In this document: positions 1-64,000 of the stretch, in pieces
Layout: the number at the start of each line of letters is the position of its first letter
Position numbering within the stretch: position 1 is the first letter of the stretch
Origin: Basidiobolus meristosporus CBS 931.73
Taxonomy: Eukaryota; Fungi; Basidiobolomycota
Length of the DNA stretch: 64,000 nucleotides
Direction: 5' to 3'
Assembly (NCBI GenBank): GCA_002104905.1
Contig: MCFE01000501.1
Span: 1 to 64,000, forward strand
Program-made: the position numbers and the translations under genes
Notes under the pieces: generated by a model
The model's database searches: none
Seen by the model: only the letters and a program-made list of their open reading frames with translations
What the model was told of the DNA's origin: nothing

Positions 1-1450
1 ATGTATGGATACCACCAAAATCTGAAACGCTAAGTCTGAGGTGCTCAGTGCTTAACAATGGGCAACACAGTGACATTGCCAAGAGGAGTGACATTGTTAA
101 ACCTAGAGGACATTTACAGAAACAACCAAGGACCACCTACAAACAAGGAACTAGAAGAAGAACTCCCCAAACTATATGTGGACCCTGAACTACCGCCTGC
201 AATATGAGACAAGTACCCAGAAGGAATTCACCCACTTGCCCAAGTATTCACTAAGAACCAAGTAATTGGTCATATACCTGGGGTGTATCACCAAATCCAC
301 CTTGCCAACAAATACTGCATCAAGCAAAAAGCCTATAGGAACTTGAAAATTGACACAGGCTATATCAAAGAGATAATTGCAACTTTATTAAAAGACAACA
401 TCATTACAGAGAGCCAGTCTACATGGTCCTCCCCTGTAGTGATAATCCTAACAAAAGATGGAAATCAATGTTTTTGCATCAACTACTAAAAATGAGCACA
501 TTCACCTGGAAGGACATGTATCCACTACCGCAAATATACAACCTCTTATAGCTAAATACTTTAGCTCTCTTGACTTAGTCCCTGGGTATTGGCAAGTAGA
601 AGTAGCCCCAGCAGATTGACCCAAAACCACTTTTATAACATTGTTTGGATTATGGAAATGGAACCAACTACCCTTTGGCTTGTGCAATGCTCCTGTTACA
701 TTCCAAAGGATGATCAAAAAGGTGCTAGTAAATTTACAGTGGGAATGTGCTCTTGTGTATCTAGACAACATCACAATCTATTCCTCCAATGTAGAAGAAC
801 ATATACACAATGAGCAATGTATCCTGACAGCCCTCCTTGAGAACCAACTCAAACTTCATTCCAACAAGTGTCATTTCCTGTATACAAAATTATTGTTCCT
901 AGGCCACAAGATCTTGGCAGATGGGATATACCCATTTACTTCACTCCTGATAGCCATTCAAGATACACCCACACAAAAGAATATCAATGCAGTGTTGTGA
1001 TTTCTAGGATTAGCCAGCTACTATTGCTGCTTTGTCAATAACTTTGCAACAATAGCAGCCCCCCTGTACAAATTGACGCAAAAAGGCCAGTGTTTTGTTT
1101 GGTTGGAGCCCAAAAAGAGAGCATTTGATCTGCTGAAACATTCCTTGACATCAAAGCCAGTGTTATGTTTTCCTAATTGGGATGCAAGATTTTTTATAAC
1201 TGCAATGGAAGTCTCACTGGTATAGGTGCTGCATGGGACAATACCACCAACCCAGCAAATTCCACCCAATTGGTTATGTGAGCCATTTGCTAAACAAGCA
1301 CAAATGTCACTACCCTGTTACCAAGTTAGAATGTCTGGCTGTTGTCTATTCAATTAAACAATTCCATATGTACATACATGATTGCCAATTTACAATAGTA
1401 ATGAACTGCAGTGCTCTGGTCTGGCCAATGAAAACTATAGACTTTACCGG

Positions 1451-2254
1451 TGTGGTAGGGTAAACATACCTCCCACAGACAAGTTTATTCATATAGTCAT
1501 TATGATATACTTATCCATATTTTATCTTATCAGTATTATCCCATTCTTCTTTTGCCCATATTATCAGTATTAATCCCATATGATGTTTACCCTGATTAGT
1601 TATTAGCATTAGTTATCCCAGATGTTATTCAGCTTTGTGATCAGTAGATGTATCTATATAAGGCATGTATCCGCGTCAGTACCCGTGACACATGACCTAG
1701 GTCTGTGTTACCATCCCTACCATTTCAATACCATACATGGTATTTCTATGTTGCACAGGTTTCAGACTACTGATTCCTGATTGGTTGAGAGTGCTGTGCC
1801 TTTTAGAACCTTCCAGGACATTCTTGGCATATTTTTAGCTCATAGTGATGTCATCAAGAATTCCACTGATACCTAGAATCTTCTAGAACCTTGTCATTAG
1901 TAATCTCTTGGCAATCAGGAAAAGTATTTAAGGGAAAGCAATCCCTCATCAATAAATCATCCCTTCTATCAGTAACACTTCTCCCTTATTGATTAGCAGT
2001 TGATCACTGCACCTGCCTTCAACAGTACATCTCAGACCTGCCATCAAGGAGCTTTTCAAGGTAGTGCACAAGACACACAGAGGCCTTTGGAGACACTTGG
2101 AGCACCTAGGAAGCTAGAGAAGCAGGAGCTTTTACCATAGTGACATATTGACAAAGACACCAGCAGTTTAGACACAGAGGTTATCGCACCCATCAGACAC
2201 CTCACACACCTTGAGTTGTGTAGCTTCTCCCAGGAGTACCTCTACACCACCACA
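1451..2254 (+). repeat. Solo LTR (family A2, related to LTR-A) inserted in host gypsy RNaseH
   Basis: Starts TGTGG and ends CACCACCACA like LTR-A; has TATA and AATAAA. Flanks ccgg/ccag are a 4-bp TSD with one CpG>CpA change. Removing it restores the FTG-(R)LA(R)W frame. Confidence 0.8.
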
Positions 2255-2744
2255 CCAGTTGACTAGCACATTGGGCCCTCCAACTAGAAGAATAAAGCTT
2301 CAAATAATTCATTGCAATGGCAAGAAACAACAGGATGCTGACTTCCTCAGTTGCTATCCTGTTTGCCAAGTATGCATCAGCAATGACTACAAGGACATAA
2401 TCTGCTTTAAAAGAAGAGGGAAGTACCCCAAACACATTGTTACAAACAAGCAGAAGAGAGACTTTCAAAGAAAATGGTGTCAGTACAAAGCACAAGAAAA
2501 CCAATTATGGTTCCTCCAAGGACAGCTCAGAGCTGAGGTACCCTCAGCAACTGCCTTCAAAGAAATAATACAAGAAAGACATATGTCAGTAGGACACGCT
2601 AATCCCCTGATGACGTATAAGATGTTAAGAAAGACATTTTACTGAAGAAAAATAATGACTAACATCATGAATATGTTACACAGATGTTCCACCTGCAAAA
2701 GATCAACCAGAGATAGAAGATAGAGACAACCACACCAATACCGC

Positions 2745-3809
2745 TGTAGCGGGGTGACAGTGACACCCACTGACAGATGTGCTCATTCCCTTATTTTCTA
2801 CTTCCCTACATCTCTACTACACTTATTTTAGTTTTGTCCCATTTGTCTTACCCAATCAGTACTATCCCATAAGCCGGTTGACTATCACACCTGCTTACCT
2901 TATTGCATAAGTTACTCCTCACTTTGTGTAAGATTACTAGCTATAAGTGCTTCTATATAAGGCAAGTACCCACGCCAGTACCTGTGACACATGACCAACC
3001 TGTGTTACCATCATTTCCATACCATATATGGTATCCACATGTTACACAGGCTTCAGAATACTGATTCCTGATTGGTTGGATGTGCTGTGCCTCTTAGAAC
3101 CTTCCGGCACCTACTTAGAACATTCTTAGGTCATTCTGATGTCATTAAGATTTCTATTGATATCCAGAACCTTCTGGAACACCATGATTAGTAACCACTT
3201 AGCCAGTAAGAAAAGTATATAAGGGAGGCTATCCCTCAACAATAAATCATCATCCCTTTTATCAATATATCAACTTGTTGATTAGTGTGATCACTGCTAC
3301 CTGCTGCTACCTGAACTTCCAACCCCAGACCACATGACACTCCCAGGAAACCATGCTGACAGCCAACTGACCTTGGAGGCGCTACTTGTGAGGAATACTC
3401 AGAGTAGGTATCTTTTGTTATATTTGATTCTTTCCCAAGGTTGTTCTTGTACAGGCAAAGATACTTTTCTGTCTTTGTAACTATTGACCACAGCTACATT
3501 CTTATCAAGTCCCTGCTGGTGGAGTTTACAGTTGTTTTGACTTTGGAAGCTATAGTACATTGTCATCTCAAAGGATGCTGAACCCAGCACATACTTTTGT
3601 TAAGATGCCAACTAAGTTGGGGATTGTAGCTCAATAGTTTTCCCTTGACAAGCTTGTGGCTTTATTCCCCTTCACATTAGATTAGAGACAGAACCCAAGT
3701 ATTCCTAGCAGGCTTTTGCCAGAGGTTATTGCACCCAGTGAACACCCCACACACAAAACACTTGAGAAGTGTTGGATGTATCTCTCCCTTAGACTTATAC
3801 ACCACCACA
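2745..3809 (+). repeat. 5' LTR of gypsy family A element
   Basis: Direct repeat of 8832-9896; further copies at 22069-23137 and 17212-17908. Confidence 0.95.
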
Positions 3810-3813
3810 TATT

Positions 3814-3830
3814 TGGCACCCAACATGGGG
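3814..3830 (+). promoter_or_regulatory. Primer-binding site complementary to tRNA-Lys(CUU) 3' end
   Basis: TGGCACCCAACATGGGG, 4 nt after the LTR. It equals the known Lys1,2 PBS TGGCGCCCAACGTGGGG with both CpGs changed to CpA. Confidence 0.8.
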
Positions 3831-3949
3831 GGTTCATACAAGCTCCCTAGGACCCAACAAGATTTACCTGAAGATTTGAGCCGTTATCCACTTATTGAAA
3901 AGAGACTACCAATATTATCAAGACTACAACACCAACCTACCTGCCCAAA

Positions 3950-6900
3950 ATGAATTCAATGCCATTACCACTCTCACATGGAGCCCCACAGTTTGATGGA
4001 AAGAATGTGGAAAGCTTCATATTCAAATGGGAGAAGCTCTGCAAGATGTGCAGCCTAATTGAAAAAGAAATGGCTGAAGACTTCCCCTACTACTGCACCA
4101 ATGATATTACCACTAAGCTTCTCAGACAAGGAGACATTCTCACTGACTGGGCCTTAATGAAGACCTACCTACAGACCAAGTATGGTAGACCCCAGATATA
4201 CTATGGAATTGAAGACCTCAGACACTTTGGAAGAACTGGACTTTCCAAGCTACCACTTTCAACAATATGAAGATATGGCCAAGCTACTCCTAGAGTCCCA
4301 GGCTATAACTGAGTTTACCATGACACTTTACCTTGCACAAGGGCTTCCCCAGGACTTGGCAAGTAAAGTTGACTTACATGCAGCCAAGGATGACAAGTCT
4401 GGCACTCCTTGCTTTGCAGAGATGAAACATGTTCTCCTAGAGGCAAAGCAAACTTCTACCTTCATGAGACTCCTGACATCTAATCTGCCAGACCAGTCAA
4501 CCAAGGAGCCAAGGAGTGCTGCTGCTGACAATCAAACCTACACTTCCGACAGAATTGACCAACTTGCTGAATAGCTACAAAAGCTAGCCCTCAAGATTAA
4601 TGGCTCAGCTGAGGTTGCTACTGAGGGCCAAAGACCTTTGCCCAGGCACTGCATCTGGTGTTACTCTACTCAGCATGCCAGATGAGAATGCTCAGAGCTT
4701 AGTCAGCTACTCAGAGAAGGAGCAGTATAGTTTGATACTGATGGAATGCTTGCTGACAAGGAAGGAAGAAGAATTCCCACTAATTTCTGAAGAGGAGGGA
4801 TGAGAGCCCTTTTCCAGAAATCTGACTCAGCAACAAGAAAGATTACTGTTGATGCCCCTATTGGGACTCATAAAGTGAATCCAAGCAGCCCTGACAACAG
4901 ACAATACAAAGTGGATGCCTTTGCTGCCAAAAGACATCTCCCTGAAGAACCTGCCAAACCCATCCTTAGAAGACCATAATTTGAAGAGCCTGAAGTTGTT
5001 ATTGACAAGAGGCCTAGTATGCTGCCCACCCAAGATCCATTGCCTCACTTTCAGATGACTTCAAAGATAGCAAGCTACTCAAGCCCTCAACTGATCACTG
5101 AGAAGCTGCTGAAGCAGAACCTCACTTTGCTGGTTGGAGAAATCATGAGTGTATCCACATCTATTAGGAAGACCTTTGATGAGCAGCTCAGAACAAGACA
5201 ACAAGCTGTTGAACATATGGACACCCATATAATTCAGACAAACCATGAAGACCACCTAAAAGACAACAACACTACTGAATATAAGACCTTTTACTCAGTT
5301 GCAACTGCTGTGGTGAAAGGGTATATATATGATGACCCTGTTGACTGGCATATTGACAGTGGCTCAGAGATTTGTGCTATGCCACTAGACTTCTGGAAGA
5401 CACTTAGAAGCAAGGAGCTACTACCTGTTGATAGAGATATTGGATGGAACATGACTGATGCAAACTCAGGATCTAGTCCACTCTACAGTGTAGTGGACAA
5501 ATTCCCTATTGAGGTACAAGGAATCAAGGTCTGGCTTCCCCTCTTCATCTGCCAGAAGGCAAACTTTGACCTTCTGCTTGGTAGACCATGGGAAACCAGT
5601 ACTAAGCCTACAACCACCAACTATTGCAATGGGTTAGTATGGTACACCATACAAGGATCCAACCCAGGACTACAGTCAATCTTCTGTGGTGTAACACCCA
5701 ACAATAAGAGGACACATACTGCTTGCCAGAAGACACATCTTGCTATGGAAGAAGATGAGGAGCCTGGCAATATACACCCCAACATTTGGAGCTGCTCATT
5801 AGGTATACAGGAGCAGACAGCTATGGTTTGGACTAAATACAAGACAGTAGAACAGAAGATTAGACCATCACTTACCCCTTTGACTGATGGATCTTGACCT
5901 GCTGATTACATTAGACTACCAGAAGAAACACCAGAAAATATGCAACTTAGACCTGAGAGACTTAATCAACCTATCATTGGTGATGGAAACCTTACACCAG
6001 AGGAGATACTACTATTTGAAGAAACCTTGAAAAGGCATGATAAGGTTTTCTCATATGACAACAAGGAGATGTGGCTCTTAAAGACATTGGTTGAAAAACC
6101 CATCAAGATTCATACAGTGCCCCACACACCCTGGTCATTTAAGCCTTACCCACTGCCCAGAGGACTCCAAGCTGATGTGCATGACCTACTCAAGAAGAAG
6201 ATAGAAGCTGGTATCCTAGAACCTTGCCATGGACCCTATGCTAACAGATGGTTTGTGACCAAAAAGAAGAATGGAAAGCTCCAATTCATTCAAGACATGC
6301 AACCTGCAAATGCTGTCACTATCAGAGAAGCTGCTATACCTCCATCTATTGATGACTTTGCAGAAAGCTTTAGTGGTCACTCCATCTATTCAACAAACAA
6401 TCTCTACTCAGGATATGACCAGATCCCCCTTGATGAGACATCAAGAGATATGTTTGCACTACAGACACCATTTGGACTTTTAAGGATGACAAGACTCAGC
6501 CAAGGGGCTACAAACTCCGTGGCTCAGTTTCAGAGATGCATGGTGAGTGTGCTATACCAGTTTATACCTGAGAAACTTGCTGTCTTTGTTGATGACATAG
6601 GCATCAAAGGACCAAAAACCTGGGACACCATTGAAGTCATGCCTGGAGTAAGAAAGTTTGTCTATGATCATATTTCAGACAATGATCCCATATTAGGAGC
6701 CATAGAAGAAGCTGGACTCACCATCAGTGGTGAGAAAAGCAGCTTTGGTGTATCAGAGATATCCATTGTTGGACAAAAATGCAACACCTTTGGGTGTTCA
6801 CCTGGAGACTCCAAGACACAAAAGATATACAACTGGCCTACCCCCACAAATCTAACATAAGCTTGTGGCTTTGTGGCAGCTTGTGGGTTCTTTAGGATCT

Positions 6901-8792
6901 GGATCCCAAGATTTTCTGAGATAGCAGAACCAATCTACCAACTACAGAGAAAGAATACCCCATTTATCTGGGGAGAAGAGCAAGAAGAAGCCATGCAATT
7001 ACTGAAAGAGGCCTTAGTATCTCCACCAGTTCTAAGACCTCTTGACTATCAAAACATTGAATGCCCACCTATTTTGACAGTGGATGCAAGCCCTATAGGA
7101 GCTGGAGCACTACTTGGACAAGATGATGAAGATGGCAACTGCTATGCCTGCAGATATGAGAGCTGCCTATTCTCTCCTAGAGAGCAAAGGTACTCACAGA
7201 TTAAGAGAGAGCTACTGGGAGTTGTGAAGATGCTGAGGAAGCTGAAGTCACAACTCTACATGACACATTGTATCCTGGAGACAGATGCCAAGTCACTTTT
7301 AGGAATGATCAACAAGCCTGACCTACCTGATGATGCCACAAACCAATGGATGGCATGGCTGAAAATGTTTGACTTTGAGGTCAAACATATCCCTGGCAAG
7401 ACAAATGTTGTGGCTGATGCACTCTCCAGGAAGGGACCACAATTATTTGAAGACTTGGACCCTCACTTTGATGATATTATTGATGCAGAGATCCAACAGA
7501 TTGCCATCAAAGACCAAGAGAGAACTACCTGGAGTCTGATCAAGGAATATCTAAGGACACTTCAGAAACCTAGTTGGATGGAAATTCAGGAGTTTAGAAA
7601 ACTCAGGAAGAAGGCACACCACTACTATCTTAAAGATGATCTTCTCTTTAAGCAAGTGAAGCCTGGACTTATGCCAAGAAGAGTAGTCACTACCCCTCAA
7701 GAGCAACTAAACATCATGACAAGTATCCACCTAGGAGAACCAGGAGGACATAGAGGACAAGAAGCCCCCTACAATACCACAGCTCAGAGGTACTACTGGG
7801 AAAACATGTACCATGATATCCAACACTTTGTTGAGTCATGTGTAGCCTGCCAGAAGAGATCCTCCCAGCATTATGAAGAACCACTGCATCCTACTTACAC
7901 AATCTGTCTATGGCAAAAGGTTGGTATTGACCTTGTCCACATGCCAACAGCTGGATCAAAAAAGTACCTGATTGTTACTAGAAATGACCTTAGTGGATGG
8001 GCAGAGGCTCAAGCCTTGCCCAACAACAAGAGCCATACCATATGGTGATTTATACTTGAAGACATCATCTGCAGATTTGACTGCATCCAATAGTTTGTTG
8101 CTGTCCAAGGAGAGATGACTTCCCAAATGATCTAGGAGTTGTGCTCAAAGTACAAGATACACATTGCTTTTACAACAGCTTACCACCCTCAAGCCAATGG
8201 AATGATAGAGAGAGGACATGGACCATTGGTGAACTCTCTTGTCAAGGCCTGTGAGAATAACACAACACTGTGGCCACAACAATTACATCTTGCACTCTGG
8301 GCAGATAGAATTACTTCCAAGAGAACAACTGGATTATTGCCATTCAAACTACTCTATGGACATGACTGCAAACTACCAGTTGAGTTAAACACAGTCACTT
8401 GGAGCTCATTGAATTGGAGATCCAATATGCAGACTGAAGACCTCCTTGCAAGTTGCATACAGCAACATGATCACCATGACTTGAATATCAGCAGAGCTGC
8501 TGAACAACTTAAGGATACATGATTGAAGGACAAGGTGTCCTTTGACAAATCACACCCAACAAGACCAAAACCACTATCACTAGGAGACCCAGTATTACTC
8601 TATGATTCTACCTTGGACAAGCAATGGAGTTGGAAGCTTGACAACAAATGGACTGGTCCCTACCTCATTTCCAAAGTAATTGGAAATGGAAGTTATTACA
8701 TATCTGAGCTTGACAACACCCAGTTGAGAGCACCACTTGCTGGAAACCAACTTAAGTTATTCAAGCATAGGAATTTTGCACATCAAGATTAG
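3950..8792 (+). pseudogene. gag-pol of gypsy family A (protease, RT, RNaseH, integrase) with stops and frameshifts
   Basis: Protease IDSGSE (5019-5897), RT FVDD (5940-6860), RNaseH DAS...ETD (6873-8048), integrase zinc finger H-H-C-C and AYHPQANG (to 8792). In-frame stops at 5895, 6858, 8046 and 8520. Confidence 0.9.
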
Positions 8793-8817
8793 TTTGCTTT
8801 GACCCAAGTTCAAAGCT

Positions 8818-8831
8818 GAGAGGGGGGTGGA
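8818..8831 (+). promoter_or_regulatory. Polypurine tract
   Basis: GAGAGGGGGGTGGA immediately before the 3' LTR. Confidence 0.8.
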
Positions 8832-9896
8832 TGTCGTGGGGTGACAGTGACACCCACTGACAGATGTGCTCATTCCCTTATTTTCTACTTCCCTACATCT
8901 CTACTACACTTGATTTAGTTTTATCCCATTTGTCTTACCCAATCAGTACTATCCCATAAGCCGGTTGACTATCACACCTGCTTACCTTATTGCATAAGTT
9001 ACTCCTCACTTTGTGTAAGATTACTAGCTATAAGTGCTTCTATATAAGGCAAGTACCCACGCCAGTACCTGTGACACATGACCAACCTGTGTTACCATCA
9101 TTTCCATACCATATATGGTATCCACATGTTACACAGGCTTCAGAATACTGATTCCTGATTGGTTGGATGTGCTGTGCCTCTTAGAACCTTCCGGCACCTA
9201 CTTAGAACATTCTTAGGTCATTCTGATGTCATTAAGATTTCTATTGATATCCAGAACCTTCTGGAACACCATGATTAGTAACCACTTAGCCAGTAAGAAA
9301 AGTATATAAGGGAGGCTATCCCTCAACAATAAATCATCATCCCTTTTATCAATATATCAACTTGTTGATTAGTGTGATCACTGCTACCTGCTGCTACCTG
9401 AACTTCCAACCCCAGACCACATGACACTCCCAGGAAACCATGCTGACAGCCAACTGACCTTGGAGGCGCTACTTGTGAGGAATACTCAGAGTAGGTATCT
9501 TTTGTTATATTTGATTCTTTCCCAAGTTTGTTCTTGTACAGGCAAAGATACTTTTCTGTCTTTGTAACTATTGACCACAGCTGCATTCTTATCAAGTCCC
9601 TGCTGGTGGAGTTTACAGTTGTTTTGACTTTGGAAGCTTTAGTACATTGTCATCTCAAAGGATGCTGAGCCCAGCACATACTTTTGTTAAGATGCCAACT
9701 AAGTTGGGGATTGCAGCTCAATAGTTTTCCCTTGACAAGCTTGTGGCTTTATTCCCCTTCACATTAGATTAGAGACAGAACCCAAGTATTCCTAGCAGGC
9801 TTTTGCTAGAGGTTATTGCACCCAGTGAGCACCCCACACACAAAACACTTGAGAAGTGTTGGATGTATCTCTCCCTTGGACTTATACACCACCACA
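8832..9896 (+). repeat. 3' LTR of gypsy family A element
   Basis: Direct repeat of 2745-3809, followed by TSD CCGC. Confidence 0.95.
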
Positions 9897-12429
9897 CCGC
9901 TTGACCTACCCTTCCACCAGGTAGGGATTGACTTTGTTGGCCCCTTCACAAAATCAAGGAAAGGAGAAAAATACATAATAATTGCTACTGATTATTCCCC
10001 AAAGTGGATAGAAACCCCAGCCATTCAAAATAAATATCAGAAGACAACCGCACAATTTATTGTAGAACACATCATCTGTTGGCACAGATATCCTCAGATA
10101 CTCCTGTCCAGCAATGGTGGTTCCATCTTGAATGACATCATGGCCCATTTGTGCAAAATGATGGGCATGAAACAGGTCTTCATGGCTGCATATCACCCCC
10201 AGACCAATGGATTAACCAAGAGGATGAGCCAGATGTGTTGCCACATGCTAGAGAAGCTTCACTGGGAACTTCCCCAGTTGTGGGCTGAGCTTCTCCCACT
10301 GACACTTCTAGCAATTTGTACAATACCAAATAAAAAGAAAGGTTTCTCCCTGTACAAAGCTCTTTATGGACAAAGGCCCAAGTGGTGTGAAGAAGCTGGA
10401 ATGACAACAAAAGGTGTCCCCTTGACAACACATCACAACTATGTAGAAAGGCTGATACACCATATTGCCCACCTATACATAAAAGTTTTTGAAAATGTTG
10501 ACAAGCACATTCCCCCTTCACCCAAAAATGAGAAACTAATGGGACAAAAGTGGAAACCAGGCAATAATGTGTAGTACAACTAAACCATTCCAGGCCTCAA
10601 GTTTTACCCACAATTTACACCCTGATGGATTGGCCCTTGCACTGTTATTAGTTTGGACCACAGGCCAAAGTACACCATCACCCTGAACAATAAGACAATC
10701 AGCAATTTAGTGCCAGCCCATCTGAAACCAAAGTGTGGTTAAACAATTATCAGGACAAGGATAGAGGAAGACACGGGATACATATAAAGTTTATTAGAGG
10801 AAATTTTAGTTGATATAGGTACAAATGACATGCATGAGGAGGTTTGCCTAAAAGGGGGAATAAAAGAACACATATGGAAAGCACCAGAGGAAACAGTTCA
10901 CCTGAAACTGGTGATACCCCTCCCACCAGCAAGAACCAAGATGATATCAAACACAAGACCAACCTGCAAGTGTTGAGAGATATGGTATGAGCACTACGTG
11001 CAACAAGAGCCACCTATGAAGAGTTGTTTGCTGGAGCAATCTTGTTGATACAAGACACCATCAGAGAGGGACAAGACAAGTTATCCACACCAATACAAAG
11101 TATGGAGATACTAACCAAAAAGACCTTGTACCACCTGAGAGGAGGTTCCTTGATCATTAAGGAGAAGGACACTGCACTGGTTCCTGTATCCATACTGGAC
11201 ACAGTCAGACAGAAGACGCAAGGAATCAACTGTTGCACCCTCACAAGGCCTTAAGAGCCCCCCTGTTTTGTTGCATACTTGCCATTAATAGGTACCATGG
11301 TTGTTGAGGTATATGCAGACCTGGTTCAAGCCACAAGAGCACCAGAAGTAGAACTCCCATTTGAAGGACTCCTCCAAGAAATTTGCAAACATCTCAAAAG
11401 GCATTTCCAAGAAGGAACTATCCTATAAAAGATACACAAACAGACTAAATACACTGGCCAGTTAACCCATGCAATCCACTGAGCTGCTGTGTTACAACTA
11501 TTACAGTGGTTTACCATAGGACAGCGCAGGAACCAGTACAAGGTCCAACTCTAAGAAGCCAAAGAAGCCACCATGGACTCTGTAGAGACCATGAGGAAAG
11601 TGCAAAAGCGCCTCAATTGTGCCACAATTTCTACAGACAAGCCACAATACATCTTGGAAGAAGCAACAACTTGTTATTGACAATGGGTGACTGCCAGCCA
11701 AGTGTATACCCTCTTCAAAAGGTCCCCCAACATCATATTGAGCACAACAATGGCAAGCCCTAACAACAAATGCAAGATAAAGAAGCAAGACATTATTGCA
11801 TTATTGCATCTCTTCTAGTTCTCCAACCCTCCTGGGGAACCTGCCCAGAACCCTATGGTATGCCAACTGTTTGGCTTTGTGAAAAACATCCCTTGAGCAA
11901 CACAAGCCACACCCCACTCTGCTGTCAAATGGTATCAGGTACTTGCCTGCAACCCCCTCACAAGTGACAATCAGAAATGGTACTATGGTGACTCCCCATG
12001 CTCTGTAAACAAAATCAACCCTGGAGAAGTAAGTTAGTCAAAGAACTTTGAGGACAAAGCTCCCTCTTAACCCCTGGGATATGTGAGTACTAAATGTGTT
12101 ACCCACACTTTGCCCAGGAGTTCTCCCCAGAGTCATACCTGAAGTCCCCCAGTACTGTGCCTATGATTCCCCTATGCATCCTCCCTCCTATTCCTGCCCT
12201 CATCTAGTTAGAACATCTACAATAATAGGAAGATGTTCACACCCCTATCTTATAGCACATTGTCTATGATCTCAGCCCCCCCAAGTGATATATATATATA
12301 TATATCCAATTGAACAAAGTGAGGGAACAAGAAGATTTGGACAGAATAAACACAGGTCTTTATTACCTTGCTACCTTCTATTGGAAGCTATTCTGAACCA
12401 AGTGGTATTGGCTTGACCTACAAGCTCTC

Positions 12430-13152
12430 CCACTCACCAAGTACAGTCAGTAATAACCCACAGTGGGTACACCCACATATTCCATCTCATCTACCAGCAG
12501 GGTAACTCTGTTAATTCAATTTTTGATTCTATTGCTGGCTGCATTTTTGTAGTAAAGAACTTTGTCTCAGATACATTTTCTTAGCACATGTACATGACTG
12601 GTAGGTGTCTTCTAGTGCCTTTCAGGCATTCTTTTCTGTTTTTGCTCTTGAGCATTGAATTAGCAATTTGTCTTTGACATTGAGGCAAATGCGGTTAAAG
12701 GCACTTTGTTCTCTCTTCTGGTACTTCAAGGCTTCCTCTCCCATGTGCTTATTAGGGTATTTTTCTCCCATGACAATATCCCAAAGGCTTTTTTCTTGTA
12801 GCAGCATCTTCATCATCACCTTCCACACAGGGTAGTTAAAACCAACCAACTTTTTGACAGTGAGGAAAATTCCATTAATAGCAGTAGTATGCATTGCAGA
12901 GAGTGACAGCTTGAGACTCATAACTTGTTGTAAGAGTCCTGGAGATATTGAAAGTAACTGGGAGAACCAATAGATTATGTGGTTTTCACTTAATGATCTA
13001 TTGAGTGTAAAAGTAGTGTTTATACTTTTACATGGTCTTGACATAACAATCACATTGAATATATTCAGAAAGGTCTCAAGAACATGTGTGCAAAGTTTGG
13101 GTCTGCTTGGATAACTTAGAGAATTTTATGTTCTGGGTGCCTGGTATTTTGG
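12430..13152 (-). mobile_element. Ty1/copia 5' fragment: partial LTR, PBS and gag N-terminus
   Basis: KLVGFNYPVWKVMMKMLLQEKSLWDIV is the copia gag N-terminal motif. The LTR ends TTACAACA at 12926 and is followed by AGTTATGAGTC (decayed GGTTATGAGCC PBS). Same LTR family as 24809-25156 and 58103-58451. Confidence 0.8.
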
Positions 13153-13169
13153 TAAGCCAGAATATCCAA

Positions 13170-13744
13170 TGAAGGAATCTGGCACATTGAGACATATGGG
13201 ATCAAAGGCTTTTCTCTCCTTCTTTGGAAACTTTTCAACTTTTTCTGCTGCTCCTATGGGCTCAACTTTCTTTCCTTTTACTATATTCTAAGGCTTTCTT
13301 TCCTGAAGGTGGATCTGCATTTTGAATCTCAAAGGTCTGTAGTTTTTACCATCAAGCCTCTCCTTTACAGGGAAAATGCTTGTGTTCTTCTGCTTACTAG
13401 TAGAAGTCATCTTTAGAATAGACTAAGCACTTGGGGCACATAACCTGTTACAATTTAAGAAGTTTTTGCATCTGGCAACATAATAAGAAATACTGTTAAT
13501 AGTTAAGCTATTGTCAATTCATAAAGAAGCTCAGTATTTATACCTTTGTAGAAGTAATATCTCTGTAACACTAAGTTAGAAGAGTTTTGCAACATTGAGG
13601 AGCACTCTGCAACAGTTTCATGGTGTATATATGTTGGTACATCTAAATTAATGCCTAATTCTTTGGATAGTTTTGTGAATTTAAAGCCTTCTTAGGTGCT
13701 TGACAAGCAGCCATATATTCAGCTTCAGTTGTATAGAGGGCCAC
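13170..13744 (-). mobile_element. Second copia 5' fragment (different family): LTR end, PBS, gag start
   Basis: Minus strand ...TAACA|GGTTATGTGCCCC PBS near 13436-13448, then MTSTSKQKNTSIFPVKERLDGKNYR...ICLNVPDS. The distal LTR boundary is approximate. Confidence 0.6.
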
Positions 13745-16700
13745 AGTTAGCTGTTTCTTGCAATTGCAAGTAATAGCTGCACCAGCATATAGAAATACAT
13801 ACCCAGTGGTAGAGCATCAGTCATTCCAAACACTTGGGGGGAGTTGGGTGAGGGAGTGGGGGAGGGGTTGGCACAAGGTTGAAGGCCCAGTAGCCAAGGG
13901 GGAAAGAGCTCTCCCCTGGGGGGCAAATAATGGCCCCCCAATATTTCAACAAGTTGCCATGCAAATAGCACAAGCAGAGAGCATTCATGTACTGCAGGGG
14001 GTGATGATGACACCCACTAATAGGCATGCTCATTCCCATACCAAATATAGCACACTTCTTAAATGGAAGTATTTCTTTCAGATTGATGATCCTATGATTC
14101 TGCACATATGGTATATATGAAATAAGCACAATGACCACACATCCTGTATTGACTTTAAAGATGTTACAGTATGCTCCAGATTATTAAAAAACTCTGATAA
14201 TCCAGTGCCACTTTAGTATTACTTCAATAAAGTTTTAATACTGAGACATTTTGCAAGCTAATTGCAGTTCAACTTTTAACTAACTTTTGAAAAGTTCCTC
14301 ACACCCAAAGCACTGCTAGGATTGCAACAGCAATTTTGGCCCAAAAAAGTTGGTTTTTATCAGTTGGCTCATTATCTGTAATACCAATGTATCCAACCTC
14401 CTATGGCACACTTTCTAGTCAGGTTAATTGGTTTCATTAGTTACATCATTAAAGCATACAATTATATTGCATTGTAGTATACAAATGCTGAGTGGATTGA
14501 CTCCAACAGCTACCTTCTGCCTTTTGTCACTCCAAATTGAGAATCTGGGCTGAGTAAAAGCAATTATCAGTCCCTAGCTAGTAGCTTTACTCACCAAGAG
14601 TAGGATTGTAGCTCTTCCAGGTATATGGAGCTTGTGAGTCAGTTTAGCCATCTTAGTCCTTGAGAGCTCACTCATATTGGACATCTATAGACCCATTAGC
14701 AGTAGCTTTGAATGCAGAGGAGACCACCAGGTAAGTCTTCTTTATCAGAAAAGTCCTCAAGTTCCTTGATCATTCTTTTGTACCACAAGTATGCATCAAC
14801 TCTCCACAGACAAGATACTAATCATCAATAAAATATTTTGAAATCTCTTGTACTATTAGAAACTTTACTTGTCTAGCTTCTTTTTTTCCTCAAGTAAGAG
14901 GTCCTTGTTCCTGATCAACATCTAAGTTGAACATATACTTACTCATTGCCCTACAGTGCCTGCACCATACTCAAAAATATTCTTTTTCTATTCTTAGCTT
15001 TCAAATCTGAGTGTTTGCTATTAGAATTATTATAGAAACATAACATTCACATATTCAGAGATGATGGAGATCTAGAATTTTACCTGTCCCAGCTTCAAAG
15101 ACTGTAGAGTCATGTAATGCTACTGTTAGGATTCTTGTCATTCCTATGTATGATAGTAGCAACTGATTCAGCCTAGAACCTATAGAATGTTGCCTTACCA
15201 TGTAGCTTAGATCTTCACATCTCCACTCTTGTTCTAATTGCCTGTTCTACTACTCTATTTTGCTATTTTCTGGCAATATTGTTGTGCATATGATAAAGTA
15301 TTGAATCTGATACCTTGTACTGGTATGAATGCATGATCAAGTGATGGCCTACTATAGGCAGCCTTAAGTATGTAGTTGTGGCACCACATACTGACATATC
15401 TTTAGTAACACATCTCCCCTAGCTTGATTACATTCTGTAAGTATGCTGCTAATCACAGGTTGTTAACCTGTCCCACCATAGACAGCTAAATATGTATGGA
15501 AGGTGGATCCTTGCTAGACATCTGGCATGCATACATGGCTATATCCAACAACACAATGTGGGCAGTGTGCTCACCATGGATGATAATACAGGCTTCACAG
15601 GCAATTACTAAAGCAACTAATACAGAGTCTCTGAAAAGCTGCAGGCCAGTTGCAATGCTTAGGCAGATTCCCACCACCATTATTTTCAACCATGTTGTCA
15701 GCTCATATAAAAGTATTAATTAGGCAATCAAGTGCAGTAGCTAATATAATTGATGCAATGGCACCAAGTACATAGTCCACAGATCAGTTAAACAGACAAT
15801 CCATTTATAGCAATGAAAGGAACAAGTATTAAGTGCAGTATCTTTGCTGCAAAGAAGGAGCTTGTGTAGCTGAATGTTGCAGACCTGGATTGAATCTCAC
15901 TCTAATGCTACTACAGAGGAGCATCATATATTCTTTAAAGCACAGCTACAGCATCCATAGCTAAGACTGATATAAAAACCCATTACTGCTTGGCCGGTAG
16001 TGTTTATAACATATCTACCAAAGCTTGAAAATACACTGAAATGGAAAACATGTAGTGCCACCAAGCTCAATGATGAGAAGTGTGCTAATATTCAAAAGGC
16101 AGAGGGAAATTTGGCATGTTACTCTGTAGGAATCAGCAGATTATGGGACCATCATCAGCCAAAGACCAAGTGCTATGTGCTGAACAAGTTTCACAAACAT
16201 TATACATGATTCAGACAAGCATATGGACTTTGGGCCAGTAATGTTATGGTCAGAAGCTATATCAGGAATTTTGCACTATCCAAGACAGAAAAAGAATGGT
16301 TCCACAGCCAAATATTAGCAGCATCCTCCAGAGTCTGTTGCAAGCAGGGCTGAAAGCTGTAAACAAGCATTAAAAAAAATGTTGGGAAGCTAGAAGAGAG
16401 CTGTTAAGCCACTAGCAGGCAGAATTGGATGCACTAATGCAACATTGATTTAGCAAAGATATAGCACAATGAAAGAAACACTCAGTCTCAGTGGCAATGA
16501 TGTACCAGGCAGTGCTGAAGTTATAGTGAATAGGAAAGGAAAGAAACCAATTGGAAGCAGTGACATAGAGGCAGGAGTAAGAAGCCGCAGGCTTTGCCAA
16601 ATAGTATTGTTGACATGGAGTAGTCCAAGCTCTATAGCAGCCAAGCAGAGGTACTACAATGACTTTAGGTGCTTTCTCAAATTCTTGAAGTACCACTGGT

Positions 16701-17211
16701 GGAACAACACTCTGATATAGTAGGTAGGCTTGATGCAAAAGGCAACATAATATAAGCACTAAATCCTGAGTTTTGGCCTTGCCAATGCCCATCATCTGGA
16801 GCATTCAGTGCGGCCAAGCTCCAGCATTACATTCATCAATTAGGATGCAAAATACTGACTACAAGTAAACAAGTAGCCAAGATGATAGTAAACAAGTAAT
16901 TAGTCAAGGTGTGCAAAGGGGACCATTACCAAATGCTTCAGTATAATCCCTGTGAGAAAAAAACCTAGGAGTAGATGATGCAATTGCCTTGAGTTGTTAG
17001 CATTTGTCATGATCTAAACAACAAATTTTTTTTGCAATCTGAATCAAGAAATTGCAACTTAGTGATTACTAAGTTTTTGATATAAGTAATATCATGGTTG
17101 TCTCACATTTGAGACAAAGCCCCTACATATGAACACCCTGTATATATGCACATTATCTGTGACAACAGTGCAGCTACTTAATAGGATTTGCACCTGTGCA
17201 ATCAGTTGCAT

Positions 17212-17908
17212 TGTGGTGGTGTATAAGTCCAAGGGAGAGATAGAACCAACACTTCTCAAGTGTTTTGTGTGTGGGGTGCTCACTGGGTGCAATAGCCTCT
17301 GGCAAAAGCTTGCTAAGAATACTTGGGTTCTGTCTCTAATCTAATGTGATTGGGAATAAAGCCACAAGTTTGTCAAGAGAAAGCTATTGAGCTACAATCC
17401 CCAACTTAGTTGGTATCTTAACAAAAGTAGGTGTTGGGTTCAGCATCCTTTGAGATGCCAATGTACTAAAGCTTTCAAAGTCAAAACAACTGTAAGCTCC
17501 ACCAGCAGGGACTTGACAAGAATGCAGCAGTGTTCAATAGCTACAAAGACAGAAAAGTATCTTTGCCTGTACAAGAACAAACTTGGGAAAGAATCAAATA
17601 TAACAAAAGATACCCACTCTGAGTATTCCTCACAAGTAGTGCCTCCAAGGTCAGTTGGCTGTCAGCATGGTTTCCTGGGAGTGTCCATTGGTCTGGGGTT
17701 TGAAGTTCAGGTAGCAGCAGGTAGCAGTGATCATACTAATCAACAGGTTGGTATTTTGATAAAAGGGATGATGATTTATTGTTGAGGGATAGCCTCCCTT
17801 ATATACTTTTCTTACTGACTAAGTGATTACAAATTATAGTGTTCCAGAAGGTTCCAGATATCAATAGAAATATCAATGACATCAGAATGACCTAAGAATG
17901 TTCTAAGT
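17212..17908 (-). repeat. 5'-truncated LTR-A copy
   Basis: Reverse complement of the 3' two-thirds of 2745-3809, starting TGTGGTGGTG on the plus strand. Confidence 0.9.
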
Positions 17909-19065
17909 GATGGTAACCAAAGTGGTAAGTATCAGTGTAATCTGTAGTGTGATATGCATTTGTTTCCATTAGCATTAAGAAACCATATCTAAATACCAGA
18001 TTCTACCTACCACAATAATGGTATCTGATTGCACATGTGATGCCAATATTACAAGCTAGCACAGTCATCTGTGCTAACCTCATTGTGTAAGAATGTGCCA
18101 TAGTGTGCAGGATTGTCCCAGATTGTGCAAAATTTTCCAGGAGCAATCCTGCCTCTTGGTAGCTACAATATCATGCCCAATTGTTCTTAACAACCATGGA
18201 TTGGGCTGCATGCCCTGGCACAGTACAATGAAACAAGTCAAATATCCTTATACTACTGAGTAAGTTGTACATGGGGCATTCCAAGCTAAATGAGCCCTTT
18301 GAGATATCAGGGAAGTTTGAAAGAATTGGCAGATTTTACAGAGAATCTGCCCCCAAAGTACTTCTGACTAGCTCCAATCAATATTTTGATACATATGCTA
18401 CAAATCAAGTGCAAGGACTGGATCAGCTGGATATATATTTGCTCCAGTGGCCTTCTGAAGCCATTTCTACCAAGAGTACATTGGAAGCATTAGGAGTCAT
18501 ATGTTGACATTGTAGGAATATTTATCCAGAAGTGGATCACCAATGCCAGCTTGATGCATCTACATCATTTATGCAAAGAGTTTGTGATGGGATTTGAGTG
18601 GCTGTACTACAAACATAAAGCTGATCTTGCAGATCTCTGCTGCTACTGTATCCATTCTCTACTCCATCTTACCTAGTGTGTGGAGAATATTGGGCCTTGC
18701 TTCACATTTTGAAAGTTTCCTATGGAGCAGATGTGTGCGGAGATAGGAAGACAAGTCAAGTTGCAGGTACTACAATGTTACAATTTCATCAAAAATATTA
18801 ACTTCAAGTCTATCATGGATGTGATGAGTTGGCACATGGAGGACAGTGTTATGAATAGACACAAGGCAGGAGAGTAGGACTAGGCAAGGCAGGACCAGGA
18901 AAGGACTTAGGTGTGGATCAACAAGGCAAGGTGGATTTCCAAGGCAAGGCTGTTTATTCAAGGCCTGTGTTTATCAGACTGAGGAGTACATAAGGGGAGA
19001 TAGGCCTATATATACTTTTTGGCAATATGGATGCCAAGAGATATTGGCTAATACTGATGGGGTTT

Positions 19066-22050
19066 CTGATATCCTTACTAGGAATGAAAGGATGACAAGA
19101 CTTGAGGGCTGGGTGGCAAGAATCTCAAAATGTTTCTTGCTCAGCAATGGGTGTTCCATTTGCCAACAGGCATCATCTCCCTCTTCCAGGGCATATTCTT
19201 TTTTTCTGGACAGGGTATCAGGCTTTCCTTGCTTTGCACCAGGTCTATAGGTAATAGTAAAGTCAAAGCTGGACAGGAAGAGTGACCATCTGGCTTGTCT
19301 CCGGTTAAGTACTTTGGGGGTTGCAAGGTACTTGAGGTTCTTATGGTCACAGAAGACTTTGATTTTGTGTTTTGCACCATCCAGGTAGTGTCTCCATTGC
19401 TCAAAGGCTACAATGATGGCAAGCAACTCCTTATCATAGATATCATAGTTGATCTCTGCAGGGGAATACATCTGAGAGTTGAATGCAATGGGGTGCAACA
19501 CATTGTCTTCATTGTACTGGGAGAGTATGGCACCAAGGGCAAAATCAGAAGCATCAGTCTCCACTATGAATTGCTTCTCAAGGTCAGGGTGGGCAAGCAG
19601 GGGGGCCTTCAGGAAAGATTTCTTGAGTTGGCTGAACAAGGTGGATTGCTCCTCATTCCAGGCAAAAGGTGTGTTCTTCTGGGTAAGCTTTGTCAGAGGG
19701 GTGACTATCTTGGAGTAGTTGGCTATGAACCTGCAATAGAAGTTGGCAAATCCCAGGAAGGATTGTACTTCCTTGACTGAGCTTAGAGTTTTCCAGGATT
19801 GGACTGAGTCAACTTTCTTTGGGTCCATTCTTGTTCCCTCAGGGCTGATGAGGTAACCAAGAAACTCCACTTCTCTCTGGTCAAATTCACACCTCTTTAG
19901 CTTGGCATAGAGACTGGCAAAGCCTAGTTTTCTTAATACTTTCTTGACATGTTCATCATGTTCATCTTGGCTCTTAAAGTATATGAGAGTATCATCAAGG
20001 TAGACTGCCACAAACTGGTCAAGGTACTCACAGAATATGTCATTCATGAGGTGTTGAAACACAGCAGGGGCATTGGCGAGGCCAAATGGCATTACTTTGT
20101 ACTCAAAGTGACCATATCTTGTGCAAAAGGCAGTTTTCTATTCATCACCAGGCTTGATTCTGGCAAAATTGTAAGCTCCTCTCAAGTCAATCTTGGTGAA
20201 GTCTTGGGCAGCAGATAGCTGATCCAACAGTGTGTTGATCATGGGCAGGGGTTAGCAGTTCTTGACTGTGATCTTATTCAAAGCACAGTAGTCCACACAC
20301 ATTCTGAGGGTGCCATCCTTCTTCTTGACAAAGAGGATTGGGGCTCCTGCAGGTGATTTGGAGTGCTGAATAAAGCCCTTCTGGAGGTTTTCTTAAATAT
20401 AACCATGGAGTTCTTTCAACTCCGGCTGGGAGAGGTTACATATTGGGCCAAATGGAGGGACTTTTCCATCTTCAAGATCAATAGGGCAGTCATAAGGCTG
20501 ATGATCAGGGAGGAGTTCTGCTTTCTTCTTGTCAAAGATATGGGCAAACTCTTGGTACTTGGCTGGTATATTTGCTGAGGGGGCTCCTTCAGCTGGCAAG
20601 ATATCTTGGGCTATTGAACTGTTGGCAACAGTCTTTTCACGGTTATCAGGGTCTGGACATTTCATGGAGTTGACTTGGTGGGATCTGGTGAATGACAGGA
20701 TCTTGGATTTTCAATCAATACTTGGATTGTGGTAGCTCAGCCATGAGCTTCCAAGCACAATAGGATTGTGTGGTGAGTTGATGATGTTGAATGCAAATCT
20801 TTCTTGGTGAGCAGTACTGGACAGCTGGAGTAAGCATGTTTCATGGGTAATGGCACCAGAGGAGAGTGATCTTCCATCAATAGCTTCTAGTTGGACTGGA
20901 CAGGATTTCAAGGTAACAGGAATGGAGTGCTTCTGGACAAAGGCTTGGTCAATGAAACAGGATGAAGCACCAGAATCAACCTGGACTAGGACTGGGACAG
21001 GACTGGAGTCAGGGATCTGGATCTTGACAGGCATTCTCATGGACTGGATAGATTTTGTGGCAAAGGAAGATTCTTGGATATGCTGGATTTTCATGGGTGG
21101 GTCCAGTTGCAAGCCTGTCAGTGCAACTGGACATTGGAGTTTCCCGACAGATCTGAATCAGGTTGATTACTAGAGGACTGCATCAGCTTGAAGCTGGACT
21201 TCTTGTTGGGGCAGGATTTGGCAATGTGACCTGGTTGGCCACAGTATAGACAGAGGTTAGCTTGTTGACATCTGGACTTTTCACTCTTTGATAGTTTCTT
21301 GTATTTGGCACTATCAATCTGCATGGGATCTTCTGGAGTGACTTGGGGAGCAGGAGGGGCTGGGACTGCAACAGGAATGTGTCTTTGATGGTTCTTTTGC
21401 TTCTTCTGGAATAGTCTGTTATCACACTGGATTGCTTGGTGCATAGCTTCAACCAATGTATCTGGATCTGGGAGTGTGAGTAGCAGATCACAAACTTCAT
21501 CATTGAGGCCATCTTGGAATTGGCTAATCAAGGCTGCATGACCCCAGGAGCTGAGGTCACTGGAGAGTTGTTGGAATTCTGGGGCATAGACTGATGCTGG
21601 CTTGTTTCCTTGTTTGAGGGTCTTGATCTTGTTGGCAGCAGTTCTGGCTTGGTCAAGGTTACCAGATGTTAGCTCCATATCAGTGAGGAAGGCTTGGTAG
21701 TCTCTGAGTAGGGGAGAGTTGGTCTCCACTAATGGGGCAAACCACTTGAGAGCTGTACCAGTAAACAGGTTGGAGATGAAGCCAACTTTGGCCTAGTCAG
21801 TGGGGTACCGGTTGGGCTGGAGTGCAAGATTGTTCTTCACCATGTTTATTAAGCCAGGGAATTCATTCTGAGAGCCATAGAACTTGGTAGCAGGTGTATA
21901 CTTGGGTTCTTAGTTGACTGGGACATGGCTAGTTTGCTGGACACTTTGGTTCTAGAACTGAGCAAGAGTGTTTCTGAGGTCTGCATGGTCTTGCTGCAGT
22001 TGGGTAAAGGCAGCCATTAGCTGGGCAAAGTTCAGCTCTAGGTTGGACAT
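19066..22050 (-). pseudogene. gag-pol of Tf1-like element (gag, protease, RT, RNaseH)
   Basis: ATG at 22050; ORF pieces 21118-21729 (CLYCGQPGHIAKSC), 20711-21112 (VDSGASSCF), 20393-20665 and 18974-20092 (YLDD, ETDASDFA). Confidence 0.9.
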
Positions 22051-22068
22051 GGTAGGAGAGGAAGGCAG

Positions 22069-23137
22069 TGTAGTGGGGTGACAGTGACACCCACTGACAG
22101 ATGTGCTCATTCCCTCATTTTCTACTTCCCTATATCTCTACTACATTTATTTTAGTTTTATCCCATTTGTCTTACCCAATCAGAACTATCCCATAAGCCG
22201 GTTGACTATCACACCTGCTTACCTTATTGCATAAGTTACCCCTCACTTTATGTAGATTACTAGCTATAAGCGCTCCTATATTAGGCAAGTACCCGCGCCA
22301 GTACCTGTGACACATGATCAACCTGTGTCACCATACCTACCATTTCCATACAATATATGGTATCCCTATGTTACACAGGTTTCAGAATACTGATTCCTGA
22401 TTGGTTGGATGTGCTGTGCCTCTTAGAACCTTCTGGCACCTACTTAGAACATTCTTAGGTCATTCTGATGTCATGAAGATTTCTATTGATATCCAGAACC
22501 TTCTGGAACACCATGATTAGTAATCACTTAGCCAGTAAGAAAAGTATATGAGGGAGGCTATCCTCAACAATAAATCATCATCCCTTTTATCAATATACCA
22601 ACTTGTTGATTAGTGTGATCACTGCTACCTGCTGCTACCTGAACTTTTAACCCCAGACCACAGGACACTCCCAGGAAACTGCGCTGACAGCCAACTGACC
22701 TTGGAGGCACTACTTGTGAGGAATACTCAGAGTGGGTATCTTTTGTTATATTTGATTCTTTCCCAAGTTTGTTCTTGTACAGGCAAAGATACTTTTCTGT
22801 CTTTGTAACTATTGACCACAGCTGCATTCTTATCAAGTCCATGCTGCTGGAGTTTACAGTTGTTTTGACTTTGGAAGCTTTAGTACATTGTCATCTCAAA
22901 GGATGCTGAACCCAGCACATACTTTTGTTAAGACACCAACTAAGTTGGGGATTGTAGCTCAATAGTTTTCCCTTGACAAGCTTGTGGCTTTATTCCCCTT
23001 CACATTAGATTAGAGACAGAACCCAAGTATTCCTAGCAAGCTTTTGCCAGAGGTTATTGCACCCAGTGAACACCCCACACACAAAACACTTGAGAAGTGT
23101 TGGATGTATCTCTCCCTTGGACTTATACACCACCACA
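22069..23137 (+). repeat. Solo LTR-A inserted in the 5' leader of the Tf1-like element
   Basis: Full TG...CA copy of LTR-A; flanks gcag/gcgg are a 4-bp TSD with CpG>CpA. Confidence 0.9.
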
Positions 23138-23516
23138 GCGGATGAACTTGCAAGGAATACTGGAATATACTAAACTAGATTGTGGGTTTATAAAGCCACT
23201 AGTATGTCAAGAATACAACTATTGAGCCACAATCCCTAACTTAAATAAGTTAGCGTCACTTCAGAAGGTACTGGTCTTGATGTCCTTTGATAGAGTATTG
23301 TACTAAAGCTTCCAATACTGTAACAACTGTAAACTCCACCAGCAGGGTAATAAAGTGAATGCAGCTTTGACCAATAGTTTTACAAAAATAAAGTATCTTT
23401 GCCTTTATAGGACAAGATTTGGGAAAGATGGTGGGTGATACTTATGGTGAGTATTCCTTTTACAGGTTTTCTTAAAACTTTGGGCAGAAGGCAGGGATCC
23501 ACAGGTAAGTCAGGAG

Positions 23517-23529
23517 AGTCTGATAAAAC
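23517..23529 (-). promoter_or_regulatory. Self-priming PBS
   Basis: Minus-strand TTTATCAGACT directly after the 5' LTR is complementary to AGTCTGATAAA in the same LTR (23653-23663), about 27 nt downstream of the TATA at ~23690. Confidence 0.75.
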
Positions 23530-24057
23530 TGTTATGAATAGACACAAGGCAGGAGAGTAGGACTAGGCAAGGCAGGACCAGGAAAGGACTTAGGTGTGGA
23601 TCAACATGGCAAGGTGGATTTCCAAGGCAAGGCTGTTTATTCAAGGCCTGTGTTTATCAGACTGAGGAGTACATAAGGGGGGATAGGACTATATATACTT
23701 TTTGGCAATATGGATGCCAAGAGATATTGGCTAATACTGATGGGGTTCTGAGTGAGGCACAGTAAGTGTGCCAAGATAGAATATACCAAAGAACAGACTG
23801 AAATATCACATGGAGGTATGTCAGGGGTCAGCTGGTCATGTGACTAGGTCATGTGACATGTAGTTACCATATATGGTACTGGACTATGAAAGATACAATG
23901 GGAAGCTTCCATGGAATGTTCCATTGTGTAACAATGGTTTGGAATGGTCAGGAACTTTCTGGAAGGTGGTAGAAGGTTCCTGAAGGAATCTCTTAGAAAT
24001 TGAGCTAGGAAGCTGAAACTTGGCATGGGTGTTCATGGTTGTCATGTGATCATGACA
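23530..24057 (-). repeat. 5' LTR of Tf1-like element
   Basis: 23530-23748 matches 18847-19065; inverted termini; TATA box. Confidence 0.85.
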
Positions 24058-24653
24058 GACAGCAAGGAAGAGTTAGAAAATACTGAAGACAGATGAGCAC
24101 ATGGAGACACCTATGCCTTTGGAATTAAGAAGCTAAGCAGCCTCAATGCATGAATAATCTTGTTGAACAGCAAATACATTGCTCCCAGTGGAAAGCTTTG
24201 ACTCCAACAGATACCTGCTATCTTAAGTATCACTGGCTTCCAATTAATTCCATATTCTGGCCAACAGCATATAGCTTGCCAACTTTGCTACAATTGCATG
24301 CTGACTTCTGTACACTCCCTTGTTGGGAGATCATGTTCTTAGTGTTAGTGTTTGGATAATAATAATGTGTGTGAGTTACGGTGTAAATCTCCTGGATCTC
24401 ATGCATTTGACAGCAATACCATCCATTGTGCCCAGAAAACTGGCTATCTTGCTGATGGCTGGGTATCTCCAATGTAGATAATAATAAGCACTTAGATATG
24501 ATGGCCATTTAGTAGTAACCTGCTGGAAAGCATACAAAATTCATCCAGCAATGGATACAGGTGGCTGTCAATGTTGGACAGTGATTTAGGCCCAGATACC
24601 AGTGGGACAACCATCAGATCTCTGATCTAACACTATAAGATAGGTGCCAAACT

Positions 24654-25355
24654 TTTTGTAAGTTTCTTGAAGATACCGGAAGTGATTGGGAGAACAAATA
24701 GATTATGTGGCTTTCACTTAATGATTTATTGAGTGTAAAAGTATTATTTATTCTTTTACATGGCCTTGGAATTACAAGTACATAGAATAGATTAAGAAAG
24801 GTCCCAAGTGTTGTAAAATTTGTAATTCCACCTAAATATTCACCTAAATTAGTCACTTAGATCATTACCCTCAGATCCTAGAGAATACTGAGCAAATTCT
24901 TTGTTGAGATTTACTTAGAATATTTTCACCAAAATACCAGGTACTCAGAACATGAGAATTCTCAAAGTTGTCCAAACAGCCCCAAACTTTGCACACATGT
25001 TCTTGGGACCTTCCTTAGCCTATTCTACATGCTTATAATGCCAAGACTATGTAAAAGTATAAATACTACTCTTACATTCAATAAATCATTAAGTGAAAAC
25101 CACATAATCTACTTGTTCTCCCAATCACTTCCAATATCTCCAAGACTCTTACAACACCAAGAACATGTGTGCAAAGCTTGGGGCTGCTTAGACAACTTTG
25201 AGAATTATAGCATTGTGGGTACCTGGTAATTTGGTGAAAATATTCTAAGTAAATCTCAACAAAGAATTTGCTCAGTATTCTCTAGGATTTGAAGGTAATG
25301 ATCTAAGTGACTAAGTTAGGTGAATATTTAGGTGGAATTACAAATTTTTACAACA
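24654..25355 (-). repeat. Copia LTR (minus) carrying a second copy of the same LTR inserted in opposite orientation
   Basis: The outer copy ends TTACAACA at 25355; its two halves flank the inner LTR. The left boundary is approximate. Confidence 0.7.
24809..25156 (+). repeat. Solo copia LTR, 348 bp
   Basis: TGTTGTAA...TTACAACA inverted termini and perfect 5-bp TSD CCAAG. Confidence 0.9.
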
Positions 25356-26297
25356 AGATTAAGGTTTATGAGAATCAGTGAGCAGCAGTATATGCTGGAA
25401 GAGTACTTGTTTAATGAGAATCCATCAAGTACTAAGGTAAAGGCATGGTCAAACATACCTTCAAAGTAGCCCTTGCTTCTTAGTTGTTTGTAACATTTGC
25501 CATCAAATATATTGGAAATGTTTGTGCTTGATTGATACTGAGTGCAGTACTTTATAGCTTCACAATATTTGTTGGGCTGCATAAGCTTATTGTAAAGTGG
25601 TATTACTGGAATATATCCAGAGTGCAAATAATACTTTCCTCCAATGGTGATGGATTCCTGACAGGTTGGACACCTTGAAATGGTAGCATTTTCTGATGTG
25701 AATGCCATACAACTGTTACACATGCTAGTATCAGGACATTTTGTGGGTCATATGTTACCAGCCACATGATGGTTGTCCACTTGTACCATGTGCTTGGTAA
25801 GTTGCATCCCAGAATGATATGGCAAGAAGTAGTAGCAAATCCTTGAAGCCCCCATTACTGATATTTGTGGAAACACTGCACTTTTCCAGCTGCAACATCA
25901 CATTGTTAGCCAGTAGATGGACTACTGGGCTCACTTGACTCCATAGAATATCTTGAGCATTTTTTCCTACAAGTGTTGTCTCATTGCATATTGGTACTTG
26001 ACCAGGCTCATGCATGGTACTGTTGTTAGGGTAGATAGGCTCTCAATCCATCAGTGAGCCTTCTTCTTCAGAGCTATTACTCTGTGTGCCATATTCAGAA
26101 GGCTGAGGTGAACCTAAAGGCATTACAACTTACCTGACTCAGTTTGTGCAAGGTGACAGGTACAGCTAGGTACCAATATATAAGTATTAGGTAGCTGGCA
26201 AGATATTGCTGGTATAGTAGTGACTGATGAATGGTCAGATATGACTTGGGTGGCACAATACTGTCCATGATCCTTGTAATACTTCACATGCTGACTG

Positions 26298-26447
26298 TGT
26301 AGTGGTGGTGTAGAGGTACTCCTGGGTGCTGCTACACAACTCAAGGTGTGTGAGGTGTCTGATGGGTGCAATAACCTCTGGGTCTAAACTACTGGTGTCT
26401 TTGTCAATATGTCACCATGGTAAAAGCTCCTGCTTCTCTAGCTTACT
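26298..26447 (-). repeat. 3' fragment of LTR family A2
   Basis: Reverse complement of ~2105-2254. Confidence 0.7.
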
Positions 26448-28432
26448 AGTAATCGGTGATCCAGATTGGGTCCACCTGCAGGACTAAATTATATTTCAAA
26501 GATCTGCCATTAAGCAACACTCATTAAGGCCAAGGACTGTACAGAGAAAGGCACTTCTTCTACAACAGCTGCATCCTTGTGAATTATTAGTAGAACAAGC
26601 CCCATTGGTAAGTAAATCAACAATGCTAAGATGCCAGACACTGATGCACATAGTATGGTTCTCAGATGGATGAATACACACAAAGAGATTGTTTCACTTG
26701 CTCCAGAGCAGTACCATGATGTGTATGGTTGGATACTACAAAAGTTGTTGCAGTAACTAGTAGATAACATGCTACACCTTGCTCTAACATCAGACAACCT
26801 GGATCTATGGAAACCTGTAAGCAAAAGATGATACAAAGCCTCACAGTTCACACTCAATATGCACTGTGGCTGGTAACTCTGACATGATCACTTCTGGGAC
26901 AGCACAAAGCTTCCCTATACACAGCTCTGCACTGTCTTCCTGCTGAGTAGATATCCCCATTCTTGCTTCATTGTCTCTCTTCTACATGTAAGCACTGTGT
27001 CTAGAAGTGTGGTGTTTAGCTTGTGTGTAATCAGTAGTAGCAACTTCTTTAGAGAGTCACTTCAATAAATGTATATCCATTTTATTCCATACTAGTGATT
27101 GGACTGCTATACATACATATGAGTGTTTATCATAGCTTGTGAGAAGTATTTTAGGCAATGAAATCTGCTATATGCCGCCATTTTCTTTGATTTCACAGGT
27201 ATTTCAAACTGTTAATTTGGCTAGAAATGCCTCATATAAAGCTGTGTCATTAATAGTGGAGTATTATTGAGGAGCAAATGCATTGCCTCCAGCACAAAGC
27301 TTTTGCCCCGGCAAGTTTTCTCCATCTTCAATAGCTGTGATGTCTACTGGTCATGTGTTGTCAGAGACCTTTTGCCTTTCCACCTTTTCAAAGGAAGATT
27401 GAGGATTGTATGAAACCGACTTCAAACAAATGAGCATTGATTTCCAGACTTTGAGATTACTCTATTTTGGATGGGTGGATCATTAGCATCTAAGCTAATT
27501 ACTTCTAGCAATGAACATATGCTGGAATTCATATACTCACAAGTAGCCAATATCTTCCAAGAGTTGCTTTCCGGCACTGTGCCATCCAATACTCAGATAC
27601 CGGAGTTCCCAAGATTCAAAGGGCATTGAATTCTCGCCAGATGGCTTGAATAATCACCCATGTGATCCAAAACACTCTCTAGCTCCCCACCCACCCCATT
27701 AGACTGTCTGCATACTACCAACAATTTGATCTTCGCCAGAGATTTTGCGGAATGCAGCCAGCCAAGTTATATAGTTTGTGAAGGCGGGGTGTCGCTGGGG
27801 GCCTATATTATATATATGTATGTATATTTAGCGCCATTCTCCAATGAAGACTCCGCTCTGAATTAGTAAAAATTGTCACTTGACAACCTGGCCTTCTACT
27901 AGATTGAATTGTGAGCTACCTGCAACGTGGAGACCTTTCATGGTCGCCACAAGGACACCATCATCCACGCCTCATTGCAAGATTCTGGTAAGGCTCCACT
28001 AAAAAGTACAAGCTAACCCCAATAAACCAACCAATGAATGACACGCCGCTCCCACCTTAACCGTACATTTGAAGGATGGGAACGAGTCAGCCCCCTACCC
28101 CTTTTTATTAACCTGGGGCCAACACCTCTCAGCGACCGACTTCCCACCTATTGTATTCCAAGAAACTTACCATTGGCCTACATTTCCACCATGGGGATCC
28201 GGTGCCATCTTTATCAAGCACTCTCAGGTGTCTCCAACATTAGCCATTGCAACCGTTCACTCCAGTGCACGGTGGGTGATGCGGTGTCCATCATGGCATG
28301 GAGCCTTCCCGATAGAGGAACAGGAACAGGAACAGGAACTTGGGAATGGGAGGTGAGTACGAATTGGATTTATTGACGGTTAGGCGGCCTGGATTACACC
28401 CTTGTTCAGCGACCCACAGGCCCGGGCTCCCT

Positions 28433-29430
28433 CTAGCACGGAGGGCTGGATTGGAGGGCCTTGATGTAGTATCCGGATACGTAACCATTGCTGACCTTGT
28501 ACCAACGAGGGTTCTCGAAGATCGACTCCCCGCTTACCTGACAGAGGATGGTGACCTTGGCTCCGGGTGCCAGGGTGCCAACAACGGTTCCCCCGGTGCC
28601 GGCACTGGATCTGACATTAAGCGGGGTGCTCGAGGTGACAGTCCCGGTGGAAGCCCCTCCGTTGCCACCGTTGAGGTACTTGAACATCTCCGCCCAAGGG
28701 AATGGGCCGGGGCATCTGGCGCGGCTCTGGGGTTGCATGGAGTAGTGGCCGGTGATACCCCCTGAGGCATCGGCCCAGCCCACGCGGATCCCGGGGTTTC
28801 TGGCGATGATGTTCTTGATCAACTTGAAGGTGGCGGTCTTCTGGGCCGCGGTGAGCTCGTTGGAATTGTCGGTCTTCGGCTTCACGTGCTCGATGGAGAT
28901 GGTGCGATCGTTGGGATTCGCGCTGCTGTCCGTCCACCCTGGGAAAATCTGGGAGTTAGCATCGTAGGCAGGTGTGAGGATGGGCTAGGCACTTGTGCTT
29001 ACAGTAGTCAGCCCCAGGCTCCTTTCCACCGTTAGCCCAGGCACCATCGGATTCTTTCACACATTGGACAACCTTGCCGTCTTGACCTACAACGTAGTGA
29101 GATGCCACCTGGGAGGAAGGATCGGCAAACCAATGACCGACGTCCTCAGCCTTGGTGAACCCGGCAGTCCCTGGGGGGCAAACTCAGCAACAGTATTACG
29201 AACCAACGGTCGAGATTCCATACCGTGAACAATGAGATATGTGGGCTTCAATCCATGGCGGTTTGCGAAGAAATTTGGGCTACCGATCCAGAGCGCCCCA
29301 GGCTCGTCGGCCTGGCTAAAGGGTACGGTTAGCAAATGAACGATACCCGGCTGAGGATGCCATTCGCTTACCAGTTCACGCTTCCCAAAGTGGCCAAGAA
29401 TAAGAGAGCAGAGACGGAGAGAAACTTCAT
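28433..29430 (-). CDS. Secreted N-acetylmuramoyl-L-alanine amidase (Amidase_2) with C-terminal bacterial SH3b domain, 274 aa, 4 exons
   Basis: Exons 29430-29372, 29315-29224, 29170-29003 and 28938-28433 join in frame via GT-AG introns of 56, 53 and 64 nt. Signal peptide MKFLSVSALLFLATLGS; motifs LIVHGTAG, ASHYVVGQDG, TISIEH, ITGH, RCPG; SH3b LNVRS...WYKV. Confidence 0.9.
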
Positions 29431-30807
29431 TGTGTGGGGAACGTGGGCATGGTGGTGGTGAGTTTAAATAGCTTTAAGCCTCGCATGGGGGCCATCTTTG
29501 GAATAGGCATGTTTACACGGTGGGACAGCTCGAATTCACGCCACAGGAATCCGGTGGACGTGTGAAAGTAACATATGCAGGTTGCTTGTCTTACCCCGAG
29601 GGCGAGTGGAGATTACCTACTGAAGTGGGCATCAAGAGGACGACGGATAAGTGGTGAGGATTGGATCTGAGCGAGGCCATTTCGGGAAATGATGAGATTG
29701 AGCAACGTAGGGCCGTGGAATCGAGCCGATTTTGGAAGCTTCCTTGACCGTGACGTGCGGGAAATTCCAGGTCATCCGGGCATGTCCATCAGTACCAAAG
29801 AATTATTCGGGAAATGATCGACCCTCCGTGACCGAAAATCCCGTTCCCCGGTCCCACGGCCCATCACAGCTGCCAGGGAAATGGATGCTCGGTGGTGGGA
29901 CGGTACAGATTTGGTATTTCTCTACCTTTCCTTCTCCCGTTTCTGAAATGTCGCTGCTGCCTCGCTTCGCACGTAGATCCTAGTCGCTGCAAAAGGATTT
30001 CAGGAAGATCATTCAATATCCGGAATTAAGAGGGGATCAATCTGGAGCCTGTATGTGAAGTGGGCGGGTGTTGCGGCGTCCACCACTTGATGGTGGAACT
30101 GTAGGTGTAGATATTGCTTTGTACACACCAGCAGGCCCATCCATGCTTTTCGGTTAACCCGTCTACACACAGCCGCCTCTTGCTGCGCGAGACGTACTGA
30201 AACAACCCCATCTCATGAGCCTGTAAGAACCAGATTGGTTGTTTGAGAGTGGCCCTCTTGCCAATGGGCAACCCTGGCGGAGATTCATGTTGAGTGCGGC
30301 AACTAAACATTGGAAATGCAGGGTCGCATATTAGCTCCGGTATGAGAGGTGCCATGACCAGCCCGACAAGGCATACAACCGCACTGATGGTCCATTGCCT
30401 CCAAAGATCGAGGTGCACTTTGCGAAAGATGCAGTCAGATGGATAGACTTGATTCTAGAGTATGCAAGCGGTTCCCTTACATTCGGCAAACCCAACCCGG
30501 ATCAACTTTAGTGGTTCGTCATCTGATGCCATATAGCGAGCTACTCACTATGAAACGTCTCCGTCAGATGTGTAGGGACTCTGTACGCCCTGTTCATTCG
30601 CGTGTTCCGATAGGGCTTAGACTCGGCTACTCTTATGCAGTGCGGTTTGAATGAACGATCCCTACTCAAGATCTCAGCTACCTTCGCATCAATTGATGTG
30701 TCGGTTGGGTGACTTTGAACCGAAACAATACCAGAGGGAGCAGAGAATCCCGCTATATAAGGATCGTAGGATGTTCCACTAAAATCACCACCGTAGAGGC
30801 ATCCGCC

Positions 30808-31764
30808 ATGCACAAGTTTGCTCCTCCCGCCATCTTAGCACTCTCGGTATTATGTGGGTCACTCAGTGCGTATGATTTGCCCCAAGTGTGCTACCGCCAG
30901 GGCGACCCTGGGATGTGCAAGGCAGCTATTCCTAGATGGCACTACAATCCAGCCACCGAAAAGTGTGAGGAGTTCACCTATGGTGGCTGTGGTGGGTACG
31001 TTCCATTTAAGAGCCTGGAGAAATGTCAAACTACGTGCAAGGTGGAATGGGAGCCTGAGCTAGGACCCGAGCCCAAACATGACAAGCCCAAGGTCTGTTA
31101 TCGCAAAGGAGAAACTGGGCCATGTAGAGCAGCGATGCCAGCATGGCAGTTCAACATGAAGACCGGAAAATGTGAAAAGTTTACCTATGGTGGATGTGAT
31201 GGCTTTGTCCCCTTCAGGTCGGTGAGCGATTGTCAAAAGACGTGTGCAGGTGAGGAGTCCAAGCCAGAACCTATGCCGGAACCTGAGCCAGAGCCCAAGC
31301 ATGACAAGCCCAAGGTCTGCTATCGCAAAGGAGAAACTGGGCCATGTAGAGCAGCAATCCCAGCATGGCAGTTCAACATGAAGACCGGAAAATGTGAAAA
31401 GTTCACCTATGGTGGATGTGATGGCTTTGTCCCCTTCAGGTCGGTGAGCGATTGTCAAAAGACGTGTGCAGGTGAGGAGTCCAAGCCAGAACCTATGCCG
31501 GAACCTGAGCCAGAGCCCAAGCATGACAAGCCCAAGGTCTGCTATCGCAAAGGAGAAACTGGGCCATGCAGGGCAGCAATGCCGGCTTGGCAGTTCAACA
31601 TGAAGACCGGAAAATGTGAAAAGTTCACCTATGGTGGATGCAAAGGCTTTGTTCCCTTCAGATCGGTAAATGATTGCCAAAAGACGTGTGGAGATGAAGA
31701 TCCCGTCCCTGTGCCTGTACCAGTACCCGTGCCGGAGCCTGAACCCGAATACGAATCCTATTAG
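30808..31764 (+). CDS. Secreted four-domain Kunitz/BPTI serine protease inhibitor
   Basis: Signal peptide, four 6-Cys domains with FTYGGC, P1 K/R/R/R, Pro/Glu linkers; domains 2-4 lie on 222-bp tandem repeats; no introns. Confidence 0.92.
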   Translation: MHKFAPPAILALSVLCGSLSAYDLPQVCYRQGDPGMCKAAIPRWHYNPATEKCEEFTYGGCGGYVPFKSLEKCQTTCKVEWEPELGPEPKHDKPKVCYRKGETGPCRAAMPAWQFNMKTGKCEKFTYGGCDGFVPFRSVSDCQKTCAGEESKPEPMPEPEPEPKHDKPKVCYRKGETGPCRAAIPAWQFNMKTGKCEKFTYGGCDGFVPFRSVSDCQKTCAGEESKPEPMPEPEPEPKHDKPKVCYRKGETGPCRAAMPAWQFNMKTGKCEKFTYGGCKGFVPFRSVNDCQKTCGDEDPVPVPVPVPVPEPEPEYESY

Positions 31765-34700
31765 CCCGCTTCCGACCAGGAAAGGCCTCAAGTATACGGA
31801 ATAAAGTGGCCATTTCTGAGATGGAAGTACCATATAAGGCGTATACGACCCAAAAAAGGACACATCACTTTGTTTGTTGCTAAGAGACAAGGTGGTTGTT
31901 CCATGCATCAAGAATAGGATGTGTTCTGCCACATGCTGACTTCTATTAAAACTGACTTTGCTTAATTGATGCTGTGTTGATGGTTTGAGTGGAGTCAAGT
32001 GGATCTCGAGTTTTGATGACAGCCCCACTCCTGATTGGGATGGGCTCGGTGTGCAGATGGGGCTGAAAATAGGCTTTAGACATGGATGGGGTAGGCTGTT
32101 CAGGATGTTGGTCTCATGAGTGTAATGCAAGCACCATCTCCACTCCTACAACACAGAATGACCACCCGTCGTTATGTGGATCAGAAACAGAAAACCATCA
32201 GTGGACACCATTGCTAGGATGTTGGTCCTTGGGATGACTGATGCATACGGTATGTCTGATATCCAACGAGACATCTATGGGGGGTTTCAATTTTGGTTGA
32301 TACAGAAGAAACCAGTTTTACACGATCTTTCTGGAGATCATGAAGAAGTCCGGAAGATAGGTGTTTCAACCTCAATGGCCAGAATAGGATGAGTACCATT
32401 GTCAAGCGTGTATCCATACCATTTAAAACCCGGATGTGAAATTACTGTGGAACATCTGGGCAGGTTGTGTGCAGGATTGGTTACCACTCCGACATTTAGT
32501 TGCGAGGGAATTCCTGGCTGCTGAATGCAACTACGGAATGTTGCTGTGTACGCCAAATTGGCTGCCATATTAATCATCACTAATAGGAGAACGTAAACCT
32601 TCCTCTGTAACCCCCCCCCCAAATCCCATCACATTTAGGCGTTGATCTCTTCCCGCCGTTACCTAGCCATTAAAGGCATCGCCAAGCAGAGGAATCCATG
32701 TGAACCAGCGCATTGTTTGCTGCCATATGAGCCATACATAGTGATCAGAACTAATTAATTAAATCAACAGGCCGCTTACTAGCGGTCAGTAGGGCAGCTA
32801 TCCTTGGAGGGCAGGACCAGCTGACCAGCCTTGAAACCACCAGCTCATGTACCTCCTAAAATCCCCCACTCTCTTATGGCTAACTGAACAGTGACTCACT
32901 AATGATTCATTGCAGATCTACTGAATTTCAACCGATGATCAGCAGTGATTTGATCAACTCATTTCCACTCCTTCGATTCCTAATGAGCCTTGGGAATCCA
33001 ACTGACCTCGTTCCGCCCACCACAACCACTAGTCTCAGACAAAAGCCATCTAGGATTCAAATCTAGGGCCCGTCAATGACCAGTAGAGAGACCTCGTTGT
33101 GTGGTCAGTGTAGCTTCGAATGGAAGATTCATGTGCAGCGATGGCAGAAGCTGAGCCTCGAATACCTGGATCGACTGCATAGCCCGGCATATTCGACCGA
33201 CCTGCCGCATGGCTTGGGATTGGCGGATCATCTCGGATACGGGGAGCCACCATCTATCCCGTGCATTCTCCTTATCGCCAAATCGAATGGGCCAATTCCA
33301 TCGCTGGCCCATCTGGTACGAGTTTGGAACGCTTCGAGGGTCTCGTGGTATCTTGGCCTCATGAATCTTGGGGACTTGGCGTGGCGGGGAAATCTTGTTT
33401 GCGGATACCGGTTACTCACATAAGGCCAACCTCGAAGCCTCAGCAGCAACCACTGAAGCCATGGACCTCTCCTTACGAGGTTCCCACCGCACCATCACCA
33501 CTCCCGCCCAATTGGGAAACACCCCGCTACACACATTCTCGCCCAGCCTGGTACCCAACATATACCAGAGCCTAGGCAATGCCCTGATTGCAAGTGATAC
33601 TAATGGATTGATGGAAGCTCTCACATTAATGATGATGTGTCATCCGGTGAAGGCAGGGAACTGTGTTGGTGATGAGGATGGCTAGGCAAGGTTGGTTGCG
33701 GACATCTCAACTGCACACTCAACACCAGGTACTACGGCACCCTCAACCCCCAGCTTCATTCGGGTAGGCGGGGTGGGTAAGGACCATCTTACTTATCCCA
33801 AACAGGAAGGGCAGGTTACCTTAGACCACCGTTGTAACACAACCAATGGTTTGGATCCATTGGGGCTACACTACACGCTAGAGTGGGATATCAGGTCGAA
33901 CCATGTTAACCTAACTATATGGGTACTGGATGCTCGTCTTCTACCAGAGAATTCATGCAGGAATCTCAACCAATCCTTGGGGATCGCAGTAGAGCGCGGT
34001 TAGGATGGGCATCTGGGACTCATGCGTGAGACCTTAAGCCAATGGATTAGCCGGTGAGTGACATTGATGAAACGCCCAGAATGGCTTGGAATCCTTGATG
34101 GGTGTTTGGATTATCGCTGTGTGGATGCGTAGCTCACACACATACAACATAAATTGCCAAGATCACACGGACTTGGTTCCATTGCCAGAATGAAACCTTG
34201 GTTGATCTGGGATGCATCACATGGTTGGATCTTGAGTCTCCTAAGTAAGTGGCTAGTGCGCAAGAGGTAAACTTCAATTGAATTGATAAAATTAGCCCCA
34301 TTCTAACCATGTTGGGTTATTAATTGGTGAAACGTGATCGAGCTACGAATATAATTAGATGTTTGATTCACTGCCCAATAGACACTCAACAGCAAAATGA
34401 TGGGTGAATGTGCTGCTGACGGGGAAACGTTTAACCTGGATTGCGCCAGGATCGACCCCTCATTGATTGGATCCGGAAGGGTGACTCGAAAAACGAGTCC
34501 AGATAAGCGAATGTTATATATGAAATTCGGGGACTGAGGCAGTCAATAAGCATCCATCAAATGGGGTTTTTTCAACGGTAGGAACCAGAAAACAACCACG
34601 CATACACTGCGAGGGTACAAAGTATTGGCTGACGCGGCGAGAAAATTAGGCCCATCTCTGTATGGTTTTAGAGTGGATCCCGTCTTGATGAAGATATTTG

Positions 34701-35133
34701 ATGGGTGCACTCACCCAGGAACTGCCTCAACCCTAACCCTAGCCACATCAGTAACTTCAATTAGCCACAATACTCTATGATACTAAAAATGGTTAGGCTT
34801 CAGTCACCCAACACTGACAAGGGATTCATTCAACATCCCCCCCCCACTTTGAGAGGTTTTGATCTGACTATCTCGTCTTCTATTTCCATTGGTTTGTCTC
34901 ACATAATCATCCACTCAATAGCCCTTAAACCCATTCACCTAATTCGTTCTTTCGTACAACCCTTACCTGCTCTTGGCCAACACATTTCGTATATTAAGCT
35001 GCTCTCAGCCTACATTCTACCACCCATTTCAGCAAAAACGATTCTCTTTCGGATTAATATCGTTTACACCTCCTTTGGGCATCCTCACATCCACCTTGTC
35101 TCTGCTATAGCTCTCTGCTTGTACTCTCTAATA

Positions 35134-35637
35134 ATGGTCATGTGTGTCAGTGCCCATCCTCCTTCACCCACCCCCGTTGATACCACTTACTCGCTTCCCG
35201 AAGCTGCCGAGGCTGACCGTGAGCCTGGCAGAGGATTGCGCGTGCTAGTGGTTGATGACAACCGCATATATCTCAGTATTGTCACTCGAATGCTTGAGAA
35301 GTATTTCACCAACATAGTGACTTACACTTTCGCGACCACCTCCGCACTTTGCGCACTCGAATCGTTATCCCTTTACAATTACGACCTGATCCTTCTTGAC
35401 ATCGACATGCCAGTGCTGACTGGTATCGAGGCGACACAAGAGATTAGAAATCCGTACAGTCGATTCCAGGTTCTGGATGCGAACAGGAGGATCCCCATTA
35501 TCGCCATCACCACCAACGACCTAGAGGAGCACCGCAAACGCTATACCGAGGTGGGGATGAATGCGTGTGTGGGCAAACCAGTGACACTGGATGAGCTACG
35601 ATTGGCCCTCAGCACAGTCATGGGATCAGCCATGTAG
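35134..35637 (+). CDS. Stand-alone response regulator receiver protein
   Basis: VLVVDDN, LILLDIDMP (phospho-Asp), IIAITT and VGKP motifs are all present. I took the start at the ATG near 35134 rather than the longer low-complexity ORF start at 34777. Confidence 0.85.
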   Translation: MVMCVSAHPPSPTPVDTTYSLPEAAEADREPGRGLRVLVVDDNRIYLSIVTRMLEKYFTNIVTYTFATTSALCALESLSLYNYDLILLDIDMPVLTGIEATQEIRNPYSRFQVLDANRRIPIIAITTNDLEEHRKRYTEVGMNACVGKPVTLDELRLALSTVMGSAM

Positions 35638-36104
35638 TTTAGCCACACCCCCGCATGGGGTTTTACCTCAGCTTCGGCCATCAGCCACGCCTGGTTTATG
35701 TACAGTCTTTCTTTTTCGCACCTTGGCAACGGCTGCCTTGAAGATACTCACCCCCGCCGACCTTCTATCTATTGTTCAACCCCATAGACTTCACCCCCCC
35801 CCTCTCGCCCGCCTCGTTATGTGTCATTACTATCATCACCATACACCATCACCACCTGCTGTACTTCCATTGGCATTAAACATATTTGTAATTTCCTTGT
35901 AAAAATTGGCATTTTCCCCTAGTTCGATTAAACTTCGCTTGAGCAGCATGGCATTTCGTGATACGATTCATGGGATATGCGACCGGGTGAAGAAGGGGGG
36001 GGTTAGGGATCCGGGGGCAAGTTGAAAGGCGCGCGGATTTATTGCTGAGATTTTAAACAAGGGTAACATATGTGAGTGCTGTGGGTTGTCCGACTCCGAC
36101 AAAT

Positions 36105-38440
36105 CTATTGGTCCTTGGGCAAGCCGCACATCTCACAACTGGAGAGATTAGATGGGTTCACAAATGTACAATGTCGACACGCCCAGGTGGCTTGTGTTGC
36201 CGAGGAGCCGCCGCCGCTACTGGAGCCGTGTCCCGTGTGACTACCCCCAAATCCGCCCAGCCCCTGGGAGTGGTCGGCTTCCCTCAGAATGGCGAGCAGT
36301 GTCTGCCATCCGGAGGAGGCTTCGAGCTTCCTCGCTGCGTCATCGGTATGGGTAGTGGCCGCTTCGCAAAGAAAGCCCATGTCCCCAGAGTCGAGGACGT
36401 TCATCTGCTGGACAAACGCCATCAGGTGGAAATCGGAGATCCCGTGAACATTTTGGCTGGAGGGGAGGTATTTCTTGAGGGTGTAGATCTCCTGCACCTC
36501 GAGCCCCGACCGGTTCTCGATGGGAAAGTGGGTGGGGGAGGTGAAGAGAGGGTTCGGCTGGGATGGGAAACCGTGGGTAACATTCACCAGCAGATACTCC
36601 ACAGGGAAACTGGGTTTGGCGTTGTGACTCACCGTGACACCGTATTCATTCTTATACTTGTAGAACACCTCGGGGATGTATCGGGTGGAGGTAGCCTCCT
36701 TCACTCGCATGATCGATGGCTTGATAGATGCTTCGATGATATCCGCGTCCACCATGGCCACACATGAGTTGGAGACTTGGTATGAGGAGACATCGATGTC
36801 ACCCGTTTCGTTTCCTGACACGACACAGGTGACAAACTTACTGCCAAACTGTCCGGAAGCGCACCATTTGGAGGGGCTGGGGTGGTTCGCCTGCATGGCA
36901 GCTGCGAACGTGATTTCAAGGGAGGAGAGGAAGAAGGAGTCGATGTGCCTTTTGCAAACTACCTTTCCTTGACCTGTCCCGTCATCCATGAGATCCGTAA
37001 AGATCATTCCTACCTTGAGGCTGGAGGTTAATGTCCATTCGGAAGGAGAAAAAACGAACTCTTTATATACCTTCACTAGGCCGCATCTGGAGGCCAACTC
37101 ATCGATGGACTTCTCTTCACTCCATGGAAGCAAAAGTGTCAAGCCGTCCGGCTCGTTTGTCTGAGGTGGTTCATAAATGGCCTCAACCACGGCTTTGATA
37201 CCTAGAGGCACTTCGTTGTAAGGCTCATAGCGACCATAAAGGTAACCGAACCTCTGACAACCGGTGGAACGCCAGTAATTTATGAAGTTATCAATCAAGC
37301 TGGCGGATGAAAACTCCACATGATCAACCATTCGGAATGCCTGCCAGCAGGAGTGAAGCAGGGGAGGGGGGATTGAAATGGTTAAATACGGTCCATAAAC
37401 CAGATTTGCTATTCACTCCGTTACCTGTCTTTGCAGTGTAATGGCACTGGGCTGGCATTTGGTGCAAATGCTCTCCGGCCACGGTGGGTGACCACCCTTG
37501 CAATTCCTGTTCACCCGGTAATTAGGCTCTTCCAGTGGGGGTAGATACGACGATTTCGCGCCGCTCTTTTTGTTCTGTACGTTTAGCTGACGAAGATAGG
37601 CATGGAACGACATATGTTTAATCTTATTCTCATCCAAATACTTCGCATCGAATGGCTGGGGGTCATTCGGTTAGATCCGTTAGGGCGTATGGTCTGTGCG
37701 TACCGCATAATTGACTTACCTCAAGTGGCATGCAATAGTCACACATTCCGTTGTAGGCGTGCTTACAGCTAGACAGAAAACCGCCAAGGTTAGCATTGGG
37801 TAGAGGCTTATGCTCTGCGATGAGGAAAAGATACCGACAAGTTAGGGTCCCTTCCTCTTTTTATAAGCCCGTCCTGTTTATCCAGATGGTCGTCGATCTC
37901 GTCTTGCTTGACCGTCTTGAAGGAGGCGGTGGCTTCCTTCACCTCGGGCTGTTGTTCGTCGGCGGGTTTGGAGATTTGTGCGTACAACATATCCCCATGT
38001 CTTTTTGAAATTGGATGCTTGGTGAGCGAGCAGTTTAGGGCGACTTGTGAGTTAGACATGGCGATATCTTACTTCAGGCCTAGCTGCTCGACGGTCGCAC
38101 CACTTGTGGCAAGCGCGGTGGCACAGTCAGGTCGAACAGATAAAACGATACTGCTTGGGTCGCGCTTTAATATCTCGGCAAGCTACCGTGGCAATGATTG
38201 GATGTGAGTGACCGTCCAAAGGAAACCAGGTTCGTCTATGGGCTCCAACCGAGGGACATGACGTATCCATACAAGCGTGGATTCATACCTTTTGAATGGC
38301 GAACGATATGTCTTCAGAACCATCGACCTGCACTCTACTTGTCCCTTCGGACGACCGGATACGAAGAAGCTGTCATAAAAGAAAGGGGTTTAGGTTGGTC
38401 CAAGAGAAACATCCGCCGCGTCTATGATAAATAATACCAT
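36105..38440 (-). CDS. NPL4: Nuclear protein localization protein 4 (Cdc48/p97-Ufd1 cofactor), multi-exon
   Basis: ATG micro-exon at 38440, then LLRIRSSEG; zf-NPL4 ([23 protein letters not shown]); MPN-like [10 protein letters not shown]; C-terminal RanBP2 zinc finger [10 protein letters not shown]. Confidence 0.95.
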
Positions 38441-38754
38441 TGAATCGGTTTGCTTGGTCAGGGGAGGGCGTGGTACTGTGTTGGAAAGGAAAACCTTCGG
38501 GGACGTAGCTGGCACTGTACGGTAAATAGAAAGGCTGGGCTCTGTTGACACTATTGAACAGTTGAACTGCGGTGGAATTTTTCATGTACTAGGAACGACG
38601 CAAGGCCAGGATGACATCACCAGTTGCGTAAGATACTTTGATTAGCAACCCAGCCAATGTTGCATAAATCGACTACAGAGATCTCTGGTGTAACATATTG
38701 ATCTATTTATTGTTTACTGGTTCGCGCTTCCAGACATCCAACTGTTGGCCACAT

Positions 38755-39861
38755 TCAAAACATCATTGGTGGAGCACACATATCTACAACCTGGTTGAAG
38801 GGAGTGACAAGAAGGGGGGCGCTCCACAAGAAGAACATATTGGATGCCAAGATGGCGAACCGCTCGGGAAGAACGTTCTTACCCAGGATTTTCTCCAAAC
38901 CCAACTGTAACCCAAGTGCGGCACTATGGACCAGGACAAACAAGGGGTCCTCGACAGAAGGGGTGGAGTTCGACTTGGATATGGTCACGAGCTTGGGCAC
39001 CACGAAGGCAAGCAGGGTGAGCACCCCGATGGAAAGGCAAGCACCCGACTTTCCCCTGGTGGCCGCACTTTTTCTGGGGAACACTTTGTTCATAGGGCCG
39101 AGAATACGCTTCTCCATATTCTCGCAAAAGCCTTTATTCCACCGTACCTTCCAAAGCTCCTTGGGCTTGTGGGGGAAGTTGGGGAGGTCAAATAAAGGGG
39201 AATACTGTTTGCCAGTTAGAAAGCAACATGGGTATAACAACACGAAGTGATAGATTGAGACGTAGAGACACAAGAGCGCGATATAGAGGTACTGCTGAAA
39301 GGCGATCTCTGGTTGCCGTAGCGACAATAGCGAGCGTAGAGTGAGGGAGGTCTGAGGTGGTTGATAGCGAAAATAAAGCTGAATCAGATTTGCCAATAAA
39401 TACTGCACAAGAGTGATCGTTAAATACCATAAAAACCCTCTCTTGCCGTTTGGCCACCTCTTGAATATAGACTTCCTCGCCTCATCGGGAAACAAGAACA
39501 CCCGACGATAATACTCCGCGAGCCCTAGCTTCTTCTTGGAACTGGCTGGTTTGGTTCCCAGCTGGTACACCCGGTAGCCAACAAAGAGACTTCCCCCCTT
39601 CAATATCAAGCTGTCGATAAAGCCCTTGGGTGTAAAAGCAAAGCAGATCAGCCCTTGCAGCCCCAAGGCCGCCAGCGTGATCTCACGTAGCGTAAATTTG
39701 CCCTTTTTTTGACAAAGTGCCCAGTACTGAAACACCGTCGGGAGTAGTGGCAGCAGTAAGGCACCACAGGATGGGAGGAGTGCGTTCTTTGCCCTTTGTG
39801 TTACCTTGCTGGCCAAGAGCTCCGATAGATAACGTATCCCAATCGTCCTGAGAACGTTCAT
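38755..39861 (-). CDS. Membrane-bound O-acyltransferase (wax synthase-like MBOAT)
   Basis: Multiple hydrophobic segments and PLFDLPNFPHKPKELWKVRWN, matching the P.F..P....S..EFW..RWN motif; intronless. Confidence 0.7.
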   Translation of the reverse strand: MNVLRTIGIRYLSELLASKVTQRAKNALLPSCGALLLPLLPTVFQYWALCQKKGKFTLREITLAALGLQGLICFAFTPKGFIDSLILKGGSLFVGYRVYQLGTKPASSKKKLGLAEYYRRVFLFPDEARKSIFKRWPNGKRGFLWYLTITLVQYLLANLIQLYFRYQPPQTSLTLRSLLSLRQPEIAFQQYLYIALLCLYVSIYHFVLLYPCCFLTGKQYSPLFDLPNFPHKPKELWKVRWNKGFCENMEKRILGPMNKVFPRKSAATRGKSGACLSIGVLTLLAFVVPKLVTISKSNSTPSVEDPLFVLVHSAALGLQLGLEKILGKNVLPERFAILASNMFFLWSAPLLVTPFNQVVDMCAPPMMF

Positions 39862-40080
39862 AGTTTGAGGCAAAGGGGGAAGTAGAGCGCGCTCACACGC
39901 AGATCAATATTTACATAGACCTCAGCCTGACCAATCACGGGGGGTTTCTGGTCGACGGTACACAATGGATTGGCAATATGCAACCTCTACACTGCACCCA
40001 GGTGAACATCGAGTAGATTTCATGGTTTTATTCAAGCAAAGGCAAGACATCATGCTATAAATTGAATAACAAGTGGATAT

Positions 40081-40633
40081 TTAAACACGGGATGGGTACA
40101 TCATGACACGGACGCTAGCACCGAAGGAGTGAGGAGGCAAGTTGGAACGGAATTTGGCCTTGACAACACCGGAGTTACCGTGGGGGCGGGTAACGCGACC
40201 CCAGATGACACGGACCTTGGAGCCGTTGATTTCGCGCTTGGCACGATAGACGTAGGCCACACGCTTACCAAGGTAGAACTGAGTGTCTTCCTTGGTGGCA
40301 ACGTTCTCGAGTTGGATAAGAGAGGTGTTGGTTCTTTGGTTACGCTTGGCGCGCTTGAAGCCCAAGACACGGCCCTTGGAGTAAAGTCTGGTAGGTGGAG
40401 AAAAGAAAGGTTAGCATGCTGCCGTCGAGAAGAGGGTGGGAATGATCATGTCGCATAGGTATGGGATGGTCGTGGTGCCGCCAACCCAGCAAATCCGATG
40501 GATGGACTTGGCCGCTCTTTCGATGCTCCAACAAGCATGCGGCCGCTTGGCGCAGCGGCTTCGCGGTTTGGCCCGAATCGACATGTCCCGGCAAAGAAAA
40601 GCAAAAGAGTACTCACCGAACGGGTTGGCTCAT
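40081..40633 (-). CDS. RPL35A: 60S ribosomal protein L35a / eL33
   Basis: Exon 1 MSQPVR (40633-40617), 229-nt intron, exon 2 LYSKG..LGFKR...[11 protein letters not shown]...[24 protein letters not shown]...MMYPSRV. Confidence 0.96.
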
Positions 40634-40869
40634 GGTAAGTTCTACGTCTACGTGTGCAGAGAACGAAAGAAAGAGAATCCCAACCCGAGACTGCCAACTT
40701 GACTATATGCCTTGACCCAGGCCAGGCCGGTGATGAAAAAAACGGGTCGGATTTTTTTCAGGGATCCCCCGATTGGCTGATGGGCGGCATCAATGTGTGC
40801 ACAACAATAGGTAATTTAACTCGACAGGAATGGGTGCTATGTTACAATGGTTTTAATGCTTATGGAGAT

Positions 40870-41989
40870 TCAAAGCTTTTGGTAGAGTCGAACGAAGAAA
40901 CGCATGTTGTTGAGGTCTAAGGGGTAGCTGAGGTGGTTGGGATATCTGTACCATCTTGCGTTATCGCTGATAACTGGGGCAAAGTGGTTCTTCAAAGCGT
41001 CGAACAGCATGTATATCATGTACGTGCGCTCACCAACCTTCAGGTTAGAAAAGGAGCCAGCGGAATCGACGATCTGCGCTGTCGGTTAGTAATGGTCCTT
41101 CGGTGGAAAGTGGGATGAATCTTACCAGTAGATGGGATCCCTTGCGCATATTCTTGATTAGTAAACTGATCATATCCATGGCTCGCTTCTTGGTGACAAA
41201 TAACTCATTCATGACAAACATGGCGGTGATAAGGTCGGCCTTTTGAAACTGCTCCTCAAGCTGAGGTGTAGTCTCCAGCACACTTCCCATAGAGAATTCG
41301 CACCTGAGGTTGTTTTCTTCCAAGCCCCAACGTTTACGTATGGTCGTTTCCAAATCACCCAGCACCGCGCTCCAATCGGCGATATCTTGCGTGTGACAGG
41401 TGATCTCCTGTTGCTCGGAAGGTGCGTGCAGCATGGCAGCTGAAATCCCAACCAGCTCGCTTCCCGAGCCAGCCCCCATGCAATAGAGATGGGATTTCTT
41501 GCTCAGGATGTCTAGCAGCTCCGGCTCTTTACTGAATAAAGTGTAGTAGCAGAGAGCTCTAGCAGGTATGTACTGCGCGGAATACACCGGGAGGTGCTCA
41601 GGTGTGCCAAACACCCCATCGTAGTCTCTATTGTAAAACAGGGACTTGATGTTCTGCAAGATCTCCCGGAATTCGGGCAGTTGAAAACTATCGTTGCATG
41701 CGATTTGGATGGCATTCAGAATCTCTGTGGGCAGGGCAATAACAAGTTAGTGGCAAGGCCTAGAAAAGCTTTACCGATATCTTGGAATACCTTGTTCTGG
41801 ATCTCTCCCCAGAAGTTTCTTGGCTCTTGTAGGGCTAGGTTTCTTTTTGCTGGGGTTTTTTTTCTCCGAGATCTTCCCCTTTCCCGAGGCCACCTTCTCC
41901 TTCGATATAGACAGGGCCTCCATCTTATCCTTCAGCTCAGGTGCTGTGTCTGTCTCTGCTTGGTTGGTATCCTTTGCTGTGGCACTCAT
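40870..41989 (-). CDS. BMT6: 25S rRNA uridine-N3 methyltransferase, BMT6-like, multi-exon
   Basis: YIPARALCY, GAGSGSELVG, DIADWS, TAMFVMNELF and VVDSAGSFS motifs; ends RLYQKL* at 40870. Confidence 0.65.
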
Positions 41990-42277
41990 TGTTCAGAGTT
42001 GCGGCAGCCCGATTCTGTTGAGTGCAATGGCCAAGAAGAAAGCCCACAAATGATCGCAGCTACCATGTTAATTTCGCTCGACTTTTGGGACGGTCCAGAA
42101 AAATTCACCCACTGGTCCAACGAAAACCAATTTATTTTGCTCATTTGTTGAGATTTCGATTTGATTTGGAATTGATCTTAAATAAATTAGCCCATTCAAT
42201 CAAGAAACTGGGAAAATAAAATGTAGTGTAGGGAATGTACAGCGAATGGTGATAGCGTCCAATGCCAATGACACTGC

Positions 42278-45200
42278 TTATGCACCCGTGCTCTTGTATA
42301 ATGATTCTGCGGTAAGCGAGGTCTCACCTTGGGTTGAGGTGGACGTGATTAGACGGAATAAATAGTGCTCATGGTTGCGTAAAGATTCCATCCTAAAATA
42401 GACGCTATCTTTGTGTGTGCCAGGGTTGAGGTATTGAAGGTTACATCCGTTGATGACTTGAATCAACTCTCCGGACTCGGCATGGCGAATTTCCATGAAA
42501 AAGTTGCCGAACGCAATGATATATTGTCCGTGCAGCGCTGTGGAACGAGAATCTCATTAACCTTGGCCCGTGATACTTCGCGCACCAATATACATACCAA
42601 CGCTATTTGGCCGCCCTTCCCATTCGATCAGCAGATTGGGCCGCGTGCGGCGTCCAAGTTTATCCAAATGGAATGCAAATTCTACTCTTGTTAGTGGGTG
42701 TTCCATAAAGGACACTTGGGAGGAATTCGTCTCACCATTGTAACATAAAAGAAATTCTTCGGTGTCGAGTGGGAACATCGCCAGTGGCCTACACTCCTCG
42801 CGCCGATTGATGAATCCGAACTGGGCCTCGTCGCTCAGATCGGGAATACCTGTTGTTTGGGAAGTCAGTGATTGAACGCAGCCACGAAGGGTGAGAAACC
42901 TTACTCTTGTTTAGGTGAAGTGCTTCCAGGTTGATGATTTCGAACCCTTTGGGACACACCACGTATAGTTTCTTGGTCAGAAATTGGACCGAGTAAGATT
43001 CAGCCCCGATGTAGAATTCTTTGAATAGTCTGAGAGCGAATCCATTGCGTTGACACAATAGCTTCCCTTTAATCTTGGGGTTCTCTCGCAGCGACACTGG
43101 CTCGAGCACCTTAAAGAAGGATTTCAGCCCTTTCAGCTTCATGAGTACGACCAATAGTTGTCCATCACAGCGACCAGTACCGAAGTAGCTCACTTGTGAA
43201 GCCAGCTTCTGGCCTTGACGATTCGCACACGACTCAGGATTGTCAAGCACGTCTATCGAATAGGTCAGCAGTAGCTTGTCTGTAAGCGGTAGGGGTTAGC
43301 AACCGTATCCAGAAGTAGGGAGTCTGCTGGCAAGTAAACAAACCTTGGAGAACAATCACCATGCCGATTTCTTGTAGGGTTTCAACCTGTTGGATTCGCG
43401 GATGGTCAAGGACTTTCCTGAAGCTAGCGGGGTCTCCCTCGAATCCAGAGAAGAGGCCATCCTTGGTTCCAACGGCAATCTTTCGTCTGCCATCATGGGT
43501 AACTGTGGATGGTTCGGTTAGAGCATTGATCTCCTCGGAGGCCAGAGTAGTTCTACTTACAATACGCGCAAGTGCACGATGCGGTCTTCTCCGGGACGAA
43601 TCCATGGTCTGAAACGCGAGCAATCTCGAAGATTCGAGGCTGCTTGTACATGCGCTTGGCTTTTTGCTCCTGGATCTTATCCATCCACTGCTTGCGCTCC
43701 GCAAACGTGCTGGCTATCAAGGTGAAGGACCCTCCGCATTTGCTCAAATTCGTGATGGTAAAGCTGTGCGAGTTCTTGGTGGACTCCTCGCCTGTGGCAA
43801 TGGAGCTGTCCGAGTGCGCTTGGAGGGTCAGGAGCTCGAGCGGAATAGGCTGGTGTTGGGGTTGGTGATTGGCTCTAGTGGATAGATTGCTGATGGCCTT
43901 ACCTTGGCGTAGGCCCGATACGTGATGTTGTTATTGGTGAACGCTTTTTTGTCTTTCGCCAGAAATAGCACGTGATCAAACAGAATCAACCTCAGGCTCT
44001 GCCCGATGGAGCGCTTAAGCAGGCCTTCTCGTATGAGCTGACGGTCCTCGTCATCCAGCCTCAGGTCCTATTATGAGGGTTAGTAGCCGATGAGAGGGAC
44101 CGAAAGATGGCTCGTCGCATACCATGCAATCATCAGTCTTGAATTCGATTTTGTCTCTGATCTCCTGTAGCTTAAGCCTGTTTTCCTCACGTCCTGTTTC
44201 TTCATTGAGTCGTGTTAAGAATGCCTTAATGGAGTTGATGGCGTTGGATAGTATTTCCCGATCTACATTGTCTTCTGGAGTGTACTTCAGCACTCGATCC
44301 AAGAGAAGGGGGTACCGAGCAATTCTCGAATTGGGTCTCGACAGGAAGCTCTCTAACGGCAGCTTGCGGGCTTCTGGCTTCTTCTGACATTCCTATAATG
44401 GACACCCATGTCAATACCTGGCTAATCAATCTATGGCTGGCAATGGGCCTGACCTCCAGGAAGCCATCTAGGGCGGATGAGTGCGCTCGCTCATTCTTCA
44501 GGACACGACCGGAGTTCACGGAGCCGGTGCTGAAAAGAACATAAGGCTCAAACCTTTCGATAAACTGCAGTATCACATCCCCGATGATTTCGATAATTGC
44601 ATTCATCGACTGACGCTCCTTCAGGATGGCTATGGTTTCCTCATGAATTTGCTGTAGCTCACGGTAGTTCACGAACACGTCTTGAACGAAATTCTCGGTT
44701 TTGTCGCAGTTGAAAACCCGTGCGGCGTGCAGGGGCTCAATGAAGAGCTAGAAAATGCCGCAGAAGAAGGGAGATATTAGCGCTTAGGCGATCGCAATGC
44801 ATCTGTGAGTCGGCCCACCCACCGTATCATACAACTTCAGGTCACGAAGGTACTCCTCCTCGGTGTATATGATCTCGAAAATGGCGATTTGTCGGTTCCT
44901 CTCTTTATCGCTCAGGGTTTCAATAATCTCTTCAGGCACAGAGGTCAGCCACAGGCTCTCGTACTAGGAATGAATTGAATATGCATGCTCTTTAAGTGTA
45001 TTCGATGCGGAATTACCTCGTTGGTGGATTGTCGAATCAACTCAGTAGGCTTTCTCGAAACGCTGGTTGAGGTGTAGAGCGGGGTATCGGAGGGCTGGAG
45101 TAGGATGGATCGTATGTTAACGATAGGCTTCACTGAAGTGTTTTAAGGAACTCATACTTGGTCATTTGCAGCCTGCTCGACCAGTGATGTGGTATCCTGC

Positions 45201-46278
45201 TCTTGGTTTTCTGTTGGGACTGGTTGCTCTGCAGCAAGTTGGCTAGAATCGCTCGTTTCTAGTGAATCGACCTTGGGCTCATCTTCGGCTTCGGGGATGC
45301 AGAGTCGGTAGAACTCTTGGTCATTATCCATCAAAATCCGGTTGTTGGAGCTGACGTGCTGGAAGACTTCGTTTTCTTGAAGTAATCGACCGACTTTCAA
45401 TGCGGTTTCTCTTCGAGCCACCTCAAGAACATCGCAGATGGCGCTCTAGTGCAAGCTATGGTTAGAGCGGGTGCTGGGGCTTGTCTGCTGAGCACTAGAC
45501 GTACCACTATCTCATGGCCGCTGAAGCAATTGAAGTACTCATTGTTTTGGCCGATGCCGCGTTTGCTTTGAAGGGTTCTCAGCAAGCCCTCATGCGCTAT
45601 GGGTAGGAGGGCTGGGTCGTATGGGTTGATGTCCGCCTGTGATACCTGATAGTCTGGGAGAACAGTGAAAAACCGCGCTGGAATCAAAATATCTAGGAAA
45701 GTACCTCTTGGATCCGGGATTGTCATGAAATCGGAATGCTCATAGCCAGCTGGATAATACGGACTCATCTCGAAAGCAAAGTGTGGGTGGTTGCTGGATA
45801 TGTAATCCAGCGGATCAGGCATCCGTAAAGGATAGCCAGAGTGAGGCTCCGAGCTTTCTTGGAAATGGCCCTGGGGGAACTCGGCGTGGTGGCCATAATA
45901 TATGGGGGTCTCTCTTGCGGGATATGACGGCTGAGGGAAATATGGGCTGCTGTTCTGATGTGGGTGATATCCGTAGGTGTCATTCTGTTGATTCCAGTAG
46001 TTGTATCCATCCTGGTGAGTTGCGTGCTGGAAGCTGGGCTGAAATGGCGGAGGTGGTGCCCCATAATATTCGTGCTGTGGGGTCAGCACTGGCTCGTACG
46101 GTTGGTAAGGAAAACCCTGGTGAGGGGTAACCATGGTAGAGCCCGCGTAGTAATGACTATTTCTCGGCTGGCTCCTTCCCATCTCTTTCTCTCGTATCGT
46201 CCAGTATTGGGCGGAAGCTGATAAGTCATCGATCAGCTCGCTGGACTCGGGTGGTTTTGGGATTGAGGTATACGGCAT
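42278..46278 (-). CDS. ROM1/ROM2-type Rho GEF (DEP, DH, PH, CNH domains), multi-exon
   Basis: DEP NCFSGHEIV; DH IFEIIYTEEEYLRDL and KLPLESFLSRPNSRIARYPLLL; PH LILFDHVLFL; CNH KIAVGTKDGL and FPLDTEEFLLCY. Exon limits are not all resolved. Confidence 0.88.
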
Positions 46279-46997
46279 CCAATGACTTCAGTAAACACCA
46301 GTCTCGAGGCGTAAAGTAGTTGAAGGGCAAGGGCGATAGTCAAACGGTGGCTTCTCAAGAAAGGAGGTCAAGTTACCAAACTCTATGCTGCACTACCGAG
46401 TGATGATGGGCAAGGATTTATGTTTGATAAGATGCACTATGGATAACAATAAGTTAAACCAGCGACTCTGATTTGATACCTGACTCTCATTAAATGTACA
46501 AGGCTTCAATAGAGATTTGGTTGGTTTTGAAATGTGTTACAAACTTCCAAATCACGGCTAATTGCGATCAGTAGGAGCAGTATTTAAAGAAGCAAAGCAA
46601 TTGACAGAGTTATTAGAGTCTCAAGAATGTAGATTTTATCACATTGCATGGATGAGTCTCATGCCTCCGAATCACCATTGGAGGCAAACCGGTATCGGAA
46701 TGAGCGATCCTACACTTGCGTTGGAATTGGATGGTTCAATGATATCTATGCATTCATAACTCGATCAGTCGGGCTGAATACCTTGATCAACAATGAATGT
46801 GCTGGGCTGATTTGCTCAATGCATCCTCTTAGGCCTCAGTCTCATTGGCACCATGGTTGGAAGGGGATACAGGAGGAGCACAGAGGGAGCACGAGGGCGG
46901 GCGTAGCGATCTGTGGAGTCACATGTTCTCGTTTATTCGTATGTTAAAAGTACAAATGGATGAGAGAATAAGCAGATAATTGTGAATTAGAACATGT

Positions 46998-49756
46998 CTA
47001 ATCACTGTCGTCGTCGGAGGTTTCTGTGTGAGTTTCGGTGGTATCCTGCTGCCACTTGAACACCTGATTGTCTTCGATGTATTCCACAGCCTCGCGGATC
47101 TCCCCAGCTGCTGCATCGCCCTCACTGCCGCTGTGAGATCCATCCGCAGCCAAGGCCTCATACTGATTTGGATCTACACCGGGGGAGCGAAACTTTTCCA
47201 CCTTGATCCGGTCTCTGGTTTGCTCAATGATCCTCTCGATACGCATGCGGTTCTCAATCATATGGAGTTTTGGCCAGGTATTGCGTTGGCCTTGACTGAT
47301 GTAATTGACCATTCTTTGGTGATCAGGATCGCGAAGAATATAGAGGTAATCCATAAATGTGGATTTGGGCTGGATGTTGCAAGGTGTTAGCTAGATCCAA
47401 TGGCTCATGATTGATCTGGCACCACTAACCAGAATAGTCACATTGCCCTCAAACTTTTGCAACCAGATGAACGACCAATCTTGGTTCATGACGTTGGGCA
47501 TCAATTCCAAGTCTCGTAACACGCGCAGCCATTTCTTGAGGTCAAGCTTGATGTACTGCTCCAACGTGGATGCAACAAATCCGCCACGCCTGCACAATGT
47601 GGGGTTAGTATCTTTGGTCACGCGGGCTTTACGACGCTCGATACAAACCATCCTTTCCCTGAGCGGTGAGAGGTAGGCCTGCCTACGCTGCCTTTGTTGT
47701 TGTAGAAAAACAATGTGATGTGTGGATTGACCTGGCTAACAACGGCATAACGGACATTAAACTATATATGGTTAGCGACTTTATGAGATCAATAGAACAA
47801 ACTGAAGCTTACGAAGTGATGCAACGAATCCAATGGGATATCCTGGATAGAAGACTTGAGTGTGTGCTGACTTGCAACGATCCTATTCAAACATACCGTG
47901 CGGAGACTCCCGTCGCGCCATCTGTGGCCGCTATTCATAAAAGGCTCAATCTTTCCCTCCTTTGTCTTTCTTAGCAAAACAACTGGCTTCAGAATTCCCG
48001 GAATTGCTGAGCTGGCAATGACTGGGCAAGTGAAAACATGTTTAGTTAACAATCCATCTCCAATACACCACAATGCATGAGTTGCTCACCTGCAGTCCAT
48101 ATCACGCAGTCAGGAGCGGTGATATAGTTGAGAAGTTTAGGCGGCGCCTGTGTCCCCATCGGAACCACAGTAATGTTAAGAATACGCCCAGTTCGTTTAT
48201 ATGCTTCCAAAAAAGTCATGCACCCTTTAGTGATCCATTGAACCTTATGTGCCCAGTCTCCGGCGTCAAAGCTAAATGCAAAGCTTAATCAACGGCATCT
48301 AGGGATTTCCACGGGCGCTTGCTTACCATGACCCAGTAAGAAGGAAATTCAATGCCATTTTCTGTCGCGGGGGAGGGTAAGTCAGTGGCCTGAAGACTGA
48401 GACTTTGTGCTAATCTACTTAATTACCGAATAACCCCCAGCGCAGGCATTGAGAAGCTCACATATCTCTGGCCTGATTATATCAACAAGCTCCTCATTTG
48501 TTCGGCAGCCAACCATCGCAGCTATGGCAATCGTTAGCAACTATGCGCTCACGGCGGTCAACTGCATAAGCATACCAATCAACGAGCCAGCACTGGTCCC
48601 GGTAATCACGCGCGGTAGTAAGTCGTTTTCCGCAAGAGCCTTGATAACACCTGTGATGGGCGATCAGTGGCTGTTGCATAAGCTCAGCAGAAGATGTGAG
48701 CCCTACCAAAATGATAGTAGCCAAAGGAGGCACCTCCACTAAGACATAAAGCAGTTCTTCCATAATTTTTGCTGGCTATTTTGAAGAAATGGCGTTTCTC
48801 ATCCAAGGGGATACTTTCATTCTCCGCAATAAAGGCGAGAGATTGGGCCACTAAGCGGCAGATTTAGATTTCATTGATGCCAGAAAGCAGTATCCCCTCC
48901 AGAAAATCACTTACCTTCGTCAAGGAAGTCCTCAACCACCTAGAAGTGCGCAGAAGTTAAAACGAGTTGAGTTCCTCAATCCTCAACTCCATACTATATG
49001 ACAGCTAACCTTCTTTGTCCCGTAGTAAGTATTCGAGTAAAGGCGAACATTTTCGCACCCTCCAACATTACTTTTGACCGCTCCTTGCAGCAAGAGTTCG
49101 CGAAGTTGCTGTTCATCCCCCTTTTCTCTTAACTTCTTAAGCCGAATTGAAAGCTTGGTGATGAGCTTGTAATCATAATAGTGGTACGGGGTCTGCTCCT
49201 TCCAATCGTCTTTTTTCAGATATGTATCCAAAGCCTTTGCTGCCTCCTTCCATTCCTCAAATGTCTTTGCATTGCGAAGACACTCGCGAAGTTTTCTTTT
49301 TTCTCCACGCCTGTGGTAAATATAAAGGTTGAGATGGATTCGAAGGCTCAGGATGGTAAAAGCTCTAGGTACCAAGAGTAAAAATATTCCCACGTGTTGA
49401 CGATCTGTCGAAGAAGGAAATAGAGAAACAGCTCAAAGAAAATGATACTAAACACGAATATCTGTTGGAAAAGCCTAGTTAATGGGTGTGCCAAGCAGTA
49501 GCAACAAAAGATGCAGTACCAATAAAGGAAAGCGAAGAAGTGAATAGCTAAAACCCTCGTGTTTGTGTGGCACAGCGTTTGCTGCTTTTGAATTGGCTAC
49601 GGTAGGGGCAGCGTATAGATCTTTGTCAGATATATAACCTTCAGCCTCATCGTGTAGTGCTTGGGTAAATTTTTCTATTTGCTCTTCGTTTGGATATTCA
49701 ATTTCACTGCACCCTTTTTTCTGTGCCCAACTTAAACCACCCTGGGTAAAGTCCAT
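46998..49756 (-). CDS. Patatin-like phospholipase / triacylglycerol lipase (TGL3/4-like), multi-exon
   Basis: N-terminal AKTFEEWKEAAKALD...YYDYKLI segment, FGYYH, lipase motif GTSAG (~48600), C-terminal LKLDLKKWLRVLRDLEL...QDWS..WLQKFEG. The start codon is inferred. Confidence 0.85.
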
Positions 49757-51149
49757 GAAGAAGAACAAAGGATCGGCCTCTACTTTGTCGGGAATGATGA
49801 AAATTGATCAAGTGTTAAAAAACAGGGGTCTCGTTAGCAGCAAGAGGTTGATAAAAATTGACTGACAGCGAGGCAAGGGGATGTAATGAGTAATTAATAA
49901 TTGGTTATTAATTAAGGCTGTGAAGTGAAAATTTCACTCAACTCTCCAGCTTAAAGAAAGTGGTAGTGTTAAGATTTTGTCTGAGAATTCAAGAGGTGTG
50001 CAACTTTTATCTGACAGGCCGAGCCTTAATAAAATCTCGAATTGATGCGAACACATGCAAATCTAAAATGATGCAAGGCCATGAATCCGCCCCAACGCTT
50101 ATCTAGTTTGATAGCTATTAGCATTTACTAAAAACCAATCCACTCGACCAGCTTGGTAAAGAGAGCCGTTACATCAGACCTGCCAGACATGTGTCTGCAT
50201 AGGTCAGCAAACCTGATTTGGAAATCATATATTAGCTATAGTAAACGCTCAGTGGCTGTGTATTAGATAAAATGGAAGGGTTAGCAGTCGATCTAGTTGT
50301 TTATTATGCTGTTTAATCAGACGAGATGTGGTTATTGTTGTGTTCATGCGAGTCACATCTTGGAATACGTCATAGGTTGAGCCTTGCAATTTGACAAACA
50401 GCAATCAGTTCCTTAACGCTCTCCAAGAGTGGATAGCTGCCCAAACCCCATTATCGAAGTTCTCTATCTCTTGTTGACCAGGAGCAGTACTAAAGCAGAA
50501 TGTTCGGGTGATCTGTGGTGTGGCTGCCCAGTGGCAGTATCAGCTCATTACAGATGTGGCTAGTGTTGCTTGTGATGTTGAAGTGCGCTCTATTTCAGAA
50601 GACACCGCAAAAAACCCGTAAGTATGCTTGTCATCTGACCTGCGCCTTCGCAAGCATTTTGAAGCTCATATTCGTCATCAGAGTAGAGAATTCAATGAAT
50701 TACGTAGATGGAGATGTTGCCAAAATATAGGAGTTTTGGCATGCACATCTGAATGATTGGCCAGTAGCACGAGTATGTGGAAACACGAAAGCAATAATAG
50801 TAATGAATACCAAGGCCTCACGCGATTTAAGATGGTATAGCTAGGTGAGAAGTGGCTGATGATTCAAGCTGACAACGCGACCTTTAGGACTCAATCATAT
50901 CTACCCCAAGGATTCATTAAAATAGGGGCGCTCCACAGATATCTGTCGGTAAATATAATTCCAGACGGTGACCAGGGTGAGGGGTTAAGGTGTTAGTGGC
51001 GCTTATAGATTCGTGTAATTCCACCGCACTACTATTTCAAATCACACACATCTCTTGGCCCTTATAAATCCAGCTAATCCGCACGATTCTTCCTCAATTT
51101 CCTTTACTACTTTCTTTCTCTTCATTTATTCCTTTGCCTTACCTATAAT

Positions 51150-51691
51150 ATGACCTCTGCCGTGATCTATGCTGAGCCCATTCAACACATGGTTAGCCCC
51201 TACTGCACGCCCTCGTCTCCTCATGACTAACGATTTTCTTTCAGGATGTCTTTAACTACGCATCCATTACCGGTATGACAAAGAAATACACCGAAATAGC
51301 GTATGTCGCCGAGCCTAAAGATGCTGATGACGGCGAGAAGGAGCAACCCAATCCCAAAAGACAAAAAACTGATAACGATGATCAAGAAAAAGAAGAGGAG
51401 GCTCAGGATGATGATGCCGAAGACAACAAGGAGGAGGGGGACGGAGATGCTGAAGATGCCGGTGAGGCCGAAGAGGAGGGCGATGGCGCTGAGGAAAATG
51501 ATGGTGAAGATGATGATGCTGAGGAAGGAAATGGCGAAGAAGAAGACGAAGACGAAGAGGATGATGGGGATTATCAGGGAGAAGAGTAAGTTCTCCACAC
51601 TGTTCGAAATATTCGTTTGCTAACACTGCATTTCAGAGACGAAGATGGAGAAGAGGCCGAAGGAGAGGCCGAAGAAGAGGATGAGGAATAA
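51150..51691 (+). CDS. Small highly acidic (D/E-rich) protein with basic NLS-like motif, 3 exons
   Basis: Two GT-AG introns with CTAAC branch points give an open frame; PNPKRQKT followed by a long D/E tract. A histone-chaperone-like role is speculative. Confidence 0.75.
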
Positions 51692-53249
51692 TTACCGCAA
51701 TAGATCATCCTTGATTATAGACTTTCTCCCATGAGCTCATTTGGCTCGAGATGTTCTTGACGTATGTTGCCTTCTCTTGTTCATTTTTCTTCAGATTTTG
51801 TACTCTTTCCAAGCCACTGATTTAATAAATCCACCTAACACTTCGACATGACGTGTACACTTCCGCATATCAATTTCGTGAATCATGTGGGATTCTTGAC
51901 TTCTTCCAGACGTTCACCGCAGGGGTTGTTGATTCAACCTCCCTACCATTTGAGCAATGTTTAAGAAATATCCGAAAGCCAATAATCCAGCATCATGCTA
52001 CCATACGGAGTCCCATCCAAAAGTGGTGTATAGCGTGGTTGTCGCGATTGTGCGCCCTCAACTCGTCAAAGAAAGCCATGGCCAAGCAATATTGATTGGT
52101 TGGGAATCATTTGACAATGAGCCTCGTGGTATTATAGAAAAACGCGTCACGAAGATTAGTGATGGGGGTTGATCTCATTACCATTACCATTACCATTACC
52201 AAATCCCCCATCGCCCAGGCAATATATGGAAAGGATTGTCCAGCGGAAAGGGTGACAAATACAAATAATCGACCATATCGGAGCAGTGGTGTGAAGACAA
52301 TGGAGCACGCCTTCCGGTTGAATGTGTGCGGGAGCTTTTTTGCTTTATATTATGAGTCACTTGTTGATTATCTTCTACGAAAAATGATGAATACCCTGTA
52401 CAATCTACCTGGGAATAGAAATGCACAATCTTGTATAACTTTCCAAGTAAACTAAGCGCTTTTGTCGGTTGACTTAAAATCAACTCTTGTGCATAACTTT
52501 TTGAGTAGATAACTTTTGGGTGAAGTAAATAATATACAGCTTTTTGCACAAATTAGCTCTTCTTCGTAGCCTCCAATCCAAACCATCTTGGATAACTTCC
52601 TAGGTAATCAAGGCACCGTGGTATAAGCTCTGAAGTGGTCCAGGTCTAAATGGCTAATTTCCACAGATTACGCAGGCACTGGACTTGTGAAAATACTCTC
52701 TAGCTCATCGACTATTGAGGTGCAGGCCACCGAGTCTTCAATCTGGTGATGGTTCACGCAAGCAGGTAAGCAGAGTTTAGCCTAACCATTGTCAACCCAT
52801 ATCAATCACCCTAACCCTGGGCTTTGCTGGCTAACAAAGCTCTTGCCATACTGATCCTTCAACCAGTAGAATCGAGTTAGTTTAGGAAAATTAAGCTTAA
52901 ATTTGAAACAGCGGGTCTAAATCAGGCAGGAGAAAGTACAAGGTCGCCCTCAAGTAAATAGAATTCGCAGTCAATTGGTACCCTTAGAACGCTTGTGTTT
53001 CCAAATGAAGCACAAGCTTTTTCATAGCGTACACAAGAACTTTCTTTCATGTAAAGAGTTGCTCAGAATGTTCGATGCAATCTGCTGGTCAGGTGATATT
53101 GCTAATTCTTGCATCCACAGTAATCGTGTATATATATTCTCTGCATTCTACTTCTTCCATGATGAGATGTTGTACAGATTTGCCCTATCAAATTAGCACA
53201 CACCACACGCTCCCCCATTACAACTTCGCACCACCACCTTGTATTTAGT

Positions 53250-54166
53250 ATGCTGAAACCTTTCTTGACAAGCCTTCTTTCGCTAACAGCGGTGTTTGGC
53301 AACAGTCTTTCAGCCCCGGAGTACGACACTCTGCTGGTTTCCGATCACGAGCTACCTTTCATGGCCAACGTTTTCATCATCTCAATTGGCACCTGTAACG
53401 GAGCCATACTAAGTGACAGATGGATTGTGGCATCAGCCAACTGCCTAACAGGGCAGATACTCGACTACGATAGCCCTATAGTCGTTTCTCCAACCTCATA
53501 CTTGGTCGTTGTTGGTACCAACAGCAGGGCAGGCGAAGTGTCCCACGCAGTTCAGCGAATTGTTTTCGATCAGGAGAATGTAAGTACTCGCGGCGTGTTG
53601 AGCTGGCAACCTATCCACTAATCTCCAGCTCTATTGCATAGGGTGGCATTGCGTTAATCGAGCTGAAGAAGCATTTGGCTTTTAATCACAACATTCAACC
53701 TATCTCCATCGGATCTGACCCACCTACCTCTGGCATGGAGGTTTATTCTGCAGGATGGATTCCAACATTGAGAAAGGCCAAGATGAGTATCGCATCGCCA
53801 ACAGGCTGCGAGAACCACTACCCAGAACGGTTCCAAGACCAATATTTTTGTGTGAGGGGGATGCTTTGTTTACCAGAAGTTGGCGGTCCGTTGTATACTA
53901 GAGAGGGTGATGAATATCGGCTTGTCGGACTCAAAACAAATAGCACAGTTCTACAGAAACCTGAGACAGATTGCCTTCAGACTGCTAAGGGTAATTTTAC
54001 GAGCTTATTCACACACTTGGGTCATCGCATCGAATATATCCAGCAAGTCACCGGTTTGAATAGGAATTATCTACTGGGCTATACAAAAGTGAGCCAAGCA
54101 TGCACAGTCACCTACACATCATTTAGTTTCGTACTATCCTTGGTCCTGGTACTCGTATATAGCTAG
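53250..54166 (+). CDS. Secreted trypsin-fold (S1) protein lacking the catalytic triad, hydrophobic C-terminus, 2 exons
   Basis: Signal peptide; CNGAILSDRWIVASANC, GGIALIELKK and CLPEVGGPL align to the three S1 motifs; intron 53580-53641; C-terminal FSFVLSLVLVLVYS. Confidence 0.8.
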
Positions 54167-55381
54167 CTGCTGTTGTTATGTAAATCTATTGTAAATATGC
54201 CGTATCTTTTCGTTAGCATCTTACTCAAAAGGACTTAAAGCAAGCACTTCTATCAAGCGGGAGGTTGTGTTTATAGCGGGTATGGCTTCCATGGTGCATT
54301 TGAGTTAAGAGAAAGTGTTAACCTGAGGACTGTTCCTTTTTCAAGACCCGGTGATGCGGTTGGATGTTTGTCACGGATACCAGCCAGCCTAAGAGGTGCA
54401 TTTATACCTTCTTTGCTTTGGGGTTCTTGTTCCTTTTCTACAGAAAGCATAGAAGTATCCGAGTCTAGATATGCCGGGTACATAATCTCATGTTTGCTCC
54501 TTGAATTACCAGATACATTATATCCCATTGTCCACGCAGAATGGGGAAACATCCATGATACTAAAGCCAAACCCGGAACTTTGCTATGAAATCCCTAGAG
54601 CTAGAATTCCATAACATAAGGATATATTTGGATCATGTAACAAGTTTTTCTGGTTTATATGATGATGGTAACTACGCTGGCCTGTCCACACCGATTACTT
54701 CCTCACCCAAAACCTCTCTTTGTGGCCTACCTTTCCGATAGTGGTAGTTCGGGCCTTGGTATGAAAAATGCAAATAGAGTCATAGTAATAAGACTTCATG
54801 TCACTGTAAGCAGACATAACAGCTGCTATGTATTCCACTGGTGCTCGCTCAGGCAATTCGAACACTAGGCTAGCATCAACGCATTGAAAGCTACGTCTTA
54901 GGTTTGATATACATCGCAGAGACTGTTTTGGTATAGAGTGCTTACTCACAAGGAAATGAGGCCGAAGAAGACTTTGTTTCTCTATACTCGTATATGTTGA
55001 CAGAGAGTGATCGGTCTTGATTTAGGGTTAGGGACCATTTGCATTAGGTGAATTGTTTGCCGCTTCGAGGTTTGAGATATTGCGAGGGCCACATCAGAGG
55101 TTGTTTTGGTGGTCGTAATTCCTGGTTTCTTGTAGTTTACCCTTGAACTTTTCGCTGCTGGCGAGTGACAATTTAGAGTTGTGGATGAAACGAAAATCGT
55201 GTATTGCGAACTCACATGGCTTGTAATAAATCCATGGGATTGAAATTGGTTTGATTTAGTATATGGACTGCTATACATAATAAAAGTCTAGTGATGAAGC
55301 TTATATTAGGGAACGTAATTTTACAGAGATAGGGCCAAGTTATCTAATGAGATGTTTTCAAGAAACGAGTTGATCATGCAT

Positions 55382-56171
55382 TTAGGGATTTGTCAGAGAC
55401 AACAGACATGTTTTGACAAGATGCTCCATGCGGCATGACGGGCATTTCACATAAGAGTGGCGACCTGATTGCTCCGTGATGGCCAGCGGTCTAAGGCAGC
55501 TTTTGTGAAATTGATGTTGACAACCAATCAACGTAATGGTGTCCGTCCTGGAGCTCTCCCCACTCTGGTCCTCGACAAAAGCTACGTGACAGTGACCACA
55601 CGCGATAACACTCGAATTGCTGTTTTGTCGGGACTCATGCACATGGGCCGGGAATCTTGAGTTGGGTTCTATCCTCAGGCGGCAGATTGGACACGTATCG
55701 CATTTCTTGAACCAAGGAGATATGCAGTGCTCATGAAATACGTGATGGCAAGGTGTTTCAACGATAGGATGCGCAGTTGTTAAAAAGTTCTCCTGGCATA
55801 TGGCGCAGCAGGGTTGGGCCGCTAAAGAAATCAAACGTTAGGCTGAGTGGAAGTGATCGCGTAGCATTTGGCTTACCCACGAGGGGAGATTCAAGCAAAA
55901 CTCTGGGTAGCTCTACAGTGAGCTTTTCGAGATTGCAGAGATCATAACGGCGCAACACAGATACCAGGTTGGAGTAGCGACTGACGAGAGACCTAGTGAT
56001 CGAGTCGCTGCAGTTAGCAGAGATTAGTCTGGTAGAGGTTGGATGAGCAATGACCGGAATGAGAAAGATTGTCTGAGTAGTTAAAGACATTCCGTTATAT
56101 GGAAATTGGTTAGATGCTTGTACCACTTCCTGAGATGTTCCCGTTTTAAAGGTGGAAGGATCCAATGGCAC
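55382..56171 (-). CDS. Protein with two RING-H2 fingers (putative E3 ligase)
   Basis: Intron 55876-55822 joins PLV-AAQP in frame; CAICQE...PCHHVFHEHCISPWFKKCDTCPICR and CGHC...GCQHQFHKSC...CPSC. Further upstream exons are possible. Confidence 0.75.
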
Positions 56172-58102
56172 TGCAGTTCTGGAAAACCCAATTATGTCAT
56201 ACCACCCGATATGGATACGTCTATGCAGAGGGGCTCTGTGATGTCATTGAATCTCGGTTCTGCGTCTTGATAAGCTTCAGAAATACTGACATCGAATTCC
56301 AGCGATCTCCTCAGAACATTAATGCATATTAGCTGATCATATTCCCGTCGTTGTCGCAAGATCCGTATTTGGTTTGATGAAGCCCGATCAGTAGGATCTT
56401 CCCGTGACAACTGATGTTAGGGTCGCCTTCCGCCAAACCTTCAACGCTGGTAGGCTCTTGAAAATAGCCAACGACCTCATTGTCCATGAAAAGACGCCAT
56501 GGAGAACATCCCTATCTTAATGAATATAGCGAGTATCCTTTGGCACTCACTCAAGTATATATCGCTGTCTGTGGTTTTGCCCATCAGCAATCATTATCAT
56601 CCCATTTGTACAAAGCATGCTCATTCCCGTTACTGTTCGCTGGCCTGTCAATAGCGGTGATCCCACTCGGACCAATATTAAGTTTGGAGAATTGCCCTGG
56701 CGACGGTAGTTTAGCACTTGCCACATCAAGTGCGCATTGAATTTTGGTGCTTAGCAGCAATGAATCCAGGATTTAAGAGATTTTCAGAGCAGCAGGATAG
56801 ACCTAAACCACACTGTTCTAAAGCCAGCACCAACGTGTTCGAATCGTTGATGAGATGGTGCGATTTTATGCTCTTGTCTGCACTCCAAATGTATTCGTAC
56901 GTATGTATTTTCAAGTGGCGCATATGCAAACTCTTGCTTAACTTTGGCTTTTTAATTTAGAATGTGATAGGCTTGAAACAGGAAAGAAGTGCAACCTGGT
57001 AAGAATTTCCAATACACATTATCAGAATACCATACGGTATTCACAGAAATCTATCGAGCTTGCAATTGCCATTTTGAGTATAACCCTCCGTGTTACGTGT
57101 GAATCCGCCTCTTCTGGTGCGGAATCCTCAGCAGAAATCTCGAAATTGGATATTTCTTGGATTTTTTGATAGATTTATACCTTTTCAATACGGAGTTGTG
57201 ATGGTATTCCACCCCAGATAGAGTCATAAATTTCTTATTACTCATACCAAAAGCTGGTGGCTAGACTTCATGCTTTGCCCAGGAATAGTGTATACAACGG
57301 CCTATATAGTGCATGTAGTATCGCGCTTGGATATGGACCTTAATCCTCATTTTTGAATTGATGTAGGTTCAATCCGTGTTGGGTTTTTCAGATCCACATG
57401 TACTATTCTGATGGGTTGTATCAAAAGCTTCTGATAGAGTTGAATGAGTATTTACTTACAATAAAGTTCTTTATGCTTCCCGATCCTAACAAGTTTCCAT
57501 AAACGCAGTTGTTCTGATATCTTGCAACTGAATTAAAAATTTGAAACATTAACATAGTTCCCTCTATGAACAATTTTTTCGAACTAGATATCTTCCGAAA
57601 ACACTCTAGCCATGCTGCAATCCAATATAACTTTCAGAGTATGATTGCTGATCATTTGGTGCTGATATTTTCGGGGAGTCGCCAAGGACATCAAATGAAT
57701 GCTGAAGAATGAACATTATGTGAGTTTGTGTAGTATTGGAAAATCTATGTGGTATTCAGTTGTACATTAGTTAAGGCAGTCAAAGCTTGGCTATTTTTTG
57801 GAATGTTGCGGACGTATGATATGAATACTCTACTATAAAGGGAGACTATGTACATTTTAGGGCTCAGTAGTACAAGTGGGCTCACAATGTTTAAGACGCT
57901 GTAGATTCGAAATGAACAAAGAAAAGCGAAGGAATAACTTTTTTGGCAGAGTAACAATTAAAATACAATACACTTTCAACTCAAATTGTTGAAAGCTAAA
58001 GCAGGGTGCTTTTTGTGGTGACAAATCCAATTGTATTACATAAAAGCATAGAAATGTCAATATCAAGGGTAAAGTTTCAACATATTCCCAAGTGGTTGAA
58101 TT

Positions 58103-58602
58103 AGTTGTAAAAATTTGGAGTTCCACCTAAATATTCACATAAATTAGTCACTTAGATCAATACCAACATATCTTAGAGAATACTGACCAAATTCCTTGTT
58201 GGGATTTACTTAGAATATTTTCACCAAAATACCAGGTACCCAGAATATGAAAATTAGATATGTTGTCCAAGCAGCCCCAAACTTTGCACACATGTTCTTG
58301 GGACCTTCCCAAACCTATTCTACATGTTTGTCATGCCTTGATCATGTAAAAGTATAAATACTACTCTTACATTCAGTAAATCATTAAGTAAAAGCCGCAT
58401 AATCTACTTGTTCACCCAATCACTTCCTATATCTCCAAGACTCTTACAGCAGGTTATGAGCCCTGAGCTGTCACTCCCTGCAATGTCTACTACTGCTATT
58501 ACTGGAATTTTTCCCTCTGCTGAAAAGTTGAATGGATCTAACTAACAAGTGTGGAAAGTAGTGATGAAGATGTGGCTACAAGAAAGAGGCCTTTGGGATA
58601 TT
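58103..58602 (+). mobile_element. Copia 5' end (LTR, PBS, gag start) broken off at the telomeric array
   Basis: LTR 58103-58451 (family of 24809-25156), PBS GGTTATGAGCCCT at 58452-58464, gag ATG 58483 ...VWKVVMKMWLQERGLWDI, then TTAGGG. Confidence 0.85.
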
Positions 58603-59352
58603 AGGGCTAGGGGGAGACAGTCACCAACAGGGGAAATCTTTATTTCTGCTGAAACAAAGAAGCCAGTGCTATTGTTGTGGCATTGATCCAAGAGTGTGTA
58701 GCTGAGGGGAATTTGTAGGTAAGTTAATCAAGAGAAATGATGGTTCTTCAGTACTCAAGACACTGTTCAGCAGGAAGGGGGTAGCAAGTGGGATAAGGAT
58801 GATTTGTGAGCAACATTGATCATGGGAGTATGATAGGGATTGATATTCATAATGAAGGGAGTGTGTTGTTTCAGATATTGCTGCCAAAGGTCTGTCAAGT
58901 GCTCAGGCAGGCCAGCTTGGGTTTTTCTGACTGCAGAATATAATGAGCAAACTTCTTGACATCAGGATCTCCAAGTATTGTTCTCCAGCAGGAGCCAGGT
59001 GTAGTGTGGTGTGTTCTCATCCAGGCCTTGAGCAGTGGGTTGTTGCAGTGGTGAAGTCTGTGATATATTCCGGTTCTATGGTAGAGAAGTCTGATTTTAT
59101 AGGGCATAAAGCCAAAAGCACCAAGAATTGCATGTCTGTAGTGGCATTCAGGCAGATGAGGCACCAAGGAGGTAATACACCAGACTGCAAACTTGTCAAG
59201 CTTAGTGCAGTCTCTAGAAGTTAGTGAGAGAAGTGGTAAGCCAAATTCCAGGACAGGGAAGACAAACTGCTTGAGTAGAAGGAGACAGCTGGGAGCTGAA
59301 GTTGTAGGAGGAGAAACAGCCAGTAGTTTGTGGAGTGCCTGTCTTGCCAGGA
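58601..59352 (-). mobile_element. Unit 1: 5'-truncated LINE (type A, diverged copy)
   Basis: Homologous to 60030-~60785; encodes the ORF2 C-terminal region (ORF 58895-59377). Confidence 0.85.
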
Positions 59353-59974
59353 GGTTAGGGGGGATGAAAATCACCAAAGGGTGAAATCTTTATTAAATAA
59401 TAAATAAAGAAGCCAAGTTTGAATATGGGAATCTGGAATGAAGAAGGCCTATAAGATAAACTTGGACTTTGCTGTTTCCCAAATATCCTCAATATCAAAG
59501 TCTAGAGAAGAATGTAGCAAAACTGCTTATTCACTGCAATACTTCTTGAGGAAGTTTGTGACTTGAAGTGAAGGAGAGTTTTTCAATAAGCTGGTAAATC
59601 TTTTGAGGAGTTCTTTTTCAAGAGAGAATGGTACAAAGAGTGGAATGTCCAAATGATGTCTAAATATATGCTCTGAGAGCTCCCAATCCAGCATATTTTT
59701 GACTTCTTCTGTAAAATCTTCAACAATATCCTTATCAAGAATAACTTGCAGGAGATCCCTGGCAATGTACTGAATGTTATTTATCTTAGGCATATGAATA
59801 CCTAGGTCCTTGAGGTAGTTTCTCTGTTCTGATATTGGGAGATAGCCTGCATTTCTGAAATTGCAAACAGCCCAATTGGCAGTGGGAGGAGTATCAGGGC
59901 TGACAGGGAGTCTGCTTCTGGCTCTAGAGTGCACTGGCTTAGGAGACTGTCTTGATGGAAGGGCAGCTTGTTTT
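59353..59974 (-). mobile_element. Unit 2: 5'-truncated unit (type B) encoding a putative ORF1/gag-like protein only
   Basis: The frame is open from the junction to the stop at 59527, followed by its own 170-nt 3' UTR and the shared 3' module; no RT sequence. The ORF1 assignment rests on remembered resemblance to mucoralean LINE ORF1. Confidence 0.55.
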
Positions 59975-60029
59975 GGGTTAGGGGAGGGAAAGTTACCAAG
60001 GTAGGTGAAATCTTTATTTGATTTCAGAC
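59975..60029 (-). mobile_element. Unit 3: 55-bp stub (type D) consisting almost only of the 3' module
   Basis: GGGTTAGGGG-AGGGAAAG-TTACCAAGGTAGGTGAAATCTTTATT, then the next TTAGGG. Confidence 0.7.
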
Positions 60030-62837
60030 TTAGGGTTAGGGGGGGAGACAGTCACCAACAGGTGAAATCTTTATTTCAGTTGAAACAAAGAAGCCAGCGC
60101 TACTGTTGTAGCTTTGATACAAGAGTGTGTAGCTGAGGGGAATTTGTAGGTAAGTTAATAAGAAGTGATGATAGTTCTTCAGTGCTCAGGACACTGTTCA
60201 GTGGGAAGGGGGGTAGCAAGAGAGGTAAGAATGACTTGTGAACAACATTAATGAGGGGAATGTGATAAGGATTGATATTCATCATAAAGGGAGTGTGCTG
60301 CTGCAGATATTGCTGCCAAAGGTCTGTCAAGTACTTCAGGTAGGCCAGCTTGGGTTTTTCTGACTGCAGAATATAGTGAGCAAACTTCTTGACTTCAGGA
60401 TCTCCAAGTATAGTTCTCCAGCAGGAGTCAGGTGTAGTGTGGTGTGTTCTCTTCCAGGCCTTAATCAGTGGGTTGTTGCAGTTGTGAAGTCTGAGGTATA
60501 ATCTGGTTCTAAGGTAGAGAAGTCTGATCTTTTAAGGCATAAACCCAAAAGCACCAAGAATAGCATGTCTGTAGGGGCATTCAGGCAAATGAGGCACCAA
60601 GGAGGTAATGCACCATACTGCAAACTTGTCAAGCTTAGTGCAGTCTCTAGAAGTAAGAGAGAGAAGTGGTAAGCCAAATTCCAGGACAGGGAAGACAAAC
60701 TGCTTGAGTAGAAGGAGGCAGCTGGGAGCTGAAGTTGTAGGAGGAGTAACAGCCAGTAGCTTGTGGAGTGCCTGTCTTGCCAGGATAATTCTCTTCCTCA
60801 GGTGTGCTCCAGAGTCTAGTCCAGTAGGAAGGAAAGGAAAGCCATGATATGTAGCAGAAACCTGAGCAGGTAGAGTGGAGTTCTCCAAGTTGATGGGAGA
60901 GCCCAAAGGTACTGTCTTTGCAATGGAAAGCTGGAGATTATTCTTCTGCAGATACTGGTGGATGGTCTGGGAGTCATGTTGCACATTGGAGGAGGATATT
61001 CTGATGTCATCAGCAAAGAGAGTAACCAGGCAGTCAGCTGAGAATCTTGGGAAATCATTCAGGAAGATGGCAAACAGTATAGGACCAAGCACAGAGCCTT
61101 GAACTACTCCATTAGGAACTGAGAACACAGCTGATTGCTCACTTGGGTGCAGAATTCTTGCTTGTGGATCCAGAAACAGAGATCTGACAAGGAGGGTAAG
61201 AGAGGTACTGGAGAAGCATTGCAACTTGGACCAAAGCAGATTTCTGTCAACTGAATCAAAGGCCTTAGTAATATCAAACAGAACAGAGGGATACTTGCAC
61301 TGGAGAGAGTGATCTTGGCTAAGTATGACTGCATATTCCAAGGAGAGGCCAGGAACAAAGCCAAACTGTGCAGGATGAAACTTGAGGGAGTCAGAGTAGA
61401 GCTCCTGAGCAAGCAGAAGCTCAAACACCTTTCTGCAGGTGGGCAGCAGAGATATTGGCCTGTAGGAGCTAGGATCCAGGTGCTTTCCTTTACCCTTGTA
61501 CAGTGGCAGAACATTTGCAAAGGACCATTCCTCAGGAGTAGAAAGCTGGGCTGAGCATTGCTGAAACAGTGGAAGCAGAAGTGCAGACATGGCCTTGGTA
61601 CTAGTCTTCAGAAGCTCATAGGAGATTGTGTCCACACCTGGAGCAGTAGAGTTGGGAAGCCTCTTGAGCACATTATGGATTCTCCTTTGATCAAGTGCAA
61701 GTGGGATGGGCAGAGTCTTCAAGTCAGGATGAAAGCCAGGAGTTGAATACTGCTTTGTAGAGAAGAAGATGTTAGCCAGCTGTTCTGTTGAAGGTAACTT
61801 CCTGGAAGAGGGCCTCATTGCCCTGTAGAGTCTTGATACTGTTCTTGTTATAGAGTTGGAAGATTGCAGAGGCAAAGAACTCATAATATGATCCCAGAGC
61901 TGAGTATGCAGAGTGTGGTGAATTGCCTTGGAGTGGTGTATTGCTGTCAGGAGGAGTTTCTCTGTTTTTGGGTTAGGGAAACTCAGGTAGCTTTGTTGCA
62001 GGGCTGAAACAATGGATTCCCATTTTCTTGAGGTAACAGCAGTAGTCTTGCATGGCAGTGAGAGGGAGGCAGACACCAGAATCAGATGCTTCACAAAGAG
62101 CCAGGCATAGTTGAGATCATCTGGCAGAGAAAGTAGCAAACTGGCAAGCTTCAAGTAGTTCCCAAAGTCTTTCTTCTGATTCTTGGTAGCTTTGTGGGTG
62201 AGCACAGTAAGTTTTGGCAGATTCTTCTTCACAACTGGTTGCATAGAAAGGGACCAGGCTGGGTGGTCAGAGGCTCTCAAGGATCCTAGCTCAGCTCCAG
62301 AGAATTGCTTGACTTCATTCACAAAGTAGAGGGTAGCAGCAGAAGGGCAGATCCAGTCAACACATCTTTTCTCAGATTGAGCACCTAGTGCTAGCAGATG
62401 GCTTTCTCTCAGGAAGTTCAGTAGGAATGTAGCTCTTGGCTTCATTCTTGCAGTCAGAGTAGTCTTGTTCTCAGGATGGGGAATGTTGAGATCTCCAAGC
62501 AAGATAATAGGTGTTGATATAGATTGCTGGTATTTCTGGACTTTCTGGCATATAACTTGCCTTCCTGAAGGGCAAGACTTGGAGGCAGATAGCAGAGCAC
62601 CAGACTGATAGTTGGCAACTGGAGAGCAGCACAGTAAGGGGAGTAAAGAGGAACACAGAGCTGAGGAGTATTGATGGTAGAAGAGATGAAGCAGATAGAG
62701 GAGGTATTCTTTGTTCTAGGAGTAGAAAAGCAATATAGATTAGTCAAAAGTATAGAGTGTAGCTGGACATCAATCAAACACAGGAGGGAAAATCTTGAAA
62801 GAAGTCTCTCTAGAGTTGGTCTTGATGGCTGTATGCT
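60030..62837 (-). mobile_element. Unit 4: near-complete LINE ORF2 unit (type A: APE endonuclease + RT)
   Basis: EN motifs YLPP, LGDLN, VD and SDH; RT motifs APGVD, YRPISLL, FDITKAFD, GVVQGSVLGP and FADD. The frame extends to 60100, with a nonsense codon at 60532 and a frameshift near 62550; the 5' end is cut inside the EN N-terminus. Confidence 0.92.
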
Positions 62838-63362
62838 GTTAGGGGGAGGAAAGTCACCAAGTGGTGAAATCTTTATTTACTTATGACAAGTATCTAAAGA
62901 AGCCAAGTTAATCTGAAGTAATTCCTAGAAAGCTAGGTCTGAGAGATATCTTCCTGGTAAGCCAGGTCTGAGAGTTGAGAATCTGAGTGGTACTATATTT
63001 CCTAGTTAGCTAGGTCTGAGAGTGGTTTCCTGGAAAGCCAGGCCTGAGAAGTGAGAATCTGAATATATCTGAGCTAAGTTATACTGGTTTGCGGTAGCTG
63101 AATTGTGGCCGGAATGGCCAGTAGACTGGGGGAACTGAGATGTATTTCTGGGCGATCACTGGCCAAATTTACTAGGCAAATCTGGCCATTAGCATTTCAA
63201 GGATTTCAGCCAATCAGAGCCTTTACTTTGCCCGATGGTTGATCAAGCCATCTCCCAATGAGCACACATCAATTTATTAATCAAATTTTGCTGGATCCAG
63301 GATTTGAACCCACAACCCTGGGTATGGAAGGGTTAGGGATAACCACAAGGCTAAGTGTTCTT
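62838..63362 (-). mobile_element. Unit 5: full-length tRNA-Gly-derived SINE-like element (type C), ~520 bp
   Basis: Head 63360-63289 has A box, CTTCCAT anticodon loop and B box GGTTCAAATC at tRNA spacing; repetitive hairpin body; tail shared with the LINE. Confidence 0.75.
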
Positions 63363-63630
63363 GGTTAGGGTTAGGGTTAGGGGGAGGAAAGTCACCAAGT
63401 GGTGAAATCTTTATTTACTTATGACAAGTATCTAAAGAAGCCAAGTTAATCTGAAGTTATTCCTAGAAAGCTAGGTCTGAGAGATATCTTCCTGGTAAGC
63501 CAGGTCTGAGAGTTGAGAAGCTGAGTGGTACTATATTTCCTAGTTAGCTAGGTCTGGGAGAGGTTTCCTGGAAAGCCAGGCCTGAGAAGTGAGAATCTGA
63601 ATATATCTGAGCTAAGTTATACTGGTTTGC
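63363..63630 (-). mobile_element. Unit 6: 5'-truncated type C SINE
   Basis: Near-identical to 62838-~63093; preceded by (TTAGGG)3. Confidence 0.85.
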
Positions 63631-64000
63631 GGTTAGGGGGGGAGACAGTCACCAACAGGTGAAATCTTTATTTTAGTTGAAACAAAGAAGCCAGCGCTAC
63701 TGTTGTAGCTTTGATACAAGAGTGTGTAGCTGAGGGGAATTTGTAGGTAAGTTAATAAGAAGTGATGATAGTTCTTCAGTGCTCAAGACACTGTTCAGTG
63801 GGAAGGGGGGTAGCAAGAGAGGTAAGAATGACTTGTGAACAACATTAATGAGGGGAATGTGATAAGGATTGATATTCATCATAAAGGGAGTGTGCTGCTG
63901 CAGATATTGCTGCCAAAGGTCTGTCAAGTACTTCAGGTAGGCCAGCTTGGGTTTTTCTGACTGCAGAATATAGTGAGCAAACTTCTTGACTTCAGGATCT
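63631..64000 (-). mobile_element. Unit 7: type A LINE 3' end, continues beyond the window
   Basis: Near-identical to 60034-~60410 (two differences noticed). Confidence 0.9.

What the first reader, a model, noticed from the sequence alone, without database searches (positions are those of the whole stretch)
58601..64000. Candidate multipartite telomere-extending retroelement system (LINE + ORF1-only unit + SINE + stub)
Seen: seven units in one orientation, variably 5'-truncated. Each is joined to the previous unit's 5' end by only 1-3 TTAGGG repeats (one degenerate, CTAGGG). The G-rich strand is plus, so the chromosome end would lie to the right, and every unit's 3' end points inward. Four unrelated bodies share one 3' module. 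The innermost LINE copy is the most diverged, while outer copies are near-identical. Known: this polarity is what results when a telomeric 3'-OH primes reverse transcription on an RNA ending in CCCUAA, as for Drosophila HeT-A/TART/TAHRE, Giardia GilM/GilT and endonuclease-less Athena/Coprina Penelope-like elements. Magnaporthe MoTeRs and Bombyx TRAS/SART instead insert into telomere tracts. Inference: a division-of-labour consortium that builds chromosome ends alongside telomerase. I know of no description of an APE-LINE with ORF1-only and tRNA-SINE partners at fungal telomeres, but I cannot search the literature.
Basis: partly seen in the sequence, partly recalled or inferred. Interest (0 to 1): 0.92.

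Follow-up and report, generated by a model that had tools for sequence, protein, structure and literature searches.

The report
Retroelement stack capping a fungal chromosome end
The last 7 kb of this fungal chromosome is a one-way stack of jumping genes (a LINE, two families that keep only its first gene, and a short passenger) that all end in the telomere repeat instead of poly(A), so they seem to be copied onto worn or broken chromosome tips alongside telomerase.

Summary
The contig ends 1.9 kb beyond the window in about 195 nt of (TTAGGG)n. Nine 5'-truncated units (seven in the window) lie head-to-tail with their 3' ends inward, joined by 1-3 TTAGGG.

The families are:
- an APE+RT LINE;
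- two ORF1-only families (the "stub" is a fragment of the second);
- a 520-nt SINE.

All share a 3' module of two RNA helices with covariation, followed by a C-run and CCCUAA.

Of 30 sampled genomic copies, 28 lie within 9.1 kb of the contig end they face (KS p = 4e-17). None occurs in the window's inner 58.6 kb. The array caps a Copia-type gag cut in mid-gene. Junction tracts hold 1-5 repeats, and about a tenth lack a full TTAGGG. Terminal tracts reach 220 nt or more. No unit is split by another. The LINE copies get younger outward (8.2, 0.8, 0.4, 0.0 % divergence).

Best reading: a G-strand 3'-OH primes reverse transcription on CCCUAA-tailed RNAs at ends that have lost nearly all their repeats. 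A TRAS/SART-like endonuclease nick remains a serious rival, because the APE catalytic residues are conserved.

The fungal telomere elements described so far (MoTeR, FoTeR, Cnl1) use a different endonuclease. I rate this a new variant of a known kind. The scan had already flagged the same system on other contigs of this genome.

The parts
58486..58600 (+). Inner boundary: N-terminus of a degenerate Copia-type gag, cut after '...ERGLWDI' by the first telomere repeat. The rest of the Copia element is absent distally.
   Evidence: Translation. The paralogue in L011 continues past the cut and matches Retrotran_gag_2 at 1.5e-17.
58601..58612 (+). Innermost junction tract, TTAGGGCTAGGG.
58613..59353 (-). 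U1: oldest LINE-A copy. It is the 3' terminal 741 nt, 8.2 % diverged from the majority sequence.
59361..59977 (-). U2: 5'-truncated unit of ORF1-only family B. Its ORF (59527-59934) covers the conserved C-terminal domain of LINE ORF1, followed by the shared 3' module.
   Evidence: (E = 1e-13 against LINE ORF1).
59984..60029 (-). U3: 46-nt stub of ORF1-only family C. The full element in L021 is about 1.15 kb, with 5' tandem repeats, one ORF1-like ORF and the module.
60042..62838 (-). U4: LINE-A, 2797 nt, 5'-truncated inside the APE domain. The RT ORF is 60532-62502. The APE late motifs GDLN and SDH are present, and the region upstream of 62502 is frameshifted.
   Evidence: (RVT_1 at 1.6e-24).
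60042..60099 (-). One instance of the shared 3' module: a 10-bp helix that includes the AAUAAA, a 5-bp hairpin UCACC/GGUGA, and a C-run, followed by CCCUAA.
62845..63364 (-). U5: full-length SINE of 520 nt. The B-box GGTTCAAATCC is at 63300-63310 and an A-box-like motif at 63343-63353. The 5' end ...CTTGG recurs in many arrays.
63383..63633 (-). U6: SINE 3' part, 251 nt, preceded by (TTAGGG)3.
63639..64000 (-). U7: young LINE-A copy, 1977 nt in all, running to contig position 65615. Beyond the window come a 68-nt LINE stub (65621-65688), a 14-nt SINE-type stub, and about 195 nt of terminal (TTAGGG)n ending at 65913.

Best explanation
This is a telomere-specialised family of non-LTR retroelements. 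It comprises an autonomous LINE (ORF1, a stop codon, then ORF2 with APE endonuclease and RT), two ORF1-only derivatives and a Pol III-type SINE.

The RNAs share a structured 3' module that ends in a C-run plus 1-5 CCCUAA. Inferred steps:
1. ORF2p recognises the module, as in a stringent LINE/SINE partnership.
2. The CCCUAA tail pairs with a G-strand 3' end.
3. Reverse transcription runs outward and creates a new chromosome tip. The copy is usually 5'-truncated.
4. Telomerase then caps the new tip.

The general picture is G-strand-primed addition at chromosome ends, with each new unit distal to the previous ones. I hold this at about 0.85.

For the source of the primer I favour, at about 0.55, an exposed end that has lost almost all of its telomere tract (0-5 repeats left, or a break inside the previous unit or inside subtelomeric DNA). 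On this view the elements heal ends that are too short for normal capping. The alternative is a nick made by the element's own APE.

Shown here: the anatomy, the polarity, the terminal location, the shared structured tail, the short junction tracts, the capped truncations, and the age order in this array. Inferred: RNA 3' ends, recognition by ORF2p, the nature of the primer, the role of telomerase, and any benefit to the host.
For: - Terminal (TTAGGG)n follows directly after the outermost stubs. Seven of the ten other loci that reach a contig end also finish in (TTAGGG)n.
- 28 of 30 sampled copies lie within 9.1 kb (median 2.5 kb) of the contig end that their 5' end faces. KS p = 4e-17; 20 of 22 contigs of at least 50 kb are in the terminal 10 %.
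- No copy occurs in the window's inner 58.6 kb at DNA or protein level.
- Over 84 junctions the tracts hold 1, 2, 3, 4 or 5 repeats in 51, 20, 7, 4 and 2 cases. The count of 1 includes a few junctions with no repeat. Terminal tracts reach 220 nt or more.
- About a tenth of junctions have no full repeat and only microhomology, for example L027, L024, L023, L025 and the L003 stubs.
- The base before the tract is G in 48 of 84 junctions. The last repeat is in fixed phase with the module, TTA plus G-run, in 70 of 83.
- No unit is split by another in about 100 units.
- The array caps a Copia gag cut in mid-ORF, and the rest of that element is missing.
- Near-identical subtelomeres end 66-520 nt apart, each capped by a unit.
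- The age gradient in this array is 8.2, 0.8, 0.4, 0.0 %.
- The shared module forms two helices: 96.9 % of cells pair against 42-57 % in slid controls, and covariation exceeds all 500 shuffles.
- The same tail and the same stacking occur in relatives from other samples.
Against: - All APE catalytic positions (N, Y, D-x-N, D, S-D-H) are invariant across two LINE lineages about 50 % diverged, and the domain is intact in every relative. The one change is a conserved Glu-to-Asp. This suggests the nuclease is used.
- Many full-length SINE 5' ends are followed by only 1-3 repeats. Under an erosion model this requires that additions happen before any erosion of the previous unit.
- SART1Bm shows that an endonuclease-driven telomere specialist can cut at a fixed short distance into a repeat tract (PMC7265360).
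- Two sampled copies do not fit the terminal rule: C613 at 97 kb of 218 kb, and C781 facing inward. I could not inspect them.
- The age gradient outside this contig is confounded by how the loci were sampled.
- No RNA data were available.
Confidence: 0.6

Rival explanations
1. TRAS/SART-like site-specific retrotransposition. The element's APE nicks the G-strand within TTAGGG repeats, preferentially in the first few repeats at the base of the terminal tract. Ordinary TPRT follows, and the distal telomere fragment is rejoined to the new copy's 5' end.
For: - The APE catalytic residues are conserved and the domain is intact in all relatives.
- Almost every junction contains TTAGGG in fixed phase.
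- SART1Bm needs at least 3 repeats and inserts in the third (PMC7265360).
- Insertion at the base of the terminal tract would also give an outward age order, unsplit units and 5' truncations.
Against: - Insertion at random positions in a tract of about 30 repeats would leave long proximal tracts. The maximum seen is 5 repeats in 84 junctions, so an unexplained preference for the base of the tract is needed.
- About a tenth of junctions have no TTAGGG target at all.
- Unique DNA is often followed by a single repeat and then a unit. This requires two steps: healing by telomerase and then a nick in the first repeat.
Confidence: 0.33
2. The arrays are built mainly by secondary processes: RT template-switching from one RNA to the CCCUAA tail of the next within a single event, read-through co-mobilisation of neighbouring units, and subtelomeric recombination or duplication. 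On this view unit order says little about successive end additions.
For: - The composite 'full-length SINE + TTAGGG + LINE-A' recurs beside different flanks in L012, L013, L014, L015 and L023.
- L003 holds a tandemly duplicated block of a SINE plus a 39-nt stub.
- Exact SINE 5' ends are followed by very short tracts.
- Subtelomeres are paralogous between ends.
Against: - U1 is 8.2 % diverged while the outer units of the same array are at most 0.8 % diverged, so the array was not made in one event.
- Paralogous ends carry different units and different truncation points.
- These processes still need an initial priming event at a chromosome end, so they complement the main explanations and do not replace them.
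Confidence: 0.07

Closest known systems
Drosophila HeT-A / TART / TAHRE telomeric retrotransposons
   Same: Head-to-tail arrays at the very chromosome end, with 5' ends pointing outward and variable 5' truncation. A Gag/ORF1-only element coexists with RT-encoding partners. An APE domain is retained in the RT-encoding members (the last point is from my own knowledge).
   Different: Here a (TTAGGG)n cap coexists with the elements and every unit ends in the telomere repeat, not oligo(A). A SINE partner exists. The host is an early-diverging fungus. Clade membership was not established.
Bombyx TRAS / SART (R1-clade, APE, telomere-repeat-specific)
   Same: An APE-type LINE associated with a telomerase-type repeat. 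TRAS has the same polarity relative to the C-strand (my own knowledge). The profile of the APE domain matches TRAS1 EN at 1.8e-10.
   Different: TRAS and SART carry poly(A) and insert into telomere tracts; SART1Bm needs at least 3 repeats (PMC7265360). Here there is no poly(A), the tail is CCCUAA, proximal tracts hold 1-5 repeats or less than one full repeat, and there are SINE and ORF1-only partners.
Fungal MoTeR, FoTeR and Cnl1
   Same: Fungal non-LTR elements in subtelomeric or telomeric arrays. The 3' end abuts C-strand telomere repeats and truncated copies predominate (PMC12857005; 10.1101/2021.08.11.455996).
   Different: Those belong to the CRE/SLACS-like clade with a C-terminal REL endonuclease (PMC12857005). 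This LINE has an N-terminal APE domain, a separate ORF1, and non-autonomous partners.
Athena / Coprina Penelope-like elements
   Same: The 3' ends carry reverse-complement telomere repeats, the elements sit at chromosome ends, and priming by the telomeric 3'-OH has been proposed (PMC10088271 cites Gladyshev and Arkhipova 2007).
   Different: Those have a PLE-type RT and lack an endonuclease. Here there is a LINE-type RVT_1 RT with an APE domain.
Stringent LINE/SINE pairs with a shared structured 3' tail ending in short repeats (eel UnaL2/UnaSINE1; my own knowledge)
   Same: The LINE and its non-autonomous partners share a conserved 3' stem-loop followed by a short terminal repeat.
   Different: Here the terminal repeat is the host's telomere repeat and the elements are confined to chromosome ends.

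Membership tests
APE-type non-LTR retrotransposon (LINE) | Reverse transcriptase domain of LINE type | tested here: met
   RVT_1 at 1.6e-24 in the window's U4 ORF. Full-length relatives score 3.7e-27.
APE-type non-LTR retrotransposon (LINE) | N-terminal APE/EEP endonuclease with catalytic residues | tested here: met
   Exo_endo_phos at 7e-5. The profile hits L1 EN at 1e-18. Y, G-D-x-N, D and S-D-H are invariant, and the metal-binding Glu is Asp. In the window's own copy only the C-terminal half survives, and it is frameshifted.
APE-type non-LTR retrotransposon (LINE) | Poly(A) or A-rich 3' end | tested here: not met
   All 3' ends are a C-run plus CCCTAA repeats.
TRAS/SART-type telomere-repeat-specific LINE | Insertion inside telomere tracts, with substantial repeats on both sides | tested here: not met
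   The proximal side holds 1-5 repeats, or less than one full repeat, in 84 junctions.
TRAS/SART-type telomere-repeat-specific LINE | Endonuclease that cleaves the telomere repeat specifically | not testable with these tools
   This needs a biochemical nicking assay.
TRAS/SART-type telomere-repeat-specific LINE | R1-clade RT | not tested
   No named reference set was available. The nearest outside hits are Jockey-like APE+RT proteins of arthropods.
HeT-A/TART/TAHRE-type end-extending consortium | Head-to-tail terminal arrays, 5' ends outward, variably 5'-truncated | tested here: met
HeT-A/TART/TAHRE-type end-extending consortium | Gag-only element dependent on an RT-encoding partner | tested here: met
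   Families B and C encode only an ORF1-like protein. Dependence on the LINE is inferred from the shared tail.
HeT-A/TART/TAHRE-type end-extending consortium | Replaces telomerase repeats entirely | tested here: not met
   Long terminal (TTAGGG)n tracts cap the arrays.
MoTeR/FoTeR/Cnl1 (CRE-like fungal telomeric elements) | C-terminal restriction-enzyme-like (REL) endonuclease | tested here: not met
   ORF2 has an N-terminal APE domain, and Pfam finds only RVT_1 and Exo_endo_phos. The REL motif as defined in PMC12857005 was not searched for explicitly.
tRNA-derived SINE | Head homologous to a tRNA | tested here: not met
   ARAGORN finds none. Rfam gives no tRNA match at E up to 10.
tRNA-derived SINE | Internal Pol III A and B boxes at tRNA-gene spacing | tested here: inconclusive
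   The only exact B-box in 64 kb is at RNA position +55. An A-box-like motif with 1 mismatch is at +12. Neither is significant on its own.
SINE (LINE-dependent non-autonomous element) | 3' tail shared with a partner LINE, non-coding, fixed 5' end | tested here: met
   The module is shared. The same 5' end ...CTTGG occurs in more than 10 arrays.

The most novel reading that the evidence does not exclude
A fungus that has telomerase-type telomeres also runs a Drosophila-like retroelement end-healing system. A LINE, HeT-A-like ORF1-only partners and the first SINE dedicated to telomeres, all carrying a templated telomere-repeat tail, are reverse-transcribed without endonuclease cleavage onto ends that have dropped below the capping threshold or have broken. 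The system would serve as a regular back-up to telomerase and would be a living intermediate between telomerase-based and retrotransposon-based telomeres.
Probability: 0.35. Interest if true: 0.88.

Novelty: new variant of a known kind. Interest (0 to 1): 0.74.

Why it matters
Telomere-specialised retrotransposons are the main natural evidence for the kinship between telomerase and retroelements. The known cases are few and each lacks something. Drosophila has no telomerase repeats. Bombyx elements carry poly(A). The fungal elements use a REL nuclease and have no partners.

This system combines, in one culturable fungus, a telomerase-type cap, an APE-LINE whose RNA ends in the telomere repeat, two Gag-only derivatives and a SINE. 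They share a small structured tail that should be easy to test. That makes several questions directly testable:
- whether a LINE RT can use a natural chromosome end as primer;
- what the APE domain is for in such elements;
- how parasites of a telomeric LINE evolve.

It also warns annotators that stacks of fragments get modelled as genes. P0006, the NCBI model K493DRAFT_348252, is such a chimera.

Tried and rejected
As a result I have no full census, no look at the two internal exceptions, no full-length LINE-A from this genome and no TERT search.
- RNA evidence: no RNA run was listed, so read laying could not be used.
- The metagenome scan for the module core gave 3 hits. All are chance matches in GC-rich contigs without a C-run or telomere repeat.
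- A single-sequence PDB search with the APE region found nothing. Only the profile search worked.
- Foldseek on the ORF1 domain gave nothing significant. The wide search gave RRM folds at middling Z.
- DNA for P0007 was not retrievable and P0006 is not on record.
- I considered that the TTAGGG doublets at 55022 and 34731 mark older units. No family similarity was found there.
- I considered an assembly artefact and rejected it. The same architecture occurs on at least 8 contigs that end in telomere tracts, and also in independent assemblies from other samples.
Full report
**Observation**

The shared motif GTGAAATCTTTATT occurs seven times in the window. All seven lie on the + strand between 58631 and 63672, against 0.78 expected by chance. 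Each one lies about 25 nt to the right of a short TTAGGG tract.

BLAST segmentation gives these units:
- U1: LINE, 58613-59353
- U2: 59361-59977
- U3: 46-nt stub, 59984-60029
- U4: LINE, 60042-62838
- U5: SINE, 62845-63364
- U6: SINE, 63383-63633
- U7: LINE, from 63639 onward

The window is positions 1-64000 of a 65913-nt contig. The remaining 1.9 kb holds the rest of U7, a 68-nt LINE stub, a 14-nt SINE-type stub, and then about 195 nt of (TTAGGG)n running to the contig end. The predicted chromosome end therefore exists. The G-strand is the + strand, and every unit has its 3' end inward.

**Location in the genome**

A search with the SINE plus LINE 3' end gave at least 79 matches from 955 first-look candidates. 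For the 30 best loci the contig lengths are known.
- 28 copies lie within 9.1 kb (median 2.5 kb) of the contig end that their 5' end faces.
- The KS test against a uniform distribution gives p = 4e-17.
- 20 of 22 contigs of at least 50 kb have the copy in the terminal 10 %.
- Of the ten loci that reach a contig end, seven finish in (TTAGGG)n and three break off inside an element.
- The inner 58.6 kb of this window has no copy of any family at DNA or protein level, although it carries other retrotransposons.

Two loci do not fit: C613 at 97 kb of 218 kb, and C781 facing inward.

Earlier notes from this scan describe the same system on other contigs and name the organism *Basidiobolus meristosporus*. 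One independent pointer to the species: an NCBI protein of *B. meristosporus* CBS 931.73 (P0006) contains stretches closely similar to the window's LINE C-terminus.

**The parts**

LINE-A:
- It has an RVT_1 domain (1.6e-24). Upstream of it lie the late APE motifs GDLN and SDH.
- Relatives of 50-85 % identity on ENA and Logan contigs show the full plan: ORF1 of 434-500 aa, then ORF2 with Exo_endo_phos plus RVT_1.
- A profile of the N-terminal region hits L1 endonuclease at 1e-18 and TRAS1 endonuclease at 1.8e-10.
- The catalytic positions Y, G-D-x-N, D and S-D-H are invariant. The usual metal-binding Glu is a conserved Asp.
- ORF2 follows ORF1 in the same frame after a single stop codon, and the APE domain is intact in all relatives.

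ORF1-only families:
- The U2 ORF matches the C-terminal domain of LINE ORF1 (E = 1e-13).
- The window's 'stub' belongs to a second family, C. Elsewhere this family is about 1.15 kb long, with about 100-nt 5' tandem repeats, a single ORF1-like ORF (E = 2e-11 against LINE ORF1) and the shared module.
- There are therefore two ORF1-only families.
- The conserved ORF1 domain models with confidence (pLDDT 80). Residues 17-90 resemble RRM domains at middling Z values (8.3 for Prp24, and many RRMs at 6-7). This gives coiled coil plus an RRM-like domain plus a helical tail.

SINE:
- It is 520 nt long with a fixed 5' end that recurs in more than ten arrays.
- It holds the only exact B-box in the window at RNA position +55 and an A-box-like motif at +12.
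- Neither ARAGORN nor Rfam recognises a tRNA.

Second LINE family: LINE-2 (P0005, 50 % identical to LINE-A) ends in the family-C type of tail.

**The shared tail**

I aligned thirteen modules from five families of this genome and from relatives in other samples.
- They share a 10-bp helix whose 3' strand contains an invariant AAUAAA, a 5-bp hairpin UCACC/GGUGA, a pyrimidine run ending in CCCC, and then CCCUAA.
- 96.9 % of cells pair, against 42-57 % when the partners are slid.
- Covariation exceeds all 500 shuffles. One pair shows five pair types, and there are CG-to-AU and UA-to-AU compensatory changes.
- The AAUAAA lies 28-32 nt upstream of the end of the C-run. That distance would place mRNA 3' cleavage near the start of the CCCUAA tail. 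This last step is inference.

**Mechanism**

Seven facts bear on it.
1. Junction tracts are short. Over 84 junctions the counts are 1, 2, 3, 4 and 5 repeats in 51, 20, 7, 4 and 2 cases, while terminal tracts reach 220 nt or more. Insertion at random positions in a full-length tract is therefore excluded.
2. About a tenth of junctions have no complete repeat and only microhomology. One example is a stub ending in ...ACTTA joined straight to the next unit's G-run. The base before the tract is G in 57 % of junctions.
3. The last repeat is in fixed phase with the module in 70 of 83 junctions. This is expected if the RNA itself ends in CCCC-CCCUAA.
4. No unit is interrupted by another.
5. The array caps a Copia-type gag cut after '...LWDI'. 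A paralogue continues as Retrotran_gag_2 (1.5e-17), and the rest of the Copia element is absent between the cut and the telomere.
6. Near-identical subtelomeres stop 66-520 nt apart, each capped by a unit: L012/L022, L023/L025 and C815/L016.
7. In this array the LINE copies are 8.2, 0.8, 0.4 and 0.0 % diverged from inner to outer. In the other loci only the inner side can be seen, so I do not generalise this gradient.

Together these facts favour priming from a G-strand 3'-OH at ends that retain at most a few repeats, or none. On this reading the junction repeats are copied from the RNA tail and are not left over from the telomere.

The main rival is a TRAS/SART-like nick by the conserved APE near the base of the terminal tract. 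It explains the outward age order and the unsplit units equally well. It is also helped by the SART1Bm precedent of cutting in the third of three repeats (PMC7265360). It does, however, need an unexplained preference for the base of the tract, and it does not explain the junctions that lack a full repeat.

Template switching, read-through co-mobilisation and subtelomeric recombination also contribute. The evidence is the recurrent SINE-LINE composite and the L003 duplication.

**Comparison with the literature**

- No paper in the searchable library links *Basidiobolus* to telomeric retroelements or to telomerase.
- LINE arrays at fungal telomeres are known. Cnl1 sits at nearly all *Cryptococcus* chromosome ends (10.1101/2021.08.11.455996), and MoTeR and FoTeR are further cases. 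All three fall in the REL-endonuclease CRE-like clade (PMC12857005).
- A review of telomeric retrotransposons lists SART/TRAS, GilM/GilT, Zepp, MoTeR1, Tx1-1_ACar and Athena, and mentions no SINE (PMC10088271).
- An APE-LINE with a telomere-repeat tail, two ORF1-only families and a SINE is therefore, as far as I could search, a new variant of the known kind 'telomere-specialised non-LTR retrotransposon'. It is not a new category.

Noticed in passing
L032 2112-2120; L033 2669-2680; L034 2198-2210; L038 1449-1465; L040 905-915: In all related LINEs, ORF1 and ORF2 are in the same frame and separated by a single stop codon (...SA*L...LLLNCNS). Several lack an AUG at the start of ORF2. This suggests stop-codon readthrough or termination-reinitiation.
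   Followed up: partly
P0006 (NCBI K493DRAFT_348252, B. meristosporus CBS 931.73): This annotated 'hypothetical protein' is a chimera of one LINE-2 fragment and two LINE-A fragments. A stack of truncated units was modelled as one gene.
   Followed up: partly
L021 1140-1500: Family C has about 3.5 tandem copies of a roughly 100-nt repeat at its 5' end, each containing a telomere-like GGGTTAGG. This may be a promoter array like those of other telomeric or L1-type elements.
   Followed up: no
G000 C613:96111-99480 (L016) and C781:57421-60790 (L014): These are two arrays that are not at the contig end they face. One is 97 kb inside a 218-kb contig. They could be interstitial arrays, old fused ends or misjoins.
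   Followed up: no
L003 357-1745: A block made of a full SINE plus a 39-nt SINE stub is tandemly duplicated. Local duplication therefore also shapes the arrays.
   Followed up: no
table: 26 of the near-end copies are at the right end of their contig on the + strand, and only 3 at the left end on the - strand. This asymmetry is probably a product of assembly or of hit ranking.
   Followed up: no
window 55022-55033 (+) and 34731-34742 (-): These are isolated telomere-repeat doublets with no recognisable element tail beside them. They may be chance matches or very old relics.
   Followed up: partly
window 30709-31764 (+); 36105-37331 (-); 34777-35637 (+); 5019-10574 (+); 18974-20092 (-): The subtelomeric neighbourhood holds an ORF with four Kunitz/BPTI domains, an NPL4 homologue, a response-regulator receiver domain protein, and LTR-retrotransposon pol fragments (RT, RNase H, integrase).
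   Followed up: no
L040 3827-3852: The Logan contig ends in Illumina adapter sequence (AGATCGGAAGAGC...), so its 3' end is an assembly artefact and cuts the LINE-2 tail short.
   Followed up: no
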